64,000 nucleotides of DNA from Acutalibacteraceae bacterium (GTDB lineage Bacteria > Bacillota > Clostridia > Oscillospirales > Acutalibacteraceae): assembly GCA_045651285.1 (NCBI GenBank), contig JAZRSC010000014.1, positions 26,783 to 90,782 of the forward strand, given 5' to 3'. This document shows positions 1-64,000 of the stretch, piece after piece. Positions within the stretch are counted from its first letter, which is position 1; every line of letters starts with the position of its first letter. The notes under the pieces are model-generated. The model made no database searches. It saw nothing but the letters and a program-made list of their open reading frames with translations, and was not told where the DNA came from. Both the position numbers and the translations under genes were made by a program.

Positions 1-862
1 TTATAAATCTTACCGCCGAAACGCAGAAATTTAAATATTCTTTTAAACTTGCGTTATCTTCATAAACAGAACTGCTTAAATGTCTGAAAATTATGTAAGA
101 AAGAATTTTTGAATAAATCTTATTGCCGTTTGTCGTTTCGTCAAACGGCTTTTCTTTTTCTAAATAATCGCAAATGTTATCTTTCAAAAAATTAAAATAT
201 TCAGTCCATTCGATGTTTATCGGTTCAGTTTCTTCGTATCTTGCTAAAATTGCACCATCACTGTCAAATACAATTTTTTCATTTGTTGCTTCTTCAACTA
301 TTTGTTTGAGAGAGTTAATCTTACAATCAAAGCTTATATTACTGTTGAGAATTTCAAATATCTTCGCTCTGAGAATATAAAGTGCAATATAGTCCTCGTG
401 TACACTTTCATCAAGACAAAGGCCTATTGAAATCTCATCTTCAGGTACAATTTCCGTTACATATTCTAAAGGCTTCTCTGTTTCTAATAGCAGTCTGCAC
501 ACTTCTTCGCAACAAAGCCCCAGACCACACTCTATTGATTCGGAAAATTCGTTATAAAATCGAGGATGTTCAGTGCAGATACCACAAAGCAACTCTTCAC
601 CACAATTTATAATAATATCACAAAGATTATTTTTATTAAGAAACGGACAACGCTCATTTTCATCAAGCTTAAAGCAAGTAGAACCAGCATCATCTTTCAC
701 TAAATTTGCCCTTATCTTTTCGCCAAAACCACCTTTCATATTATTATATTTTTCTCTTGTTTCTCTATCTACAACAATTTCCCAACCTACACAACAAGAG
801 TCATTACATTTATCTGCAATACACTTAAAATCTTTATAAAAGCCTGGTCTTGTTACTACCAT
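1..862 (-). CDS. FliB-family flagellin lysine-N-methylase-like Cys-rich protein (N-terminal part; C-terminus lies beyond the window start)
   Basis: Absent from the ORF track because it runs off the window. My minus-strand translation from ATG 862-860 reads MVVTRPGFYKDFKCIADKCNDSCCVGWEIVVDRETREKYNNMKGG...CFKLDENERCPFLNKNNLCDIIINCGEELLCGICTEHPRF with no stop down to position 1. The FxCxxxxCxxxCCxGWxIxxD motif plus a second Cys cluster is the YkgJ/CxxCxxCC signature seen in FliB. Confidence 0.55.
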   Translation of the reverse strand, partial: MVVTRPGFYKDFKCIADKCNDSCCVGWEIVVDRETREKYNNMKGGFGEKIRANLVKDDAGSTCFKLDENERCPFLNKNNLCDIIINCGEELLCGICTEHPRFYNEFSESIECGLGLCCEEVCRLLLETEKPLEYVTEIVPEDEISIGLCLDESVHEDYIALYILRAKIFEILNSNISFDCKINSLKQIVEEATNEKIVFDSDGAILARYEETEPINIEWTEYFNFLKDNICDYLEKEKPFDETTNGNKIYSKILSYIIFRHLSSSVYEDNASLKEYLNFCVSAVRFI

Positions 863-867
863 TTTTC

Positions 868-1548
868 TCACCCGATTTCTATTACTGTAATTTCTTTTTC
901 GTTACACTTAAACTTAACATTGTAATTTTTATAAGAAAGTCCGTAAACTCTCCCTTCGTCACTCTGATACTGTGGCTTCGGGTTAAGCGACAAAATAGAT
1001 ATAATTTCTTCAATATCTTCACTACAAAATTTAATTTTTATAGTTTCAGGAATATTTACTTTTAAAATATCATCTTTGAAATCTTCTGAAAAACCACCCT
1101 TTGCAGTTGGGATAGAATCAACATAAGGTAAATATGGTTTTATATCAAATATAGGTGTACCGTTTACCAAATCAGCACCACTCACTACAAGAATTTTCCC
1201 TTTTTCAGAATTTTTGATTTCTTCTAATTTAACCACAGAAAGTCCTAAATGGTTAGGTCTGAAAGGTGATCGAGTTGCGAATACACCAACTCGTTTGTTA
1301 CCACCTAATTTGGGAGGTCTTACTGTTGGCGACCATTCGCCATTGTTTTCTGAAAAACCCCATATAAGCCACAAATGAGAATATTGTTCTATGTCTCTTA
1401 TTAAATTTTCATCCCTGAATTCTTCACTGAATACAATTTCAGATTTTATTTCTGGTACAAGACCGCTTTGCCTTGGCACTCCAAATTTTTCGTTGTACCC
1501 GTTTTTTATTATTGCTACAGGTTTTATCGAAACTTCCACTTTGGTCAC
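868..1548 (-). CDS. trmO: tRNA (N6-threonylcarbamoyladenosine(37)-N6)-methyltransferase TrmO (TsaA/YaeB family)
   Basis: 226 aa. N-terminal KFGVPRQSGLV...HLWLIWGF...RPPKLGG..VGVFATRSPFRPNHLGLSVVKL...DLVNGTPIFDIKPY is the typical TsaA/YaeB beta-barrel core. Confidence 0.8.
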   Translation of the reverse strand: MTKVEVSIKPVAIIKNGYNEKFGVPRQSGLVPEIKSEIVFSEEFRDENLIRDIEQYSHLWLIWGFSENNGEWSPTVRPPKLGGNKRVGVFATRSPFRPNHLGLSVVKLEEIKNSEKGKILVVSGADLVNGTPIFDIKPYLPYVDSIPTAKGGFSEDFKDDILKVNIPETIKIKFCSEDIEEIISILSLNPKPQYQSDEGRVYGLSYKNYNVKFKCNEKEITVIEIG

Positions 1549-1734
1549 CTTCTATCACTTTCAAATCCATCTTATATTTTATAACACAAAACAGATTTTT
1601 CGTCAATTTTAGTTTGAAATGTTAATTTTTTTCGTATTAACTGTTGATTTTATGTATAGTTTTATAGTACAATACTATATATAAATAAAAATAGGTTAGT
1701 TCTGCTTTTTTGCAGAACTGGGTTGGAGGAAGTT

Positions 1735-2877
1735 ATGTTAAGCAAAATCAAGGAATTTCTTATTTCTACATTCTTTTACGCGGGTATTACCCCTGAAGAA
1801 TACGATTCTATAAGGTCAGCAAGAGAAGAAAAAAACAGGGGTATTCTCTTCGTTACTTCTGGTCTGGGAACTGTTGTATTCCTTGCACTTTTAATAATGT
1901 CACTTTTTGAAGACTCTTATAGTCGTAACACATTCTTGTATGGAGCGCTTTTTGTTTGCGAAGTGTTAGTGTTGTTCTTTGCCTGGAAGTTTCTCCCTCA
2001 AAAACCAGACTATACCACAGCAATAACCTATATATCAATATTCGCAATTTTTGCTTACGCAATTATTTTAGGTACATTTAACAGTCCAACAATTACAAGT
2101 ACAACTTTCTGCGTATTCTTAATTGCAATCCCTATGATAATAATAGACAGACCTTGGAGACTTATTATTTTCAATGCAGCACAAGTTGTAATTTTCTGCC
2201 TTTGCAGTAATTATGTAAAAGAGTGGGATGTCGCTTCCGTTGACATTTTAAATGCAGTAAGTTTCTTTTTCCTCGGTGCAGTTCTTAACACATATATGAT
2301 TAGAACAAAAGCAAAAGAGCTTACTTTAAGAAGATATATTGAACACGACAGAGATACCGACCCGCTTACACTTCTTTACAATAAAGCTGCAGTCGGAAGA
2401 GAGATTTCAAAACACATAAACGAAGGTGGCACGGGTGTATTTATGTTTGTTGACCTTGACAATTTCAAGAAAGTCAATGACACTTATGGTCACGCAATGG
2501 GTGACGATGTTCTTCACGAGTTTGGTGACTGTGTTCGCAGAATTTTCCGTCATACCGATATTTTAGGTCGTTTTGGCGGTGACGAGTTCATAATCTTCCT
2601 TCCTCATCCTATTGACGATGATATTGTTTCAACCCGTGCACAAGACCTTCTTGACCTTATGAATGAAACAATCAAAATTGAAGATGATTCTATAGATTTC
2701 CACGCAAGTATAGGTATTGCTAAATGCCCGGAAAATGGTGCAACTTATGAAGATGTAATGGAAAAAGCAGACCAGGCTCTTTACTACTCAAAGAAAAATG
2801 GTAAAAATATGTATATGTATTATGAAAATCTTCCTGAAGAATACTTAAAATCTTTAGAACAACCAGAGGTTAAATAA
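1735..2877 (+). CDS. membrane-bound diguanylate cyclase (GGDEF domain)
   Basis: Hydrophobic N-terminal half with several TM segments. The C-terminal half has DLDNFKKVNDTYGH and RHTDILGRFGGDEF, i.e. an RxxD I-site five residues before an intact GGDEF. I prefer the ATG at 1735 (GGAGGAAG RBS at 1725-1732) over the TTG at 1723 used by the track. Confidence 0.85.
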   Translation: MLSKIKEFLISTFFYAGITPEEYDSIRSAREEKNRGILFVTSGLGTVVFLALLIMSLFEDSYSRNTFLYGALFVCEVLVLFFAWKFLPQKPDYTTAITYISIFAIFAYAIILGTFNSPTITSTTFCVFLIAIPMIIIDRPWRLIIFNAAQVVIFCLCSNYVKEWDVASVDILNAVSFFFLGAVLNTYMIRTKAKELTLRRYIEHDRDTDPLTLLYNKAAVGREISKHINEGGTGVFMFVDLDNFKKVNDTYGHAMGDDVLHEFGDCVRRIFRHTDILGRFGGDEFIIFLPHPIDDDIVSTRAQDLLDLMNETIKIEDDSIDFHASIGIAKCPENGATYEDVMEKADQALYYSKKNGKNMYMYYENLPEEYLKSLEQPEVK

Positions 2878-2906
2878 TATAATTTTGATTTATAGAGGCG
2901 ATTTTT

Positions 2907-3437
2907 TTGAATATCTGGCACGATATAAACCCTGAACGGATTTCCCGCTCATCTTATGCGGCAGTTATAGAAATAAGTAAAGGTAGTAAAATGAAATATG
3001 AACTCGACAAAGAAACAGGTCTTTTAAGACTTGACAGAGTTCTTTATACTTCTACACACTACCCTGCTAACTACGGATTTATTCCACGCACTTTTGCAAA
3101 AGACAATGACCCTTTAGATGTTCTTGTGCTTTGTTCAGAACAAATTCAACCTATGTCAATAGTTGAGTGTTACCCTATTGGTGTTATTACAATGCTTGAT
3201 AACGGTGCCCCCGACGATAAGATTATTTCTATACCATTCAATGACCCGACTTATAACACCTATAAGGATATAAGCCAGTTACCCGCTCATGTTTTTGATG
3301 AAATGAAGCATTTCTTTTCTGTTTACAAAACTCTTGAAGAAAAAGAAACTGCAATTGATGAAGTTCGTGGTGTTTTAGATGCGGTTTCAATTATAGAAGA
3401 TGCAATTATTGCATACAACGAGAAATTTGCAAAATAA
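2907..3437 (+). CDS. ppa: family I inorganic pyrophosphatase
   Basis: 176 aa with YAAVIEISKGSKMKYELDKETG, YPANYGFIPRT and DNDPLDVLVL, the classical soluble PPase motifs. TTG start. Confidence 0.85.
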   Translation: MNIWHDINPERISRSSYAAVIEISKGSKMKYELDKETGLLRLDRVLYTSTHYPANYGFIPRTFAKDNDPLDVLVLCSEQIQPMSIVECYPIGVITMLDNGAPDDKIISIPFNDPTYNTYKDISQLPAHVFDEMKHFFSVYKTLEEKETAIDEVRGVLDAVSIIEDAIIAYNEKFAK

Positions 3438-3450
3438 GTGAGAGATTATT

Positions 3451-5850
3451 ATGGCATTTATAAATTTTGAAAATGGTTTATACATTGTCGGTAGCGACTT
3501 CAAAATCCGTTATGCAAACGATACCCTGAAAGAATTTTTCCCTAAAGTTGTTGAAGGATGTCTTTGTTATAACGCTATAGTTGACCGCGACGAGCCTTGC
3601 ACATTTTGCCCTATCGCACAAAAACTTGAAAAAGGCAGACTTTTATTTAATTCATCTAACTTCTGCCGATACGGTGCAGCTTTTACAAATATTAATACCC
3701 CAGAATTCAAAGATTGCTATTCTGTAATGGTACAACAAATTGCCAGTCCTGAAATGCTTCAGAAATTAGATTCTGACCAGATGCAAGCACTTTTAATGCA
3801 ACAAAAAGAGCTACAAAACAGAAACTTTGTTATAGAAATACTTTCTGCTGAATACGAAATCATTTATTTTGTTTGTGAAGAAAACGGCATTTTCAAATGC
3901 TCAAAGTATTACGACCAGAAGGGTACGAATTCTTTTGAAACTGGCGATTTGACAATTTCGAGTTACGATGAACTTCTTTCAAATTATGCCGCTCGTCATA
4001 TTCACAAAGATGACAGAGCTATGTTTTTAGAAGAAACTCAATTATCAAATGTTCGTAAGTGTATTTTCAAAGAAAACAACATTTTTGAATTAAATTACCG
4101 AGAATGTCTCAATGATGTTGTAAAATACATGCAAATAAGATTTATCCCAATAAAAGCAGAAGATTCTGTAAATGTTATTATCGCTTTCCGTTGCATTGAT
4201 AACATTGTTGAACAAGAATTAGAACAACGCAAAAAAACTGAAGAATTATTAAACAACTCAAATCAACGATTAAGAGTTATTGCAGGTCTTTGTACAGAAT
4301 ATGAGTCGCTTTACTATGTCAATGCAAAAACAGATACCGGCGTTCCTTATATATTATCAGATAATTTCGACGAAGAATTCAAGAAAAATCTTCTTCACGA
4401 AATACCTTACACACCTGCATTTCACGCATATATTGATGTATGCGTTGCACCAAATCAACGCGAATATGTAAAGGCGCAGACTGAGTTAAAATCTGTTACT
4501 AACAGATTAAAAGAAACTCCTTGTTTCAGAATTAATTACGAAGTGCCTTATGAAGGAAAAATCCTTCATTATCAGATTTATATTGCACGAATTGGTGAAC
4601 CCCATGAACAAGTGTGGGCATTCAAGAGTATTGAAGAAACTGTTGAAGAACAATTAAAACAACACAAAATTCTTCTTGATGCTCTCAATCAGGCCAAAAA
4701 AGCAGAAACTGCAAAATCTAATTTTCTTTTCAATATGTCGCACGATATCCGTACACCCATGAATGCAATTTTAGGTTTCAACACTATTGCAGAAAAGAAT
4801 ATTGATAATAAAGAAATTGCCCTTGACGCACTCAAAAAAGCAAAACACTCTGGTGAACATATGTTGAGCATTATAAACAACGTGCTTGATATGGCGAGAA
4901 TTGGCAGTGGTAAACTTGAACTTAATCGTGAAGTTGTAAATTTCCCTGAATTAGTAGAAAAGCTCAAAGAAATGTTTGTTCACGATATGGCTCAAAAAGA
5001 CATTACATTTAATACACAGTTCAACATCAAAACTACTATGATTTATAGTGATTCATTAAGGATTTCACAAATAATCATCAACCTTTTAAGTAACGCATTA
5101 AAATTCACTCATAGTGGTGGTTCAATAACTTTCCAGGTTTCAGAAATGAAATCATCTGATGAGAGAGTTTATTATCAGGTAAGAATTGAAGACACTGGTG
5201 TTGGTATGAGCGAAGAATTCCAGAAACATCTTTTCAATGCTTTTGAGCGTGAGCAAACTGCTACTCAGAGCGGCGTTCAAGGTACAGGCTTAGGTCTTGC
5301 TATTACGAGAAATCTTGTCAACCTTTTAGGTGGTTCACTTACATATAATAGTATGGTTGGTGTTGGTACAGAATTTACTTTCACCTTCAAAGCAGAAAAA
5401 GCAGACGCAAAAGACATCAAAGAAAAACATGAAACATCATTATTACCAGAACTTAAAGGAAAAAGAATTCTTGTAGTCGAAGACAATATGATTAACCGTG
5501 AAATTGCCCGTGAGCTTCTTGAAGATGAAGGATTTGTTATTGAGGAAGCTGAAGATGGTACTGTTGCGGTTTCTATACTTGAATCAAAAGAAAAAGGTTA
5601 CTATGAATTCGTACTTATGGATATTCAGATGCCTATTATGAATGGTTACACCGCAACAAGAAAAATCCGTGCTTCTGATAATACAGATATTGCAGATATC
5701 CCAATTATTGCTATGACTGCAAATGCATTCAGCGAAGACAAGAAAAATGCTTTTGATGCTGGTATGAATGAGCATGTCGCAAAACCTCTTGATATTGATA
5801 TTCTCATTAAAACACTTAACAAAGTCTATGAGGAAACTCACAACAAATAA
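3451..5850 (+). CDS. hybrid sensor histidine kinase / response regulator
   Basis: 799 aa. HisKA H-box FLFNMSHDIRTPMNAILGF. HATPase N/G boxes (INLLSNALKFT, DTGVGM, GTGLGLAI). C-terminal receiver (RILVVEDNMINREI...VLMDIQMPIMNG...AMTANA...KP). Confidence 0.85.
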   Translation: MAFINFENGLYIVGSDFKIRYANDTLKEFFPKVVEGCLCYNAIVDRDEPCTFCPIAQKLEKGRLLFNSSNFCRYGAAFTNINTPEFKDCYSVMVQQIASPEMLQKLDSDQMQALLMQQKELQNRNFVIEILSAEYEIIYFVCEENGIFKCSKYYDQKGTNSFETGDLTISSYDELLSNYAARHIHKDDRAMFLEETQLSNVRKCIFKENNIFELNYRECLNDVVKYMQIRFIPIKAEDSVNVIIAFRCIDNIVEQELEQRKKTEELLNNSNQRLRVIAGLCTEYESLYYVNAKTDTGVPYILSDNFDEEFKKNLLHEIPYTPAFHAYIDVCVAPNQREYVKAQTELKSVTNRLKETPCFRINYEVPYEGKILHYQIYIARIGEPHEQVWAFKSIEETVEEQLKQHKILLDALNQAKKAETAKSNFLFNMSHDIRTPMNAILGFNTIAEKNIDNKEIALDALKKAKHSGEHMLSIINNVLDMARIGSGKLELNREVVNFPELVEKLKEMFVHDMAQKDITFNTQFNIKTTMIYSDSLRISQIIINLLSNALKFTHSGGSITFQVSEMKSSDERVYYQVRIEDTGVGMSEEFQKHLFNAFEREQTATQSGVQGTGLGLAITRNLVNLLGGSLTYNSMVGVGTEFTFTFKAEKADAKDIKEKHETSLLPELKGKRILVVEDNMINREIARELLEDEGFVIEEAEDGTVAVSILESKEKGYYEFVLMDIQMPIMNGYTATRKIRASDNTDIADIPIIAMTANAFSEDKKNAFDAGMNEHVAKPLDIDILIKTLNKVYEETHNK

Positions 5851-5864
5851 ATTTTAATAAAAAA

Positions 5865-5897
5865 CAGAAAAATCTTTTTAGATTTTTCTGTTTTTTT
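5865..5897 (+). terminator. intrinsic terminator after the hybrid kinase
   Basis: CAGAAAAATC-TTTTTA-GATTTTTCTG followed by TTTTTTT. Confidence 0.6.
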
Positions 5898-5932
5898 GTT
5901 ATTTTCAGGGCAATATAATTCTGGTGATAATT

Positions 5933-6949
5933 ATGCCAAAAAGAATTGGAAGATATACTATATTTTTAGAAAACAAACCAAGCATTATAGGTAACGCCGC
6001 AGTTGTAGGAAAAAAAGAAGGCGAAGGACCATTAGCACAGGAATTCGATAAAATTCACGAAGATGAATTTCTGGGCAAAGAAACATTTGAAAAAGCAGAA
6101 AGTGAATTAGTAAAAGATGCGGTAACCCGTGCTTTATTTAAAGCAGATGAAAAACCAGAAGACATTGACTGTTGTTTTTCAGGTGACCTTTTAAACCAAT
6201 GTATTGGTTCATCTTTTGGTCTTAGAGAATTTGGTATGCCATTTTCAGGGCTTTATGGTGCTTGTTCTACAATGGCACTTTCTTTAGCACTTTCTGCAAC
6301 TCTTATCGATTCAGGTGCATTGCAAAGTGCAGTTGCCTCTACCTCTTCACACTTCTGTTCTGCTGAGAGACAATACAGGAACCCGCTTGAATACGGTGGA
6401 CAACGACCACCCGCTGCACAATGGACTGTTACCGGCGCAGGCGCGGCAGTGTTAAAAAATGCTGTACCAGGTAATCCGCGTGTAAATGCGGTAATCTTTG
6501 GTAAAATCCGTGATTTAGGTATCACTGATGTAAATAATATGGGGGCTGCAATGGCACCCGCAGCCGCAGAAACAATCAGTGCATTTTTAAACGATACTAA
6601 AACCTCACCCCAAGACTTTGATTTAATTCTTACGGGTGACTTAGGTAAAGTGGGTAGCGACCTTTTAAAAGAATTGCTTATTAAGGAGAATAACATTGAT
6701 ATTTCAGAAGTTCATAATGACTGTGGCATTATGATTTACGATGCCCTGACGCAAGATGTTCACGCAGGTGGTTCTGGTTGTGGTTGCAGTGCAAGTGTCG
6801 TTTGTTCTTATATTATAAATAAGCTTCGCAAAAAAGAACTTAACCGAGTTTTGTTTGTCGGTACAGGTGCACTGCTTTCACCTACTTCATCTTTACAGGG
6901 CGAAAGTGTTCCAGGTATTGCACACGGTGTACTATTAACATCTGATTAG
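5933..6949 (+). CDS. spoVAD: stage V sporulation protein AD (thiolase-fold)
   Basis: IGRYTIFLENKPSIIGNAAVVGKKEGEGPL, GDLLNQCI and SGLYGACST resemble SpoVAD. An ATG at 5933 with a GGTGA RBS gives 338 aa; the track starts at the GTG at 5924. Confidence 0.8.
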   Translation: MPKRIGRYTIFLENKPSIIGNAAVVGKKEGEGPLAQEFDKIHEDEFLGKETFEKAESELVKDAVTRALFKADEKPEDIDCCFSGDLLNQCIGSSFGLREFGMPFSGLYGACSTMALSLALSATLIDSGALQSAVASTSSHFCSAERQYRNPLEYGGQRPPAAQWTVTGAGAAVLKNAVPGNPRVNAVIFGKIRDLGITDVNNMGAAMAPAAAETISAFLNDTKTSPQDFDLILTGDLGKVGSDLLKELLIKENNIDISEVHNDCGIMIYDALTQDVHAGGSGCGCSASVVCSYIINKLRKKELNRVLFVGTGALLSPTSSLQGESVPGIAHGVLLTSD

Positions 6950-6960
6950 GAGAAAATAGA

Positions 6961-7104
6961 ATGAACTATTGCTTAAAGACTTTGAAAAATATTGAAAAAA
7001 TCACAAAAGCATATAAATCAATTTATGTTCTTAAAAAAGTATTATCTGCATTTTTAATTATTTATACCGCAATTAAAGTTGTAACATTTTTCCTCAACAA
7101 ATAA
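6961..7104 (+). CDS. 47-aa hypothetical small membrane protein
   Basis: Below the ORF-track size cutoff. ATG lies 8 nt after an AGGAGA RBS that overlaps the spoVAD stop. Translation: MNYCLKTLKNIEKITKAYKSIYVLKKVLSAFLIIYTAIKVVTFFLNK, with one hydrophobic helix. No recognisable family. Confidence 0.35.
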   Translation: MNYCLKTLKNIEKITKAYKSIYVLKKVLSAFLIIYTAIKVVTFFLNK

Positions 7105-7109
7105 ACTCA

Positions 7110-7144
7110 GGGGATGTAAAAAACGATAAGTTTTTTACATCCCC
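7110..7144. terminator. bidirectional intrinsic terminator (spoVAD unit / fucO)
   Basis: GGGGATGTAAAAAAC-GATAA-GTTTTTTACATCCCC, a 15-bp perfect stem between convergent genes. Confidence 0.6.
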
Positions 7145-7158
7145 GATTATAATAATTA

Positions 7159-8307
7159 TTACATTAAACTCTTATAAAGTTCAACAATTTCTTCAACACT
7201 TGTATCTCTTGGGTTACCCGGTCTGCAAGCATCAGCAAATGCACTTTCTGCAAGGAACTGAACATCTTCTTCCTTAACAATCTCTTTAAGATTTTCCGGA
7301 ATACCAACATCAGTTGCTAATTTTCTGACAGCAGCAACTGCAGCTTTACGAGCACCCTCAACAGTCATATTCTCTGTACCATCTACACCCATTGCCTTAG
7401 CAATATCTCTGTATTTATCACCTGTACATTCTGCATTATATTCCATAACGGTTGGTAAAATGATAGCATTAGCAACACCGTGAGGTGTATCGTAAAGAGC
7501 ACCCAAACCGTGAGCCATACTATGAACAATACCAAGACCAACATTTGAGAATCCCTGACCTGCGATATATTGAGCAAGAGCCATACCTTCTCTGCCTTCT
7601 TCTGTATTTTCACAAGCACCACGAAGATGTTTTGAAATGAGTTCAATCGCTTTAAGATGGAACATATCTGTCATTTCCCACGCTGCTTTTGTAATGTAAC
7701 CTTCAATTGCGTGTGTCAAAGCATCCATACCTGTTGCTGCTGTAAGACCTTTTGGCATTGAAGCCATCATATCAGGGTCAACAACTGCAACTTCCGGAAT
7801 ATCGTGAACATCAACACAAACAAATTTACGTTTTTTCTCAACATCTGTAATAACATAGTTAATTGTAACTTCCGCAGCAGTACCGGCAGTTGTAGGTACT
7901 GCAATTGTAAATGTTGCGTGTTTTTTTGTAGGTGCTACACCTTCAAGACTTCTCACATCAGCAAATTCCGGATTTTCAATGATAATACCGATTGCTTTTG
8001 CAGTATCCATTGCAGAACCACCGCCGATAGCAACAATAGAATCTGCACCTGATTCTTTAAATGCCTTAACACCATCTAAAACATTTTCAATAGTCGGGTT
8101 AGGTTTGATTTCGCTGAAAACAACATAATCAATTTTGTTTTCGTCGAGTATATCTGTCACTTTCTTAGCAACACCAAATTTCAATAAATCAGGGTCTGTG
8201 CAAACAAAAACTTTTTTAAGTGAACGAGCAGTAATTTCTGCAGGTATTTCTTTAATTGCACCTTTACCGTGATAAGATATTGTGTTTAATACGATTCTTT
8301 GAGCCAT
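7159..8307 (-). CDS. fucO: iron-containing alcohol dehydrogenase, lactaldehyde reductase (1,2-propanediol oxidoreductase) type
   Basis: 382 aa, collinear with E. coli FucO as I remember it: NPEFADVRSLEG...PTTAGTAAEVTINYVITD..K.RKFVCVD.HDIP.VA..D.DMM and GVANAILLP.VM.YNA. Confidence 0.85.
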   Translation of the reverse strand: MAQRIVLNTISYHGKGAIKEIPAEITARSLKKVFVCTDPDLLKFGVAKKVTDILDENKIDYVVFSEIKPNPTIENVLDGVKAFKESGADSIVAIGGGSAMDTAKAIGIIIENPEFADVRSLEGVAPTKKHATFTIAVPTTAGTAAEVTINYVITDVEKKRKFVCVDVHDIPEVAVVDPDMMASMPKGLTAATGMDALTHAIEGYITKAAWEMTDMFHLKAIELISKHLRGACENTEEGREGMALAQYIAGQGFSNVGLGIVHSMAHGLGALYDTPHGVANAIILPTVMEYNAECTGDKYRDIAKAMGVDGTENMTVEGARKAAVAAVRKLATDVGIPENLKEIVKEEDVQFLAESAFADACRPGNPRDTSVEEIVELYKSLM

Positions 8308-8507
8308 GGGAAACTCCTCCTTATATTTGCATTTTCAAAATAAATTTTTACACAGATAACTTAAAAGTTATCTAATAATAAAGTACAATATTTTGCCGAC
8401 TTTGTCAAGACTTTAACAAACTTTTTTGGTGTTGTATTTATAAACTATATGTGTTATAATGTTTGTGTATATTTTACTAAATATCAATTCATATATGGAG
8501 ATTTTTT

Positions 8508-9791
8508 ATGGATATACCAAAAATTCTATTAGATAAAGCAACAGAAATTGAAAACATTCTGAAAGAGAAATGTCCTGAAGCAGCGCCATTTTTCAAAAGG
8601 TGTTTTTTGAATACAATCGAAACAACCGTCACCGAGCTTCAGGATGGTAGTTTCTTTGTTATTACGGGTGATATTCCCGCGATGTGGCTTCGCGACAGTG
8701 CAGCACAGGTTAAGCCTTATATCCGTTATGCAAACGAAGATGAAGATTTAAAAGCTATACTTAAAAACATTATAGAGAAACATGCTTTTTATGTTTGTCT
8801 TGACCCATATTCAAATGCTTTTAATGCTAAAGCTAACCCTGACTCTGCAAAAGACGAAACTGACTTTTACCACGAACTTATATGGGAAAGAAAATACGAG
8901 GTTGACTCTTTATGTGCCCCTCTTTATTTAGCCTATGAATATTACCAGACAACTCTTGATGATTCTATTTTCACAGAACAATTCAAAGAAATGCTCTGGA
9001 AAATTTTCGAAACTTTCAAAAAAGAGCAAAATCACTTTACAAATTCCACATATTTCTTTAATCGTAAAGATTGCCCTATAATTGACACATTATCAAATGA
9101 TGGTAAGGGCGAAGATGTTGGCTATACAGGTATGACATGGTCTGGTTTCAGACCTTCAGATGACCGTTGCAAATTAGGTTACTTAGTACCAGCTAATATG
9201 ATGGCAGTCTGCGCTTTGAAAAAGGCGGCAGAAATGGCAAGTATTGGTTACGAAGACACAAAACTCGAAAGTGAATGTCGCTCTCTCGCTTTTGATATAG
9301 ATGAAGGAATAAAAGAATATGGTGTTATTGAAAATGAACGCTATGGCAAAATGTTTGCTTATGAAACTGATGGAAAAGGCAACTATGTTCTTATGGATGA
9401 TGCCAATTCACCCAGCTTACTCTCTGCACCATATTTAGGTTACTTAAAACCAGATAATGAAATTTACCAAAACACACGAAGTTTTATTCTTTCAGGTAAT
9501 AACCCTTGGTATTTTGAAGGTACTGCCGCAAAAGGTGTAGGTAGTCCTCACACAGGACTCGATAAAATATGGCATATTGCACTTTCAATGCAAGCACTTA
9601 CTAGTACCAACAAAGAAGAAGTAAAAGAATGTATCAGGATGCTTACAACCACTGATGCCGGTACAGGTCTTATGCACGAATCATTCAATAAAAATGATGC
9701 TACAAACTTCACAAGACCTTGGTTTGCATGGTCAAACAGTCTTTTTGCAGAACTTTTAATAAGAATTGCAAATGGAAATATAGAAATATAA
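8508..9791 (+). CDS. glycoside hydrolase family 125 (metal-independent alpha-mannosidase, DUF1237)
   Basis: 427 aa. FVITGDIPAMWLRDSAAQV and later MHESF...FTRPWFAWSNSLFAE are the hallmarks I associate with GH125. Confidence 0.7.
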   Translation: MDIPKILLDKATEIENILKEKCPEAAPFFKRCFLNTIETTVTELQDGSFFVITGDIPAMWLRDSAAQVKPYIRYANEDEDLKAILKNIIEKHAFYVCLDPYSNAFNAKANPDSAKDETDFYHELIWERKYEVDSLCAPLYLAYEYYQTTLDDSIFTEQFKEMLWKIFETFKKEQNHFTNSTYFFNRKDCPIIDTLSNDGKGEDVGYTGMTWSGFRPSDDRCKLGYLVPANMMAVCALKKAAEMASIGYEDTKLESECRSLAFDIDEGIKEYGVIENERYGKMFAYETDGKGNYVLMDDANSPSLLSAPYLGYLKPDNEIYQNTRSFILSGNNPWYFEGTAAKGVGSPHTGLDKIWHIALSMQALTSTNKEEVKECIRMLTTTDAGTGLMHESFNKNDATNFTRPWFAWSNSLFAELLIRIANGNIEI

Positions 9792-9809
9792 AATTTATAG
9801 TGACAAAAA

Positions 9810-9841
9810 CAGTCTACGGAAATTCCGTAGACTGTTTTTTA
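9810..9841. terminator. bidirectional intrinsic terminator (GH125 / dockerin protein)
   Basis: CAGTCTACGGA-AAT-TCCGTAGACTG flanked by an A-run and a T-run. Confidence 0.6.
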
Positions 9842-9853
9842 ATGTTTTTAAAA

Positions 9854-12800
9854 TTATTCTTCGCTTGGTTTTGTTGTTTCTGGTTCTGTTTCTTCAGGTT
9901 CTGTTTCTTCAGGCTCTGTTGCTTCAGGCTCTGTTTCCTCAACAGGTGGAGTTACTGTTCTTTCGTAATGCTCTTTTGCAGTATTAACAACTGCAGAATA
10001 GTCTCCATCTGTAATATCTTTGTTTTCGTCATAGTCAGCAGCAACCAAATATTCTTTTTCGAGAGAAATATTTTCAGTTGCGTCGAGTTGAACTACCATA
10101 CAGTCAAGAACATCACATACACCATCACCATTGACATCACCACGAACAACTACTGTATGTCTGTCAACTATGTTGTCGTTTTCATCATAAACTGTAATAA
10201 CTGAACCTGTACCATAAAGAACAACATCTTCATATACATAACTTGCTTCAGTTGTTATGGTATAATTTTCACTTAATGCAAGAGCTTCTGTTACGCCGTT
10301 TTCGTTATCTTCAACTACTACATAACCATCTACAACACTTGCTTTTTCTTCGTTTACTGTGTAAACATCGTCAATATCGATATAAGTAAATTCATTTGTT
10401 TCAGCATATGCTGCCGCATAACCTGAATTACCATAAATCACAAAATCTTCATATTTTGTATATGTTTTTGTTGGTTCTTCACCTTCGGCACCCTCTGCAA
10501 TTGTAACATCGTAACCAAAGGCATAATCACCTATACTGGTTGTTACGGTATCAGGAATTCTTACATATTTGAGGTTTTCACAACTAATAAATGCTTCTGA
10601 ACCTATCATAGTAACTGTTGATGGAATAATTACTGTTGAGAATGTAGCATCTTTAAATGCATAATTTCTGATAGCTTTTACTGCTGCTCCATTATTTGTT
10701 TTTTCAGGAATGGTTACAACTGAACCGGTACCATTATAACCAATAATTATTGCTGAACCTTCAATTTCATGAAAATCAAATTCTTGTACAGAACATCCTT
10801 CTTTTGTACATACATTATTAACAAAGTTATGTCCTGTTGCCGGAATAGCCTCTTCTTTTATTTTCGCTCCACATACAGTACACTCTGTATATTTTGTGCC
10901 TGTTTCTGTACAAGTTGCGTCTTTTTCTGTTATCCAGTCGCTTTCCGTATGACCTTTAGCCGGAATAACTTCACCAACCTCAACGATTTCGATACAATCA
11001 AGACATAACTTGTCACCGGTGTAACCTTCCTCTGTACAAGTTGCTTCTTTTGCATCAAGAAGTTCATAATTTGCGTGGTTTGTTGCTGGGATTTCTTTTG
11101 TACCCAAATTTTCGCCACAAACTGAACAAATTACTTCTCTTTCACCTGCTTCAAAGCAAGTTGGATGTGTAATAACTTCACCATCTGCTTCTGTATGTGG
11201 TATTTTTTCTACTACTGCAGTAATATCTTCTTTACCACAAACTGTGCATTCACCTGTTTTCACACCTGTTTCTGTACAAGTTGCAGGAGTTGTTACTTCC
11301 CATTCTTCTACTGTGTGTTCAACAACAGGAATCTCTTCACCCTTATCAAGAATTTTCTTACAATCAGGGCAATATAAGTAACCTGTGTGACCTGCTTCTG
11401 CACAAGTCGCATCTTTAGAATTTACTCTGCGTGAATTCGGGTGATTTGTTGCAGGAATTACATCTGTAATATTTTCTTCACAAGCTGTACAAATACCTGC
11501 CTTTTCACCGTCTTCTGTACAAGTTGCTTCTGTTACTGTTTCCCAAGTCTCTACATTGTGACCTGATTTTTCAATTGCTTCACCCTGTGTGAGAACTGTT
11601 TCACAAAGTGGGCAGAAAACATCACCTGTATAACCATCTTCTGTACAAGTTGCTTCTTTTGCATCTTTAAGGTAAGCGCCTGCGTGGTCAAGTGCAGCAA
11701 CTTCTTCTGTTACTGTTTCTCCACATCTTGTACAAATACCGCTTTTTGAACCTTTTTCTGTACAAGTTGGTTTATTTGTTTCTGTTTCCCATTCTTCTAC
11801 GTTATGACCTAATTTGTCGATTTCTTCACCTTTTTCGAGTGTTTCTTCACAATCAGGACAAACCTTATCACCTGTGTAACCACTTTCTTCACAAGTTGAT
11901 TCTTTTACTCCGACAAGTGTAGCATTTTTATGATTAAGCGCAGGAATTGTATCTTTTACTTCATTTTCACAAACAGTACAAATGCCTGTCTTTTCACCTG
12001 CTTCAAGGCAACCCGGTTCTTTAGTTGTATTCCACTCTGTAACAGTATGCGGTAAAACAGGAATTTCTTCGCCGGTTACAACGATTTTTTTACAATCGTT
12101 ACAATATGTATCGCCTGTGTAACCTGCTTTTTCACAAGTTACTTCTTCTTCACCAAGTTTAGTGTGTGTATGTTCGAGTACTGCAAGTTCTTCTGTCACT
12201 TCAGTTTCACAAACTGCACAAACACCTTTTTTTGAACCTTTTTCTATACAAGATGGTTCAAGAACTGTTTCCCATTCTCCTATTGTATGAGCAAGTATTT
12301 CAATTTCTCTTGTTTCAAGTTCTTTTTCGCAAAGAGTACATTTTTTAACTTCTGTACCCGCTTTTTCGCAAGTTGCCTCTTCTTTTACTTCCCATTCGCC
12401 AACTGTATGATTTTCAGGGTCAATCGGAAGTAACTCTAAATCCATTTCCAATTCACAAACTGTACATTTGTAAACTATCTCACCATTGTATTTACAATCT
12501 GATGGTGTTTTAGTACCCTCGTCTTTTGTATGGTCTTTCATTCCGAGATGAAGAATACCTTTTACATTAAGTACATCATTGTTTTCAGCAATTTTTAATT
12601 CTTTTTGTAATGTAAATACATATTTAACATTCTTTAATGCAGAACCTGAGAATGCGCCCTCTGCAATATTTTTAACTGTTTCAGGCATTACATAAGTTTT
12701 GCCATCAAAAGCAGTCGGGAATGCAACAATTGTATCAACATTTACATTATAAATAACTCCATCATCATAAGATTTGAAGTTTTTATTTGCACCGTCAATT

Positions 12801-13714
12801 TTAAATTGAACAAGTTCTTTACAACCTATAAAAGCATTTTTACCAATTGAAGTAACACTTGCAGGAATTGTTACAGATGTAACTTTGCCACAGTTTTTGA
12901 ATGCTTCATCTGCAATTGCAACAACCGGTAATTCAGCAGGAATAAATGTTGCAGTAATATTTACATTACCCTCCGGCATTGTAAATTTATTATCTGCTAC
13001 AGTGATTTTTTCTCCTTTTTCATCTGTTACAGTTAATTCTCTTAAAATATAATCTTCTGCAGGAGTGATTACCAAAGTAACTTCTTCACCTTCAACTGCA
13101 GAGAATTTATCAGTTGCAACTGAACCATTCTGAATTTTATCATCAATTGTGATTGTATATTTTATTTGTTCTTCTATCTTTTCTGTTGTAGATTCTTCTT
13201 CACTTGAAGGTTCTTCTGTTTTCTCTGTTGTAGATTCAACTTCACTTGAAGGTTCTTCTACTTTTTCTGTTGTTGATTCAACTTCGCTTGAAGGTTCTTC
13301 TGTTTTCTCTGTTGTAGATTCTTCTTCGCTTGAAGGCTCTTCTACTTTTTCTGTTGTAGATTCTTCTTCGCTTGAAGGCTCTTCTACTTTTTCTGTTGTT
13401 GATTCAACTTCACTTGAAGGTTCTTCTGTTTTCTCTGTTGTAGATTCTTCAGAAACAATTTCATCCCCCGCAGGTTCTGTTTCACCTTCGTTGTATAACA
13501 CAGGTTCATCAACAGTTTCCGGTCTGTATGTAGCGGGAATAACAATATCTCCTACTGCATCAGTTTTACAACCACTAACTATGTAGCCTGTACCTTCGTC
13601 GTTAAGGGTATAAGTTAAATTTTCAGTATCGTTTGCACCTGCAATCAAAGATGCACTTACAAACACACCAATTACAAGGGTGAGAGCTAATACTACACTC
13701 AATACCTTTTTCAT
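9854..13714 (-). CDS. secreted multidomain surface protein: signal peptide, acidic 14-aa tandem repeats, BspA-type LRR, about 14 His/Cys3 modules, second LRR, dockerin, TEPE tail
   Basis: 1286 aa. N-terminal MKKVLSVVLALTLVIGVFVSASLIAGA signal peptide. Segments such as IPASVTSIGKNAFIGCKELV and IPSTVTMIGSEAFISCENLKYV are LRR_5/BspA-like. GDVNGDGVCDVLD...ADYDENKDITDGD is a two-loop dockerin-type Ca-binding repeat (nt about 9974-10147). Confidence 0.75.
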   Translation of the reverse strand: MKKVLSVVLALTLVIGVFVSASLIAGANDTENLTYTLNDEGTGYIVSGCKTDAVGDIVIPATYRPETVDEPVLYNEGETEPAGDEIVSEESTTEKTEEPSSEVESTTEKVEEPSSEEESTTEKVEEPSSEEESTTEKTEEPSSEVESTTEKVEEPSSEVESTTEKTEEPSSEEESTTEKIEEQIKYTITIDDKIQNGSVATDKFSAVEGEEVTLVITPAEDYILRELTVTDEKGEKITVADNKFTMPEGNVNITATFIPAELPVVAIADEAFKNCGKVTSVTIPASVTSIGKNAFIGCKELVQFKIDGANKNFKSYDDGVIYNVNVDTIVAFPTAFDGKTYVMPETVKNIAEGAFSGSALKNVKYVFTLQKELKIAENNDVLNVKGILHLGMKDHTKDEGTKTPSDCKYNGEIVYKCTVCELEMDLELLPIDPENHTVGEWEVKEEATCEKAGTEVKKCTLCEKELETREIEILAHTIGEWETVLEPSCIEKGSKKGVCAVCETEVTEELAVLEHTHTKLGEEEVTCEKAGYTGDTYCNDCKKIVVTGEEIPVLPHTVTEWNTTKEPGCLEAGEKTGICTVCENEVKDTIPALNHKNATLVGVKESTCEESGYTGDKVCPDCEETLEKGEEIDKLGHNVEEWETETNKPTCTEKGSKSGICTRCGETVTEEVAALDHAGAYLKDAKEATCTEDGYTGDVFCPLCETVLTQGEAIEKSGHNVETWETVTEATCTEDGEKAGICTACEENITDVIPATNHPNSRRVNSKDATCAEAGHTGYLYCPDCKKILDKGEEIPVVEHTVEEWEVTTPATCTETGVKTGECTVCGKEDITAVVEKIPHTEADGEVITHPTCFEAGEREVICSVCGENLGTKEIPATNHANYELLDAKEATCTEEGYTGDKLCLDCIEIVEVGEVIPAKGHTESDWITEKDATCTETGTKYTECTVCGAKIKEEAIPATGHNFVNNVCTKEGCSVQEFDFHEIEGSAIIIGYNGTGSVVTIPEKTNNGAAVKAIRNYAFKDATFSTVIIPSTVTMIGSEAFISCENLKYVRIPDTVTTSIGDYAFGYDVTIAEGAEGEEPTKTYTKYEDFVIYGNSGYAAAYAETNEFTYIDIDDVYTVNEEKASVVDGYVVVEDNENGVTEALALSENYTITTEASYVYEDVVLYGTGSVITVYDENDNIVDRHTVVVRGDVNGDGVCDVLDCMVVQLDATENISLEKEYLVAADYDENKDITDGDYSAVVNTAKEHYERTVTPPVEETEPEATEPEETEPEETEPETTKPSEE
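13169..13444 (-). repeat. in-frame 42-nt tandem repeat, about 6.5 copies (STTEK[TV]EEPSSE[VE]E)
   Basis: Protein residues about 91-182 of the dockerin protein. Also visible as the SSLEGSS[VT]FSVVDS shadow ORF on the plus strand. Confidence 0.9.
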
Positions 13715-13830
13715 AAAATATTCTCCTTAATTTTGAAAATTTTGGAATAATCCAAGTTTTATTTTACCACTTTATGTAAGATATTGCAAGAAAAAATGCA
13801 AATATTTAACAACAAAACCCTCTTATACAA

Positions 13831-13860
13831 TAAAAACTCGCCCGTGTTTCCACGAGCGAG
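13831..13860 (-). terminator. intrinsic terminator after hydA
   Basis: The minus strand reads CTCGCTCGTG-GAAA-CACGGGCGAG followed by TTTTTA. Confidence 0.55.
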
Positions 13861-13866
13861 GTATTC

Positions 13867-15618
13867 TTAATATTTTGCTCTTTCAGTATAACCTGTGTGA
13901 AGAATATCGTGTGCCTTATGGCTACCAGGTTTGCCGAAGAATTCATCGTAAACTGCCTTAACATCAGGATTTTCGTGTGATTTTCTAATTTTAAGGTTTT
14001 TATCGTCATTATAAAGACCTGCTGCACGAGCCGCTCTTACATCTGTAAAGTTCTTAATTGATGCCGGAACGATTGGTTGACCACCACCGTTTACACATCC
14101 ACCAGGGCAAGCCATAACTTCGATGAAGTCATATTTCTTTTCACCTGATTTAACCATATCAAGAACTGTTTTTGCATTTGCAAGACCTGAACAAACTGCA
14201 ACATTGATTTCTGCGCCGTCAAGGTTATAAGTTGCTTCTTTAACACCCTCAACACCACGAACATCTTTAAATGCATCAAAGTCAGGAAGTTCTTTATTTG
14301 TAACAACTTCATAAGCAGTACGAAGAGCTGCTTCCATAACACCACCTGTTGCACCGAAGATTGTACCAGCACCTGAACCAAGTCCGAATGGTGCGTCAAA
14401 TTCTGCATCAGGAATATTGTTGAAGTTGATACCTGCTTTTTTAATCATTCTTGCAAGTTCTCTTACTGTAATTGAAGCATCAATATCAGCGAGACCTTTA
14501 ACTGCTGTGTGGTCAACTCTTTCTGCTTCAAATTTCTTTGCAGTACAAGGCATAACAGATACAACAAAAATATCTTTAGGGTCAATACCCATTTTTTCAG
14601 CATAGTAAGTTTTTGCTACTGAGCCAAACATACCTTGTGGTGATTTACAAGATGAAAGATTAGGAATGAATTCTGGGTAATAGTGTTCGCAGAATTTAAT
14701 CCAACCTGGTGAGCAAGATGTGATTAAAGGAAGATTTTCTTTCTTTTCAAATCTCTCAAGGAATTCTGTTGCCTCTTCCATAATTGTAAGGTCAGCTGTA
14801 AAGTTTGTGTCAAACACTTTATCAAAGCCAAGCATTTTAAGGGCTGCAACCATTTTACCAGTAACAATTGTACCCATTTCTTTACCGAATTCTTCACCAA
14901 GTGCAACACGAACTGCAGGAGCAGTCTGAACAATAACGTGCTTTGCAGGGTCATTGATTGCATCAAATACTTTAGCTGTATCATCTCTTTCAGAAAGAGC
15001 ACCTGTAGGACAAGCTGTGATACATTGACCGCAAGATACACAAGCAACATCATTAAGATTGTATTCAAATGCAGAACCGATGTGTGTATCAAAACCACGA
15101 GCGTTTGCACCGATTACTGAAATGCCCTGAAGTTTATCACAAGCAGCAACACATCTACGGCAAAGAATACATTTTTCGTTATCACGATACATATGAGTTG
15201 CAGAATCGTCAATTGCGTAATTAACGAAAGCACCATCATATTTATTTGCATCTTCAATACCATAATCTTTACAAAGCTGTTGAAGCTCGCAGTTACCACT
15301 TCTTACACAAGAAAGACATTCTTTTTTGTGTGTTGAAAGGATAAGTTCAAGAGTTGTTTTTCTTGATTCAATTACTTTTGGTGTGTTTGTGAAGATTTCC
15401 ATACCCTCATTTACAGGGAATACACAAGATGCAACAAGGCTTCTTGCACCTTTTACTTCAACAACACAAATACGACAAGCACCAATAGCATTTATATCTT
15501 TAAGGTAGCAGAGTGTAGGAATTTCAATACCTGCACTGTGTGCAGCTTCGAGAATTGTACTTCCTGCAGGAACTTGATAGTCGAAGCCATTGATTTTAAT
15601 ATTAACTAAATTTTCCAT
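13867..15618 (-). CDS. hydA: [FeFe]-hydrogenase catalytic subunit (M3-type, HydA/HndD of NuoEF-linked hydrogenases)
   Basis: 583 aa. N-terminal 2Fe-2S (CYLKDINAIGACRIC), His-ligated and 2x[4Fe-4S] motifs. H-domain motifs TSCSPGW (L1 variant, see findings), MPCTAKKFE (L2) and EVMACPGGCVNGGGQP (L3). Confidence 0.85.
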   Translation of the reverse strand: MENLVNIKINGFDYQVPAGSTILEAAHSAGIEIPTLCYLKDINAIGACRICVVEVKGARSLVASCVFPVNEGMEIFTNTPKVIESRKTTLELILSTHKKECLSCVRSGNCELQQLCKDYGIEDANKYDGAFVNYAIDDSATHMYRDNEKCILCRRCVAACDKLQGISVIGANARGFDTHIGSAFEYNLNDVACVSCGQCITACPTGALSERDDTAKVFDAINDPAKHVIVQTAPAVRVALGEEFGKEMGTIVTGKMVAALKMLGFDKVFDTNFTADLTIMEEATEFLERFEKKENLPLITSCSPGWIKFCEHYYPEFIPNLSSCKSPQGMFGSVAKTYYAEKMGIDPKDIFVVSVMPCTAKKFEAERVDHTAVKGLADIDASITVRELARMIKKAGINFNNIPDAEFDAPFGLGSGAGTIFGATGGVMEAALRTAYEVVTNKELPDFDAFKDVRGVEGVKEATYNLDGAEINVAVCSGLANAKTVLDMVKSGEKKYDFIEVMACPGGCVNGGGQPIVPASIKNFTDVRAARAAGLYNDDKNLKIRKSHENPDVKAVYDEFFGKPGSHKAHDILHTGYTERAKY

Positions 15619-15631
15619 TATCAGTTCCTCC

Positions 15632-17437
15632 TTATTTATTTATAGCCTTTGGCTTACAGTTACCAATGCAAACACCACATTTAACGCACTTTTCAGTGTC
15701 GATTGTGAATGATGCGAGTTTGTGACCTGGAGCGATATAATCTGTTCTTGTAATTGCTTCAACTGGGCAGTTTTTAGCACAGATACCGCAACCGATACAT
15801 TTTTCTTTATCAATTGAGAATGAAACGAGGTCTTTACAAACACCTGCTGGACACTTCTTGTCAACGACATGAGCAATATACTCATCTTTAAAGCGTTGAT
15901 ATGTAGAAAGAACAGGGTTTGGAGCAGTCTGACCAAGACCACAGAGTGAGTTTTCTTTGATGTAGTTACAAAGTTTTTCCATTCTGTCGAGATCTTCCAT
16001 AGTACCCTTACCACTTGTGATTTTTTCAAGAATTTCAAGAAGTCTTCTAGTACCAACACGACAAGGTGTACATTTACCGCAAGATTCATCAACTGTAAAT
16101 TCAAGGAAGAATTTTGCAATATCAACCATACAGTCGTCTTCATCCATAACGATAAGACCACCTGAACCCATCATTGCACCTTTTGCAACAAGGTTATCAT
16201 AGTCAATTTCAATATCAAGTAAATCTGCAGGGAGACATCCGCCTGAAGGACCACCAGTCTGTGCAGCCTTGAATTTTTTTCCATTTGGAATACCGCCACC
16301 GATATCTTCAACAATTTCACGGAGTGTAGTACCCATAGGAACTTCAACAAGACCTGTGTTGTTGATTTTACCGCCTAATGCGAAAACTTTAGTACCCTTA
16401 CTGGTTTCTGTACCCATTGAGTTAAAGAATTCTGCACCATTGAGAATGATTTGTGGAATATTAGCAAATGTTTCAACATTGTTTTCAGTTGTTGGTTTGC
16501 CGAAAAGACCTTTAACTGCCGGATATGGTGGACGAGGACGAGGTTCACCACGATTACCTTCGATAGATGTCATAAGAGCAGTTTCTTCACCGCAAACGAA
16601 TGCACCCGCACCAAGACGGATAAATAAATCAAAGTCAAAACCTGAATTAAAAATGTTTTTACCTAAAAGGCCATACTCACGAGCATCGTCAATTGCTTTC
16701 TGAAGTCTTTCAACTGCAATTGGGTACTCTGCACGAACATAAACATAACCTTCAGTAGCACCTGTTGCGTAACCACAGATTGTCATAGACTCAACAAGAC
16801 ACTGTGGGTCACCCTCAAGAACTGAGCGGTCCATAAATGCACCCGGGTCACCTTCGTCGGCATTACATACAACATATTTCTGGTCTGCCTTGTTAGCAGC
16901 AGTAAAGCTCCATTTTCTACCTGTTGGGAAACCACCGCCACCACGGCCACGAAGACCTGAGTCGATAACTGTCTGAATAACTTCATCAGGAGTCATTTCA
17001 GTAAGAGCCTTTGCAAGTGCACGGTAACCGTCATAAGCAATATACTCTTCAATATCTTCAGGGTTGATAACACCGCAGTTTCTGAGTGCAACTCTGTGTT
17101 GCTTTTTATAGAAATTAGTTTCATTTAAAGGCTTTACTGTTTCTTCTGTTACAGTTTCACTGTAAAGAAGTCTTTTAACAATACGACCTTTAAGAAGATG
17201 TTCTTCAACGATTTCAGGAATATCCTCTTTTTTAACTTCACTGTAGAAGCAACCTTCAGGATAAACAATCATAATTGGGCCTAATGCACAAAGACCGAAG
17301 CAACCAGTTCTTACAACCTGAACTTCTTCTTCGAGACCCTTTGCCTTAATGTTTTCATTAAGTGCATCTATAAGTTCGCCACTGTGGCTTGAAGTACAAC
17401 CTGTACCACCACAAACGAGAACATGGGCACGATACAT
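15632..17437 (-). CDS. hydB: NuoF-like NAD(P)H-binding flavoprotein subunit of the hydrogenase (HydB/HndC)
   Basis: 601 aa. N-terminal thioredoxin-like 2Fe-2S (VCGGTGC...CFGLCALGP). GRGGGGFPTGRKW FMN/NADH site, ESCGKCTPCR, and two C-terminal CxxCxxCxxxCP ferredoxin motifs. Confidence 0.85.
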   Translation of the reverse strand: MYRAHVLVCGGTGCTSSHSGELIDALNENIKAKGLEEEVQVVRTGCFGLCALGPIMIVYPEGCFYSEVKKEDIPEIVEEHLLKGRIVKRLLYSETVTEETVKPLNETNFYKKQHRVALRNCGVINPEDIEEYIAYDGYRALAKALTEMTPDEVIQTVIDSGLRGRGGGGFPTGRKWSFTAANKADQKYVVCNADEGDPGAFMDRSVLEGDPQCLVESMTICGYATGATEGYVYVRAEYPIAVERLQKAIDDAREYGLLGKNIFNSGFDFDLFIRLGAGAFVCGEETALMTSIEGNRGEPRPRPPYPAVKGLFGKPTTENNVETFANIPQIILNGAEFFNSMGTETSKGTKVFALGGKINNTGLVEVPMGTTLREIVEDIGGGIPNGKKFKAAQTGGPSGGCLPADLLDIEIDYDNLVAKGAMMGSGGLIVMDEDDCMVDIAKFFLEFTVDESCGKCTPCRVGTRRLLEILEKITSGKGTMEDLDRMEKLCNYIKENSLCGLGQTAPNPVLSTYQRFKDEYIAHVVDKKCPAGVCKDLVSFSIDKEKCIGCGICAKNCPVEAITRTDYIAPGHKLASFTIDTEKCVKCGVCIGNCKPKAINK

Positions 17438-17454
17438 AATTACCTCTCTCCTTC

Positions 17455-17838
17455 TTATTTTGTTATAGCGCCTACTGTATATTCAACAACAGGCTTACCA
17501 TTTACGAGATGCTCAGTTACAACCTTCTGTGCTTTTTCAGCAGTCATCTGAACATAAGTAACTTTTTCTTTACCTGGTTCAAAAATTTCAACAATTGGTT
17601 CATATTGGCACATACCAATACAACCTGTCTGTGTAACAGAAACATGTTGAACATTTCTTTTTGCAACTTCATCAACAAGTGCTTTTAAAACAGGACGAGC
17701 ACCTGCAGCAATACCGCAAGTAGCCATACCAACAACAACTCTGATACCGTCATTACCCTCAGCATCACGAGCTGCAAGTTGTGCCTGTGCTTTTTCTTTT
17801 ATAGCAAGTAACTCTTCAAGAGATTTCATAAAAGTCAT
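17455..17838 (-). CDS. thioredoxin-like [2Fe-2S] ferredoxin (HndB-like)
   Basis: 127 aa with MATCGIAAGA...TGCIGMCQYEP, the four-Cys pattern of HndB/NuoE-fold ferredoxins. Start overlaps the upstream gene. Confidence 0.7.
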   Translation of the reverse strand: MTFMKSLEELLAIKEKAQAQLAARDAEGNDGIRVVVGMATCGIAAGARPVLKALVDEVAKRNVQHVSVTQTGCIGMCQYEPIVEIFEPGKEKVTYVQMTAEKAQKVVTEHLVNGKPVVEYTVGAITK

Positions 17839-18386
17839 CCTTTCATATTTGTTAACTCATTAGTCTGTTCATTGATATATTGTTCAATCCAACTCATAAC
17901 TGATGGCTCTGAAAGAGGAACACCATCAAGAATTTTTTTAATCTCTACCGTTGAGAAGATGAATTCTTTATCATCTAACACGCGTTTATATAAAAATTCT
18001 TTATCACTATTCATTGAAACTATTGTCACAATAGTAGCTGCTATATCGCCCAATGGTGTAAAATCAACACTATCTGTTTTATAAAGAGCATTGATTTTTG
18101 TACCCACACCTTTCTGGGACTCAATAGTAAACTTACCACCCGTCTGCTCACAAGACATTTTAAAAAGTGGAATTCCCATACCAACCTTTCGGGTTGTTCT
18201 TGTTGTAAAGAATGGGTCTATAACACTTTTAACCTGTTCTTCTGTCATTCCACATCCGTTATCATAAATTCCAATTAAAAGAGTATTATCTTTCGTATTT
18301 TCGTTTACAACAATTTCGGTAAGTAACGCACCGGCAGATATTGAGTTTTGTGCAATATCAAGAATATTAAGCGAGAGTTCTCTCAT
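17835..18386 (-). CDS. stand-alone GHKL (histidine-kinase-like) ATPase domain protein embedded in the hydrogenase operon
   Basis: 183 aa. [13 protein letters not shown] (N-box), DNGCGM (G1) and GMGIPL...[8 protein letters not shown]..GVGT (G2). No HisKA or H-box. Its ATG overlaps the NuoE-like stop codon (TAATG). Confidence 0.6.
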   Translation of the reverse strand: [183 protein letters not shown]

Positions 18387-18883
18387 TAGTCCATATATTT
18401 TGCAAGGATACCAGGAATATCGTCTGCAGTAACCTTACCATAAACCTCACCGTTGATTGTGAAAACAGGTGCAAGACCGCAAGCACCAATGCAACGACAT
18501 GCTTCGAGTGAGAATTTACCATCTGCTGAACATTCACCCGCACCAATTCCAAGAACCTCACTAATTTTGTCTAAAATCTGTTGTGAACCTTTAACATAAC
18601 AAGCTGTACCAAGACAAACTGAAATGTCATATTCACCCTTAGGTGAAAGTGAGAACTGTGCATAGAATGTTGCAACACCGTAAACTTTTTCAAGAGGTAC
18701 ATCCATACCTTCAGCAATCATAACCTGAACTTCTCTTGGCAAGTAACCATAAATACCTTGTGCTTCTTGCATTACATGCATAAGCTGACTTTTGTCATCT
18801 TTACATTCAGCAATTACTGCATCAAGTTTTGCTTTTTGCTCAGGAGTACCCTTAAAAGGTATGCTACTGATTTTTTTAAGCAT
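18386..18883 (-). CDS. hydC: NuoE-like [2Fe-2S] subunit of the hydrogenase (HydC/HndA)
   Basis: The 165-aa form starts MLKKISSIPF, with a GGAGGA RBS 7 nt upstream. CLGTACYVKG...CRCIGACGLAPV is the NuoE cluster motif. The extra 55 codons of the track ORF (to 19048) have no RBS and are low-complexity. Confidence 0.8.
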   Translation of the reverse strand: MLKKISSIPFKGTPEQKAKLDAVIAECKDDKSQLMHVMQEAQGIYGYLPREVQVMIAEGMDVPLEKVYGVATFYAQFSLSPKGEYDISVCLGTACYVKGSQQILDKISEVLGIGAGECSADGKFSLEACRCIGACGLAPVFTINGEVYGKVTADDIPGILAKYMD

Positions 18884-19182
18884 TACTAATTCCTCCATTT
18901 CAAAAATAGAAACTATATTAAGCGGCATTTCACCACATACATACCTTATAATTATAGCAATTTTGACTTCAAAAGTCCATAGAAAAAAACGACTTTTTTC
19001 GGCAAATTGATATTTTTTTAACATTTTTCTGTTTTGCATAAAAATCAAAGAAAAAATTTTGTATCTTTAAACGATTTATATATCTTTGGTACTTAAATTT
19101 AGAAACTTTTTACAATAGAAATCCTCCTTGTTTTATGTTATTATATATATAACTATGATTTTACTATAATGGAGAGTTTTAT

Positions 19183-19533
19183 ATGAAGATTTCTGAAATT
19201 CAAACCATACTCAACGCAGAACTCATTTGTGGTGCAGATTTATTAGAAAGCGAAGTATTCACCGCTTGTGGTAGTGATATGATGAGCGATGTGTTAGCTT
19301 TTGTAAAAGAACAGGCGGTACTTCTTTCTGGTCTTGTTAATCCACAGGTTATAAGAACTGCTGAAATGATGGATATGAAATGTATCGTTTTTGTTCGTGG
19401 TAAGAAACCAAATATTGATATGATTGACCTCGCAACAGAAAGAGATATTGTTCTTTTAAGAACTGATTTAGAAATGTTTACCTCTTGCGGTCTTCTTTAT
19501 AAAAACGGTCTTAAAGGAGGCAGTGGAATCTAA
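19183..19533 (+). CDS. DRTGG domain protein
   Basis: 116 aa. The layout (CGSDMMSDVL...VLLSGLVNPQVIRTAEMMDMKCIVFVRGKKP) resembles DRTGG-domain proteins found next to Fe-hydrogenase regulators. GGAGAG RBS. Confidence 0.55.
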   Translation: MKISEIQTILNAELICGADLLESEVFTACGSDMMSDVLAFVKEQAVLLSGLVNPQVIRTAEMMDMKCIVFVRGKKPNIDMIDLATERDIVLLRTDLEMFTSCGLLYKNGLKGGSGI

Positions 19534-19956
19534 ATGGAAGCAATCAAACTTCATTATGATGTAAGCGGTAATGATTTCACTTGTGCTGGTGAAGCATCTG
19601 GTAAAATAAAACGAGAATTAAAAGGTCTCGGCTTTCCAAATGATATAGTAAGAAATGTTGCAATTGCTGTTTATGAGGGCGAAATAAATATGGTAATCCA
19701 CGCAGGTGGTGGTGTTATAGATGTTGAAATCACCCCCCTATGTATTGCACTTGATTTAATAGATGAAGGCCCGGGTATCCCTGACATATCCCTCGCTATG
19801 AAAGAAGGATTTTCAACTGCGCCCGAAAATGTAAGACAGTTAGGTTTTGGTGCTGGTATGGGCTTACCGAACATAAAAAAATATACCGATGAAATGGTTA
19901 TAGACACTGAAGTGGGTGTCGGCACAACTATTCATCTTAAAGTTTTTGTAAAATAA
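19534..19956 (+). CDS. anti-sigma-factor-like Ser/Thr kinase / GHKL ATPase
   Basis: 140 aa. AVYEGEINMVIHA (N-box-like), DEGPGIPD (G1) and GFGAGMGLPNI (G2). ATG immediately follows the upstream stop. Confidence 0.6.
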   Translation: MEAIKLHYDVSGNDFTCAGEASGKIKRELKGLGFPNDIVRNVAIAVYEGEINMVIHAGGGVIDVEITPLCIALDLIDEGPGIPDISLAMKEGFSTAPENVRQLGFGAGMGLPNIKKYTDEMVIDTEVGVGTTIHLKVFVK

Positions 19957-19980
19957 TTATCTGAAAGGTTTTTACTTATT

Positions 19981-21303
19981 ATGGACGCATTTTTCCATTC
20001 AGTGCGACTTGATAAAGACAAATGTAAAGGCTGTACAAACTGCATTAAGCGTTGTCCTACTCAGGCAATACGAGTTCGTGCAGGTAAAGCCAACATTATA
20101 AAAGAACGATGTATAGATTGTGGTGAATGTATAAGGGTTTGCCCACACCACGCAAAATATGCAAGTCGCGATTCCTTATCTCAAATAGTAAATTACAAAT
20201 ATAGAATAGCACTTCCCGCACCCGCTCTTTATGCACAATTCAACAATTTGGAAGATGTAACACCTATTTTAAGAGCATTACCACTTCTTGGCTTTGATTC
20301 GGTTTTCGAGGTTGCCGCGGCAGCAGAATTAGTTTCAGAAATTTCAAGACGACTTATGAAAGAAGGCACTCTCAAAAAGCCTGTTATTTCATCTGCTTGT
20401 CCTGCAATGGTAAGGCTTATCAGAGTGTGTTTCCCTGATTTATTAGATAATCTTCTCCCTGTAAATCCGCCAGTTGAACAGGCGGCAAGAATTGCAAGAG
20501 AAAAAGCAGTTCGTGATACAGGCTTACGCCCACAAGAAATTGGTGTATTCTTCATTTCCCCTTGCCCCGCTAAAATCACTTCTTTCAAAAGTCCTTTAGG
20601 TATGGGAAAATCTAATGTTGATGGTGCTGTTGGCATAAATGATATTTACCCTGTACTTTTAAAGATTATGGAAAAGAGTGACAAATACGACATACCATCT
20701 GCAGAGCAAAGCTCAGGAAAAATAGGTATAAGCTGGGCTACAAGCGGTGGTGAAACTTCAGGGGTACTTAACGAAAACACACTTGCCGCAGATGGCATAG
20801 AAAACTGTATAAAAATTCTTGAAGAGGTCGAAAACGGTACACTTGACTCAATAGACTTTATTGAACTCAATGCTTGTCAGAATGGTTGTGTTGGTGGTTG
20901 TCTTACTTCTGAAAATCCATTTATAGCAAAATCAAGACTTATGAAGTTAAGAAAATACGCACCTGTTTCGTGTAACACTATAGATGCACCTGGTATTCCA
21001 TCACATTATCTCAAAGAAAGTGAAATATCTCCTTGCGATGATGTTATGAAACTAGCAGACAATGTCTCCGAAGCTATGATGAGAATGAAACGAATGAATG
21101 AACTTTTAGAAGTATTTCCGGGTCTTGATTGTGGCACTTGTGGTGCACCTACTTGCAGAGCATTAGCAGAAGATATTGTTCGTGGTTCCGCCCACGAAGA
21201 TGACTGTGTTTTCAGAATGAAGCAAAACCTTGCTCAAATGAAAAACAGTGATGAATTTGAAAGTCTTATTCCTGCACCATTCAGAGAAACTTCGGAAAAC
21301 TAG
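19981..21303 (+). CDS. HydS-like putative sensory [FeFe]-hydrogenase homologue (2x[4Fe-4S] + H-domain + C-terminal 4-Cys domain)
   Basis: 440 aa. Ferredoxin motifs CKGCTNCIKRCP and CIDCGECIRVCP. H-cluster motifs degenerate to SSACPAM (L1), SPCPAKITS (L2) and ELNACQNGCVGGC (L3). C-terminal CGTCGAPTC...C motif. Confidence 0.7.
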   Translation: MDAFFHSVRLDKDKCKGCTNCIKRCPTQAIRVRAGKANIIKERCIDCGECIRVCPHHAKYASRDSLSQIVNYKYRIALPAPALYAQFNNLEDVTPILRALPLLGFDSVFEVAAAAELVSEISRRLMKEGTLKKPVISSACPAMVRLIRVCFPDLLDNLLPVNPPVEQAARIAREKAVRDTGLRPQEIGVFFISPCPAKITSFKSPLGMGKSNVDGAVGINDIYPVLLKIMEKSDKYDIPSAEQSSGKIGISWATSGGETSGVLNENTLAADGIENCIKILEEVENGTLDSIDFIELNACQNGCVGGCLTSENPFIAKSRLMKLRKYAPVSCNTIDAPGIPSHYLKESEISPCDDVMKLADNVSEAMMRMKRMNELLEVFPGLDCGTCGAPTCRALAEDIVRGSAHEDDCVFRMKQNLAQMKNSDEFESLIPAPFRETSEN

Positions 21304-21645
21304 GTGATTATTTTGACAGTAAAAACTTTATGTGATAAACTTAATTTAAAATATTTATGTAATGAACAAGAAGCAGAAAACCGAGAAATTAACGGTTGCT
21401 ACTGCGGTGACCTTTTAAGTTGGGTTATGTCAAGGGCAAAAGAAGATAATATATGGCTTACAGTTATGGGTAATGTTAATTCAATCGGCGTTGCAGTTTT
21501 AACTGATGTTGCTTGCATAATTCTCACAGAAAATGCTCCACTTGATGATAACGCAAAAGAAAAGGCAACAGAAAACGGCGTTATTGTTCTCACTACCGAA
21601 AAAACATCTTATGAAATTGCCGCGGAGTTTTCAAAATTACAATGA
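21304..21645 (+). CDS. DRTGG domain protein (second copy)
   Basis: 113 aa. CYCGDLLSWVM...WLTVMGNVNSIGVAVLTDVACIILTENAP. GTG start abutting the HydS-like stop. Confidence 0.5.
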   Translation: MIILTVKTLCDKLNLKYLCNEQEAENREINGCYCGDLLSWVMSRAKEDNIWLTVMGNVNSIGVAVLTDVACIILTENAPLDDNAKEKATENGVIVLTTEKTSYEIAAEFSKLQ

Positions 21646-22358
21646 AGCTTTACTACGATTTTCATATCCATTCAGGGCTTAGTCCTTGTGGTGATAACGA
21701 AATGACACCAAACAACATTGTAAATATGGCAAAGCTTTACGATTTGGATGTTATTGCTTTAACTGACCATAACTCCACTTTAAATTGCGAAGCAGTTATG
21801 GAAGCAGGTAAAGAAATAGGACTTACTGTAATTCCCGGAATGGAGCTTTGCACATCTGAAGAAGTGCACATAGTTTGCCTTTTTCCCGATTTAAAAAGCG
21901 CGAAAAAATTCGGTGACTATGTACGCTCTAATCTACCACCAATTAGAAACAAACCAACTGTTTTTGGCGAACAACTTGTTTTTGATAAAAATGACAATGT
22001 ATTAGGATTTGAACACACTTTACTTATAACCGCTTCTACTATAAGCACTAATGAAGCAGTTGAAACTGTTGGTAATTTTAACGGAATATGTTTCCCTGCA
22101 CATATCGATAGAAATTCATATAGCATAATTTCTAATTTAGGTATAATAGATGATAGTTTTGGCTTTAAGTGTGCAGAAGTTTTTGACCTTGAACAATCAG
22201 AAACTCTAAAAAACCAGCATCCGCACTTAAATAATTTAAAAATTCTTTCAAGCTCAGATGCACACTATTTAGAGCATTTAAGACTTAAAGAAAATTTTAT
22301 TGAGACAGAAGAAAATTCAATTGAAGCAATTTTCAATTTTTTAAAATCCCCTTTTTAA
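21642..22358 (+). CDS. PHP-domain metal-dependent phosphoesterase
   Basis: 238 aa. YYDFHIHSGLSPCGD, IALTDHNS, PGMEL and SSSDAHY are PHP-family His/Asp motifs. 4-nt overlap with the upstream gene. Confidence 0.7.
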   Translation: MKLYYDFHIHSGLSPCGDNEMTPNNIVNMAKLYDLDVIALTDHNSTLNCEAVMEAGKEIGLTVIPGMELCTSEEVHIVCLFPDLKSAKKFGDYVRSNLPPIRNKPTVFGEQLVFDKNDNVLGFEHTLLITASTISTNEAVETVGNFNGICFPAHIDRNSYSIISNLGIIDDSFGFKCAEVFDLEQSETLKNQHPHLNNLKILSSSDAHYLEHLRLKENFIETEENSIEAIFNFLKSPF

Positions 22359-22371
22359 AAGGAGTTAAACT

Positions 22372-23880
22372 ATGAGCACAGAAAATCTTACAACCTACGA
22401 TGTAAACAAGCCTATGAGATATGTAGGAAGACGCGAAACCTTTGCCTACATATTAAACGATATAGGCGCAAGTCTTAATATCAACGATTTTAAAGAGCGT
22501 TTTATTTATGATGTTGTTAAAATTGACTTCGGTTACCTCGCAATACAAAATGTTATTGCAACTGTATGGGATTCCATAAATGATACTTTTATAGGCGTTA
22601 CAGTTGACAGAACAAGAACACGATTCGGTAAATTCAAACCTTATGTTCTTTTTGGTGAAATACCGCTTACACTTATCGGTCTTTGTATGTGGTTAATTCC
22701 GTTTATATTTCCGAATACCGCTGCAACTCACCTTCCAAAGTGGCTTTTCTATTTTGCTATGAGCATAGTTACAGAAACCGCTGAAACTTTCACCTCAATA
22801 GCAAAAACAGGATTTCTCGCCACAATAACGCCTGAGCCATTAGAGCGTTCCAGGTTAATTGCCCTTGCAAATGTTACTTCGCACTTAGTTGAAGATTTAC
22901 CAAAGCAAATTTTCGGTATCCTGTTTGACCTTATAGCAAACAAGAAAATAAATCTCCCTTTACAAAACCTGTTTTCAAGTTTTGGTATTGCTTGCGCAGT
23001 CCTTTCAGCTTCATTTACACTTTTCTTTGCAACCACTTCTCGTGAGCGTGTTTCCCAATCAATAAAACAACCTTCCGTAAAGCATTGTCTTAAAGCGGTT
23101 GTGACCAATAAACCGATGCTTATTTATGTGCTTTCTGACTTCCTGTCCGGTTTCAGTGTAGGCTTGAGCAGAACAAACTTCTATATAGATGTTATAGGAT
23201 CTATAACTTGGAAGACGATTGTAGGTATCCCCGCTTTTCCAATTAAATTTATAAGTTACAGTTTCGTTGAACCATTAAGAAAAAGATTTGCAACAAAAAC
23301 CCTCTGGATTTTAGAGGATGCTTGGACAGATATGCTATGGCTTACCGTCTTTGGCATAGGTTCTATAAACAAAAACTTCAAGAAAAAAGGTGTTATTTTA
23401 CCTTTGATGGCAATTGAAGAAATTTTTGAAATGTGCGTTTACGGTTTAAGACGAGTTATTCCTGCTGAAATTCAGAATGAAGCACTTGACTACTGTGAAT
23501 GGAAAAACGGTTATCGTTCCGAAGCTATGATAGGTGTTTCTAAAAGTCTTATTACGAAACTTCAAAGAGCTGTTATGGGTAGCGTAAACAATATTGTTAT
23601 GAATAAAATAGGTTATATTCAAGGACAAGAAATTGGTACACAAACCGATAAAACAAAATGGTGGATTTTCGCACTCGGTACTGGTATTCCGATTATTTCA
23701 TCCTGTCTTGGAATTGTTCCTAAATTATTCTATACCCTTTCTGGTGAAAAGCGTGAAAGAATGTACGCTGACCTTCAAACACAAAGAGCAGAGCTTGCAG
23801 AGTTTATGAAAACTGCAACTCCTGAAGAAATTGAAGAAATGGCAGAAAGACAATTGAATGGTGGCTTCAGTCACAAATAA
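22372..23880 (+). CDS. GPH-family (glycoside-pentoside-hexuronide:cation symporter-like) MFS transporter
   Basis: 502 aa, multi-TM. WDSINDTFIGVTVDRTRTRFGKFKPYVL matches the D..D...G...DRT.T..GK.RP signature of MelB/GPH transporters. Confidence 0.65.
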   Translation: MSTENLTTYDVNKPMRYVGRRETFAYILNDIGASLNINDFKERFIYDVVKIDFGYLAIQNVIATVWDSINDTFIGVTVDRTRTRFGKFKPYVLFGEIPLTLIGLCMWLIPFIFPNTAATHLPKWLFYFAMSIVTETAETFTSIAKTGFLATITPEPLERSRLIALANVTSHLVEDLPKQIFGILFDLIANKKINLPLQNLFSSFGIACAVLSASFTLFFATTSRERVSQSIKQPSVKHCLKAVVTNKPMLIYVLSDFLSGFSVGLSRTNFYIDVIGSITWKTIVGIPAFPIKFISYSFVEPLRKRFATKTLWILEDAWTDMLWLTVFGIGSINKNFKKKGVILPLMAIEEIFEMCVYGLRRVIPAEIQNEALDYCEWKNGYRSEAMIGVSKSLITKLQRAVMGSVNNIVMNKIGYIQGQEIGTQTDKTKWWIFALGTGIPIISSCLGIVPKLFYTLSGEKRERMYADLQTQRAELAEFMKTATPEEIEEMAERQLNGGFSHK

Positions 23881-23896
23881 AATCATAAAACAAAAA

Positions 23897-23926
23897 AATG
23901 GTCTGGCAAATTGCCAGACCATTTTA
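23897..23926. terminator. bidirectional intrinsic terminator
   Basis: ATGGTCTGGCAA-A-TTGCCAGACCAT with an A-run before and a T-run after, between convergent genes. Confidence 0.6.
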
Positions 23927-26900
23927 TTATTTACAAGTAATTCCTTTTGTATCGTAGTAACTGAAATATGAACCAGAAAAGCCTCTTACAGTGTAAGTAT
24001 ATTCAACATCTTCTTCTAATGCATTATCGGTGAAGCTTACATTTTTATTACCGTTGATATCCTGAATAGCAACCCACGAGGTATCTGCAGTTTTTCTATA
24101 AATTCTGTAGCCAGTTGCACCCTCTACCTGTTGATACATAATAACATTACCCTCTGCAGTTTTAATAGCACTTAAAAGCTGAGGTGTTTCAAGATATTTT
24201 ACAGATTTTGATGCAGTATAACTTGAAAGCCATTTTCCACTTACAGCACGAACTGTATATCTATAAGTTACTCCTGAAACAACACTTTTATCCACCCAAG
24301 AAGATTTATTGTACTTTACAGTACCCATATTTTTCCAAGATGACCACTTACCAGTCGTTTCATTATATTGTGAACGATAAATTCTATAACCCTTTGATTG
24401 CAAAGCCTGAGTCCATTTAACATTGACACCATTTGCTACATTTGAAATAGTAACTTTTGGTTCTTTTAAGTAAAGCACACTATTAGATGCTTTGTAACCA
24501 CTTTTACAATTTCCACAAACTGCTCTGACTGTATAACGATATGTTGTACCACTCTGAGCACTCTTATCCACCCAAGAAACTGTTGAGTTTTTCTTGATTG
24601 TACCCATACTTTTCCAGGATGACCACTTTTTATTTACCGCATCATAAGTTGAACGATAAACCGCATAACCTGACGCCGCACTGTTTTTGTTCCAGGAAAC
24701 ATTCACACCAGTACTTGCATTGGCAATTTTAACAGTAGGTGTAGAAAGAATTGCACCAGACCAACCAGTAGTGTTATAAAGTGATAATACCTTACCTTTA
24801 TATGCCCTGATAGTGTAAGTGTATTTCATATTTGTCTTTACACTTTTGTCCATATAAGAAGTAGCTGTAACAGTTGCAATTTTTGTCCAGCTTGTACTGT
24901 TATTTACTTTTCTGTAAACAACATAGCCAGTCGCACCACTTACTTTATTCCAACTGATTTTAATTGCATTTGCACTATTGAGAACATTACCACCAGTCGG
25001 TGTGCCTGGTGTGAATTGTCGTTTGAAACCATCTGAATAATAAGTTGATAGATTGCCATCTTTTGACACAGCTTTTAATGTGTAAATGTAAGTTGTACCA
25101 AGCTTTACATTTTTATCAAGGAATAACAAATTGGTTGTAGTACCAATTTTTTTCCAACCAGACGAGCCTGTTTTTCTGTAAATAACATAATTTTCAGCAC
25201 CATGAACATCTGCCCATTTGATTGTAATACCTTTACCGATTTGTGAATCAAACTTTGTAATTTTTGGAGCCGCAATAAAGTATATTTTATAATTCTGATA
25301 AGCACCACGCCAACCATCTGTCATTGCTCTAACAGTATAAAGATAAGTTTTGCCACTTTCTGCCGTTTTATCTGTGTAGTTTGTTGTCTTTTTATTAACT
25401 GTTGTGAGTGTTACCCAAGTACCATTTTCAAGTCTTCTGTAAATAACATAATTTTCAGCACCTGTTACTTTTGACCACGAAACTTTTACACCATCTACAG
25501 TAATACCAAGTTTAATCGTTGCTACTTTTGACAAAAACACAACAGATTTTACTTCTGATAAACTGCTTTCAAATGTACCATCTTCTGATATAGCTTTAAT
25601 AGCATATTCATAAGTAACACCACTTGAAACATCAGTATCAAGGTATGTTGTAATATTTGAAGATGTAGTCTTTAAAACAACCCACTCGCTTTGTCCTGCA
25701 ACTCTTTTATAGATTATGAAATTGGTTAAATTATCAGTAATTTTCCAGCTGAGCGAAATGCCTGTTGCAGTTAAAGAAGCACCGAGTTCAGATGGCATAT
25801 TCACATAAGTAGCACTTACTGTATTTTCTTCACCAATATAACTTTCTGTGTTATCTTTTACCGCAGTAACAGTGTAATAATATTTCAACCCACTGTTTAC
25901 ATTAGTGTCCCTGTAACTTTGTTCTGTACTCTCCACTGTTGCAATTTTTACCCAGTTACCATCTGTATGACGATAAATATTATAAGAATCAACACCATTT
26001 ACTTTATTCCAATTAACCGTGATTGATTTTGTTTCAGGAGTTGCACTCTCTACAATTGGTGGTAAAATTCTTACAAAGTTATTTGTATATGGGTTACCAA
26101 TACTACCTAAACCGTTCTGGTCAACCGCAGTTATTGAATATGAATACTCACTTAAATTATCTACCCATACATCCACAAGTGAAGTTACACTCACTTCTGC
26201 TATAACCTCTGCTACACCTGAATTATTTGTAATTCTTCTGACTATATAATACTCTGCATTTTTTGATGATTCCCAAGTCACCTTAAGACCATTCATAACA
26301 TTCTGTATACTCACATTTTTTGGTGAACGCAAGAAATACACTGAATAACCAATAGTAGCTTTCGGACTTTCAGATTCACCAATTGTTGCGGTCACTGCAT
26401 AATCGTAATAACCACCTTCGACAGTACCATCTTTAAATGTTGTAGCAGCATTAGTTATACTACCTACATTTTGCCACTCTGTTTCTGCAGTTAATTTTCT
26501 ATAAATAGTATAACCCGTCGCACCATGAACACTTTGCCAATTAACAATTACACCATCTGCAACTGATTCAAGAGAAATCAAAACTGGTGACGCAAGAAAG
26601 GCAATTGTAGCATTTGTGTTATAACTGCTTGAGGTATTGCCATTAACTGCTTTTACTGTATAAAAATATGTTGTGCCATTTAAAACATCAGTATCAAGAT
26701 AATTTAAGCTTGTTGTAGTTTCAATAAGTTGCCATTCTTTTGTTACATCTGCCTTGCGGTAAACCTCATATTTTTGTGCACCGCCAACATAATTCCAATT
26801 AAGTGAAACACCCTCTGCAGTATTTATAACTGACATAAATTCAGGAGACACTAAAAATGTATGAGAAACGCTACTTGCACCTATAGTTGATATTACATTT

Positions 26901-27931
26901 CCGTTTTCTACCGCAATTGCATATTTATATGTAGTATTGCTCTCTATGGTTTTGTCTTCATAATAGAGCCTTTCTGACGCAGTTTTTTCAATAAGTTCCC
27001 ATTTTGAAGAGCCCTGACTCTGACGATAAACAAGATAGTTTTCTGCACCGCCGACTTTACTCCACATAACTCTTACTATATCATTGACATTTGTTATTGA
27101 AGTGATTTTTGCCGCTTTCAAATACAACTGTGAAACACCTGTTGAAAAGAAACCGCTATAGCCATAACCATTACCGCATGCTACAGAGTATGTGTATGTT
27201 ACACCACTCTCCACATCTTTATCAAGATACAAAGTCTGTCCATCAGCAACTTCTTTTAAAGTTACCCACACACCTTCATCATCTGCTTTTCTTAAAATAG
27301 TATATTCCTCTGCACCTGCTACTGCTTCCCATCTGAACATTATTCCGTTTTCCATAAGTTCTGCAGAAAGAGGTGTAGGATTATCCAATGTAGAAAACAC
27401 TTCATCTTTAATAAGAACTCTTTCATCTAAAGGCCTTATTTCATTATTTACATTATCATCAGAAGAGTATTGTCTGCAATAAAACTTAACACTTGTTTCT
27501 GGTCTTGCATCTGTAACGACTTTAAAAGTTACTTTGAAAAAGTCTTTATATGTACTGCTGCCTGTAGAAGTACCGACACTGCTTATAAAACCAACTGTAT
27601 AAACATCATCTTTTCCACTTGCGAATCCATTTGTATATACACCAGAAACAGCAGGGACATCATTACCCTCTTCATCTTTTGTATAAACTGGTATAGCAGA
27701 CTTCAACTCTAAAACAGATTTATCAAATTCAATATCAATAATAGCACCATTGAATTTTGTTACATTCGGTTTCAAATTGATAATAAATGAAATCTCACTA
27801 TTTTTCATTCCTGATGATTTAACATCAAAAAAACTTGCTTGTGTACTCGATGCAAACGCAGTAAATGTATTTACACTTATTACAGAAACACACATAATAA
27901 TACACAAAACAATCGCTATAAATCGTTTCAT
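23927..27931 (-). CDS. secreted giant protein: signal peptide + cohesin-like domain + 13 FN3-like repeats
   Basis: 1334 aa. MKRFIAIVLCIIMCVSVISVNTFTAFA signal peptide. Residues about 30-175 (nt about 27407-27844) have the cohesin-like pattern (FNGAIIDIEFDKSVLELK...YTVGFIS...FFKVTFKVV...SVKFY). Then 13 units of about 88 aa with W..V.GA..Y.[IV]YR....W......T..Y.D..V..G..Y.Y.V.A. Confidence 0.7.
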   Translation of the reverse strand: MKRFIAIVLCIIMCVSVISVNTFTAFASSTQASFFDVKSSGMKNSEISFIINLKPNVTKFNGAIIDIEFDKSVLELKSAIPVYTKDEEGNDVPAVSGVYTNGFASGKDDVYTVGFISSVGTSTGSSTYKDFFKVTFKVVTDARPETSVKFYCRQYSSDDNVNNEIRPLDERVLIKDEVFSTLDNPTPLSAELMENGIMFRWEAVAGAEEYTILRKADDEGVWVTLKEVADGQTLYLDKDVESGVTYTYSVACGNGYGYSGFFSTGVSQLYLKAAKITSITNVNDIVRVMWSKVGGAENYLVYRQSQGSSKWELIEKTASERLYYEDKTIESNTTYKYAIAVENGNVISTIGASSVSHTFLVSPEFMSVINTAEGVSLNWNYVGGAQKYEVYRKADVTKEWQLIETTTSLNYLDTDVLNGTTYFYTVKAVNGNTSSSYNTNATIAFLASPVLISLESVADGVIVNWQSVHGATGYTIYRKLTAETEWQNVGSITNAATTFKDGTVEGGYYDYAVTATIGESESPKATIGYSVYFLRSPKNVSIQNVMNGLKVTWESSKNAEYYIVRRITNNSGVAEVIAEVSVTSLVDVWVDNLSEYSYSITAVDQNGLGSIGNPYTNNFVRILPPIVESATPETKSITVNWNKVNGVDSYNIYRHTDGNWVKIATVESTEQSYRDTNVNSGLKYYYTVTAVKDNTESYIGEENTVSATYVNMPSELGASLTATGISLSWKITDNLTNFIIYKRVAGQSEWVVLKTTSSNITTYLDTDVSSGVTYEYAIKAISEDGTFESSLSEVKSVVFLSKVATIKLGITVDGVKVSWSKVTGAENYVIYRRLENGTWVTLTTVNKKTTNYTDKTAESGKTYLYTVRAMTDGWRGAYQNYKIYFIAAPKITKFDSQIGKGITIKWADVHGAENYVIYRKTGSSGWKKIGTTTNLLFLDKNVKLGTTYIYTLKAVSKDGNLSTYYSDGFKRQFTPGTPTGGNVLNSANAIKISWNKVSGATGYVVYRKVNNSTSWTKIATVTATSYMDKSVKTNMKYTYTIRAYKGKVLSLYNTTGWSGAILSTPTVKIANASTGVNVSWNKNSAASGYAVYRSTYDAVNKKWSSWKSMGTIKKNSTVSWVDKSAQSGTTYRYTVRAVCGNCKSGYKASNSVLYLKEPKVTISNVANGVNVKWTQALQSKGYRIYRSQYNETTGKWSSWKNMGTVKYNKSSWVDKSVVSGVTYRYTVRAVSGKWLSSYTASKSVKYLETPQLLSAIKTAEGNVIMYQQVEGATGYRIYRKTADTSWVAIQDINGNKNVSFTDNALEEDVEYTYTVRGFSGSYFSYYDTKGITCK

Positions 27932-28024
27932 TTTCGGTTACACCACCCTAGAAAATCAATTTTTGTAATACTCTTTTTCAAGCTAAATTGTGTTATCCCC
28001 CTAAAAATCATAGGGGGATATTTT

Positions 28025-30703
28025 TTATTCCACACAAGAAACTCCTGTTGTATTATAATAACTTATACTCTTTCCGTTAACCGCTCTCACAGTATAAATA
28101 TACTCTGTACCTTCAATAACATTTGAGTCAATATAAGTTGTATTTTCTGTACCAGTTACAGTTTCAAGCAAAGTCCAGTTTGTATATAAAGTTTTTCTGT
28201 AAATTCTGTAACTGTCGGCATTTTCGTTCTGATTGAATTCAAGGATAATTCCACTTGTATCCCTTGTAGCAGCAACTAACTCAGGAATACCTAAATACAT
28301 TAAAGCTGTTGACCCTTTATAACTTGACAATACTTTACCACTTACTGTGCGTACTGTGTATTTATAAGTCACACCATCCTGAACACTTCCATCTGTCCAA
28401 GATGATTTAGATGAAGCAACAGTGCTCATACCCTTCCATGAAGACCATTTACCTGTGGCAACATCGAGCTGCGAACGATAAATTTTGTAACCTGTTGCAC
28501 CTGTTGCCTTTGTCCATTTAACTATAATGCCATTGGCCCCATTAGAAACAGAAACTGTAGGCTCTGCTAAATACATAAGAGAAGCCGAAGCTTTATGACT
28601 GCTACTGCAAAGACCGTTAACAGCCTTTACTGTGTAGCGATATATTGTACCGCTTTTTACATTTTTATCTACCCAAGAGAATTTTGTTGCAGCGGTAGTA
28701 CCACGCTTTTGCCAACCTGTCCACTTGCCTGTAGTTGCATTATATTGTGAACTATAAACAGTATATCCTGCTGCACCACTAACCTTTGACCAAGAAACAT
28801 TTATCCCTGTTGAACTGTTAGCACTTTTTACTGTTGGAGTTTTAAGAATTACACCAACCCAACCACTTGTATTATATGCAGAAAGAGTACTACCTTTATA
28901 TGCTCTTACTGTGTAAGTGTAAACTGAACCAACCTTTACATTTTTATCTGTGTAAGAAGTAGCGGTTGTTTTAGCTACCTGTGACCACTTTGTAGCACCT
29001 GGTGCTTTTCTGTAAACTCTGTAGCCACCAGCACCACTTACTGCACCCCATTGAATTTTGATTGCAGTTGACGAAGTTGTAACTTTGGTAACAGATGGAG
29101 TTGTAAGAGTATATTTTACAGTCCAACCTGTAGAATTATAACTCGAAAGATTTGAACCATTTTCTGCTCTTAATGTGTATTTATAAGATTTTCCAACAGT
29201 TACACCTTTGTCTGTATAAGAAGTGCCTGTTGCTTTACCTAACAATACCCAATTACTACCATTATGTCTATAAACACGATACTGTGCCGCACCCGCTACC
29301 GCTTTCCAGTTAAGTGTTATACCAGAACCGATAACAGAATTGGTTTTAGTAATCTGTGGAGCTGCTATATAGTTTATTCCGTATGACTTATACGCACTCC
29401 ATGTACCATTAGCATAAACCCTTACTGCATAGTAATTAGGTTTACCTGAAGTTGCACCAGTATCTGTAATACTTAAAACATCTGAATTTACTGTTTTGAG
29501 AATTGTCCAAGATGTTTCGTCTTTTAATTTTCTGTAAATTCTGTATTTTTCAGCACCTTCAACCGCAGTCCACTTAACACCTACACCTTTTTGTGCATTT
29601 GCTAAAGTAACTTTAGAAACCATTCCGACATAACGGATAGTTGCCACATTTGAATATGCGCTTAAACTGTCGTTTTTACATACCAGTACGAGATATTCGT
29701 ATTCAACACCGCTTGATATTGATTTATCTGTTACTGTAAGAACTGTTGAAGCTACTTCTTCAATTCTTCCCCATTTGGTTTCACCAGATTTCCTCTTATA
29801 TACCCTATATCCAGTTGCACCTTCAACTTTATCCCAGGCAATTTTTACACCTGAACTAGAATTTGTAACAGTAACATTTGTAGCATCAATGTAGGTAATT
29901 GATTTACCTGCATACCAACCATAACCACTTGCATTTTTTGCTCTCACTGCATAAGTGTATGTTGTATTGTTCTGAATATTTTCTGTGTCTGTATATGAAA
30001 TATCTTTCCAAGTAGCGATTGCTCTGTAGCTCTTATCTTCGCCACCCTTACGATAAAGAAGATATTCAGTAGCACCAGGTACTGCGTTCCATTTTACTGT
30101 TATTGCTTTTTTACCCGCAGTAAATGAAACAATTTCACCTGAATCAAGTGTTGCAAAGCCAGTACCATCCTGCCCCGCAAACTTTTTGATTGTTGAAGTA
30201 GATGAATAATCACCAGAAACAAATTCAACTGTTGTTTTAGGGTGTATTTTATCAATTACCTCAAAAGTAATAAATGCAAATTCTTTGCCTGTGTTACCTG
30301 TGTTAAAGCCACTTGCACTAATAAATGCAAAGGTATATGCAGAATCATCATACATAGAAACACCGTGAGTGTGCATACCTGCAAATACTTCTGTTTCATT
30401 ACCATCCGCATCAGTAGTCACTACAGGTCCTGCATCTACAATTCTTAAAATCTTTTTATCAAATTTAACAGTTACCATAGCCCCTGTAACTGTCACACCA
30501 CTTGAAATATTGATTTTAAATGTCACTTTACCATCTTTAAAGATTGGTTGTGATGCATTAGAAACAGTACCATCACTTATAACATATTTTGACGCATCAA
30601 GATATGAGTCTGGCACTGCAACAGCCGAAACTGTTACCATTAAGCTCATAATAACAGAAACAACCATTAAAATTGCAAGAGTTAATTTTAATCCTTTTTT
30701 CAT
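28025..30703 (-). CDS. secreted giant protein: signal peptide + cohesin-like domain + 8 FN3-like repeats (paralogue of 23927-27931)
   Basis: 892 aa. MKKGLKLTLAILMVVSVIMSLMVTVSA signal peptide. Cohesin-like residues about 30-165 (nt about 30209-30616: VTGAMVTVKFDKKILRIVDAGP...YTFAFISASG...FAFITFEVID...TVEFV). Then 8 units of the same repeat type. The last five repeats are collinear with the last five of the neighbour. Confidence 0.7.
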   Translation of the reverse strand: MKKGLKLTLAILMVVSVIMSLMVTVSAVAVPDSYLDASKYVISDGTVSNASQPIFKDGKVTFKINISSGVTVTGAMVTVKFDKKILRIVDAGPVVTTDADGNETEVFAGMHTHGVSMYDDSAYTFAFISASGFNTGNTGKEFAFITFEVIDKIHPKTTVEFVSGDYSSTSTIKKFAGQDGTGFATLDSGEIVSFTAGKKAITVKWNAVPGATEYLLYRKGGEDKSYRAIATWKDISYTDTENIQNNTTYTYAVRAKNASGYGWYAGKSITYIDATNVTVTNSSSGVKIAWDKVEGATGYRVYKRKSGETKWGRIEEVASTVLTVTDKSISSGVEYEYLVLVCKNDSLSAYSNVATIRYVGMVSKVTLANAQKGVGVKWTAVEGAEKYRIYRKLKDETSWTILKTVNSDVLSITDTGATSGKPNYYAVRVYANGTWSAYKSYGINYIAAPQITKTNSVIGSGITLNWKAVAGAAQYRVYRHNGSNWVLLGKATGTSYTDKGVTVGKSYKYTLRAENGSNLSSYNSTGWTVKYTLTTPSVTKVTTSSTAIKIQWGAVSGAGGYRVYRKAPGATKWSQVAKTTATSYTDKNVKVGSVYTYTVRAYKGSTLSAYNTSGWVGVILKTPTVKSANSSTGINVSWSKVSGAAGYTVYSSQYNATTGKWTGWQKRGTTAATKFSWVDKNVKSGTIYRYTVKAVNGLCSSSHKASASLMYLAEPTVSVSNGANGIIVKWTKATGATGYKIYRSQLDVATGKWSSWKGMSTVASSKSSWTDGSVQDGVTYKYTVRTVSGKVLSSYKGSTALMYLGIPELVAATRDTSGIILEFNQNENADSYRIYRKTLYTNWTLLETVTGTENTTYIDSNVIEGTEYIYTVRAVNGKSISYYNTTGVSCVE

Positions 30704-30813
30704 TTTTATAGTCCTCTCTTTTCTCTCACATAGTCAAATTTATACATTATAAATATACCATATATAAGCTTTCAAGTCAATCAATTTAAGTTAAACTACT
30801 GTTAAAAATATGT

Positions 30814-30848
30814 AAATAAATAAGTGGGGTAAATTCATCACCCCACTT
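30814..30848 (-). terminator. intrinsic terminator after 30851-31312
   Basis: The minus strand reads AAGTGGGGT-GATGAATTT-ACCCCACTT followed by ATTTATTT. Confidence 0.5.
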
Positions 30849-30850
30849 CA

Positions 30851-31312
30851 TTAAACATATAATTTATGACGAACATAAAAAAGCAAATCTTCTGCTTCTT
30901 TTTTTAACGCCCTTGTCGAAACAGAGATTACACAACTCGCTGTTCCACCTGACAAAGAAACTTCTGTTCTTAAAGCGTCTGCCGCTTTTTTGGTACTTCT
31001 GCCTTCACCGAAAACAAGACAAATTACATTTTTAAATCTTAATTCATTCTGACGGATAAACACCTTCATAGCAGGTGCAATATTGCCAAAAGTTTCGTCA
31101 GTAGCCAAAATCACATTATCGTAATCATCAAGGTCAATATCGTAACACCTGAGTCTTATATCAGATGTTTTCTTCGCTGTAAACCTACTATAAAATATAG
31201 ATTTTCTTGATAAATCTCTCAATTCGAGAACATCAATATCTTGTGATTCGCTTCTACTACAAAGTTCTTTTACTTCGTTATCATAAGAAAAATGTACAAG
31301 TAATGTTTTCAA
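30851..31312 (-). CDS. hypothetical protein, possibly flavodoxin-like fold
   Basis: 153 aa. MKTLLVHFS...YDNVILATDETFGNIAPAMKVF is weakly reminiscent of flavodoxin-like proteins. No firm motif. Confidence 0.3.
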   Translation of the reverse strand: MKTLLVHFSYDNEVKELCSRSESQDIDVLELRDLSRKSIFYSRFTAKKTSDIRLRCYDIDLDDYDNVILATDETFGNIAPAMKVFIRQNELRFKNVICLVFGEGRSTKKAADALRTEVSLSGGTASCVISVSTRALKKEAEDLLFYVRHKLYV

Positions 31313-31600
31313 TGAAACACCCCCGAATCAGTAGGCTACATTATATTGACAAGCAATTAACTTTACAATACAACATCTTGAGTATAACACACTGTTTACT
31401 ATTTGTAACCACTTTTTTACACATTTTGACAATTTTCTGCTTTTTGCACAAACCCACTTAGTATAGTTTGTTGAAAATGATACAAAAAATGTCATATTTT
31501 TTCAATTATATTGAATAAAAATTACATTTCTGCTACAATATCTAGTAGTTGAGCGACTTTTATTTTCGCTCATAATTCTTACTATAAGAAGGTATTACCT

Positions 31601-32815
31601 ATGAAACCAATCCGCACATTTATACACCAGAATGGTATTAAATTTGTTCTCAATGCAGAAAAACCAATTTATAATTTAACAAAAGGGAAACTCTGTAAAA
31701 ACAGATTTCTTTCTTCGGTTGACATTCACCATATCGGAACCAATGTAAAAATTGTAAAAGAAACTGACAACGCAACCTACATAGCAAAATATAAAGAAGA
31801 TGGCACTATTGACAATGGTGACTTTAAAATTCTTTTAACAACAGATATGCATCTTGATGAAGATTACGATTTAAACGACAAAACTTTCGACAGGATATTC
31901 AAGCAAATCCGTGACAATAAACCCGACCTTGTAATTTTCACAGGTGACTGTATTCAGTCTAAATTCCAACAAATTGATGCAATACAGTTTGCTCAGTGGA
32001 TGGAAAAAATCGGTGTTTACTGGGCTTATGTTTTCGGCAATCACGAAGCAAGAGAAGAAAAAAGTTACTATAAATATCTGATTTTCAAAAGTCTTGTTGA
32101 TTATCCGCATTGCCTTTCAAAATTCGGAAACCCCGACCTTTTCGGCTTTGGTAACTTTATGATTAATATAATGAATTCCGAAACCGAAATTAAGCATTCA
32201 CTTTTCTTCTTTGATTCAGGTAGAGATGTTATTGAGCACCACGCACTCAATGATAATGTTCCTTTAGAATATGTAAATAGTTACGACTACATAAAGCCAT
32301 CACAAATTCGTTGGTATGAAAACGAACTTAAATCATTGAGAAACACTTATGGTGAAGTTAAAAATTCACTTTATATGCATATTCCGATTCCTGAATATAA
32401 ACAAATTTTCAAATTAGATGAAAATGGCGACTATTTACGAGATGAAAATGGTGAGCTTATAAGACTCAGTGATAAGCAACTCCCTAAAAATGAAAATGCA
32501 AAAATCCTTTATGGCAGAGCATTTGAAACTGTTGGTTGTTCAAAACACAATTCACATCTTTTCGATAGTATGAAAAATAACAACGCAGTTGCTATTTTCT
32601 CTGGCCACGACCATGTTAACGATATAGCATTTGAACTTGACAACATTCTTTTAGTTTATGTGCAGTACGCAAGCTACAACGCATACAATTTGGGTAATTA
32701 TGATGGTATTGTTTCTTTACCTGAAAGTGAATGGCAACAAGGTGTTACAATTTCAACTATTAAAAATAATGGTTCAATGGAAGTTAAGCAAATCTTAAAC
32801 AACAAATACTTATAA
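31601..32815 (+). CDS. calcineurin-like metallophosphoesterase
   Basis: 404 aa. Motifs in canonical order: TTDMHLD, FTGDCI, VFGNHE, GHDHVND. Confidence 0.7.
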   Translation: MKPIRTFIHQNGIKFVLNAEKPIYNLTKGKLCKNRFLSSVDIHHIGTNVKIVKETDNATYIAKYKEDGTIDNGDFKILLTTDMHLDEDYDLNDKTFDRIFKQIRDNKPDLVIFTGDCIQSKFQQIDAIQFAQWMEKIGVYWAYVFGNHEAREEKSYYKYLIFKSLVDYPHCLSKFGNPDLFGFGNFMINIMNSETEIKHSLFFFDSGRDVIEHHALNDNVPLEYVNSYDYIKPSQIRWYENELKSLRNTYGEVKNSLYMHIPIPEYKQIFKLDENGDYLRDENGELIRLSDKQLPKNENAKILYGRAFETVGCSKHNSHLFDSMKNNNAVAIFSGHDHVNDIAFELDNILLVYVQYASYNAYNLGNYDGIVSLPESEWQQGVTISTIKNNGSMEVKQILNNKYL

Positions 32816-32821
32816 AATTTA

Positions 32822-32864
32822 AGTACCCATCAGTAAAACCACAATTTTACTGATGGGTACTTTT
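32822..32864. terminator. bidirectional intrinsic terminator
   Basis: AGTACCCATCAGTAAAA-CCACAA-TTTTACTGATGGGTACT, a 17-bp stem followed by TTTT, between convergent genes. Confidence 0.65.
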
Positions 32865-33948
32865 AAAATATTTCTTTAAATAAATCATCTGTTATTTCTT
32901 CAATCACAGAAAAATCTGTTGCTCTTATATAGTAATCTTCAAGTCTGTCGTGAATACCTTTTGCTATTGATATTTTCTTTACCGCTTCCTCTAACATTTC
33001 TTGTTGCGTTTTTTTGTTAAATTTAAGACTTTCTTTTATTTCCCCTAGTGCCTCTTTATTTAAAAATCTTGTTGCGTGAACTGTTTTTTCGCCACTCAAA
33101 AGTGATTTGTGTGACTCATTTTCAGTAAAGAAACAAAGCTTAAGTTCGGGAATAATAATATGTTCAATTTTTACTGTCGGGAAAATCGGGCAATAACACG
33201 CGTAAATATCGTAACCATTTTCTAAAGCGTAATCTGCTATACAGTTCATTATAGCAGGAGTGCAAACTGAATAATCGTCTTTTATAGTAATAATTTTTTC
33301 ACTAAGTGCTACTATTGTATCATACTGAAGCACTACTCCATCAGGGGTAATAGCACTTAAAAATCTTTTATTCAGTATACCTCGTTCTATATTTTTTCTT
33401 GTCGGGATTTCTCTTCGACAAAGTCTTTCCGCATAATTTCCGACTTTTAGTCTGTCTGTAATTTTGTCGCAATGCTTCATTGCCTCTAGTTGTAATTTTG
33501 AAACCAGGTTAATATATTCAGCCGCTTTTTTATGAAGTCGTTTGTTTTCATCGCTTAAACTTATAATTGCGGGTTTGTATTCAGCTAAATACTTTTTATC
33601 CCATGCTACACCAAGATTTATAATACTTTCTGTAACCCCCGGGTATGTAGCTTCAAAGGTATGTGGCGAGGTACCATCAAGAATAGAAAAATTTATTTCA
33701 GGTGCAATTACCATATCAAGCGAATTCGGGTCTGCACTACAATAACCTCGTTCTACAAAATAACCTTTTTTCTCTAACTCTATAGCTAATTTTTTCATAA
33801 GGGTAGATTTTCCGGTTCCAGGTCCGCCTTTTAAAATATAATGCATACCATCTGCCTTTTTATCGTAAGCAGAAGAAAAAAGTGATGTATATTCTTTTCT
33901 TGAATTCGCACCAAAGAAAAATGATACAGGTGTAATAGTCTTAGTCAT
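32863..33948 (-). CDS. P-loop ATPase of unknown function (PRK06851-like, as I recall that family)
   Basis: 361 aa. YILKGGPGTGKSTLMKKLA Walker A; CSADPNSLDMVI...DGTSPH. No other recognisable domain. Confidence 0.5.
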   Translation of the reverse strand: MTKTITPVSFFFGANSRKEYTSLFSSAYDKKADGMHYILKGGPGTGKSTLMKKLAIELEKKGYFVERGYCSADPNSLDMVIAPEINFSILDGTSPHTFEATYPGVTESIINLGVAWDKKYLAEYKPAIISLSDENKRLHKKAAEYINLVSKLQLEAMKHCDKITDRLKVGNYAERLCRREIPTRKNIERGILNKRFLSAITPDGVVLQYDTIVALSEKIITIKDDYSVCTPAIMNCIADYALENGYDIYACYCPIFPTVKIEHIIIPELKLCFFTENESHKSLLSGEKTVHATRFLNKEALGEIKESLKFNKKTQQEMLEEAVKKISIAKGIHDRLEDYYIRATDFSVIEEITDDLFKEIF

Positions 33949-34032
33949 AATACCACTCCAATAACGAGTAACTACTCGTTGTGTTATAGAGTATATTATG
34001 TAGTTTCTGGTAAGAGTGTGACTATTTTTCAG

Positions 34033-34200
34033 TTGTTAGTCGTTAGGAATTAGGTGTTAGGTGTTAGGTGTTAGATAATAGAAAACTACATTCTCTCATT
34101 TACTCAAAATGAAACAATGTAGTGTCTGTTATTCATATTCAAATATCATCACGTCGAAGCTTCAGAAATTGTGCATTCTGCACTCTGCATTTTGCATTCA
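34033..34200 (-). repeat. composite 3'-flank element, copy A (follows ileS; includes the ileS terminator hairpin)
   Basis: On the plus strand: (TAG-N4)x6 at 34037-34074; hairpin arms ACTACATT and AATGTAGT (34085-34123); degenerate conserved box TTATTCATATTCAAATATCATCACGTCGAAGCTTC (34129-34163); (TGCA-N3)x4 at 34172-34196. Confidence 0.8.
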
Positions 34201-34201
34201 T

Positions 34202-37200
34202 TCACACTCTCTCAACTGCAATTTTCACATTCTCACCATTAATGTCCCAATCTTTTGCGTTAGCAGCTTCGCCAACTGTAATTGAGTCTGCAAGAACAAT
34301 TGTAGCAATTGCATCTTTATTTTTGAGTGCAATATCTGAAACCTTATCGTTACCTGAAAGTGTAACATTGATATGGTCTGTAACATTGAAGTCAGAATCT
34401 TTTCTCATTGTCTGAACCTTACTGATAAGCTCTTTTACAAAGCCCTCTTCAACAAGTTCTTCTGTGAGTTCAGTATCAAGTGCAACAGTAACACCTTTAT
34501 CTGAAACTGTGAATACGCCCTCTTTCTGAACTGTGTCAATAAGAACATCTTCAACAGCAAGTTCTACTGTACCACTTGCGAGTTCAAGAACAAGTTTACC
34601 ATCAGCATCAAGTGTCTTTTTAGCATCACTTGGAAGCTCTGCTAATGCATTTCTGATTTCACCTAATTGTTTACCATACTTTGGACCTAATGTCTTTAAT
34701 TGTGGTTTGAAAGTATATGAAACGAAAGAAGAAGCATCTGCGTCAAAGTCAACATTTTTAATGTTAAGCTCTTCACGGATAATATCTATAAAGTAGCCTT
34801 CAACCTTTTTGTCACAGTTTACATACATTGTGTTAAGTGGTTGTCTGTTCTTTAAGTTAGAACCATTTCTTGCCGCACGACCAAGAACAACAATATCAAC
34901 TACTTCGTCCATATTCTTTTCGAGTTCTTTGTCAATAAAGTCTTCACGTACTTCAGGGAAGTCACAAAGGTGAACACTTTCAGGAGCAGACTTATCTACA
35001 TTACAAACAAGATTTCTGTAAATTGCTTCTGCCATAAATGGAATCATTGGAGCGGCAGTTTTTGCAGTAACTGTAAGTGCTGTATAAAGTGTCATATATG
35101 CAGCAGTTTTGTCATCTGTTTCACCTTGTACCCAATATCTTTCTCTACCACGGCGAACATACCAGTTACTCATTTCATCTGTAAATTCCTGAAGTGCCTT
35201 TGCTGCTTCTGGAATTTTATAGTTAGCAAGGTTATCATCAACCGCTTTAACCATTGAGTAAAGCTTTGAAAGAAGCCATTTATCCATTACTGTAAGCTTA
35301 CAATCTTCTAAATTGTATTTAGTTGGGTCAAACTTATCAATATTTGCATAAAGAACATAGAAAGCGTAAGTATTCCAGAGAGTACCCATAAACTTTCTCT
35401 GACCTTCAACAACTGTTTTACCATAGAAACGGTTAGGAAGCCAAGGTGCTGAGTTAGTGTAGAAATACCAACGGATAGCATCTGCGCCATAGCTTTCGAG
35501 TGCTTCAAACGGGTCAACCGCATTACCCTTTGACTTGCTCATTTTCTGACCATTTTCATCTTGAACATGACCTAAAACTATAACATTTTTATAAGGTGCT
35601 TTGTTGAAGATGAGAGTTGAAATAGCAAGAAGCGAATAGAACCAACCTCTTGTCTGGTCAACTGCTTCAGAAATAAAGTCTGCTGGGAATTGTGCCTCAA
35701 ATAATTCTTTGTTTTCAAATGGATAGTGATGTTGTGCAAATGGCATAGCACCACTGTCAAACCAACAGTCAATAACCTCTGGTACACGGTGCATCTCTTT
35801 ACCGCAATCAGGACATTTAATTGTAACTGCATCAATAAATGGTCTGTGAAGTTCTACATCATCAGGACAGTTGTCGCTCATTGATTTTAATTCTTCAATA
35901 GAGCCGATTGAATGACGACAACCACATTCACATTCCCATATATTAAGTGGTGTACCCCAATATCTGTTACGGGAAATACCCCAGTCCTGAACATTTTCTA
36001 ACCAGTCACCAAAACGACCTTTACCAATGCTTTCAGGAATCCAGTTTATTGTGTTGTTATTTTTAATTAAGTCTTCTCTTACCTCTGTCATCTTGATAAA
36101 CCAAGATTCTCTTGCATAGTAAATAAGAGGAGTTGAACATCTCCAACAATGTGGATATTCGTGTTCAAATTTAGGTGCATCAAAAAGAAGCCCTGCCTTT
36201 TCAAGGTCAACTAAAACTAATTTGTCTGCATCCTTAACGAATGTACCAACATAAGGAGTTGGTTCTGCCATTAAGCCTGCACCATCAACTAATTGAATAA
36301 ATGGTAAATCATATTTTCTGCCGACTTTAGCGTCATCTTCACCAAATGCAGGTGCAATATGAACAATACCAGTACCATCTGACATAGTAACATAGCTGTC
36401 AGTTGTAATAAAGAAGCCTTTTTTATTCTGCTTGTCGCAAAGTGGTTTTACATAATCGAAAAGAGGAACATATTCTTTATGCTCTAAATCTGCACCTTTC
36501 ATTGTTTCGATTATTTCATACGCTTCATTTTCTTCTGTTTTTAATTTGCCGAGAACTTTATCAAGAAGTGCTTCAGCCATATAATATGTAAAACCATCTG
36601 CCGCCTTAACCTTGCAATATGTATCAGCAGGGTTTACGCAGAGTGCAACATTTGATGGAAGTGTCCAAGGTGTAGTTGTCCAAGCAAGGAAATATGCATC
36701 TTCACTTGCAACTTTAAAACGAACTACTGCTGAACGCTCTTTTACTGTTTTATAACCTTGTGCTACCTCGTGTGAAGAAAGTGGTGTACCGCAACGAGGG
36801 CAATAAGGAACAATTTTAAAGCCCTTGTAAAGAAGATTTTTTTCATAAATCTTTTTAAGTGCCCACCATTCTGACTCGATAAAGTCATTATGGTAAGTTA
36901 CATAAGGGTCTTCCATATCTGCCCAGAAACCAACTGTACGAGAGAAATCCTCCCACATACCCTTGTATTTCCAAACGCTTTCTTTACAATGACCAATAAA
37001 TGGTTCAAGACCATATTCTTCAATTTGCTCTTTACCGTCAAGACCTAAAAGCTTTTCAACCTCAAGCTCAACAGGAAGACCGTGTGTATCCCAACCAGCT
37101 TTTCTTGGAACCATACAGCCTTTCATTGTACGGTAACGAGGAATCATATCTTTAATAACACGGGTTAAAACATGGCCTATATGCGGCTTACCATTTGCAG

Positions 37201-37345
37201 TTGGTGGGCCATCGTAAAAGACATAAGGTGTTCCGTTCTTTCTGTCTTCAATACTTTTTTCAAAAATTTTCTGGTCACGCCAGAATTTTTCAATTTGTTT
37301 TTCTTGTTCAACAAAATTCACATTTGGTGAAATTGGGTCGTACAT
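34202..37345 (-). CDS. ileS: isoleucine--tRNA ligase (long, type 2 form)
   Basis: 1047 aa. PPTANGKPHIGH (HIGH motif), KMSKSKGN (KMSKS motif) and an editing-domain insert. Confidence 0.95.
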   Translation of the reverse strand: MYDPISPNVNFVEQEKQIEKFWRDQKIFEKSIEDRKNGTPYVFYDGPPTANGKPHIGHVLTRVIKDMIPRYRTMKGCMVPRKAGWDTHGLPVELEVEKLLGLDGKEQIEEYGLEPFIGHCKESVWKYKGMWEDFSRTVGFWADMEDPYVTYHNDFIESEWWALKKIYEKNLLYKGFKIVPYCPRCGTPLSSHEVAQGYKTVKERSAVVRFKVASEDAYFLAWTTTPWTLPSNVALCVNPADTYCKVKAADGFTYYMAEALLDKVLGKLKTEENEAYEIIETMKGADLEHKEYVPLFDYVKPLCDKQNKKGFFITTDSYVTMSDGTGIVHIAPAFGEDDAKVGRKYDLPFIQLVDGAGLMAEPTPYVGTFVKDADKLVLVDLEKAGLLFDAPKFEHEYPHCWRCSTPLIYYARESWFIKMTEVREDLIKNNNTINWIPESIGKGRFGDWLENVQDWGISRNRYWGTPLNIWECECGCRHSIGSIEELKSMSDNCPDDVELHRPFIDAVTIKCPDCGKEMHRVPEVIDCWFDSGAMPFAQHHYPFENKELFEAQFPADFISEAVDQTRGWFYSLLAISTLIFNKAPYKNVIVLGHVQDENGQKMSKSKGNAVDPFEALESYGADAIRWYFYTNSAPWLPNRFYGKTVVEGQRKFMGTLWNTYAFYVLYANIDKFDPTKYNLEDCKLTVMDKWLLSKLYSMVKAVDDNLANYKIPEAAKALQEFTDEMSNWYVRRGRERYWVQGETDDKTAAYMTLYTALTVTAKTAAPMIPFMAEAIYRNLVCNVDKSAPESVHLCDFPEVREDFIDKELEKNMDEVVDIVVLGRAARNGSNLKNRQPLNTMYVNCDKKVEGYFIDIIREELNIKNVDFDADASSFVSYTFKPQLKTLGPKYGKQLGEIRNALAELPSDAKKTLDADGKLVLELASGTVELAVEDVLIDTVQKEGVFTVSDKGVTVALDTELTEELVEEGFVKELISKVQTMRKDSDFNVTDHINVTLSGNDKVSDIALKNKDAIATIVLADSITVGEAANAKDWDINGENVKIAVERV

Positions 37346-37590
37346 TTTACTACCTCCATAAAAGACTAGTATTTTTCATACTGCCATACAAAGAACATAT
37401 TATCACGAAAACTGCTGTTTTGCAAGTGTTTATACTAATAAAAATCCAAAAAGTACTATATTGGTAACCAATAGTCATTTTTTATTTTAATTATTTTTTC
37501 ACTATATCTTTACAACTTGACTTGAATTGGGTATAATATGTATTTGGTAAAATATGTACTTTAATTTTCTCCAAGAAAGGATTTTTTAAT

Positions 37591-38697
37591 ATGCTTCAAT
37601 TTGAAGAATTAAACTTAGAATTATCATCTTACGAAGATAAGCTCAAAGACTTAGCTGAGGCTTTAGGTCTTAAAGCAATGGCAGAAGAAGTAAAGGAATT
37701 GGAAGAACAAAGTGCTCAGGATGGTTTCTGGGATGATGTTCAAAATTCACAAAAAATTGTTCAGAGAACCGCTACATTAAAAAATAAAATCAAGGCTTAT
37801 GATGACCTTAAAGCAGTTTTTGATGACACACTCACTTTAATTGATTTAGCAAACGAAGAAGAGGACGAATCATTATTTGATGAATGTCGTAGCAGTGTTG
37901 ATACTTTTATAAGTCAGCTTGACGCAATGACACTTTCTACACTTCTTACAGGTGAATATGACTCTAACAATGCTATTCTTACATTCCATGCAGGTGCTGG
38001 TGGTACTGAAGCACAGGACTGGGCACAAATGCTTTTCAGAATGTATAACCGTTGGGGTGAAAGACACGGCTTTAAGGTTTCTACACTTGACTACCTTGAT
38101 GGTGATGAAGCAGGTCTTAAATCTGCAGTTATTCTTATTGAGGGCGAAAATGCTTACGGTTATATGAAGAGCGAAAGCGGTATTCACCGTCTTGTTCGTG
38201 TTTCACCTTTTGACGCTTCTGGCAGAAGACACACTTCTTTCGCATCTCTTGAGGTTATGCCTGAAATTGATGATACTATTGAGGTTGACATTGCACCTGA
38301 AGATATTAAAATGGATGTTTACCGTTCATCTGGTGCGGGTGGTCAAAAGGTTAATAAAACTTCATCTGCAGTTCGTCTTACTCACATTCCTACAGGTATT
38401 GTATGCTCTTGTCAGGTTGAAAGAAGCCAGCATCAGAACAGAGAAGTTGCTATGCGTATGCTTAAATCTAAGCTTATTGAAATCAAAGAAAGAGAGCACC
38501 TTGACAAAATCAGTGATATTAAAGGTGTACAAAAAGAAATTGCCTGGGGTAGCCAAATTCGTTCTTATGTATTTATGCCTTACACTCTTGCAAAAGACCA
38601 CAGAACAAACTTTGAAAATGGTAATATAAACGCAGTTATGGACGGCGATATTGATGGTTTCATAAACGCGTATTTAAAAGCACAGGCGAATAAATAA
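37591..38697 (+). CDS. prfB: peptide chain release factor 2, encoded in one continuous frame
   Basis: 368 aa. SPF tripeptide (RVSPFDASGRRHTSF) and GGQ (SGAGGQKVNKT). Collinear with B. subtilis RF2 from residue 1. Confidence 0.9.
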   Translation: MLQFEELNLELSSYEDKLKDLAEALGLKAMAEEVKELEEQSAQDGFWDDVQNSQKIVQRTATLKNKIKAYDDLKAVFDDTLTLIDLANEEEDESLFDECRSSVDTFISQLDAMTLSTLLTGEYDSNNAILTFHAGAGGTEAQDWAQMLFRMYNRWGERHGFKVSTLDYLDGDEAGLKSAVILIEGENAYGYMKSESGIHRLVRVSPFDASGRRHTSFASLEVMPEIDDTIEVDIAPEDIKMDVYRSSGAGGQKVNKTSSAVRLTHIPTGIVCSCQVERSQHQNREVAMRMLKSKLIEIKEREHLDKISDIKGVQKEIAWGSQIRSYVFMPYTLAKDHRTNFENGNINAVMDGDIDGFINAYLKAQANK

Positions 38698-39869
38698 TGG
38701 ATATAAGAAAAGAATCTTTAAAAAAACATTACGAGTGGAACGGAAAAATCGAAGTAGTTACCCGTTGCCCTATTGAAACAAGAGAAGATATGTCTTTAGC
38801 ATACACCCCCGGTGTTGCAGAAGCATGTCTTGAAATAGAGAAAGATGTCAACAAATCTTTTGAATTAACAAGAAGGAATAATCTTGTTGCAGTTATTACT
38901 GATGGCACTGCAGTTTTAGGGCTTGGTGATATAGGTCCAGAAGCGGGTATGCCTGTTATGGAAGGTAAATGTGCACTCTTTAAGGCATTTGCAGATGTTG
39001 ACGCGTTCCCACTTTGTGTAAAATCAAAAGATACAGACGAAATTGTTAAAACTATTTCTTTAATTTCAGGTAGCTTTGGTGGTATAAACTTAGAAGATAT
39101 TTCTGCACCGAGATGCTTTGAAATTGAGAAAAAGTTAAACGAATGTTGTGATATTCCAATATTCCACGACGACCAGCACGGTACTGCAGTTGTTGTTCTT
39201 GCGGCACTTCTCAATGCATTAAGGGTTGTAAAGAAAAATATTGAAACTGCAAAAATTGTTGTGAATGGTTTAGGTGCGGCAGGTACTGCAATTTCTAAAA
39301 TGCTTATTTCTGCAGGTGCTAAAAATATGGTGCTTGTTGACAGAAAAGGTATTATTGAAGAAAGTGATATTTCTTTAGGTGAAGAAAGACAGACATTAGC
39401 AAAAATCACAAATAAAGAAAATTTAAAAGGCGACCTTTCTGTTGCTATAAAAAATGCAGATGTATTTATTGGTGTTTCTGCACCTAATATATTAAGTGAA
39501 GAAATGGTAAAAACAATGAATAGTGATGCTATTGTTTTTGCCATGGCTAACCCGACACCGGAAATTATGCCTGATATTGCAAAAAATGCGGGAGCAAGAA
39601 TTGTCGGCACAGGTCGTTCAGATTTTCCAAATCAGATTAACAATGTTCTTGTTTTCCCTGGTATTTTCCGTGGTGCACTTGATGCGAATGCTACAAAAAT
39701 CACAGAAAATATGAAGCTCGCGGCGGCGAAGGCTCTCGCAGAGCATATTCCCGAAAACGAGTTGAACGAAGAAAATATAATTCCATCTGCCCTCGATAAA
39801 ACAATCGCTTACGAGGTTGCGAAGGCAGTTAAAGAACAAGCGGTAGTTGATAAAGCAGTTAGAATTTAG
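38697..39869 (+). CDS. NAD(P)-dependent malic enzyme (short form)
   Basis: 390 aa. LAYTPGVAEACLEI, VAVITDGTAVLGLGDIGPEAGMPVMEGK, FGGINLEDISAPRCFEIE and NGLGAAGTA. The ATG overlaps the prfB TAA (TAATG). Confidence 0.85.
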   Translation: MDIRKESLKKHYEWNGKIEVVTRCPIETREDMSLAYTPGVAEACLEIEKDVNKSFELTRRNNLVAVITDGTAVLGLGDIGPEAGMPVMEGKCALFKAFADVDAFPLCVKSKDTDEIVKTISLISGSFGGINLEDISAPRCFEIEKKLNECCDIPIFHDDQHGTAVVVLAALLNALRVVKKNIETAKIVVNGLGAAGTAISKMLISAGAKNMVLVDRKGIIEESDISLGEERQTLAKITNKENLKGDLSVAIKNADVFIGVSAPNILSEEMVKTMNSDAIVFAMANPTPEIMPDIAKNAGARIVGTGRSDFPNQINNVLVFPGIFRGALDANATKITENMKLAAAKALAEHIPENELNEENIIPSALDKTIAYEVAKAVKEQAVVDKAVRI

Positions 39870-39889
39870 AAAATTCTAACTGCTTTTTT
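39855..39889 (+). terminator. intrinsic terminator of the malic enzyme gene
   Basis: GCAGTTAGAATTT-AGA-AAATTCTAACTGC plus TTTTTT. The stem includes the stop codon. Confidence 0.7.
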
Positions 39890-39890
39890 A

Positions 39891-40012
39891 ATTGAGAATT
39901 GAGAGTTGAGAATTGAAAATTTTAGAAGGCTTCGCCTTGATTATAATTAAATATGAATAAAAAAGACTACATTCTTTCATTTGGAGTAAATGAGAGAATG
40001 TAGTTTCGTTTT
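39891..40012 (+). repeat. composite 3'-flank element, copy B
   Basis: (TTGA-N3)x4 at 39892-39916; box TTAGAAGGCTTCGCCTTGATTATAATTAAATATGAATAA at 39922-39960; hairpin GACTACATTCTTTCATTT-GGAGT-AAATGAGAGAATGTAGT at 39965-40003; then TTCGTTTT. Confidence 0.8.
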
Positions 40013-40038
40013 ATATTGAATTATAATCACTAAAATTA

Positions 40039-40452
40039 CTACTCAACAGGTACTAACATCAGCGTAGTTGCAAGATGAATAAAGAAAATAATCAATTTAG
40101 TTACCTTTTGAATTATCAATTCAACCATAACAACATCGTTATTAGTCTTAGCTAATTTATATAATTGTATTGTTCGCTTTAAATGTCTGCTTCGATGTAT
40201 TTCAAAAACACTCTGGTATTTATCAACAGCATCAAAATATTTCTGTGCCATGTGCCCTGTGTAAATATTATAAAATATAAAAAGAGCGGTATGGAAAAAG
40301 AATGTAAAAGCAACTGCGGAATCATCTAAAATAAAATTAAATAATAAACTCAACCCAATAAATAAAACTTGTAAAAAAAGAAAAACTCTGTTATAGTTTA
40401 TAATTTTATTTGCAGAAATAGTTTCTCTGTTAATTTTTTTACTTTTTGCCAT
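40039..40452 (-). CDS. hypothetical membrane protein
   Basis: 137 aa with 3-4 hydrophobic segments. No recognisable family. Confidence 0.4.
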   Translation of the reverse strand: MAKSKKINRETISANKIINYNRVFLFLQVLFIGLSLLFNFILDDSAVAFTFFFHTALFIFYNIYTGHMAQKYFDAVDKYQSVFEIHRSRHLKRTIQLYKLAKTNNDVVMVELIIQKVTKLIIFFIHLATTLMLVPVE

Positions 40453-40550
40453 AAATAATCCCTCCCTTTATAATTATTATACCCCAAGCAAAAAAGATTG
40501 TCAATATTTTAACACACTTATGAAAAATAATCAAAAATCCTATCATTTGT

Positions 40551-40746
40551 GCCAGTGGTCAGTTGTCAGTAAGTCAGTGGTCAGTTCATGTGTAAGTTAT
40601 AAGTAAAAATTCATCCTATCATCTTAGTTGGTTTTAATACCAACCAAAATGACAGGATGAACTATTTTTTTATTCAACAATAATTATACTCAAGGCGAAG
40701 CCTTCCAAAATTCTGCATTTTGCATTTTGCATTCTGCATTCTGCAT
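40551..40746 (-). repeat. composite 3'-flank element, copy C (follows 40779-41450)
   Basis: (CAGT)x5 at 40553-40585 (period 7/8); hairpin TTCATCCTATCAT...ATGACAGGATGAA at 40610-40661 with a nested TTGGTT/AACCAA stem; box ...TACTCAAGGCGAAGCCTTCC at 40665-40706; (TGCA-N3)x5 at 40714-40745. Confidence 0.8.
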
Positions 40747-40778
40747 TTTTTAAGGCTCAGCACTTTCGCGTAGTGAAC

Positions 40779-41450
40779 TTATTTTTTCTTTGGCTCAAGA
40801 AGATTGAGTTTAGAAAGAATGAATACACCTGCAATGCTTGCAACGATTGTTACAAAGAGAAGTGTACCAACGCCAAAGTTTGGTGAAAGAAGAAGAACTC
40901 CACAACCAACTAAAAGTGGTAAAATTGTAATTCTCCAGTATTTACCAAGGTATGATGCAAATAACGCACCGAAAAGTGCTGTTGTAACATTATTGAAAGC
41001 AGGTGCTAAAGCAGAGCCTGGTTCCATAAGCTTTGCAACTGTATCGCCAAAAACAAGAACACCAACTGCAATAATAACTGTTGTAACAATTGCAGAAACA
41101 CCGATAGCAATTGTAGAAATTACTTCGCCTTCTTCTGAGTTTGCTTTAACTTTTGCAGAGTTCATAGCATTAAGACCGCAAGGAAGTTTTAAGTTTGTAA
41201 TGTTACCTGTAACGAAACTTAAATAAGTACCACCTGCACCTAACATTGGTGTGTAAGTGATAACTTCAACAATTGCAGAAATCCAGTAAATAGCAAGAAC
41301 ACCAACAATGTTTTTGTTAAAAACATCACCGATTGATGGCCATGCATTATTGTGAACACAAATCAAAGTCGGAACTGAGAAAAGAACGATTATAGCAAGT
41401 ATGCTCCAGATTTTACCACGTGTATGAGCTTTATCAATATATGATTTCAT
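40779..41450 (-). CDS. multi-pass membrane protein of unknown function
   Basis: 223 aa, about 6 TM. Downstream partner of 41467-42291, 16-nt gap, same strand. Confidence 0.5.
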   Translation of the reverse strand: MKSYIDKAHTRGKIWSILAIIVLFSVPTLICVHNNAWPSIGDVFNKNIVGVLAIYWISAIVEVITYTPMLGAGGTYLSFVTGNITNLKLPCGLNAMNSAKVKANSEEGEVISTIAIGVSAIVTTVIIAVGVLVFGDTVAKLMEPGSALAPAFNNVTTALFGALFASYLGKYWRITILPLLVGCGVLLLSPNFGVGTLLFVTIVASIAGVFILSKLNLLEPKKK

Positions 41451-41466
41451 TTCTTAGTACCCCCTT

Positions 41467-42291
41467 TTAAGATGCTTTAGCCGCACGGATTTCATCAAAC
41501 CATGGCCAAGTGAATGAAACTAATTCTTCAGGAAGAATGTTAGTTAAAAGAACTGCAACCATCATAGCACCAAACATAGCAATCGGCATTATAAATGGTT
41601 CAAATTTTGTTAAGTTGAACTTCTTTGAAATGAGTTCTAAAACAAGATAAATTATCAAAGCAAAAATAAGTGTTGCAATTGATAAGAAGCCTGAATCGTT
41701 AGCAGAACTTGAACCCATACCAACAATTGAAGAAGCAACAAAAGCAGTAATAATACCAATGAATGCCGCTGCAGAAATATAATCTGCAAGTGCACCTATT
41801 TTACTGTTTGAGTTACTCATAGCACCGCCGACTTTTTTATGTATCTTCTTACAAAGAATAGGAAGTAAGAAAAGTGGAAGTGAACTACCAATTGTCATAA
41901 CCCATGCAATTGTACTGAATTGTGTCGGGTCAGAAACTGCTTCGTTCAAGTTACCATTAAGAACTGAAGAAGCCGCAGTTGACTCATAAGCAATGTTACC
42001 AATAACTGAAAGTCTTATCCACGGAAGAACATAACCTAAAGCCTTCTGAAGTGCAAAAACAGTTACTAAAATTGCAATTGCAGGTGCAATTGTGAAAAGT
42101 GCACTTGAAGTAACAGTATTTTTAAGAGTTTCTTTAGAAATACCGAGTTCTTTCGCTCTGCTCCACGCTTTTTTAATAAAATAAAGTGATTGAATAATAA
42201 CAAATGCTACAACACCGAGCGCGAGGATAATCATAAAAGTATCCTGACGGAAATCCACTGCGCCTGAAGCATTCAAGGTAATGAAATTCAT
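41467..42291 (-). CDS. multi-pass membrane protein of unknown function
   Basis: 274 aa, about 7 TM. Probably forms a two-gene membrane unit with 40779-41450. Confidence 0.5.
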   Translation of the reverse strand: MNFITLNASGAVDFRQDTFMIILALGVVAFVIIQSLYFIKKAWSRAKELGISKETLKNTVTSSALFTIAPAIAILVTVFALQKALGYVLPWIRLSVIGNIAYESTAASSVLNGNLNEAVSDPTQFSTIAWVMTIGSSLPLFLLPILCKKIHKKVGGAMSNSNSKIGALADYISAAAFIGIITAFVASSIVGMGSSSANDSGFLSIATLIFALIIYLVLELISKKFNLTKFEPFIMPIAMFGAMMVAVLLTNILPEELVSFTWPWFDEIRAAKAS

Positions 42292-42372
42292 CGAATCTCT
42301 CCTTTAGAAAAAATATAACAATATATTAACATTTACCATTTTGAATGTCAATAAAATAACAATATAAATATG

Positions 42373-42843
42373 TTATTTTATCTCAAATAAATTTTTATGG
42401 AAACACATTACACCATTTTCCATAACATCTATTACTCCGTAGTTACCATCTTTTATGCTACCAGGATTAAAAATATGCAGTCCATCCTCGTAACTATAAT
42501 ATTTCTCGTGGGTATGACCAAAAAGAGCAATATTACAATTATTTTCTTTTGTGGCTCTTTTAATTCCTACAAAAGAAAGCTTTACATTTTCTTCTGCTCC
42601 GTGTGAAGCGTAAATTTTGCAAGTGTCAACACTCCTTATATCACAAAGCGGTACTGTGTCCATAAAGTCGCAGTTACCTCTTACGACAATAAACATTTTC
42701 TCTTTAAATATTTCTCTTACTTCATCCATTTCGTAGGTACCATCACCTAAAAAATAGATAATGTCTGCAGTCGGTTCATTACTTATTGCTTCCACAAGAT
42801 TTGCAATATGCCTGTGGGAATCTGAAAGCACAAGTATTCTCAT
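42373..42843 (-). CDS. YfcE/MJ0936-family metallophosphoesterase
   Basis: 156 aa with MRILVLSDSH, FLGDG, GNCD and LFGHTH. Confidence 0.75.
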   Translation of the reverse strand: MRILVLSDSHRHIANLVEAISNEPTADIIYFLGDGTYEMDEVREIFKEKMFIVVRGNCDFMDTVPLCDIRSVDTCKIYASHGAEENVKLSFVGIKRATKENNCNIALFGHTHEKYYSYEDGLHIFNPGSIKDGNYGVIDVMENGVMCFHKNLFEIK

Positions 42844-42913
42844 TCATAATTCACCGTCACTTTTCATAAATTTTAGTACTGTATAATTATATTGCATTTA
42901 AAGGGTGATTTCA

Positions 42914-43123
42914 ATGTTTAACAGTGAAAAAAATAAAATGAATATAGGAAATGTTAAAACAAATGATGCTTTGAAAGACTTTATAAATGAAAATTTAACA
43001 GAAAGTCAGACCGAGAAGTTAAAAGAGGTACTTTCAGATGAGAAGAAAACAAAAGAATTATTAAATAGTGATTTAGCAAAACAGTTATTTAAAAAATTAA
43101 CTGGTGGTGATTTTAATGGCTGA
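42914..43123 (+). CDS. hypothetical small charged protein
   Basis: 69 aa from the ATG at 42914 (AAGGGTG RBS). First of three translationally coupled small ORFs. Confidence 0.4.
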   Translation: MFNSEKNKMNIGNVKTNDALKDFINENLTESQTEKLKEVLSDEKKTKELLNSDLAKQLFKKLTGGDFNG

Positions 43124-43487
43124 CCTTGATATAGGTAGCATTCTTTCATCACTTTCGAGTGATGATATAAATAATTTGAAAAATATGGCAAATTCAATTT
43201 TGGGTGGTAACACAGACACCCAAAAGCCACCAGAAGAACCTAAAACACAAAATAATTCATCTACACCTTTCCCCGATTTAGGCTCATTAGGACTCCCCGA
43301 TATGTCACAATTCAGTGCACTTTTACCACTTCTTTCTGCATTTAACACACACGATGACCGTGAAGATTTTATTCACGCATTAAAACCCTTGCTTTCAAAA
43401 GAAAGACGCCAAAAAGCTGACGAATCAATCAAATTTATTAAGCTTTTATCTATAATTCCTCTACTTAAAGAAAAAGGGTTAATGTAA
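43116..43487 (+). CDS. hypothetical protein
   Basis: 123 aa starting MADLDIGSIL (GGTGGTGA RBS). Start overlaps the upstream stop by 8 nt. Confidence 0.4.
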   Translation: MADLDIGSILSSLSSDDINNLKNMANSILGGNTDTQKPPEEPKTQNNSSTPFPDLGSLGLPDMSQFSALLPLLSAFNTHDDREDFIHALKPLLSKERRQKADESIKFIKLLSIIPLLKEKGLM

Positions 43488-43488
43488 T

Positions 43489-43944
43489 ATGGCAGAGTAT
43501 TCTTATAACGAAATAATGAAAATGCAGAACGATGCAATAAAACGCGTAAATGAAATGCAGAAAAGAGCACAGACAGTTGTAGATGAAATAAATGAAGAAA
43601 AAACAGTACATAAAGAAACACCAATAAAACAAAATAATCAGGCAGATGTAAACAGAGTAAAAATGCCAAACGATTACCTTGACGAATTAAAAAAATTTGC
43701 CTCAACTTCATCATATTTTGAAGAAAGAGAAGCAAATGAAAACACACAAAAAAGTTACGAAAAAGAAGAAAAAACAAAAGAAACCCACACACCACCAAAA
43801 GAGCAAAATGATTTTTTAAAAAATATTCTTAATGACTTGAACATAGATAGCGACAAAGCATTGATATTATCTTTAATTTTACTGCTCACAGAAGAAAAAG
43901 CAGATGAGATGCTGATACTTTCGTTGCTTTATATTTTGAGTTGA
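43489..43944 (+). CDS. hypothetical protein with hydrophobic C-terminus
   Basis: 151 aa. ATG lies 1 nt after the upstream stop. Lys/Glu-rich, with a C-terminal LILSLILLL...LILSLLYILS segment. Confidence 0.4.
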   Translation: MAEYSYNEIMKMQNDAIKRVNEMQKRAQTVVDEINEEKTVHKETPIKQNNQADVNRVKMPNDYLDELKKFASTSSYFEEREANENTQKSYEKEEKTKETHTPPKEQNDFLKNILNDLNIDSDKALILSLILLLTEEKADEMLILSLLYILS

Positions 43945-43948
43945 AAAG

Positions 43949-44190
43949 TTGCTAGTATGGCTAGTGTGGCTAGTTGGCTAGTTGTCAGTCATTAGGAAAT
44001 AGATAAAAGAAACTACACTCTATCATTTAAGATAAACCTTAAACGAAAGAGTGTAGTCTTTTTTATTCATATTTAATTACAATCAAACGCGTAGCGTTTC
44101 CTTAACTCAGCACTCAGCCTTCAGCACTCAGCACTTAAATTTCCAACGCAGTTCCGACAATTCCGAATTACGCATTACGCATTCCGAATT
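43949..44190 (-). repeat. composite 3'-flank element, copy D (follows the SNF transporter; overlaps its stop codon)
   Basis: Irregular (TAG/CAG) array 43953-44002; hairpin ACTACACTCT...AGAGTGTAGT 44012-44057; box with AAACGC-GTA-GCGTTT 44058-44102; (TCAG-N3)x4 at 44107-44131; (CCGAATT/ACGCATT)x4 at 44163-44190. Confidence 0.8.
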
Positions 44191-45556
44191 AAATCTTTAC
44201 AATCCCCAGCGCATCAAGAACTGATGAAATGAGAATTAAAACAATGCAGATTGGTGCAAAATATTTTATAACAATCAAGAAAAGCTTCTTTCTTTTGAAT
44301 TTTCCTGTAAGCTCGATTTCTTCTATAAACATATCTGGCTTTACAATGTAACCGACAAAAACGCAAGTTAAGAATGCAACTATCGGCATTAAAACACTGT
44401 TACTTATAAAGTCAAAGAAATCAAGGAATGCCATACCAATAATTTTAATATCAGCAAGTGTTCCGTAACCGAGTGCAGAAAGAGCGCCTAAAATTATTGA
44501 GCCAATTAACACTATGAGTAATGTTTTATTTCTTGAAAGACCTGTTTTATCTTTTACAATAGAAACAACTGTTTCCATAAGGGAAATTGAAGATGTGAGT
44601 GCGGCAAAAAGCACTAAAACAAAGAATAAAATACCGACTATCGAGCCACCTGCCATACTTTCAAATACCTTCGGAAGTGTGACAAACATAAGTCCCGGAC
44701 CTTTGCCTAATGCACTTTCGTCACCGCCTGAGAAAGCGAAAACCGCAGGGATAATCATAAGACCTGCCAAGAAAGCAATACCGGTGTCAAAAAGCTCAAT
44801 CTGTTTTACAGAACTTTCAAGACCTACATCTTTTTTCATATATGAGCCGTAAGTAATCATAATACCCATAGCAAGTGACATTGAGTAGAAAAGTTGACCC
44901 ATAGCCGCAAGGACCGTTGTTGCAGAGAATTTTGAAAAATCTGGCATAAGGTAAAACTTGACACCCTCTAAAGCACCTGGCATAAACATTGCGTAACCTG
45001 CAATAAATATTGTGAGTATAACAAGTACAGGCATCATAATTTTACTTACTTTTTCAATACCCTTTTCAACACCTAAAAGTACAACCAGTGCAGTAAGACC
45101 AATATAAATTGCAAACCATAAAAGTGGTTCTGCAGGTGCAGAAATAAACGAATCGAAAAATCCGTCAGTTGCGGCAGATGAAATATTCCCTGTTATAAAT
45201 ACAGTACAATATTTAATAATCCAACCGCCAATAACTGAATAATACGGGAGAATTATAATAGGGACTATTGAGCAAAGCCATCCAACAAACTTGAATTTTT
45301 TATTGAGTTTACCAAATGCTTCAATAGCACTGACTCCTGTTTTTCTGCCTATTGCAATTTCGGCACACATTAAAGCGAAACCGAATGTAATTGCTAAAAT
45401 AATATAAACAAGTAAAAATATACCACCACCATATTTTGCCGCGAGATATGGGAAACGCCAGATATTGCCAAGACCAACCGCAGAACCCGCAGTTGCAAGA
45501 ACAAAGCCTAATTTACCTGAAAAGGTACTTCTTTTTTCTGCCATAAAATTTACCAT
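44189..45556 (-). CDS. sodium-dependent neurotransmitter:sodium symporter (SNF) family transporter
   Basis: 455 aa. GFVLATAGSAVGLGNIWRFPYLAAKYGGG is the SNF signature. An alternative start at 45544 (MAEKRS) is possible. Confidence 0.85.
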   Translation of the reverse strand: MVNFMAEKRSTFSGKLGFVLATAGSAVGLGNIWRFPYLAAKYGGGIFLLVYIILAITFGFALMCAEIAIGRKTGVSAIEAFGKLNKKFKFVGWLCSIVPIIILPYYSVIGGWIIKYCTVFITGNISSAATDGFFDSFISAPAEPLLWFAIYIGLTALVVLLGVEKGIEKVSKIMMPVLVILTIFIAGYAMFMPGALEGVKFYLMPDFSKFSATTVLAAMGQLFYSMSLAMGIMITYGSYMKKDVGLESSVKQIELFDTGIAFLAGLMIIPAVFAFSGGDESALGKGPGLMFVTLPKVFESMAGGSIVGILFFVLVLFAALTSSISLMETVVSIVKDKTGLSRNKTLLIVLIGSIILGALSALGYGTLADIKIIGMAFLDFFDFISNSVLMPIVAFLTCVFVGYIVKPDMFIEEIELTGKFKRKKLFLIVIKYFAPICIVLILISSVLDALGIVKI

Positions 45557-45616
45557 TCCTTTTTTATTTAACTACATTATTATACATAAATACAAAAATT
45601 TTACAAGTGTTTTATT

Positions 45617-45850
45617 GAGAGGGTGAAAAAATGACTTATGCGCAAAACCTTAGTACATTTTTCCTAATTTTTGATGCAGAAGACTTTTTCTTCACCCCGA
45701 AGCTGTATTAAAATACTGCGAGCGGGTAAAAAAATAACTTATGCGCAAAACCCTAATTTTTTCTGATTTTTGATGCAGAAGGCTTTTTCGTCACCCCGAA
45801 GCTATATAAAGATACTGCGAGAGGGTGAAAAAATGACTTATGCGCAAAAA
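45617..45850. repeat. tandem repeat of about 100 nt, about 2.3 copies, each carrying a long imperfect hairpin (family 2)
   Basis: The anchor ATGCGCAAAA recurs at 45638, 45741 and 45840. Arms CTTTTTCTTCACCCCGA and CGAGCGGGTAAAAAAA (45685-45735), and CTTTTTCGTCACCCCGA and CGAGAGGGTGAAAAAA (45783-45834). Confidence 0.85.
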
Positions 45851-45870
45851 TCAGGAAAAAGAAAAGTAAA

Positions 45871-45896
45871 AAGAAAAAACCCGTCACTATGACGGG
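45871..45896 (-). terminator. intrinsic terminator of htpG
   Basis: The minus strand reads CCCGTCA-TAG-TGACGGG followed by TTTTTTC. Confidence 0.7.
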
Positions 45897-46037
45897 CATT
45901 TCTTGGAAAGAGAAAATGTTTGGTTAGGTTAAGCAACCTTAATGTCTATATATTATATAACAAATCATTTTGTTGCAATTCTTGTGTAATTGTGAACAAA
46001 TTGTTAACAATTTTAATTTTTTATTAAATTTCCCAAA

Positions 46038-47924
46038 TTATTTTATCATTAAATCAACCAAAAGAGTGCTTAATTCTGCCGGGTCTTTTACAGAAACACC
46101 ACTTACAAGGCAACCTTGAGCATAAAGAATTTTCGCGTAATTTTTAAGTGTTTCTTTATCATTCTCGTAGAGTTTTTTAAGTTTTTCTACTAATTCGTGG
46201 TTTGCATTTATTTCAAGTGCAATTTCTGCTTTAACCTTTTGCTCATTACTTGGCATTGAGTTTAAAACCTTTTCCATTTCGAGCGACAAATTACCCTCAC
46301 TTGTGAGGCAAGAAGCATAATTTTTAAGGTTATTTGTGTAACGAACCTCTGAAACATCACCATTTAAAGCATCTTTAATAAATGTAAGCATTTCTTTATC
46401 TGCTTCATTTTTCTCATTCAATGCAGTTTTTTCATCTTCTGTATTAAGGTCGAGTTTTTCATCACATATATTTTGGAATTCTTTACCGTCATATTCGTGT
46501 AGCATTTTAACTGTGAATTCGTCAACATATTCTGTAAGATAAAGAATTTCAAAACCCTTTTCTTTAACTGCCTCTGTCTGTGGTAACATTTCAATTTTTT
46601 CAATTGTTTCGCCACAAGCATAGTAGATTTTTTCCTGACCGTCTTTTAGTCTTCCAATATACTCTTTGAGTGAAACCAAAGACTTGTCTCTAGAAGAATA
46701 GAATAAAACTAAATCTTTGAGATTATCTTTATTCATTCCGTAACTGTTATAAATACCGAACTTAATCTGCATACCGAAAGTTTTGAAAAATTCTTCATAC
46801 ACTTCTCTTTCGTTGTTAAGCATTTTTTCAAGTTCGGATTTAATTTTCTTTTCAATTGTTTTCGCAATAAGCTTTAATTGTGCATCGTGCTGGAGCATTT
46901 CACGAGAAATGTTTAAAGATAAATCTTCAGAATCTACAAGGCCTTTAATGAAGCTAAAATAATCAGGGAGTAAATCTTTACATTTTTCCATAATTAAAAC
47001 GCCTTTTGAATAAAGCTGTAAGCCTTTTTCAAAATCTTTTGAGTAATAGTCAAATGGTGCATGTTTTGGAATAAACATAAGCGAGCTATAAGTTGCATTA
47101 CCCTCTGTTTTTGAGTGAATTACTTTTGCAGGTGCTTCGTAATCATAGAATTTTTCACTGTAAAAATTATTGTAATCTTCGTCAGTTACTTCGTTTTTAT
47201 TTTTCTTCCAGATTGGCACACGACTATTGAGAGTTTTGTCTGTAATTACTGTTTCGTATTCATTTTCAGTACCATCTTTTAACTCTTTGCTTTCAACATA
47301 CATCTTAATCGGGTGGCGAATGTAGTCCGAATATTTTTTAACAAGTGATTCCAATTTATATGTTTCTAAATACTGACTGTAATTATCCTCCTCAGTATCC
47401 TCTTTAAGCTTTAAAGTAATAACAGTACCAAAATTATCCTTTTCACATTCTTCAATAGTGTATCCATCTGCACCAGTTGAAACCCAACGATATGCTTTAT
47501 CGCTACCAAATGCCTTACTTTCAACTGTTACACTTTCACTTACCATAAATGCAGAATAGAAACCGACACCAAACTGACCAATAATATCAACATCTTCACT
47601 TTGTTCATTTTCTGTTTTGAATGCCAATGAACCACTTTTTGCAATAGTACCCAAATTATTTTCAAGTTCGTCTTCTGTCATACCGCAACCATTATCTGCA
47701 ATTGTAAGAGTGCGGTTGTTTTTGTCAACAGACAAACGAATGCAGAAATCGTCTTTATTAAGACCTACACTAGAATCTGTAAGTGATTTAAAATATAATT
47801 TATCAAGTGCGTCACTTGCGTTTGAAATAATTTCACGAATAAACACTTCTTTATGGGTATAGATTGAGTTAATCATCATATCCATAAGCTTTTTACTTTC
47901 TGCTTTAAATTGCTTTTTTCTCAT
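46038..47924 (-). CDS. htpG: molecular chaperone HtpG (Hsp90)
   Basis: 628 aa. [37 protein letters not shown] and [14 protein letters not shown]. Confidence 0.95.
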   Translation of the reverse strand: [628 protein letters not shown]

Positions 47925-47956
47925 TTTAATACTTCCTTTATTGTAATAATTTATAT

Positions 47957-48679
47957 TTAAGTTTTTGTTCTTTCTCTTAACATCTGTTCGCGTTTTTCGA
48001 GTTCTTTCAATTCTTTTTCTCTTTTTTTCTCATCTAACCACTCGTTACGCCTTCTTTTACCATCATTACAAACGACTTGCATTTCTTTTGCAACTTCTAA
48101 AGCATTTTTAACACCGTGTACTTTTATATCTCTACCTAAAAGACCTATAACTATTGTTCCCGTTTTAAGAAGTCCAAAAGTAGAACCAGTAACATTTATA
48201 TACCCTGATGGATCGGTTAACTCATACATATAACTTCTTCTTCGAAAAATCCATCTTGGAATTCTCATCATATCCTCATTTTTTCTTATATCAATAAATA
48301 GGATTTCTTCATAAAGCACATACCATGTTTTATTGAATGGTAAATTAAGATAAAACCCTTTATCATCATATTCAATAAGATTTATAGGTTGTACAAGTCT
48401 TCTGTTAAAAGCGTACAATGAATATGCTGAACCTGCAATTGAATATATAGTGTACCAAAAAGGATTTAGCGGAAGTCCCCGTCTTCTGAAAGTGCGTCTT
48501 ACAGTATATTTATCTATAATTTCACCAAGTCGTTCAGCTGTTTCCATATCATCATTGGCTAATGCATTCCAGTAATCAGTAAGCATATTGCCGAAATACC
48601 ATGCTATTACTACACAAGCTATAAATAATAACGGATAAATAAATAAACACATATTTGCTCTTTTACCTAAAACTTTCAT
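47957..48679 (-). CDS. hypothetical membrane protein with charged coiled C-terminus
   Basis: 240 aa with two N-terminal hydrophobic segments. C-terminal KRRRNEWLDEKKREKELKELEKREQMLRER. Confidence 0.4.
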   Translation of the reverse strand: MKVLGKRANMCLFIYPLLFIACVVIAWYFGNMLTDYWNALANDDMETAERLGEIIDKYTVRRTFRRRGLPLNPFWYTIYSIAGSAYSLYAFNRRLVQPINLIEYDDKGFYLNLPFNKTWYVLYEEILFIDIRKNEDMMRIPRWIFRRRSYMYELTDPSGYINVTGSTFGLLKTGTIVIGLLGRDIKVHGVKNALEVAKEMQVVCNDGKRRRNEWLDEKKREKELKELEKREQMLRERTKT

Positions 48680-48812
48680 ATTTCACTTCCCTTAAAAACA
48701 TCACGAAAATAATACCACAAACCATTAGAAAATACAAGATTTCACTTTATTTTTCCAATGTTTTATGCTATAATATATCGGTATATTATTTGTTAGAAGA
48801 GGATGTATTATT

Positions 48813-50966
48813 TTGGATATTGTTAAACAGTTAAGTACCGAATTTTCAATGAGCGAAATGCACATTACTAATGTCATAAATTTAATTGACGATGGCAACA
48901 CAATTCCGTTTATTGCGCGTTATAGAAAAGAAATGCACGGTTCTTGTGATGACCAGAAATTAAGAGATATTTTCGACAGACTTACATACATAAGAAACCT
49001 TGAAAAAAGAAAAGAAGAAGTTACAAATTCTATTGAAGAGCAAGGCAAAATGACCGAGGAATTAGCTGAAGCTATTTCTAAAGCAATTACTTTAGCAGAG
49101 GTAGAAGATATTTACAGACCTTATAAACAAAAGCGTAAAACAAGAGCATCTGTTGCTAAAGAAAAAGGGTTAGAACCTCTTGCAGAATTACTCTTCGGTT
49201 TCACCTTAAAAGGTGTAGATTTAAACGAAGTTGCAAAAGATTTTGTCGACACAGAAAAAGGTGTTGAAACTGTAGAGGATGCTTTACAAGGTGCATCTGA
49301 CATTATTGCAGAAATTATTTCTGACTCTGCAGAAGCAAGAAAACTTTTAAAAGAGCTTATAGATAAAACAGGTATTGTCCGTTCACTTGCTAAAAAAGAA
49401 GAAGATAGCGTTTACTCAATGTATTATGACTATTCTGAAGCAGTCAAGAAAATTCCAAGCCACAGAATTTTAGCAATTAACCGTGGTGAAAACGAAGAAT
49501 TTTTAAAGGTTTCAATTGAAGTCAACGAAGATGAAGCAATTAAAATTTTAAATAACCTTTTCATTACAGAGGGTAGTTCTTCAACAGATTTCTGTAAAGA
49601 AAGCGTAAAAGACAGTTACTCCCGTCTTATCTTCCCATCTCTCGAAAGAGAAATAAGAAGCAACTTAACAGAAAAAGCAGATGAACAAGCAATTAAAATG
49701 TTCGGTAGCAACTTAAAGCCATTACTTATGCAACCACCTATTAAAAATAAAACTGTTTTAGCAGTTGACCCTGCTTACAGAACTGGTTGCAAGCTCGCAA
49801 TTGTTGATGGTAACAGTAAGGTTCTCTTTACAGGTGTTATTTACCCTACACCACCACAATCTAAAATTGCAGAATCAGAAAAAACAGTTTTAGGACTTAT
49901 TGATAAATATGAAATCGACTGTATTTCTGTTGGTAATGGTACTGCAAGTAAAGAGGCGGAAATTTTTGTTGCAGATACAATAAAAAAAGCTTCTAGACCA
50001 GTTACTTATATGGTAGTAAACGAAGCTGGTGCTTCTGTTTACTCTGCTTCAAAGCTCGGTGCAGAAGAATTTCCCGACTTTGATGTTTCTGTTCGTTCTG
50101 CTGTTTCTATTGCGAGAAGACTTCAGGACCCTCTTTCAGAGCTTGTTAAGATTGAGCCAAAAAGCATTGGTGTTGGTCAGTATCAGCACGATGTTCCACC
50201 TGCAAGACTTAACGAATCACTCACAGGTGTTGTTGAAGATTGTGTAAACTCTGTTGGTGTTGATTTAAACACTGCATCTGTTTCACTTTTAAAATATATT
50301 GCTGGTGTTTCTTCTGCAACTGCCAAAAACATTGTTGCATTCCGTGAAGAAAACAATGGTTTTAAAAGCAGAACAGATTTAAAGAAGGTTAAAGGCTTAG
50401 GTCCTAAAGCATTTTTACAATGTGCAGGTTTCCTTAGAATTCCTAATGGTAAAACACCACTTGATAACACAGGCGTTCACCCTGAATCTTATGATGTTGC
50501 TAAAAAGTTACTTTCTCTTTTTGAATACTCTGAAAAAGACGCAACAAAAAATGGTGCTGATGGTTTAAAACAAAAAGTTGAAAATTATGGTTTAGAAAAA
50601 GCTGCTAATGAATGTGGTACAGGTACACCTACACTTATCGATATTATAGGTGAACTTGAAAAACCAGGCAGAGATATTCGTGACGAGTTACCAAAACCAA
50701 TGTTAAGAACTGATGTTATGGATATGAATGACCTCAAAGAAGGTATGGTTTTAACCGGTACAGTAAGAAATGTTATTGACTTTGGTGTATTTGTTGATAT
50801 TGCAGTTCATCAGGATGGACTTGTTCATATTTCGCAGATTTGCGACAGATATATAAAGCACCCGTCAGAAGTTTTAAAAGTTGGTGATATTGTTAAGGTT
50901 AAGGTTATGTCAGTTGATGTAGCTAAAAAGAGAATTTCACTTACAATGAAAGAAGTAGAGCAATAA
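48813..50966 (+). CDS. tex: Tex-like transcription accessory protein (YqgF/HhH/S1 domains)
   Basis: 717 aa. NTIPFIARYRKE N-terminus and a C-terminal S1 domain (GTVRNVIDFGVFVDI...DGLVHISQI...VGDIVKVKV). TTG start. Confidence 0.9.
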   Translation: MDIVKQLSTEFSMSEMHITNVINLIDDGNTIPFIARYRKEMHGSCDDQKLRDIFDRLTYIRNLEKRKEEVTNSIEEQGKMTEELAEAISKAITLAEVEDIYRPYKQKRKTRASVAKEKGLEPLAELLFGFTLKGVDLNEVAKDFVDTEKGVETVEDALQGASDIIAEIISDSAEARKLLKELIDKTGIVRSLAKKEEDSVYSMYYDYSEAVKKIPSHRILAINRGENEEFLKVSIEVNEDEAIKILNNLFITEGSSSTDFCKESVKDSYSRLIFPSLEREIRSNLTEKADEQAIKMFGSNLKPLLMQPPIKNKTVLAVDPAYRTGCKLAIVDGNSKVLFTGVIYPTPPQSKIAESEKTVLGLIDKYEIDCISVGNGTASKEAEIFVADTIKKASRPVTYMVVNEAGASVYSASKLGAEEFPDFDVSVRSAVSIARRLQDPLSELVKIEPKSIGVGQYQHDVPPARLNESLTGVVEDCVNSVGVDLNTASVSLLKYIAGVSSATAKNIVAFREENNGFKSRTDLKKVKGLGPKAFLQCAGFLRIPNGKTPLDNTGVHPESYDVAKKLLSLFEYSEKDATKNGADGLKQKVENYGLEKAANECGTGTPTLIDIIGELEKPGRDIRDELPKPMLRTDVMDMNDLKEGMVLTGTVRNVIDFGVFVDIAVHQDGLVHISQICDRYIKHPSEVLKVGDIVKVKVMSVDVAKKRISLTMKEVEQ

Positions 50967-51055
50967 TTAAAAAAGTAGTGACAAATACTTATATTTGTGA
51001 TATACTCGTTTTTGTATTTAATTTTGGATTTTAAAAATATTTGAGAGGTACTAAA

Positions 51056-51943
51056 ATGCTTGAACTCGATAACGCTTTAAATCTTATTGTAAAAGGTTTA
51101 GAAAGCACTACAAAAGAATTAGGCTTCAAGGTTGTTTACCCTGATGGTGTAACCCCACCTGAAGCACCAGTTTTTAAAGAAAACGACATTTCTTACATCA
51201 GTTACACAGGTGAAAAAGGAAGAATAAGAATTATATTCAAGAAAAAGCAACTTGCTTTACATTGTGCAACTGCTGATGAAGAAGATATTGCTGATGATGA
51301 CATGAAAAGGATTTCGCTCTCTCTTCTTGAGTTAGACGAATATGAAGAAAAAGATTTAACGTACATCTTCGATGAATTTACAGACTCACTTCTTAACACA
51401 TTCAAATCAAAACACGATTTGCGTGGTAATGTTAAAATGCCAACACCAGTTTCAAAATCAAAAGCAAAAAATGGTGTTCAGTATTTTGACGCAGTTACAT
51501 TAGGTAGTAAAATAGGTAATATTTACCCTGAATTAAAAGAAGAATATAAAAATAATGTTACTGAATATGGCGAGTTTCTTCCCGAAGAATTCTTTGTTAC
51601 ACATGGTAACAAATTTATAGAAGAAACAATTCGTCAGAACGACAAACAAAAAATGCGTAAGCTCTTTAATACACTTAACGAGATTTATGATGATGGCACA
51701 AATGATACTCAAAGTCTTATAGGTGTTACGATTTTAGGTACAATTCTCAGCGAGAATCTTGACCTTTTACCTATTGCTGAACCTTACTTTGGTGATGTTA
51801 TGAAAGAGCCTGTTACTGAAATAATTAAATATCTTTCTTCACCAAGAAGCAAGGGTGCTAAAATGAGACTCAAAAACCCACCAATTTACAAACCAAAAAC
51901 AAAAAAGAAAAAAGGTTTCTTACAAGAAATGATGGGAATGTAA
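51056..51943 (+). CDS. hypothetical cytoplasmic protein
   Basis: 295 aa from the ATG at 51056 (GAGAGG RBS). The track starts at the TTG at 51041. No recognisable family. Confidence 0.45.
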   Translation: MLELDNALNLIVKGLESTTKELGFKVVYPDGVTPPEAPVFKENDISYISYTGEKGRIRIIFKKKQLALHCATADEEDIADDDMKRISLSLLELDEYEEKDLTYIFDEFTDSLLNTFKSKHDLRGNVKMPTPVSKSKAKNGVQYFDAVTLGSKIGNIYPELKEEYKNNVTEYGEFLPEEFFVTHGNKFIEETIRQNDKQKMRKLFNTLNEIYDDGTNDTQSLIGVTILGTILSENLDLLPIAEPYFGDVMKEPVTEIIKYLSSPRSKGAKMRLKNPPIYKPKTKKKKGFLQEMMGM

Positions 51944-51949
51944 TTAAAA

Positions 51950-51980
51950 GGCGATGTGTGAAAACACATCGCCAATTTTA
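51950..51980 (+). terminator. intrinsic terminator
   Basis: GGCGATGTGT-GAAA-ACACATCGCC followed by AATTTTATTT. Confidence 0.6.
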
Positions 51981-52063
51981 TTTGTCTTACGACAAGTTAT
52001 AAGTTATAATTGCTTCGCAAGTTAAAATAGAAATAGATACACTTTTTTGTCGAATTAATTTAA

Positions 52064-52129
52064 ATGCAGAAGGCTTTTTCTTCACCCCGACCACATACAA
52101 ATGTATGCCGAGCGGGTGAAAAAATGACT
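52064..52129. repeat. solitary copy of the family-2 hairpin repeat
   Basis: ATGCAGAAGGCTTTTTCTTCACCCCGA-CCACATACAAATGTATGC-CGAGCGGGTGAAAAAATGACT. Same arms as 45685-45735; the loop differs but is itself palindromic (CATACA/TGTATG). Confidence 0.8.
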
Positions 52130-52188
52130 AACCCTCGAAACTCCTATAGAGTTTCGAGGGTATTCTGCGTTAAATTAGTCGATAAAAA

Positions 52189-53229
52189 TTATTCTTCGCG
52201 TTTTTTGCGTGTTAACACAAATGTCGCTGCAGCTGCTACGCAAACTGTTGCTGCAAGAGCAATACCTGCATCGCCTGTACCTTCAGAACCGCTTGATGAA
52301 CCAGCTGAAGTTGTTGCATTCGCTGCATTTGTTGTAGCCTGAGCCTTAGTTGTATCATCATCGCCACCGAAAAGACCCATAAAGAAGTCAATGATAGCAT
52401 TAAGAATATCTTCAAATGAATCGAAGTCAAGACCTAAACCTTTGAGAATTTCAAGGAACGCATCACTTATACTGAATGCACCATCAACAAGTTGTTCAAT
52501 CATATCAGTGATTTCTGCATTACCAATAAGATTTAAAATTGCGTCTGCATAATCTTCAAAAGTAACACCGTTACCTGAAAGTAAATCTCTGATAACCTGA
52601 ATAAGTGCATTGGTTGAATTTGCATCTGCAGGAGCCTCTGTTGTTTCTTCTGCATTAGGGTCTGTTGTAATTTGTTCTGGAAGATTTAATGTAATGATTT
52701 GTGATTCTACAAGAGTTGTTGTGATAATCTCGTTAGAATCGTTGCCATCTTCTGTAAGGAATTCGTTAACATAAAGGTTAATTGTTGTTGAAGGTTGTGT
52801 TGAATCAATAATTTTGAAAGTTATGTAAACTAAATCTTTCGCAGATTTCTTTGTTACACCACTTGTTGAAATAAAACCAAATGAATATTGATATTTATTT
52901 GATTTAAGACCGTGAGCCCATTCACCACTGAAGTTTGGAATAAAGTTACCATCAGCATCTTCAGCACCTACAGGACCAGCATTTACAACTTTAAGTTGTT
53001 CTGTATCAAAATCAACAAACATATTAAGACCAACGAGCTTTGTTATTGCAGGTGATTTAACAACCACTGTAAAAGTATCAGTTGTTACTGATGATACCTC
53101 TAATGCCGCTGCATCATAAGAGCCTTCTATTACGCGTGTAGCAAGACCAGGTGTTGCTACTGCAAAAGCAGTTGGCATAATTCCTGCAAATATCAATACC
53201 GCAAGAAGGACTGCGAGAACTTTCTTCAT
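52189..53229 (-). CDS. cell-surface protein: signal peptide + cohesin-like domain + acidic helical linker + C-terminal hydrophobic anchor
   Basis: 346 aa. MKKVLAVLLAVLIFAGIMPTAFA signal peptide. The cohesin-like block LVGLNMFVDFDTEQLKVVNAGPVGAEDADGN...YSFGFISTSG...LVYITFKIID...TINLYV is paralogous to the N-termini of 23927-27931 and 28025-30703. C-terminus: GIALAATVCVAAAATFVLTRKKREE. Confidence 0.6.
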   Translation of the reverse strand: MKKVLAVLLAVLIFAGIMPTAFAVATPGLATRVIEGSYDAAALEVSSVTTDTFTVVVKSPAITKLVGLNMFVDFDTEQLKVVNAGPVGAEDADGNFIPNFSGEWAHGLKSNKYQYSFGFISTSGVTKKSAKDLVYITFKIIDSTQPSTTINLYVNEFLTEDGNDSNEIITTTLVESQIITLNLPEQITTDPNAEETTEAPADANSTNALIQVIRDLLSGNGVTFEDYADAILNLIGNAEITDMIEQLVDGAFSISDAFLEILKGLGLDFDSFEDILNAIIDFFMGLFGGDDDTTKAQATTNAANATTSAGSSSGSEGTGDAGIALAATVCVAAAATFVLTRKKREE

Positions 53230-53485
53230 TCAAATCTTCCTTTACATAATTCTTTAATACACTGAAAGTCTAAACACCCAAAAGGGCATAGTTAGACACC
53301 TATAATTCTTGAACCATTATATTACATTTTGGGTATGAATGTCAATAGATATTTAACGAAATAATTTTTATTTTCAATTTATTTAAAATTTGCAGAGTGC
53401 TCAAAAATCGCATAAATTGTGGTTTTTTTCGAGTTTTCGTCACATCATACAAAAAGTAGTATATTTTTTCGTTATAAAAATTTTA

Positions 53486-55789
53486 TCATTCCAACAATTT
53501 TTTTATACTTTCGAGTGTATTTAAAGCATTTTCATCGCCTTTATAGTTTCTTAAATCACCTTTTATAAAAGAAATTATATTTCCATCATTTGAATTTTCA
53601 GCTGCAACAAGACCGAAAACACCTAATGAACATGATTTTCTCAAATCAACCGGCTTCATTTTAACTGCCTTGCCATTTATTGTTCGTCTTGTGAATTCAC
53701 AAGCATTTTCACAACCCTTACAAATAAATTCACTTTCAAGATATGGCAATACAATATTTTTAACTGTAGGAGTGCAAGAAGTAAGCGCACCAGTCGGGCA
53801 AGTATTTACACAAGCACCACAAGAAACGCAATTGCTTTCACTGAGTGGTAAATCAAATGCATTCATTGGAATTGTGCCGAAGCCTCTGCCAAAAAGACCA
53901 AGATTTTCAGTGTGTGAAACCTCATTACAAACTCTGACACAAAGACCACAAAGAATACATTTATTATTATCCCTTACAATAAATGGATGACTCTTATCTT
54001 TTTTGTACTGTCTTGTTTCACCAGACATATTCATTTCCCAACTGTCATATTCTCTCATTAACGGAAGAAGCTGACAGTCGTAAACTGACGCACATCCACA
54101 TTCGAGACAACGAGACGCTTCTTTTTGTGCCTCTTCTTTCGCTAAAACAGATGCCACTTCATTAAAATTATTTCTTCTTACATCTGCATTTTCAAGAGTC
54201 ACTTTAACTCTATCAATTTTTTCTGTACCACATAATACTTCTTTGTCAAAGCTTTTATTTTCTGCATATTGTGGTAATTCAAGGGTTAAATCTATTCCGT
54301 TAAGATAACAGTCAATACTTCTTGCGGCATTTTTACCACCAGCAATTGCCCTTACTGCAATATCAGTACCTTTATTTATAACATCACCTGCGGCAAAAAC
54401 TCCCTCAAGAGATGTTTTAAATGAACTTTCGTCTGCTGAAACTGTACCTTTTTTAGTAAGTTCAAGTTCTTTCACATCACCTGATACAACTTGTTGACCT
54501 ATTGCAGAAATAATAGTATCACAATAAAGAATTTCTGTTTCACCCTCTATTGCAACAGGACTTCTTCTGCCACTCGCATCGGGTTCACCAAGTTCCATCT
54601 TCTGAAGATTTATACCTTTGACTTTACCATTTTCTGTTACAACATTGAGCGGTGCAACAAGGAATTTAAAATTAACGCCCTCATCTTTTGCATCTTTAAT
54701 TTCATCTTTTTCAGCAGGCATTTCACTTTCAGTTCTTCTATAAATGAGAGTAACATTTTCTGCACCAAGACGAACTGCAGTTCTTACTGCATCTATTGCA
54801 GTATTACCACCGCCGACAACTGCAACATTTTTGCCAAGGTCAACATTCTCACCAATAGCAGTTTTGTAGAGCATATCTATGCCACCGATTACACCTGTTG
54901 CATTATCGCCATCAACACGAAGTGAACTACTTTTCCATGCACCTGTTCCAACAAACACTGCGTCATATTCTGTTTTTAAACTTTCAATAGTAAAATCTCT
55001 GCCCAGTTTTTTATTATAATTAAAATGAGCACCCATCTTTTCAATGTTTTCTATCTCTTTATCTAAAACATCTTTAGGAAGTCTGTAAGCAGGAATACCG
55101 AAACGAAGCATACCACCAGCCTGTGATTGTGCTTCAAAAACATCTACACTATAACCTCTTAAAAGCAAGAAATATGCACAAGAAAGCCCCGCAGGACCAC
55201 CACCTACTACTGCAACTTTCTTACCATTTTTAGTTTCACATTCTGGAATATAGTCAGTATATTCATCAGAAGCGAAACGTTTGAGTGAGCATATAGAAAC
55301 TGCTCCCTCAAGATGATTTCTTCTACAAGCCTCTTCACAAGGATGAGGACACACTCTGCCTATTGAACGAGGAAGCGGATTGTCTTTTTTTATTATTTTA
55401 ATTGCTTCTTCTGTTTCACCATTTGCAATTAACCCCACATAGCCTTGAATATCCTGATGAGTGGGGCACGCTTTAAAGCACGGTGCTTTACAGTCCCCCG
55501 TATGGTCTGAAAGAATTAAAGAAAGTGAAACTTTTCTGCTTTTTTCAAGTGTCTCTGTACTTGTAGTAACCTTCATACCCTCTGTAACAGTAGTAGAACA
55601 AGCACGGAGAGGTTTGTTTACACCCTCAACCATCACAAGACAAAGACCGCAACCACCATAGCTTTCTATTTCTTTGTTATGACAAAGGTGAGGTAAGTTT
55701 ATTCCGTTATCAAGAATATTATCTAAAAGAGTTTTTTCTGTATCTGCTTTACACTCTTTACCGTTAATAAAAATATTAACAATACTCAT
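53486..55789 (-). CDS. fusion protein: 2Fe-2S ferredoxin + GltD/NfnB-like NADPH:FAD oxidoreductase + NuoG/HydA-N-terminal-like Fe-S domains (StnC-like)
   Basis: 767 aa. N-terminal CHNKEIESYGGCGLC...LRAC. GltD-type CP.HQDI...RVCPHPCEEAC. Two dinucleotide folds (VAVVGGGPAGL, VAVVGGGNTAID). C-terminal CILCGLCVRVC and CVSCGACVNTCPTGAL. No H-cluster domain. Confidence 0.65.
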   Translation of the reverse strand: MSIVNIFINGKECKADTEKTLLDNILDNGINLPHLCHNKEIESYGGCGLCLVMVEGVNKPLRACSTTVTEGMKVTTSTETLEKSRKVSLSLILSDHTGDCKAPCFKACPTHQDIQGYVGLIANGETEEAIKIIKKDNPLPRSIGRVCPHPCEEACRRNHLEGAVSICSLKRFASDEYTDYIPECETKNGKKVAVVGGGPAGLSCAYFLLLRGYSVDVFEAQSQAGGMLRFGIPAYRLPKDVLDKEIENIEKMGAHFNYNKKLGRDFTIESLKTEYDAVFVGTGAWKSSSLRVDGDNATGVIGGIDMLYKTAIGENVDLGKNVAVVGGGNTAIDAVRTAVRLGAENVTLIYRRTESEMPAEKDEIKDAKDEGVNFKFLVAPLNVVTENGKVKGINLQKMELGEPDASGRRSPVAIEGETEILYCDTIISAIGQQVVSGDVKELELTKKGTVSADESSFKTSLEGVFAAGDVINKGTDIAVRAIAGGKNAARSIDCYLNGIDLTLELPQYAENKSFDKEVLCGTEKIDRVKVTLENADVRRNNFNEVASVLAKEEAQKEASRCLECGCASVYDCQLLPLMREYDSWEMNMSGETRQYKKDKSHPFIVRDNNKCILCGLCVRVCNEVSHTENLGLFGRGFGTIPMNAFDLPLSESNCVSCGACVNTCPTGALTSCTPTVKNIVLPYLESEFICKGCENACEFTRRTINGKAVKMKPVDLRKSCSLGVFGLVAAENSNDGNIISFIKGDLRNYKGDENALNTLESIKKLLE

Positions 55790-57540
55790 TATTTTACCCC
55801 ACTTTCTATTTTGATTGCACCGAATTTACAACTTGCTATACATTGTCCGCAACGGATACACAATTCATTATTTATAATAAATGATTTTTTGATTTCACCT
55901 CTTATTGCCTTGTTAGGACATTTTTTGCTACAAAGTGAGCAACCTTTGCAAAGTGATTCATCGATATTATAATTGATAAGTGCAGTGCATTTTTTTGCAG
56001 GGCATTTTTTCTCATTTATGTGTGCCAAATATTCATCTTTAAAATATTTAATAGTAGTAAGTACAGGGTTTGGTGCAGAATTACCAAGACCACAAAGTGC
56101 ACCTGTTTTAATGCTCTCAGCCAATTCTAAAAGAACATCAACATCACTTTCAGAACCTTCGCCATCAACTATTCTTTCTAATATTTCAAGCATACGGGTA
56201 GTACCAATTCTGCAAGGTACACATTTACCACAGCTTTCTTTACTTGTAAAATCCATAAAGAATTTTGCCATATCTACCATACAGGTATTTTCGTCCATAA
56301 CGACCATACCACCAGAGCCCATAATAGCTCCTGTTTTTGCTATGCTTTCATAGTCAATTGATGTAGAAAGCATATCTTTTGGAATACAACCACCACTAGG
56401 TCCACCCATTTGAACGGCTTTAACCTCTGCATCGTCTATAATTCCACCACAGATATCAAACACGATTTTTTCAATAGTAATACCCATAGGCACTTCAACA
56501 AGTCCACCGCGTTTTACTCTGCCTGCTAATGCGAAAACTTTAGTACCCTTACTGTTTTCTGTACCCATTTCCGAGAATGCACTACCACCATTTTCAATAA
56601 TCCATGAAACATTTGCAAATGTTTCAACATTATTTATGTTAGTTGGTTGCTTTCTGAAACCTTTTTGTGCAGGGAAAGGTGGTTTTGTAACAGGCATACC
56701 TCTGTTACCGCCCAATGATGCTAAAAGTGCAGTTTCTTCACCACAAACGAATGCACCTGCGCCCATCATAATTGAAAAATCGAAATTGAAGCCACTATTT
56801 AAAATATTTTTACCTAAAAGGTTCTTTTCTCTTAATTCATCAATTGCTAATTGCAATCTTTTAACTGCTAACGGATATTCTGCACGAACATATATAATAC
56901 CCTGTGACGCACCGATAGCAACACCTGCAATCATCATACCTTCAAGAACCCTGTGTGGGTCACTCTCTAAAACTGCTCTGTCCATAAATGCACCCGGGTC
57001 ACCTTCGTCTGCATTACAAACAACATATTTCTGGTCTGACTGTGAATTTTTTGCAGATTGCCATTTAAAGTGTGTAGGGAAACCAGCTCCCCCACGACCA
57101 CGAAGACCTGAAATTTTTATTTCTTCAATTATTTTGTCAGAACCCATTTCTAATGCTTTTTTGAATGCATCATATCCACCCATTGAAATGTATGAGTCAA
57201 TACTTTCAGGGTTCACCTTACCACAACCAGAAAGAACAATTCTTTTCTGACTATTAAGAAAATTCAATTCTTCATCAGTAAATTTATTATTCTCTGGTAA
57301 CTCACCTTTCAAAACACTCTCTGCAAGTGCTTTTGCACTTTCTTTATTAAGTCTTCCATAAAGTATGCTATTACCATTATCATCAATAACTTCAACAATA
57401 GGTTCTGCGAAACAAAGACCATTACAACCGACTTTTTCAACAGAATATTCTGTGTTTTTTAATATTTCGTTAAGCCCCTCAAGAACAAAATCTGCACCAG
57501 AAGCAATACCACAAGAGCCATACCCTAATAAAAATCTCAT
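55789..57540 (-). CDS. NuoF-like flavoprotein (StnB/HydB-like)
   Basis: 583 aa. GRGGAGFPTHFKW, ESCGKCVPCR and two C-terminal ferredoxin motifs. Paralogue of 15632-17437. Confidence 0.75.
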   Translation of the reverse strand: MRFLLGYGSCGIASGADFVLEGLNEILKNTEYSVEKVGCNGLCFAEPIVEVIDDNGNSILYGRLNKESAKALAESVLKGELPENNKFTDEELNFLNSQKRIVLSGCGKVNPESIDSYISMGGYDAFKKALEMGSDKIIEEIKISGLRGRGGAGFPTHFKWQSAKNSQSDQKYVVCNADEGDPGAFMDRAVLESDPHRVLEGMMIAGVAIGASQGIIYVRAEYPLAVKRLQLAIDELREKNLLGKNILNSGFNFDFSIMMGAGAFVCGEETALLASLGGNRGMPVTKPPFPAQKGFRKQPTNINNVETFANVSWIIENGGSAFSEMGTENSKGTKVFALAGRVKRGGLVEVPMGITIEKIVFDICGGIIDDAEVKAVQMGGPSGGCIPKDMLSTSIDYESIAKTGAIMGSGGMVVMDENTCMVDMAKFFMDFTSKESCGKCVPCRIGTTRMLEILERIVDGEGSESDVDVLLELAESIKTGALCGLGNSAPNPVLTTIKYFKDEYLAHINEKKCPAKKCTALINYNIDESLCKGCSLCSKKCPNKAIRGEIKKSFIINNELCIRCGQCIASCKFGAIKIESGVK

Positions 57541-58034
57541 TTTACTGCCTCCTGTTCTCTTATAGACTCTAATATTTCTACTACCTTTTCACTTGTCAAT
57601 TTACCATAGGCAGTATCATTTATCATCATAGCAGGTGAAATACTGCAACAACCAAGACACGCAACCTCTTCCCATGAGAAAAGTCCGTCCTCTGTAATAT
57701 CGCCTGCTTCAATACCCAAGGTTCTTCTTAAAGTATCAGCAACTCTTTCGCCACCATTAACATGACATGCTGTACCCATACAAACCATAATTCTGTATTT
57801 ACCTATAGGTTTAAGGCGAAAGCCTGCGTAAAATGAGGCAACACCTAAAATTTTGCTACTCGCAATACCAGTTAATTCGGTAATGCATTTTACACTTTCT
57901 TCTGATATATATCCAACAAGTGCCTGAACCTCTTGCAGAATTGCAATAAGACTTTCAGACGGATTGTTATATTTTTCAATAATTGATTTGATTTGTGATT
58001 TTAATTCACAAGACATTTTCATTACTCCAATCAA
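57537..58034 (-). CDS. NuoE-like [2Fe-2S] protein (StnA/HydC-like)
   Basis: About 160 aa. CMGTACHVNG...CLGCCSISPAM. 4-nt overlap with the NuoF-like gene. The true start may be an internal Met (MKMSCEL). Confidence 0.75.
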   Translation of the reverse strand: MIGVMKMSCELKSQIKSIIEKYNNPSESLIAILQEVQALVGYISEESVKCITELTGIASSKILGVASFYAGFRLKPIGKYRIMVCMGTACHVNGGERVADTLRRTLGIEAGDITEDGLFSWEEVACLGCCSISPAMMINDTAYGKLTSEKVVEILESIREQEAVK

Positions 58035-58150
58035 AAATAGGTAAACTATATAATACTACAAATTCCCTTGTTTTTCAATAAAATATTAAAATTTATAAAT
58101 ACCCTTTACTTTTATTGAAAATACAAGTAAAATGATAATCGGTGATTAAA

Positions 58151-58795
58151 ATGAAAGAATTTAACTATTATATTTTTGATTTTGACGGAACATTAGTTGA
58201 CTCGTCAGAAGGCATTTACAATTCTATTATTTACGCTTTAAAAGAATTTGGAATTGAAGAAAACGACAGAGAAAAACTACGTTATTTTATAGGACCACCT
58301 CTTTTCCATTCATTTAAGCACATTTATGGTGTAAATGATGAAGAAGCAAACTGGCTTGTTGCAAAATACAGAGAACGCTATAAAGTCAAAGGCTGTGCTG
58401 AGTCAGTCGTATATGATGGTGTCCCTGAAATGCTCAAAGTTTTAAAAGAAAAAGGCAAAAAAATTGCTATTGCATCTTCAAAACCGAAACAGTTTGTTGA
58501 TGAAATTTCAAAACATCTTGGTATTTTTGACTATTACGATTATGTGTCTGCTGAGAGTTTTGATAAAACACATTCGAGTAAGGAAGATTTAATAAACAAT
58601 GTTTTGGACCATTTCGGTAATCCGCCGAAAGAACAATGTTTAATGATTGGCGACAGATTTTATGATATTGATGGTGCTAAGGCAACCAATTTGGACTCTG
58701 CCGGTGCTCTTTTTGGTTTAGGTGAAGTCGAAGAATTAACTAAAGCAGGTGCGACATATTTACTTTATAAGCCTGATGATTTATTAGAGTTTTAG
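58151..58795 (+). CDS. HAD-superfamily hydrolase (phosphoglycolate phosphatase-like)
   Basis: YIFDFDGTLVDS (motif I), ASSKP (motif II) and GDRFYDIDGA (motif IV). ATG at 58151 preferred over the track's GTG at 58142. Confidence 0.75.
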   Translation: MKEFNYYIFDFDGTLVDSSEGIYNSIIYALKEFGIEENDREKLRYFIGPPLFHSFKHIYGVNDEEANWLVAKYRERYKVKGCAESVVYDGVPEMLKVLKEKGKKIAIASSKPKQFVDEISKHLGIFDYYDYVSAESFDKTHSSKEDLINNVLDHFGNPPKEQCLMIGDRFYDIDGAKATNLDSAGALFGLGEVEELTKAGATYLLYKPDDLLEF

Positions 58796-58810
58796 AAAAC
58801 ACCTTAACAT

Positions 58811-59088
58811 GTGCTGAATACTGAACAAAGTAGTGCTGAATGCTGGGTGCTGAGTGCTGAGTTTAGGAAGGCTTCGCCTTGATTGTAATTTAATATGAAT
58901 AACAAAAACTACATTCTCTCATTTTTAGTTAATAAAATTTAAATGATAGAATGTAGTTGTTTTTATAATATTACAATGCCAACGCAGTTCCAAAATTGTG
59001 CATTATGCATTGTGACTTGTGCATTTTACAATGCTGACCGCAGGTCCCGAAATTCAGCGCTCAGCACTCAGCACTCAGCATTCAGCAC
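58811..59088 (+). repeat. composite 3'-flank element, copy E (between HAD hydrolase and the convergent small feo gene; arrays on both sides are mutually inverted)
   Basis: (CTG-N4) array 58814-58859; box TTTAGGAAGGCTTCGCCTTGATTGTAATTTAATATGAATAA 58862-58902; hairpin AACTACATTCTCTCATTT...AAATGATAGAATGTAGTT 58908-58957; (TGCA-N3)x4 at 58999-59023; (TCAG-N3)x5 at 59054-59085. Confidence 0.85.
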
Positions 59089-59228
59089 TTTTTACAATTC
59101 TTCGAATTGCAAGTTTTCGCATTCGGGCAACCAATACACTTTTCGCCTTTTTTCTTTGCTTTTATCACATAACCGATAGCCGCACCTAAAATCAATACAA
59201 GAACTGCTATAATGATAAAGTTTTCCAT
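59082..59228 (-). CDS. FeoB-associated Cys-rich small membrane protein
   Basis: Below the ORF-track cutoff. The minus strand gives MENFIIIAVLVLILGAAIGYVIKAKKKGEKCIGCPNAKTCNSKNCKKC (48 aa): one TM helix plus a Cys-rich tail, 17 nt downstream of feoB. That architecture and position match the FeoB-associated family. Confidence 0.7.
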   Translation of the reverse strand: MENFIIIAVLVLILGAAIGYVIKAKKKGEKCIGCPNAKTCNSKNCKKC

Positions 59229-59245
59229 ATTTTTACTCCCATAAA

Positions 59246-61252
59246 TTATTTTGTTGTTTTTTCTTTAGCTTTTAAAGTATATTGAACTTCAATTTTCTTA
59301 TTTGCTCTTACAATAAGCATCACAATAATTGCAATAAATGCCACTACCGCAATTAAGCCACCTAAGAAACCTGCGCCAACAGAACCAGTTGTTATATATG
59401 TACCAATCTGGTAAACGAGAAAACCAATTGTAAAGCCTGTGCTTAATTGAAGTACTATACCACCCCAAAACCATTTTGCACTTTTCATTTCTGAATTCAT
59501 AGCACCGAGTGCTGCAAAGCACGGTGGTGTATAAAGGTTAAACATAAGAAATGCTAAAGCGGCAGGAGCTGTAAGCCCCATTATTGTAGCAACCTCTGAT
59601 GCACCGCCCTCTAAAACAAGCTCATCAACATTTATAAAGTTTGTGATGCTAAAACACACTGCAAGAGTACCAACAACATTTTCCTTTGCAATAAAGCCTG
59701 TAATAGCCGCCGCCGCTAATTGCCAAGAAAGAATACCAACAACAGGAACAAGAAGATATGCAAACGGTGAAGCGATAGATGCTAAAATTGAAGCATCTGC
59801 AGTTTCTGCAATCTGGAATTTCCAGGTAAATGTCTGCATAATCTGAACAGCAGTATTACAAATAAGAATAACTGTTGCCGCTTTGACAACATAAGCCCAG
59901 CCACGACTGCACATTGATTGGAATGCTCTAAAAAAACTTGGGACTTTATATTCAGGAAGTTCAATAATAAAAAATGATTTTCTCACTTTGTACCCCGAAA
60001 CTTTATTTACAAGCAATGCACCAAAAAATATAAGCACAATACCTGCAAAATACATAACAGGGCCTACCCATTTTGCATCACCGAAAAATACGCCAGAGAA
60101 AAGTGCTATAACTGGAAGTTTTGCACCACAAGGCATAAATGGTGCGAGCATAGCAGTTGCTCTGCGTTCTCGTTCATTACGGATTGTTCTGCAAGCCATA
60201 ACACCTGGTACTGCACAACCGGTTGTTATTACAAACGGAATAATAGATTTACCTGAAAGACCAACTTTTTTGAAAATCGGGTCTAAAACAACCGAAGCAC
60301 GAGCCATATAACCACAGTCTTCAAGAAGTGCTATAAGGAAATACATTACCATAACAAGTGGTAAGAATCCAATAACAGCGATTACACCACCGATAACACC
60401 ATCAACTAAAAGAGCTGAGAGCAATGGATTTGCATTTTCGAAAAGTCCTCCAATCCATTCCTGACCAACTTCTAACCAACCCACTAATAAATCTGCAATC
60501 CATACACCAGGACCATACTGTGAAATCCAGAGTACTAAGAACATTACAACTGCAAAAATAGGAAGACCTACCCATTTGTTTGTTATTACTGAATCGATTT
60601 TATCCTGGAAATTTCTGTCTTTTGTAAAGAATTTTCGTGTTTCAACATCTTTAACAATAGATTTTACAAACTGAAAACGCTTTTTATCGACATCTTTAAC
60701 CTGACTTTTGCTTGTTAAATCAATATTACCTTGAGTGAAAGGTGCAAACTGACCTTTACCAATACTGTCAATTGCAAGATTCAGAACTTTCTCAATCCCA
60801 TCAGAAGATGTTGAAACAGTTTCAACAACAGGACAGTTTATTTTTTTGCTTAAAAGCTCTGTATTTATTTGATTTTGTTTTTTCTTATTCAAATCACTTT
60901 TGTTAAGTGCTATAACAACAGGAATATTAAGTTCTGAAAGTTGAGTAGTAAAGAAAAGACTTCGGCTTAAATTTGTAGCGTCAACAATATTTATAATTGC
61001 ATCAGGTTTTTCATTTACTATATAATCTCGGGTTACAGTTTCTTCACTCGTAAAAGGCGACATTGAGTAGGCACCGGGAAGGTCAACTATAATAAGTTCA
61101 TCCTTTCCGGTGTACAAATTCCTTTTTACACTGTGTTCTTTTTTCTCAACTGTAACACCTGCCCAGTTACCAACTTTTTCGTTAGCACCTGTTAATGCAT
61201 TGAACATTGTTGTTTTACCGCTGTTCGGATTACCCGCCAAAGCAATTCGCAT
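59246..61252 (-). CDS. feoB: ferrous iron transporter FeoB
   Basis: 668 aa. N-terminal G-domain (IALAGNPNSGKTTMFNALTG, DLPG, NKSD) followed by a polytopic membrane domain. Confidence 0.95.
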   Translation of the reverse strand: MRIALAGNPNSGKTTMFNALTGANEKVGNWAGVTVEKKEHSVKRNLYTGKDELIIVDLPGAYSMSPFTSEETVTRDYIVNEKPDAIINIVDATNLSRSLFFTTQLSELNIPVVIALNKSDLNKKKQNQINTELLSKKINCPVVETVSTSSDGIEKVLNLAIDSIGKGQFAPFTQGNIDLTSKSQVKDVDKKRFQFVKSIVKDVETRKFFTKDRNFQDKIDSVITNKWVGLPIFAVVMFLVLWISQYGPGVWIADLLVGWLEVGQEWIGGLFENANPLLSALLVDGVIGGVIAVIGFLPLVMVMYFLIALLEDCGYMARASVVLDPIFKKVGLSGKSIIPFVITTGCAVPGVMACRTIRNERERRATAMLAPFMPCGAKLPVIALFSGVFFGDAKWVGPVMYFAGIVLIFFGALLVNKVSGYKVRKSFFIIELPEYKVPSFFRAFQSMCSRGWAYVVKAATVILICNTAVQIMQTFTWKFQIAETADASILASIASPFAYLLVPVVGILSWQLAAAAITGFIAKENVVGTLAVCFSITNFINVDELVLEGGASEVATIMGLTAPAALAFLMFNLYTPPCFAALGAMNSEMKSAKWFWGGIVLQLSTGFTIGFLVYQIGTYITTGSVGAGFLGGLIAVVAFIAIIVMLIVRANKKIEVQYTLKAKEKTTK

Positions 61253-61269
61253 AAACTCTCTCCTGTTCC

Positions 61270-61288
61270 GGTTAGCAATCGCTAACTG
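61270..61288. promoter_or_regulatory. DtxR/IdeR-type operator-like palindrome between feoA and feoB
   Basis: GGTTAGC-AATC-GCTAACTG, with the same half-sites as the two sites upstream of feoA. Confidence 0.5.
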
Positions 61289-61307
61289 TTATACAAAATT
61301 TTAAAAA

Positions 61308-61520
61308 TCATACTGTAATTGACTCTGCTAATGGTTTATCTATATTATATCTTCCATCTTTAATAGCAACTATTAAACTACTCTTTAAACGAGAAATAAC
61401 TGTAATAGGTTCTCCGCTATAACAACCCAAAGTAAAGAGAAATGAGTCTATTTCATCATCATTAGTATGAATATCTTTAACTAAATATTCTTTTCCCGGT
61501 TCTGCACCAAATAAAGTCAT
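61308..61520 (-). CDS. feoA: FeoA family protein
   Basis: 70 aa, SH3-like FeoA size and position directly upstream of feoB. LGCYSGEPITVISR...IVAIKDGRYNI. Confidence 0.85.
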   Translation of the reverse strand: MTLFGAEPGKEYLVKDIHTNDDEIDSFLFTLGCYSGEPITVISRLKSSLIVAIKDGRYNIDKPLAESITV

Positions 61521-61547
61521 AAAATCACTCCTACTCTTATATTATAC

Positions 61548-61565
61548 AGTTAGCGTTCGCTAACT
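61548..61565. promoter_or_regulatory. DtxR/IdeR-type operator-like palindrome, proximal to feoA
   Basis: AGTTAGC-GTTC-GCTAACT, 7-bp perfect arms, 28 nt upstream of the feoA ATG. Confidence 0.6.
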
Positions 61566-61579
61566 CATAGTCTCTAAAT

Positions 61580-61603
61580 AACAGTTAGCAATCGCTAACT
61601 GTT
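61580..61603. promoter_or_regulatory. DtxR/IdeR-type operator-like palindrome overlapping the predicted feoA transcription start
   Basis: AACAGTTAGC-AATC-GCTAACTGTT, 10-bp perfect arms, starting 4 nt downstream of the predicted -10. Confidence 0.6.
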
Positions 61604-61606
61604 ATT

Positions 61607-61635
61607 AGTTTATCATTTTTGTAAATATTTGTCAA
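61607..61635 (-). promoter_or_regulatory. putative sigma-A promoter of feoA-feoB
   Basis: The minus strand reads TTGACA (61635-61630), 17 nt, TAAACT (61612-61607). Confidence 0.4.
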
Positions 61636-61767
61636 CAAAATTTTGTCGGATTTTAAGTCCGGATTTTAAATTTGTCATAATGCTCAAATCGTGTTTTTAA
61701 TTTCTTGATTTTTTTTGGTAAATATGTTATTCTTAACAAAGATAATTCTTACAAAAGAGGTGAAACC

Positions 61768-62124
61768 ATGGCTTTAAAAGAATCAGGCGAAATGTACCTT
61801 GAAACTATTTATGTATTAAATAAAAAGAGCGACTCTGTGCGTTCTATTGATGTCTGTGAATATATGGGCTACTCAAAGCCAAGTGTTTCACGTGCAGTAG
61901 GGCTTTTAAAAAATGCAGATTTAGTAAATGTAAGTAAAGAGGGATATTTAACTCTCACAAAAAGTGGCGAAGAAACTGCAAAAAAACTTTTTGAACGACA
62001 CACAGTAATTTCAGAATTTTTAATATCTTTGGGTGTAGATGAAGAAACTGCAACTGAGGATGCTTGTAGAATTGAGCATGTTATAAGTGACAAATCATTT
62101 GAAGCGATAAAAAACAGAGTCTAA
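61768..62124 (+). CDS. DtxR-family metal-dependent transcriptional repressor (short, no SH3 domain)
   Basis: 118 aa from the ATG at 61768 (AGAGGTGA RBS). ESGEMYLETIYVL...SVRSIDVCEYMGYSKPSVSRAVGLLKNADLV (winged HTH) and FERHTVISEFL...ACRIEHVIS (metal and dimerisation region). Confidence 0.8.
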   Translation: MALKESGEMYLETIYVLNKKSDSVRSIDVCEYMGYSKPSVSRAVGLLKNADLVNVSKEGYLTLTKSGEETAKKLFERHTVISEFLISLGVDEETATEDACRIEHVISDKSFEAIKNRV

Positions 62125-62400
62125 GGTAACGGGAGCCGAACACCGCACGGTTTTGGAAGACAAAAACCCTCACTAACATCGTCAAAACTCTTGAAATACG
62201 CAAGTATTCCTGCGAGTTTTTCCTTGTTACTGAAAATTTTTATGTCTTACAAAACTGCTTGCACCTAAAGTTGTAAAGATTTTGGTGCAGTAAGGTGTTT
62301 CTTTGGCGTAGTCATACTGACGTATAACAAGACAAAAAACGGCTTAATGTGCCGAAAGATTTAAATTTTAGGCGTACGGGGTTCGACTCCCGTCACCTTA
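62122..62400 (+). other. 279-nt element bounded by 28-nt imperfect inverted repeats (MITE-like element or structured RNA; unresolved)
   Basis: TAAGGTAACGGGAGCCGAACACCGCACG (62122-62149) matches the reverse complement of CGTACGGGGTTCGACTCCCGTCACCTTA (62373-62400) at 24/28 positions. Internal local hairpins at 62183-62219, 62257-62289 and 62339-62353. Followed by a strong terminator. Confidence 0.5.
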
Positions 62401-62406
62401 AATAAT

Positions 62407-62436
62407 AAAAACGGATGCGAAAGCATCCGTTTTTTG
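62407..62436. terminator. bidirectional intrinsic terminator (DtxR unit / cheB)
   Basis: AAAA-ACGGATGC-GAAA-GCATCCGT-TTTTT. Confidence 0.8.
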
Positions 62437-62446
62437 TCATTTTTTG

Positions 62447-63496
62447 TTATTTATTATTTTTATTAATCTGATAAATTACTTCTGAACCTATCTGGTCTAA
62501 TGGAAGTTGACGGGAGATACCGCCGATTTTATATGCTTCCATCGGCATACCGTAAACAACGCAAGTTTCTTTATCCTGCCCAATTGTATAAGCACCTGTA
62601 TCTTTAAGGAATTTAATGCCCTTTGCACCATCTGCACCCATACCTGTAAGAATAACACCAACTGCATTTTTACCTGCTGTTTTAGCCACAGAATCAAACA
62701 TTACATCAACTGACGGACAGTGTCCGCTTACTTTTTCACCGCGTTGGCTTCTGATGTAATAGCCTTTGGCGTCTTCTTTTAAAGTAAGGTGGAACTCACC
62801 TGCTGCGATAATAATCTGTCCTGGTACAACTCTGTCAAAATCCTCTGCTTCTTTAACACGCATTTTACAGATTTTATCTAGTCTCTGAGCATAAAGGTCT
62901 GTAAATTTAGGTGGCATATGCTGAACGATTACAACGCCCGGTGTATTTGCAGGAAAATCTTTAACAACTTCAATAATTGCTTCTGTACCGCCTGTTGAAG
63001 CACCAATGGCAATAACAGATTTGCTACCTGCCTTAACACTCACCATTGAAGCAAGAGCGCTTGTTGCCTGAGTTTTTTGTGCAATCTCTGCAACGGGCTT
63101 CATTCTTTTAACTTTTGCCTTTGAAGCAACTTTTACTTTTTCTGTTAATTCTATAAAGAATTCTTTTATAGCCTCCTGACTTGCATCAGGTTTTTTAACA
63201 AAATCAACCGCACCTGCATCAAGAGCATCGAGAGCATTTATAGGAAGTGAACTTACAACAACAACGGGAATCGGTCTTTTAGGAATAAGTGTTTTCAAAA
63301 ACTCTATTCCGTTCATACCAGGCATTTCAACATCAAGAGTAACAACATCCGGATTTAACTCCTCGATTTTACCCATTGCGTCTTTTGCGTTAATTGCACT
63401 ACCAACAACCTCTATATCTTTATCCTGACTGAGTGACAATTGTAATTTGGTTCTAAAAATAATAGAATCATCAACTACAAGAACACGAATAGACAA
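62447..63496 (-). CDS. cheB: chemotaxis response regulator protein-glutamate methylesterase CheB
   Basis: 349 aa. Receiver domain (VLVVDDS...DVVTLDVEMPGMNG) plus a methylesterase domain (IGASTGG, HMPP..T, GMGADG). Confidence 0.9.
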   Translation of the reverse strand: MSIRVLVVDDSIIFRTKLQLSLSQDKDIEVVGSAINAKDAMGKIEELNPDVVTLDVEMPGMNGIEFLKTLIPKRPIPVVVVSSLPINALDALDAGAVDFVKKPDASQEAIKEFFIELTEKVKVASKAKVKRMKPVAEIAQKTQATSALASMVSVKAGSKSVIAIGASTGGTEAIIEVVKDFPANTPGVVIVQHMPPKFTDLYAQRLDKICKMRVKEAEDFDRVVPGQIIIAAGEFHLTLKEDAKGYYIRSQRGEKVSGHCPSVDVMFDSVAKTAGKNAVGVILTGMGADGAKGIKFLKDTGAYTIGQDKETCVVYGMPMEAYKIGGISRQLPLDQIGSEVIYQINKNNK

Positions 63497-63515
63497 CTAA
63501 TTCACCGACTTTCAA

Positions 63516-64000
63516 TTATTTTCGTGTTATCTTCTGATATGTAGAAGGTCTGACATAAGTATATCCAGTGTATTCTTTATCAATTGATTCTGAATGACCT
63601 ATAAATAAGTAACCACCCTCTGCGGTTGCATCGTAAAATCTCTTTACGAGTTTATTGGTTGTTTCAGCATCAAAATAAATCATAACATTACGACAGAAAA
63701 TAATGTCAAACGGTTTTTTATAGACAATCTGGTCCATAAGATTAAATACTTTAAAAATAACTTCTTTACGCATATCTTCAGAAATCTGATAATTACCATC
63801 AGGTTGCATTTTAAAGTATTTTGAACGCCAAACAGGTGGTAAATCTGTGAGATTATCAGCAGAATAAACACCTTTTTTAGCTTTTTCAAGCACTTCGGTA
63901 GAAATATCTGTTGCGAGAATTCTTGTATCCCACTGACTTTTTCTAACACCGAAATACTGGTCTATTGTCATAGCTATATTATATGCTTCCTGACCAGCAG
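63516..64000 (-). CDS. cheR: chemotaxis protein methyltransferase CheR (C-terminal part; N-terminus beyond the window end)
   Basis: The frame stays open upstream of the track's Met. 63972-63998 translate as AGQEAYNIA before MTIDQY, matching the CheR SAM-binding block. ILATDIS...A..GVY, FDIIFCRNVMIYFD and GGYLFIGHSE are present. Confidence 0.85.
   Translation of the reverse strand, partial: AGQEAYNIAMTIDQYFGVRKSQWDTRILATDISTEVLEKAKKGVYSADNLTDLPPVWRSKYFKMQPDGNYQISEDMRKEVIFKVFNLMDQIVYKKPFDIIFCRNVMIYFDAETTNKLVKRFYDATAEGGYLFIGHSESIDKEYTGYTYVRPSTYQKITRK

Follow-up and report, generated by a model that had tools for sequence, protein, structure and literature searches.

Length-capped heptanucleotide arrays as probable arms of a modular repeat family in uncultured Clostridia and phages

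Short arrays of tandem seven-nucleotide words are attached to intergenic elements in the genome of an Acutalibacteraceae bacterium and, on balance, are probably the outer arms of small, non-coding, modular, and quasi-palindromic mobile repeats of the MITE/REPIN/BIME kind. Read outward from the center of an element, which is non-coding and measures ~130–300 nt, the arm unit consists of a GC mini-hairpin with a GNA triloop, a CCGAA-like linker of 5–6 nt, and an array of the form (AYT-NNNM)x4-AYT. In a complete element, the word of one side returns inverted on the other, and the arrays thus work as terminal inverted repeats or long stem arms. The arm grammar, its capped length, the inverted pairing in complete elements, and the restriction to certain lineages can be read directly from the loci compared here. 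Searches of the literature on heptamer repeats together with MITEs, Clostridia, or mini-hairpins turned up no such family, and we regard it as previously undescribed.

We analyzed a window of 64,000 nucleotides, i.e., the whole stretch of DNA under study. A periodicity scan of the window gave nine runs of period 7, where a first-order Markov shuffle predicts ~0.07, and 0–2 runs for each other period from 4 to 13; five runs at period 14 are period-7 arrays seen at doubled period. Eight of the nine lie inside five intergenic elements (E1–E5), and the ninth (51890-51914) is A-rich low-complexity sequence. The array coordinates listed in a preliminary description of this DNA were all verified against the window sequence, confirming that the arrays are real, and its interpretation is upheld in part, including its view that the arrays belong to the repeat elements. 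It had set aside decayed coding sequence and CRISPR, in which repeats of 24–40 nt are separated by unique spacers of similar length; both remain rejected here. No ORF fits inside the elements, and the 7-mers are contiguous, without spacers. Corrections to the description are that E2 has a one-sided array only and that the array at 43947-43984 has a period of 8–9 rather than 7 (TRF and sequence). Also missed were the array at 58832-58862, an inverted partner 97% complementary to 59060-59089, and the general relation that it exemplifies, namely, that the paired arrays of a complete element are reverse complements.

TRF called period-7 arrays at the array coordinates given below for E1–E5, apart from the E4 left array, with the call for the E4 outer array falling at 44167-44191 and the E5 inner right array called as period 14. 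E1 begins with a left array of TGTTAGG repeated 5.9 times (34034-34074, plus strand; outward CCTAACA; TRF, periodicity scan, and sequence), which has no adjoining mini-hairpin. It continues with a central AT-rich hairpin, CTACATT..AATGTAG, at 34086-34122 (fold −18.2 kcal/mol, z −4.0), whose U run is on the minus strand and which, from this predicted fold, is likely the terminator of ileS (34202-37345, minus strand). A degenerate junction box with the palindrome GAAGCTTC (34156-34163; alignment and sequence) is followed by AGAA and the right array, ATT-GTGC/CTGC/TTGC, of 31–32 nt (34168-34199, plus strand; TRF and periodicity scan). In E2, the malic-enzyme gene's own intrinsic terminator (39852-39886, plus strand; a 16-bp stem and T run conserved in the ortholog L016) stands directly before the single array, which spans 32 nt (39890-39921, minus strand; TRF and periodicity scan), reads AATTGAG on the plus strand (outward ATTCTCA), and corresponds to AATTGAA in L016. 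The mini-hairpin AAGGC-TTC-GCCTT (39926-39938, minus strand; outward-strand triloop GAA) lies 4 nt from this array, and the central hairpin (39964-40006; −16.7 kcal/mol, z −6.3, UCUUUUUU tail) is terminator-like for the gene at 40039-40452 (minus strand). E3 has a left array of CAGTGGT/CAGTTGT with one 8-nt unit (40553-40585, minus strand; outward CACTGAC; TRF), non-complementary to the right array. Its 25-bp central hairpin (40609-40663; −36 kcal/mol, z −10.3), different in sequence and the same in shape, carries a U run and is likely, on folding grounds, the terminator of the gene at 40779-41450 (minus strand). The mini-hairpin AAGGC-GAA-GCCTT (40692-40704, plus strand) then leads to the right array, ATT-YTGC x5 + ATT, which at 38 nt is the longest of the window (40710-40747, plus strand; TRF and periodicity scan).

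E4 and E5 show how arms are stacked. The E4 left array (43947-43984, minus strand; TRF) has the 8–9 nt period noted above (outward NACT-AGCC(A)), a word type common to loci L096, L009, and L015. The central hairpin, with U runs on both strands, lies between convergent genes (44013-44057; folds of −23.1 and −27.0 kcal/mol). On the right, the mini-hairpin AAACGC-GTA-GCGTTT (44085-44099, plus strand) precedes an array of ACT-CAGC x4 + ACT, 31 nt long (44105-44135, plus strand; TRF and periodicity scan), and a second junction box, CCAAC-GCA-GTTCC (44143-44155, plus strand), precedes an outer array of AATT-CCG/ACG, 32 nt long (44159-44190, plus strand), that abuts a transporter gene (44189-45556, minus strand) and recurs as an identical 32-mer in the MAG locus L008. 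E5 has a left array of AGTGCTG (58832-58862, minus strand; TRF), with degenerate units out to about 58810, which is the inverted partner (97%) of the outer right array of TCAGCAC x5 (59054-59089, plus strand; TRF and periodicity scan). Between them are the mini-hairpin AAGGC-TTC-GCCTT (58868-58880, minus strand), a central hairpin with U runs on both strands (58908-58958; inverted-repeat search and fold), the junction box CCAAC-GCA-GTTCC (58979-58991, plus strand), an inner right array of ATT-GTGC/ATGC, 31 nt long and without a left partner (58995-59025, plus strand; TRF), and the mini-hairpin GACC-GCA-GGTC (59036-59046, plus strand).

The same grammar fixes the length and phase of the arrays at other loci. 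Array length by the grammar is 31–32 nt, with a mode of 32. One survey gave an array-to-hairpin gap of 4–5 nt, and an independent scan gave 5–6 nt in 38 of 43 unique modules, with heptad position 7 never T. Of 38 arrays next to a box, 27 have a GAA, GCA, or GTA triloop, and a CCGAA-like linker joins hairpin and array. The GNA mini-hairpins, 11–17 nt long, are inverted around the center and stacked in a mosaic fashion, with arms in up to three layers; no GTAG motif was found at the hairpin foot, where the conserved flank is CCGAA. The array words had been described as unrelated. They all read AYT-NNNM in box-anchored phase and differ in the NNNM part only, forming a network of single-base mutational steps around the AYT anchor. 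The companion statement, that the period is kept and the word varies, is borne out in this form: anchor and 7-nt step are constant, and NNNM changes.

Copy number within arrays is capped. In high-GC phage loci, exact (ATTYTGC)n arrays number 21 for n = 2, 21 for n = 3, 43 for n = 4, 2 for n = 5, and 1 for n = 7, and the length histogram for all words peaks at 32–33 nt. The open-ended copy number of slippage-type repeats was not found: arrays stop at four units plus AYT, and only plus or minus one unit varies. The window and a MAG of another species-level genome have the same heterogeneous 32-mer (CCG-ACG-ACG-CCG pattern), so arrays are not always fast-evolving. The cap at four units plus AYT, the fixed distance of 5–6 nt to the mini-hairpin, and the invariant AYT anchor together favor some constraint on the arrays, and the spacing-dependent recognition raised in the preliminary description is possible.

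Left and right arrays are complementary in 10 of 15 element layers (25–32 of ~31 nt), and the paired arrays use at least five different words on otherwise similar scaffolds. Predicted folds of complete elements place array on array, at −112 kcal/mol (z −12.4) for E5 and −104 kcal/mol (z −14.2) for the L008 element. Arm pairing is not obligatory, because three of the five window elements (E1, E3, and E4) have non-complementary arrays. The use of many words in one genome is awkward for sequence-specific inverted repeats bound by a transposase.

The elements are tied to gene ends. All window elements lie at gene 3′ ends, and arrays are present in three of eight convergent, two of nine tandem, and none of nine divergent gaps of the window. 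In this low-GC genome, the center of the element is a long AT-rich hairpin flanked by U runs, which are found on both strands for E4 and E5. With predicted folds of −17 to −36 kcal/mol, it looks like a bidirectional terminator and appears, from folding and position, to terminate the flanking genes. Where relatives lack the element, ordinary GC terminators stand at the corresponding sites.

Beyond the window, the arrays follow lineage and element. We counted 45 period-7 arrays in 174 kb (window and MAG loci), against 0–4 for each other period, and only three in 841 kb of control DNA from other Clostridia, gathered via the malic-enzyme gene, two of the three being in the two closest relatives; thus, the enrichment is specific to the lineage and to the elements. 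None was found in 94 kb of relatives with an 86–88% identical neighboring protein, which have ordinary terminators instead at the two sites compared. Further uncultured Clostridia/Oscillospiraceae genomes and many phage contigs show the arm grammar as well. The window has five copies within 25 kb, seven MAGs together have 15 loci with a box, and phage contigs have dozens. One MAG holds two element copies at different loci that are 97% identical over 222 nt. The assembly of L096 stops inside an array.

Array and box content differs at orthologous sites between the window and L016, L017, L001, L012, and L096. The E2 array and its L016 ortholog differ by three parallel G-to-A changes at one phase, and both keep the AGTT variant of unit 3 and the 32-nt length; these parallel, same-phase changes look like concerted evolution, as judged from this one aligned pair.

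Phage copies were found by a degenerate grammar pattern only; exact searches of the viral collection for the main box and the CCGAATT 32-mer gave no match. An element of ~130 nt is present or absent at two independent sites among phages whose major head proteins are 97–98% identical, and its breakpoints are clean (empty ATTT|GAAAGGAG versus filled ATTT|AATTCGG...CGACT|GAAAGGAG). No target duplication was found at the phage sites, where filled and empty alleles overlap by at most 1–3 nt of T. Inspection of the chromosomal copies by eye showed no direct repeats but says little, since the arrays there fade into degenerate units. At both phage sites, the only two available for this comparison, the left flank is T-rich and TGAAAGGAG stands to the right. 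A few flanking bases also distinguish the filled from the empty alleles. Given these flanking differences and gene junctions sharing TGAAAGGAG, module exchange by recombination, rather than transposition, could explain the polymorphism. One-heptad polymorphism is seen at both sites: phage L144 is one unit shorter than L149 and L151 at the tail site, and L143 is one unit shorter than L145 at the head site. In phages, the element sits between the stop codon of one late gene and the ribosome-binding site of the next, the gene for the major head or major tail protein; function, rather than selfish spread, could account for this consistent placement. Every array of a multi-copy phage contig lies on the same strand (7/7, 7/7, and 5/5) and keeps one orientation with respect to the direction of the genes; the window has arrays in both orientations. 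The two arms of phage L123 differ systematically, with a G-A mismatch at one position of each heptad.

Under the mobile-repeat reading, the elements would spread as non-autonomous mobile DNA, and the heptad word would vary by point mutation, after which the variant would be homogenized within the array and between both arms. Register-shifted pairing between the periodic arms, or slippage, with subsequent repair could plausibly bring this about and would keep the length while the word changes. The preliminary description had suggested slippage tied to the element; the one-heptad difference between close phages and the three parallel G-to-A changes in the L016 ortholog speak for this idea in part; the arrays are not open-ended microsatellites. 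The central hairpin may have been co-opted as an intrinsic terminator of the flanking genes. The most likely mobilizer would be an enzyme that reads single-stranded hairpins, e.g., an HUH/Y1 transposase of the IS200/IS605 or RAYT type, a candidate suggested by the lack of target duplication, the subterminal hairpins of a type unusually stable in single-stranded DNA, and the bias to one strand seen in phages. As DNA, mini-hairpins of the GCGNAGC type have extraordinary stability (PMC13037366), subterminal hairpins are what the IS608 TnpA recognizes before it cuts some distance away (PMC3201880), and transposition via single strands is linked to lagging-strand DNA at replication forks (PMC5027513). 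Pfam searches found no transposase, HUH, HutP, or ribbon-helix-helix domain among the 20 window ORFs scanned, and no transposase or TnpA was found among the 10 ORFs of phage L110 scanned; two window proteins had no exact-match record. As a tentative extension of fairly low probability, the array and the GNA mini-hairpin may form a ruler-defined recognition module for such a candidate machine, e.g., an HUH-type or single-strand-specific transposase or nickase. The machine would bind the hairpin and read the periodic AYT track, as Rep proteins read iterons beside an origin hairpin, and the variable NNNM positions would be a co-evolving or freely drifting specificity code.

Among other explanations, a functional RNA at gene junctions is unlikely, and it could coexist with a mobile origin by exaptation. 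The complementary 32-nt arrays would form a stem that is cut by RNase III or blocks exonucleases and so defines or stabilizes mRNA ends, in the manner of phage T7 RNase III sites, REP, and Correia elements. Predicted array-on-array stems of 31–34 bp with very strong z-scores agree with this idea, as do the position of every window element at a gene 3′ end, that of the phage element exactly between the late-gene stop codon and the RBS of a major head/tail gene, and the constant array orientation versus gene direction in multi-copy phage contigs. However, an array stem is impossible in E1, E3, and E4, the E2 array lies behind the gene's own strong terminator, the recurrent G-A mismatch of L123 argues against selection for pairing, and a stem does not explain the 7-nt period. 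No Rfam family matched: at gathering thresholds there was no hit on the window, phage L110, or 17 MAG/metagenome loci (bar one unrelated T-box), and E-value mode on E5 and L110 gave chance-level matches only. A double-stranded DNA platform for a protein that polymerizes in 7-bp steps, modeled on omega/ParB of the Firmicute plasmid pSM19035 and with possible roles in nucleoid organization, partition, or repression, we consider improbable. The omega heptad consensus is WATCACW, which the heptads found here do not fit. At least six words within 25 kb of one chromosome would call for many or very relaxed specificities, no ribbon-helix-helix or ParA/ParB gene lies beside the elements among the ORFs scanned, and the tight link to single-strand-type mini-hairpins is left unexplained. 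In its favor are the capped length, the conservation of period and AYT anchor amid variable positions, and the agreement of four full heptads plus anchor with the functional minimum of the pSM19035 parS (PMC9499535).

Arrays that arose incidentally, as heptanucleotide microsatellites slipping near stable hairpins and without any role in the element, are distinctly improbable. Heptameric repeats are over-represented in many bacteria, with polymerase slippage proposed as the cause (PMC4692102), which lends the idea some weight, as does the existence of one-unit length polymorphism. Grammar-free (CAGCACT)n and (ATTTTGC)n repeats also exist in Legionella, Erwinia, and cyanobacterial plasmids and giant-virus contigs; when E5 was compared by BLAST with collections of phages and plasmids, the only matches were unrelated (CAGCACT)n microsatellites of this sort, from Legionella, Erwinia, and Kovacikia plasmids. 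Yet true microsatellites among these data vary broadly in length, whereas the arrays have a hard cap (43 with n = 4 versus 2 with n = 5), a fixed phase and mini-hairpin distance, words matched in inverted orientation across ~200 nt, and the identical heterogeneous 32-mer in different species-level genomes; the length cap and the inverted pairing largely refute the microsatellite reading. The preliminary description had pointed, speculatively, to HutP as a precedent, and a HutP/TRAP-like scheme would make the arrays RNA sites for an oligomeric protein that reads a 7-nt-spaced triplet and controls the adjacent terminator. In the HutP antiterminator RNA site, which goes with a hutP gene, two groups of three UAG triplets with 4-nt spacing precede the terminator within a 5′ leader. 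The inward order of array, GC hairpin, and U-rich tract, with an AYT (or ARU) triplet every 7 nt, resembles this arrangement, and in the tandem-gene cases E1 and E3 the transcript reaches the array before the terminator hairpin. Still, the scheme is very improbable: TAG occurs in a single array (E1 left, antisense to ileS), the elements are at gene 3′ ends rather than in 5′ leaders, the E2 array is downstream of a terminator, the palindromic layout puts opposite-sense arrays within one transcript, no HutP/TRAP-like gene or domain is found among the 20 window ORFs scanned, and presence/absence in near-identical phages is unexpected for a dedicated regulatory site. Least probable of all, and scarcely credible, are invertons, in which the inverted arrays would be recombinase sites for the site-specific flipping of an asymmetric promoter/terminator segment. 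Inverted repeats of ~32 bp do surround asymmetric segments of 100–200 bp with TATAAT-like and terminator-like sequences, but the inner segment is quasi-palindromic too, convergent genes border most copies, many elements are single-armed or have unmatched arms, and a single internal orientation is found in seven filled head-site and three filled tail-site phage copies. We also rejected an all-frame stop-codon insulator, because most words have no stop, and target-site duplications piled up by repeated insertion, because the flanks are inverted rather than direct. Reiterative extension, as by telomerase, of the two 3′ ends of a linear intermediate was attractive, as it would yield inverted one-word arrays, and was rejected because the identical heterogeneous 32-mer in different genomes argues against de novo synthesis from a single 7-nt template.

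The mobile-repeat family is best placed by comparison with known systems. It shares with REP/BIME/REPIN the short GC-rich extragenic hairpins at gene 3′ ends, alternating or inverted into larger palindromes and mosaic clusters, the several sub-families per genome, and the effects on terminators and mRNA ends; those repeats are recognized by GC-rich imperfect palindromes of ~20–40 nt that recur in extragenic DNA, often as inverted pairs, and the inverted GNA mini-hairpins are their counterparts here. Unlike them, it shows no GTAG-type consensus, its hosts are Clostridia and phages rather than mostly Proteobacteria, and its hairpin is coupled at 5–6 nt to a heptad array of 31–32 nt, an arrangement undescribed for REP/BIME; no RAYT was seen among the ORFs scanned. 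Like MITEs (e.g., pneumococcal BOX, Neisseria Correia, and Bacillus bcr1), the elements are small, non-coding, multi-copy, and intergenic, with terminal inverted repeats, presence/absence polymorphism, built-in terminator or promoter-like parts, and a distribution common to hosts and phages (cf. PMC11602168); in contrast to MITEs, they show no target-site duplication at the sites compared, and their terminal repeats are internally tandem (4.4 heptads), with many words on one scaffold. The PATEs of IS200/IS605 resemble the present elements in having subterminal hairpins as the likely recognition feature, no target duplication, and ends at a defined distance from the hairpin, and their strand bias in unidirectionally organized genomes may have a parallel in the one-strand arrays of three multi-copy phage contigs (PMC3201880, PMC5027513, PMC6006769); differences are that no TnpA was found among the ORFs scanned, that the two phage sites define no tetra- or pentanucleotide target, and that the hairpin stands ~37 nt from the tip, farther than in IS608, with a periodic array in the interval.

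Intergenic tandem heptamers are themselves not new. Cyanobacterial STRR, the TAACTGA repeats of Beggiatoaceae, and the GGGAATC-type repeats of Xanthomonas and Nostoc are lineage-specific, with several words per genome and sometimes inverted pairs, and the available text of the two reports gives two to 43 copies and describes no coupling to a GNA mini-hairpin, no fixed length of 4.4 units, and no AYT anchor (PMC4679880, PMC4692102). The arrays here differ further in being parts of a larger element with clean insertion/deletion alleles. The omega/ParB parS of pSM19035 has the exact 7-bp period, a Firmicute host, and a functional unit of at least four contiguous heptads (PMC9499535), but it reads WATCACW instead of AYTNNNM and lies upstream of plasmid promoters beside the genes of its binding protein, whereas here many words stand at chromosomal and phage gene ends. 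The HutP site, (UAG-N4)x3, likewise has a triplet with a 7-nt step beside a terminator-like hairpin and differs in the triplet, the position (here 3′ ends, both strands), and the arrangement of copies, with no hutP gene among the ORFs scanned.

That some bacteria are curiously rich in heptanucleotide tandem repeats has been recognized for decades, and we know of no established mechanism. The present case is unusually well defined, with a fixed length, a fixed hairpin phase, matched inverted partners, and clean insertion/deletion alleles in phages, so that the question "why seven?" becomes testable as a search for the enzyme or binding protein that measures 4.4 heptads from a hairpin. The repeat family is common to uncultured gut Clostridia and phages; it breaks metagenome assemblies and could serve as a marker linking phages to hosts. 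If the array and mini-hairpin do form a ruler-defined recognition module, the family would represent a new class of mobile element moving between Clostridia chromosomes and their phages, with a module that delivers ready-made terminators and gene-junction cassettes.

The window is chromosomal DNA of 35% G+C, with sporulation, chemotaxis, cohesin and housekeeping genes. All array coordinates of the preliminary description proved correct against the sequence, and the 7-nt periodicity it had noted was borne out by a periodicity scan, which found nine period-7 runs in the window versus ~0.07 expected per first-order Markov shuffle. Other periods between 4 and 13 gave 0-2 runs each, and the five runs at period 14 are period-7 arrays counted at double period. 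Tandem Repeats Finder returned period-7 arrays at 34034-74, 34168-99, 39890-921, 40553-85, 40710-47, 44105-35, 44167-91, 58832-62 and 59054-89, and assigned period 14 to the array at 58995-59025 and period 9 to that at 43947-84. Eight of the nine runs fall within five intergenic elements (E1-E5, from left to right), which together occupy ~2% of the window. All five touch the 3' end of a gene, and arrays lie in 3/8 convergent, 2/9 tandem and 0/9 divergent gaps.

Other features share this stretch. A perfect sigma-70 consensus promoter (TTGACA-17-TATAAT; 40476-40504, minus strand) sits between the left array of E3 and a small hypothetical membrane gene (40039-40452), itself flanked by E2 and E3 and lacking a Pfam match. 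A separate repeat family has a 99-nt unit, present in 2.3 tandem copies at 45617-45849, downstream of a transporter gene, with a third copy (68-72% identical) 6.3 kb off at 52047-52145 and a recognisable relative in the orthologous gap between genes of L097 (7300-7385), a genome free of the elements; the unit contains a long stem (TTTTTCGTCACCC ... GGGTGAAAAAA) and has no Rfam match. A cohesin-domain protein is encoded at 52189-53229. Probable surface proteins are encoded by three very large ORFs on the minus strand, all internally repetitive: 9854-13714 (42/126-nt tandem repeats, 13168-13481; 243-nt repeats, 10965-12300), 23927-27931 and 28025-30703, the latter two with repeats spaced ~255-282 nt, or multiples, across 24000-30100.

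An alignment of the five elements, all turned the same way, and copies read in other genomes define a modular, quasi-palindromic repeat family: a central region with two arms pointing outward. Read from the centre towards the tips, an arm consists of a GC mini-hairpin with a triloop (the box), a short linker (usually CCGAA, CCACA or CCTAA) and a phased array, (AYT-NNNM)x4-AYT, with a modal length of 32 nt. Examples of the mini-hairpin are AAGGC-GAA-GCCTT, GACC-GCA-GGTC, AAACGC-GTA-GCGTTT, GTC-GCA-GAC and AAC-GCA-GTT; of 38 arrays next to a box, 27 have GAA, GCA or GTA as the loop, and hairpin and array are separated by 4-5 nt on one measure and, on a second, by 5-6 nt in 38 of 43 unique modules. 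GCGNAGC-type hairpins are exceptionally stable as single-stranded DNA, d(GCGAAGC) having a Tm of 76.5 °C (PMC13037366). In the low-GC lineage, the centre combines an AT-rich stretch (ATTATAATTAAATATGAATAA) with a long AT-rich hairpin; central hairpins, whose predicted folds range from -17 to -36 kcal/mol and which have a U run on either side, resemble intrinsic terminators acting in both directions. Stacked arms also occur: on one side, E4 and E5 each have two layers of array plus box, and a copy in another genome (L002) has three on each side, in mirror order. Tandem modules made of a constant linker, (T)ATATCG, and a hairpin (TTTTGC-GAA-GCAAAA, TATGC-GTCA-GCATA, ACCTTGC-GTA-GCAAGG) occur in L017 (430-600) and L009 (~620-700), their stems differing unit by unit around a centre that is GNA-like throughout.

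The array words had been described as unrelated; they turn out to be related, their NNNM parts linking by single steps (TTTA-TTCA-CTCA-CTTA; CTGC-TTGC-GTGC-ATGC; CTGC-CAGC; CCGA-ACGA-ACGC). A box-anchored scan, which fixes position 1 as A and position 3 as T by construction, shows T (92% of units) or C (8%) at position 2, A or C but in no case T at position 7, and variable bases at positions 4-6. A NACT anchor fits the left arrays of E3 (outward, CACT-GAC) and E4 (43947-43984; outward, NACT-AGCC(A), period 8-9). Period 8-9 arrays of this GGCTAGT type take the place of heptad arrays in some elements, and were seen at window 43947-43984, L096 1411-1459, L009 4315-4345 and L015 5798-5827; contig L096 terminates inside its array, which suggests that such repeats break assemblies.

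Array length is capped, and the arrays are not free microsatellites. Exact (ATTYTGC)n arrays at 20 high-GC phage loci number 21 for n=2, 21 for n=3, 43 for n=4, 2 for n=5 and 1 for n=7, the four-unit counts being inflated by ascertainment since the phage scans were seeded with grammar parts, which leaves the scarcity of longer arrays unaffected. Over all words, lengths at these loci peak at 32-33 nt. The (ATTTTGC)n runs of low-GC giant-virus and other low-GC viral contigs (L245, L247, L248, L252, L254, L263, L264, L269, L271 and L276) are open-ended, reaching 13 units, and are ordinary microsatellites whose word recurs in the length-capped arrays (31 nt) of high-GC phages. Plasmids of Legionella antarctica (L223), Erwinia (L224) and Kovacikia (L225) carry (CAGCACT)x6-8 microsatellites in the TCAGCAC word of the window, with neither mini-hairpin grammar nor length cap; the Erwinia array adjoins an IS110-family transposase gene.

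Of 15 element layers examined, 10 have a left array that is complementary to the right one (25-32 of ~31 positions); arrays that are not partners score 7 on average. A single scaffold (array, AAGGCTTCGCCTT, central hairpin, GACCGCAGGTC, array') was found with at least three words, AGTGCTG (E5, L011), AATTAAA (L005) and AATTGAG (L013), the arms matching in each. E5 and the L008 element are predicted to form single large folds with array paired to array (-112 kcal/mol, z -12.4, and -104 kcal/mol, z -14.2, respectively). Because the arrays of E1, E3 and E4 are unmatched and E2 is one-armed, pairing is common and not obligatory. A minimal form, two inverted 31-nt arrays (AATGCAG x4, ATTCTGC x4) 12 nt apart, makes a perfect hairpin with no inner boxes in L261 (9939-10012) and L270 (4753-4825).

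The family is restricted to certain lineages. The box TTATTCA..TCAAGGCGAAGCCTTC was found at 15 loci in seven species-level MAGs whose labels read Clostridia, Oscillospiraceae or Acutalibacteraceae (with goat rectum and sheep rectum as further labels in two cases), followed by a heptad array at 14. Window and loci add up to 174 kb and contain 45 period-7 arrays, every other period giving 0-4; as a control, DNA surrounding the malic-enzyme genes of other Clostridia (841 kb) held three, two of them in the two closest relatives, and 94 kb from six assemblies with a neighbouring membrane protein 86-88% identical held none. The sites orthologous to E3/E4 in L097, L098 and L100 carry ordinary GC-rich terminators or other sequence, the E1 site in L001 and L012 has a different version of the element, and the 40779 gene is directly followed in L096 (89.6% nucleotide identity) by an array of another type. 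At the malic-enzyme 3' end, the window array and its L016 ortholog differ by three parallel G-to-A changes in the same phase, keeping the unit-3 variant and 32-nt length next to a differing box. L017 lacks an element at that position and carries one upstream of ileS, a place without an element in the window; its ileS leader is ~680 nt, including array and mini-hairpins, and that of the window (37346-37590) only ~245 nt, with no T-box match at the Rfam gathering threshold. Two loci within one MAG carry copies 97% identical over 222 nt.

A degenerate pattern, CCGAAATT(NNNNATT)x4, which does not require the mini-hairpin, matched 39 phage loci, nearly all with a GC mini-hairpin directly upstream; scans with two other words added 19 and 35 viral loci. 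Several viral contigs hold 5-7 array copies each, all on the same strand. Bona fide tailed phages are represented by L249 and the L110-type contigs, which encode terminase, portal, capsid, tail and tape-measure proteins and whose G+C (53-63%) is far from that of the window. Noncoding stretches of the high-GC phage contigs L249 (~4500-5600, original coordinates), L253 and L268 (several sites) are crowded with mosaic repeats. Besides several ATTYTGC arrays of 31 nt, these comprise other heptad arrays (CCATCCT, CATCCTT), and L253 and L268 also have REP-like palindromes (GTCATCCTGAGCGGAGTGCGAAGC...GAAGGATC). The L249 stretch, ~1 kb long and located after the portal domain, is read through by a spurious 1008-aa ORF.

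In a siphovirus-like group, a compact element of ~130 nt (array, aagg, GTCCCAC-TTCG-GTGGGAC, TATTTAAATA, CCGCC-GCA-GGCGG, caCCGA, array') lies exactly between a late gene's stop codon and the major head gene's ribosome-binding site, with a second site before the major tail gene. Whole elements are present or absent as alleles: of the contigs whose head proteins are 97-98% identical, seven carry an element at the head site and six do not, nor does L156 (head protein 93% identical); tail-site occupancy varies independently. Breakpoints are clean in the empty (..ATGATTT|GAAAGGAGAA...) and filled (..ATTATTT|AATTCGG...CCGAATTTTTCGACT|GAAAGGAGAA...) tail-site alleles, whose comparison reveals no duplicated target apart, perhaps, from 1-3 T; a TAA stop codon is restored by the insertion, and the ribosome-binding site is undisturbed. 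The left array is exactly one heptad shorter in L144 (tail site) and L143 (head site) than in L149, L151 and L145, i.e., one-unit slippage.

Several rival explanations bear on these observations. The arrays could be a plain slippage product, a reading favoured by the one-unit polymorphism and opposed by the length cap. They could also be sites for a DNA-binding protein stepping by 7 bp, as for omega/ParB, which needs at least four heptads (PMC9499535), or a HutP-like RNA site. For whole elements, the rivals are RNA processing or stability elements, to be considered with their position at gene 3' ends, and invertons, with their inverted arms. Alternatively, the filled and empty phage alleles could have arisen by recombinational exchange of gene-junction modules. 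Heptamer repeats are over-represented in bacteria and are described as unexplained (PMC4692102, PMC4679880).

REP/BIME/REPIN elements and MITEs are the nearest in architecture; target duplication, a defining feature of MITEs, was looked for and not found here. The heptad-armed elements matched no Rfam family, and no description of fixed-length heptad arrays with GNA mini-hairpins as repeat-element arms was found in the literature; we file the family as a MITE/REPIN-like repeat, a variant without a match in Rfam or the literature searched. We infer that the elements are non-autonomous mobile DNA. As no duplicated target was seen, the mini-hairpins are of the DNA type and the phage arrays keep to one strand, their mobiliser probably reads single-stranded hairpins, by analogy with IS608 TnpA, which recognises subterminal hairpins and cleaves at a distance (PMC3201880); strand bias in the IS608 family derives from the lagging strand (PMC5027513). 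No such enzyme turned up among the 20 window ORFs and ten phage L110 ORFs scanned. Words would drift by point mutation and then be homogenised within and between arms through register-shifted pairing of the periodic arms followed by repair, leaving length unchanged, and the central hairpin is probably used by the host as a terminator.

Follow-up and report, generated by a model that had tools for sequence, protein, structure and literature searches.

The REP, BIME and REPIN sequences of Proteobacteria are short, non-coding, extragenic repeats that cluster at the 3′ ends of genes, above all where genes converge, and in the spaces between convergent genes. They are built of inverted, hairpin-forming units and linkers in mosaic combinations, and REPINs vary in presence and absence at orthologous sites. 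The pneumococcal BOX elements, like the Correia and RUP elements, are modular non-coding intergenic repeats with inverted ends, strong predicted structure and effects on transcript ends, and BOX contains an iterated boxB subunit. MITEs carry fixed terminal inverted repeats that match an insertion sequence, plus target-site duplications.

The element described here, which occurs five times in the 64-kb stretch of DNA that we analysed (the window), works most like REP, BIME and REPIN and has all of the traits just listed for them. In a REPIN, an inverted doublet and its spacer fold as one long hairpin, which is the copied unit (Bertels and Rainey, 2011; PMC3116915). The differences are nonetheless clear: REP, BIME and REPIN sequences are GC-rich, whereas the present element is AT-rich, ends in heptanucleotide arrays, has a terminator-like centre with A- and T-runs and resides in Clostridia. 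The outermost GT[AG]G found at the 5′ end of REP sequences is absent, arrays taking the outermost position. The only GTAG forms the 3′ base of the central stem (ACTACA...TGTAGT), which reverses the order seen in REPINs, so that CTAC and GTAG lie inside the stem base in an order opposite to that of REP. REP-like hairpins of the GTAGGGG type adjoin elements in relatives and are absent from the window. No RAYT (Y1/HUH transposase) was found among the 47 scanned window ORFs or in the annotated loci of relatives. Compared by description and not by sequence, BOX, Correia and RUP resemble the present element in being modular, in having an iterated subunit and in their inverted ends, but the BOX subunit is about 45 nt long as against 7 nt here. 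Unlike those of MITEs, the ‘terminal inverted repeats’ of the present element are arrays with a copy-specific unit, and no duplication was found. REP, BOX and Correia-type repeats are indeed the nearest concepts, as an earlier note on this DNA had proposed.

The arrays themselves belong to the phenomenon of heptanucleotide long simple repeats, since they consist of head-to-tail 7-nt units, in runs longer than chance would give, in intergenic DNA (TRF and a period-7 scan). As in the cyanobacterial STRR/TAACTGA repeats, the tandem units number three to six, are intergenic, and related units are mixed within a genome; as in heptanucleotide long simple repeats generally, indels occur in 7-nt steps and the units can be written, after rotation, as AGT.... 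or AAT..... The STRR/TAACTGA repeats, in contrast, come without a described grammar of mini-hairpin, box and terminator (PMC4679880). The arrays of Beggiatoaceae lie mostly just upstream of start codons and have been proposed to be translational regulators (MacGregor, 2015; PMC4679880), whereas the present ones are conserved parts of a copied composite and always lie at 3′ ends. Inverted arrays with the purine strand facing inward, as in the present elements, also occur on a Nostoc punctiforme plasmid (L148, 44800–44883).

On balance, we regard the five loci as copies of an undescribed, lineage-specific, non-coding mosaic repeat, similar to REPINs, BIMEs and MITEs, that is non-autonomous and probably doubles as a terminator. 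The family membership, architecture, polarity, stem covariation, unit copying and site turnover on which we draw are direct observations.

Architecture of the five window copies

The window is 33–37% G+C and carries housekeeping, sporulation, hydrogenase and cohesin genes. Reading the sequence directly, we found the five stretches (copies A to E) and their coordinates as the earlier note had reported them. A nucleotide profile HMM made from 20 cores matches exactly these five sites in the 64 kb, with no sixth copy (71.8–103.6 bits, E 7e-21 to 1e-30). This similarity is far above an AT-rich terminator background, the explanation by which the note had thought its proposal might fall. The parts of each copy are as follows.

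34034–34199, minus strand: copy A, with a TGTTAGG array (34034–34074), central hairpin (34085–34123), box (34129–34151), degenerate mini-hairpin (34152–34165) and ATTCTGC/ATTGTGC array (34168–34199); profile HMM match 34070–34179, minus strand.
39890–40014, plus strand: copy B, with an AATTGAG array (39890–39921), mini-hairpin AAGGC-TTC-GCCTT (39926–39938), box (39939–39960), central hairpin (39964–40006) and T-run; profile HMM match 39909–40017, plus strand.
40537–40752, minus strand: copy C, with a hairpin-arm remnant ATCCTATCATTT (40537–40548), CAGTGGT-type array (40551–40585), 25-bp central hairpin (40612–40659), diverged box, mini-hairpin AAGGC-GAA-GCCTT as read on the plus strand (40692–40704) and ATTCTGC array (40710–40747); profile HMM match 40591–40721, minus strand.
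43947–44190, minus strand: copy D, with a GGCTAGT-type array (43947–43984), central hairpin (44012–44057), box (44063–44085), mini-hairpin AAACGC-GTA-GCGTTT as read on the plus strand (44085–44099) and ACTCAGC array (44105–44135), then a second module of mini-hairpin AAC-GCA-GTT (44145–44153) and 32-nt array AATTCCGAATTACGCATTACGCATTCCGAATT (44159–44190); profile HMM match 43995–44115, minus strand.
58811–58862, plus strand: copy E, left array of AGTGCTG units (58832–58862) and degenerate units (58811–58831), purine-rich strand toward the hairpin; profile HMM match of copy E 58852–58978, plus strand.
58863–58902, plus strand: copy E, L-type inner module of linker TTAGG, mini-hairpin AAGGC-TTC-GCCTT (58868–58880) and box GATTGTAATTTAATATGAATAA.
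58899–58966, no strand assigned: copy E, central hairpin with arms ACTACATTCTCTCATTT (58908–58924) and AAATGATAGAATGTAGT (58941–58957), A-run before and T-run after.
58967–59025, minus strand: copy E, first R-type module, inverted, with AT box, mini-hairpin AAC-GCA-GTT (58981–58989), CCAAAATT and GTGCATT array (58998–59025).
59026–59089, minus strand: copy E, second right-hand module, inverted, with mini-hairpin GACC-GCA-GGTC (59036–59046), CCGAAATT and TCAGCAC array (59054–59089), the reverse complement of the left array.

At the centre of each element is a hairpin of 17–25 bp (25 bp in copy C, otherwise 17 bp). It has ACTACATTCTnTCATTT arms and lies between an A-run on the 5′ side and a T-run on the 3′ side. 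As RNA, the central hairpins fold at about −18 to −36 kcal/mol (z −4.5 to −10), and that of copy E at −18.3 and −16.9 kcal/mol (z −5.3 and −4.9). Modules flank the hairpin on one or both sides, all pointing inward, in the order 7-nt array, linker (TTTCGGAA, TT(T)CGGAA-type, TTGTGGG or similar), mini-hairpin and ATTATAAT-rich box. Two inner modules recur, an L-type, GGAAGGCTTCGCCTTGATTATAATTAAATATGAATAA, and an R-type, for example GGGTCTGCGACGCAATTATAATATTATAAAA or GGAACTGCGTTGGCATTATAAT.

This anatomy modifies the earlier description in two respects. A shared architecture fixed at gene 3′ ends stands, but it is not a single ordered string; the element is really a quasi-palindromic, two-sided mosaic. 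Similarly, the ‘conserved box’ of the note is the L-type module, which is only one of at least two interchangeable inner modules, as the swap at site B in relatives (see below) makes clear, and it is also joined to other hairpins at two further loci (L066 and L100). Its 37-nt consensus is found within three mismatches in copies B and E (chance expectation 0.00), whereas copies A, C and D deviate from it. Copy A departs in its degenerate mini-hairpin, copy C in its diverged box and distinct 25-bp hairpin, and copy D in its mini-hairpin stem, which reads AAACGC-TAC-GCGTTT. The outer arrays of copy E are complementary to one another, as noted earlier, at 97% over 30 nt. Because the window copies are mosaic and only 70–90% alike, most of them are not recent.

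The mini-hairpin has a stem of 3–6 bp and an invariant C-TNC-G loop, and the loops beside arrays are TTC (13), TGC (8) and TAC (7). Pairing is kept across the stem variants AAGGC/GCCTT, AAACGC/GCGTTT, AAGCC/GGCTT, AAGTCC/GGACTT, GTC/GAC and GACC/GGTC. In 17 variants, which were picked by eye and so carry some ascertainment bias, 88% of cells are paired compared with 65% in shuffles, and 21 cells are doubly changed compared with 6.8, a number attained by none of 500 shuffles. On the opposite strand the loop reads C-GNA-G, in many copies literally GCGAAGC or GCGTAGC. C-GNA-G is the loop of the extraordinarily stable DNA mini-hairpin d(GCGAAGC)/GCGNAGC, according to the account in PMC13037366. 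As far as that account goes, the motif is a physico-chemical curiosity present at some origins and promoters and is not known in dispersed bacterial repeats (PMC13037366).

All ten 7-nt arrays of the window fall within the five elements, as determined by a period-7 script and in agreement with TRF. An extra period-7 row at 51888–51914 is an A-rich low-complexity run. The family arrays (n = 72, median length 32 nt) have the unit A-[AG]-T-[GT]-N-N-[GA] (A-R-T-K-N-N-R) in 67 cases. The main units are AATTAAA, AGTGCTG, AATGCAG, AATTGAG and AATTCGG, with AATTAAA the commonest (13/72). Their polarity is mirrored about the centre: the strand pointing to the hairpin has G in excess of C in 38 of 42 arrays (p = 6e-8), and its base counts are A 642, G 298, T 394 and C 112 (8% C). 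The left and right arrays of an element agree in only 5 of 13 cases, where 2.3 would be expected (p about 0.05).

Relatives, unit copying and turnover of sites

The element is not confined to the window. At least 30 further copies with the same architecture were found in gut and rumen Oscillospirales MAGs and in metagenomes, so the ‘five-copy family’ of the earlier note is in fact spread across the clade, and the absence of copies elsewhere, which would have told against it, did not materialise. A pattern scan of GTDB species genomes gave 33 loci, of which 17 have the full architecture. The MAGs of these 17 are all from gut or rumen and bear the labels Acutalibacteraceae, Oscillospiraceae or Clostridia, and the 17 family loci contain an additional 19 full copies (score >70). 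When metagenomes were scanned with the box alone, most of the 98 loci were chance matches in AT-rich DNA, and 10 proved to belong to the family. An origin from phages or plasmids was rejected: the IMG/VR viral contigs gave one isolated candidate match, phage records gave none, and plasmids of unrelated bacteria gave bare CTCAGCA arrays only. A catalogued RNA family, a further way in which the proposal could have failed, was likewise rejected by Rfam in both modes, with no match in the whole window at gathering thresholds and only generic miRNA-hairpin matches, far under threshold, in E-value mode. Literature searches with strings of the element sequence and keywords found no description of it.

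Direct evidence for copying comes from two loci of one MAG (CALFTN01) on separate contigs, L013 and L017. These have 222 nt in common at 97.3% identity, from outer array to outer array, between unrelated flanks, so that, as in MITEs, a unit has been copied to unlinked sites. The L017 element terminates in perfect inverted 32-nt arrays, AATTCGGAATGCGTAATGCGTAATTCGGAATT, and the 32-mer of both ends is identical to the terminal array of window copy D (44159–44190). Inverted termini of 30–32 nt are thus formed by arrays in copy E and L017, with a unit that varies between copies. When folded as single-stranded DNA, copy E (−66 kcal/mol, z −10.9) and the L017 element (−64.4 kcal/mol, z −13.0) each form one long clamp in which the outer arrays are paired, so that these extragenic copies resemble REPINs in being inverted doublets with a single hairpin fold. 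Neither a target-site duplication nor a clean junction at an empty site could be made out, and at the site of copy E the whole intergenic region is replaced.

Orthologous sites, reached through homologues of the malic enzyme and HAD genes in relatives with about 89–93% nucleotide identity in genes, differ in what they carry. At the HAD 3′ end (the copy E site) the window has the family hairpin, two relatives (L139 and L140) have a plain 44-nt terminator, and two others (L141 and L142) have composites of a C-type hairpin with other modules. At the ileS 3′ end (the copy A site) the window has the family element, L035 and L039 have plain unrelated terminators, and L034 has an array only. At site B the window has an L-type inner module, while the same hairpin in L034, L035 and L039 is accompanied by an R-type module, GGGTCTGCGACGC plus ATTATAATATTATAAAA standing in place of the L-type box. 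In one relative, the malic enzyme frame runs into the element and encodes 407 aa instead of the 390 aa in the window. A 566-bp deletion has removed ORF137 from L034; its junction, TCATTT|GTGCCAG, falls within repeated hairpin arms and shows that these repeats recombine. Where strains have identical flanking genes their elements are identical too, as in four assemblies of a single strain; on the scale of strains, change is therefore not fast, and fast microsatellite behaviour was rejected on the same grounds.

It is possible, though in our judgement unlikely, that these composites accreted with no enzyme at all: terminators would seed arrays by slippage, template switching at quasi-palindromes would mirror them across the hairpin and ectopic gene conversion between terminators would homogenise the modules, with selection acting for termination only. 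According to the summary in PMC4679880, no long simple repeats are more common in prokaryotes than heptanucleotide ones, and polymerase slippage has been given as their cause (Mrazek et al., 2007). The mosaics and short-patch module swaps at orthologous sites resemble gene conversion, the L034 deletion is a case of recombination between these repeats, and neither an enzyme in the scanned window ORFs nor a target-site duplication speaks for transposition. Against this, gene conversion requires flanking homology, whereas the 222-nt composite was copied with sharp ends between unrelated flanks. The arrays, moreover, are not free-running microsatellites: their repertoire of units is restricted, and an identical 32-mer and modules of mini-hairpin and array recur across species. 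The invariant C-TNC-G loop and the covarying stems imply selection on structure.

Gene 3′ ends and the central hairpin

Every copy abuts a stop codon and all are extragenic (24 full copies). In the window, the element starts 0–32 nt after the stop codon (0–35 nt in the earlier note); copy A ends 3 nt from the ileS stop codon, and the array of copy D overlaps that of the SNF transporter gene by 2 nt. Pfam supports the gene names ileS, malic enzyme, SNF transporter and HAD hydrolase; the 223-aa ORF previously called a membrane protein has no Pfam match. Of the 18 copies for which both neighbours are known, 10 lie between convergent genes and none between divergent genes. The earlier claim of a shared orientation of each copy and the gene before it is automatically true between convergent genes, so only tandem contexts are informative, and these, at five sense against three antisense, show no significant preference. 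The position at gene 3′ ends therefore holds without exception, but the orientation rule does not.

The anatomy of the central hairpin, a stable stem-loop with a T-run behind it after a stop codon and an A-run before the stem, is that of an intrinsic terminator, and the presence of both runs suggests one that would act in both directions. Bidirectional Rho-independent terminators show the same order of A-run, stem-loop and T-run, likewise follow stop codons and are equally stable on either strand. We considered a strand-specific RNA hairpin, as G-U asymmetry makes the sense strand stabler in copies B, C, D and marginally E, but not in A. This bias is absent across 25 copies (10 versus 12), a result that fits a bidirectional terminator or a structure at the DNA level. 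In two ways the element departs from ordinary terminators: their sequence is not conserved between loci or species, whereas 15 of 20 predicted pairs are unchanged here in at least 19 of 20 copies, and the present hairpin is accompanied by flanking modules. As the earlier note had argued, termination alone does not suffice to explain the elements, and copy B is indeed preceded by a separate 16-bp terminator (39852–39886), that of the upstream gene itself.

Rho in Bacillus mainly suppresses read-through antisense transcription. A slightly less probable proposal than accretion is that the whole element is a selected RNA-level device of the 3′ end, in which pyrimidine arrays with C in excess of G in departing read-through transcripts could load Rho or block antisense read-through. 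The upstream mRNA would have a 3′ UTR running from C-poor, purine-rich array through mini-hairpin to terminator, and the mirrored polarity makes approaching transcripts purine-rich and departing ones G-poor. The enrichment between convergent genes and the addition of copy B behind an existing terminator point in the same direction. However, the commonest unit, AATTAAA (13/72 arrays), is free of C on both strands and so cannot be a Rho-loading site, which undermines that role for the arrays. In addition, orthologous genes of close relatives manage with a plain 44-nt terminator, the free swapping of modules at one site argues against gene-specific regulation, and the loop favours the DNA-stable GNA strand and not a known RNA tetraloop.

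A small gene, in which ATTATAAT would be a promoter for a short hairpin RNA or the ATG of AATATGAATAA would open a leaderless micro-ORF (MNKKDYILSF...), is scarcely credible, for although an almost invariant ATG follows TATAAT at a distance of 6 nt and the ORF stays open for 10–17 codons in window copies, no acceptable −35 element lies at 16–18 nt and a sigma-70 scan passes no copy, there is no Shine-Dalgarno sequence or Rfam match, the hairpin loop alters the length and C-terminus of the peptide, codon 8 shows non-synonymous changes (L, H, V, F), and the R-type module occupies the same position at orthologous sites with no ATG.

A possible mechanism and its significance

In the explanation that we favour, of a non-autonomous mosaic repeat, unlinked loci receive the composite as one unit, each copy ending at the inverted arrays. 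Modules and hairpins are exchanged among copies, and whole elements are gained, lost or put in place of plain terminators at orthologous sites, as the comparisons above illustrate. By analogy with REPIN/RAYT and IS200/IS605, movement may proceed through a single-stranded, fully folded hairpin form and may depend on an enzyme that acts in trans from a gene in another part of the genome. Domain searches of 47 of the 48 window ORFs of at least 90 aa (all but 23927–27931) found no transposase, integrase, reverse transcriptase or HUH domain, and the annotated loci of relatives showed no such domain either. This negative result tells against the favoured reading, as do the failure to define a target-site duplication or a clean empty-site junction, the mosaic and mostly not recent window copies, the limited agreement of arrays on the two sides and the identity of elements among strains. 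Once in place, the central hairpin would serve as a Rho-independent terminator in both directions, judging from its anatomy and position. If so, it would follow that copies are tolerated only at gene 3′ ends, chiefly between convergent genes, and it is probably through this bidirectional centre that the element is tolerated and useful.

A far more speculative idea, which we hold to be improbable, is that the array, TTCGG linker and C-GNA-G mini-hairpin together are the footprint of a hitherto undescribed single-stranded DNA machinery that moves the elements and builds or maintains the 7-nt arrays. If this were true, the arrays of Cyanobacteria (STRR), Beggiatoaceae, some Bacteroidetes and these Clostridia would have one enzymatic origin and would not be products of slippage.

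Hairpin repeats such as REP, BIME, REPIN, BOX and Correia have been well studied in Proteobacteria and a few pathogens, but very little has been reported on them from the uncultured Clostridia that prevail in gut and rumen communities. To these repeats the present family adds a clear grammar, in which the copied unit terminates in inverted heptanucleotide arrays. For its hosts, the elements replace terminators, alter protein C-termini (malic enzyme) and mediate deletions (ORF137 in L034). Since many copies lie at contig ends, they probably also break metagenome assemblies. Finally, the debate on the origin of 7-nt arrays goes back to the description of the cyanobacterial STRRs; here such arrays are tied to a copy-and-paste element with strict polarity and a structured DNA motif, which makes the question of their origin testable.

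A second repeat family and paralogous genes in the window

The window carries another intergenic repeat family, distinct from the mosaic hairpin repeats A-E that lie at gene 3' ends. Its 99-nt unit, which includes the motif ...GATGCAGAAGaCTTTTTCgTCACCCCGAAGCTATAT...GAGAGGGTGAAAAAATGAC, found no match in Rfam, and a motif resembling it lies 3' of the orthologue of the HAD hydrolase gene at locus L144. Three very large repetitive surface-type open reading frames are also present.

Repeats and repetitive reading frames in the window
45617-45849, 2.3 tandem repeats of the 99-nt unit, between the HSP90 and SNF genes
52047-52140, third copy of the unit (68% identity), before the cohesin-domain gene
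9854-13714, 1286-aa LRR_5/BspA protein whose internal repeats measure 42 nt and 243 nt
23927-27931, 1334-aa ORF with repeats of about 264 nt
28025-30703, 892-aa ORF with fn3 and GH85_C matches and repeats of about 264 nt

Separately, two gene clusters (13867-19048 and 53486-58034), each of hydrogenase, NuoF-like and 2Fe-2S thioredoxin-like genes, are paralogous and share stretches with 73-76% nucleotide identity.

REP-like doublets and heptamer arrays in other genomes

In four loci from related MAGs, doublets that resemble classical REP sequences directly adjoin family elements, in the forms GTAGGGGAAGAGC-TCT-GCTCTCCC... and ...GGGCGACC-GCA-GGTCTGCCCCTAC.

REP-like doublets in relatives
L003, about 2050-2130
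L004, about 3560-3600
L006, about 190-230
L026, about 7290-7335

The core of these doublets, GACC-GCA-GGTC, is the R-type mini-hairpin found in the right side of copy E at 59036-59046. GTAGGGG has zero occurrences within the 64-kb window. The placement of the doublets beside the elements offers a lead toward a RAYT-type system, that is, one with the Y1/HUH transposase tied to REP repeats. Two contigs of a single Acutalibacteraceae MAG additionally have in common a block of ~750 nt (L002 1409-2149 and L012 3731-4467, 92.6% identity), in which no gene is obvious. Alongside a family element it carries several GGGGCTACGCC modules, and among its GC-rich hairpins are CCTCCTTTGAAAAGGAGG and ACCATCGCTTGCGATGGT; the block could be a structured RNA or a composite of larger size.

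The heptamer CTCAGCA/AGTGCTG, which is also seen in this family, forms arrays of 5-7 units in plasmids of unrelated phyla. Such arrays occur in a Legionella antarctica plasmid (L145), an Erwinia sp. plasmid (L146) and Kovacikia minuta (L147), in each case without the mini-hairpin or terminator architecture. The Legionella array adjoins a tyrosine recombinase gene and the Erwinia array an IS110 transposase gene. In pNPUN01 of the cyanobacterium Nostoc punctiforme (L148; 961-2005 and 44800-44883), heptamer arrays of AGTCAGG and AGTAATG lie immediately 3' of stop codons, and at one of these loci the arrays are inverted with the purine-rich strand inward, a polarity rule shared with the mosaic hairpin family.

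Element boundaries and rearrangement at the malic-enzyme site

On the right of copy E, a small gene of ~49 aa (about 59093-59246), annotated as FeoB-associated at the HAD-homologue locus L141, ends ~3 nt from the right-hand array, and therefore the entire 297-nt intergenic space is element sequence.

The closest relative, L034 (98% amino acid identity in malic enzyme), lacks ORF137 (window 40039-40452; L034 7190-7460 compared with window 39964-40660). At the junction of this 566-bp deletion, TCATTT|GTGCCAG, the 5' arm of hairpin B runs directly into the remnant of a hairpin arm (window 40537-40548); the family repeats therefore mediate rearrangements. Malic enzyme is 407 aa long in L034 (6001-7224) versus 390 aa in the window; its frame in L034 stays open beyond the usual stop and enters the element's array and mini-hairpin, and element turnover therefore alters the protein C-terminus.
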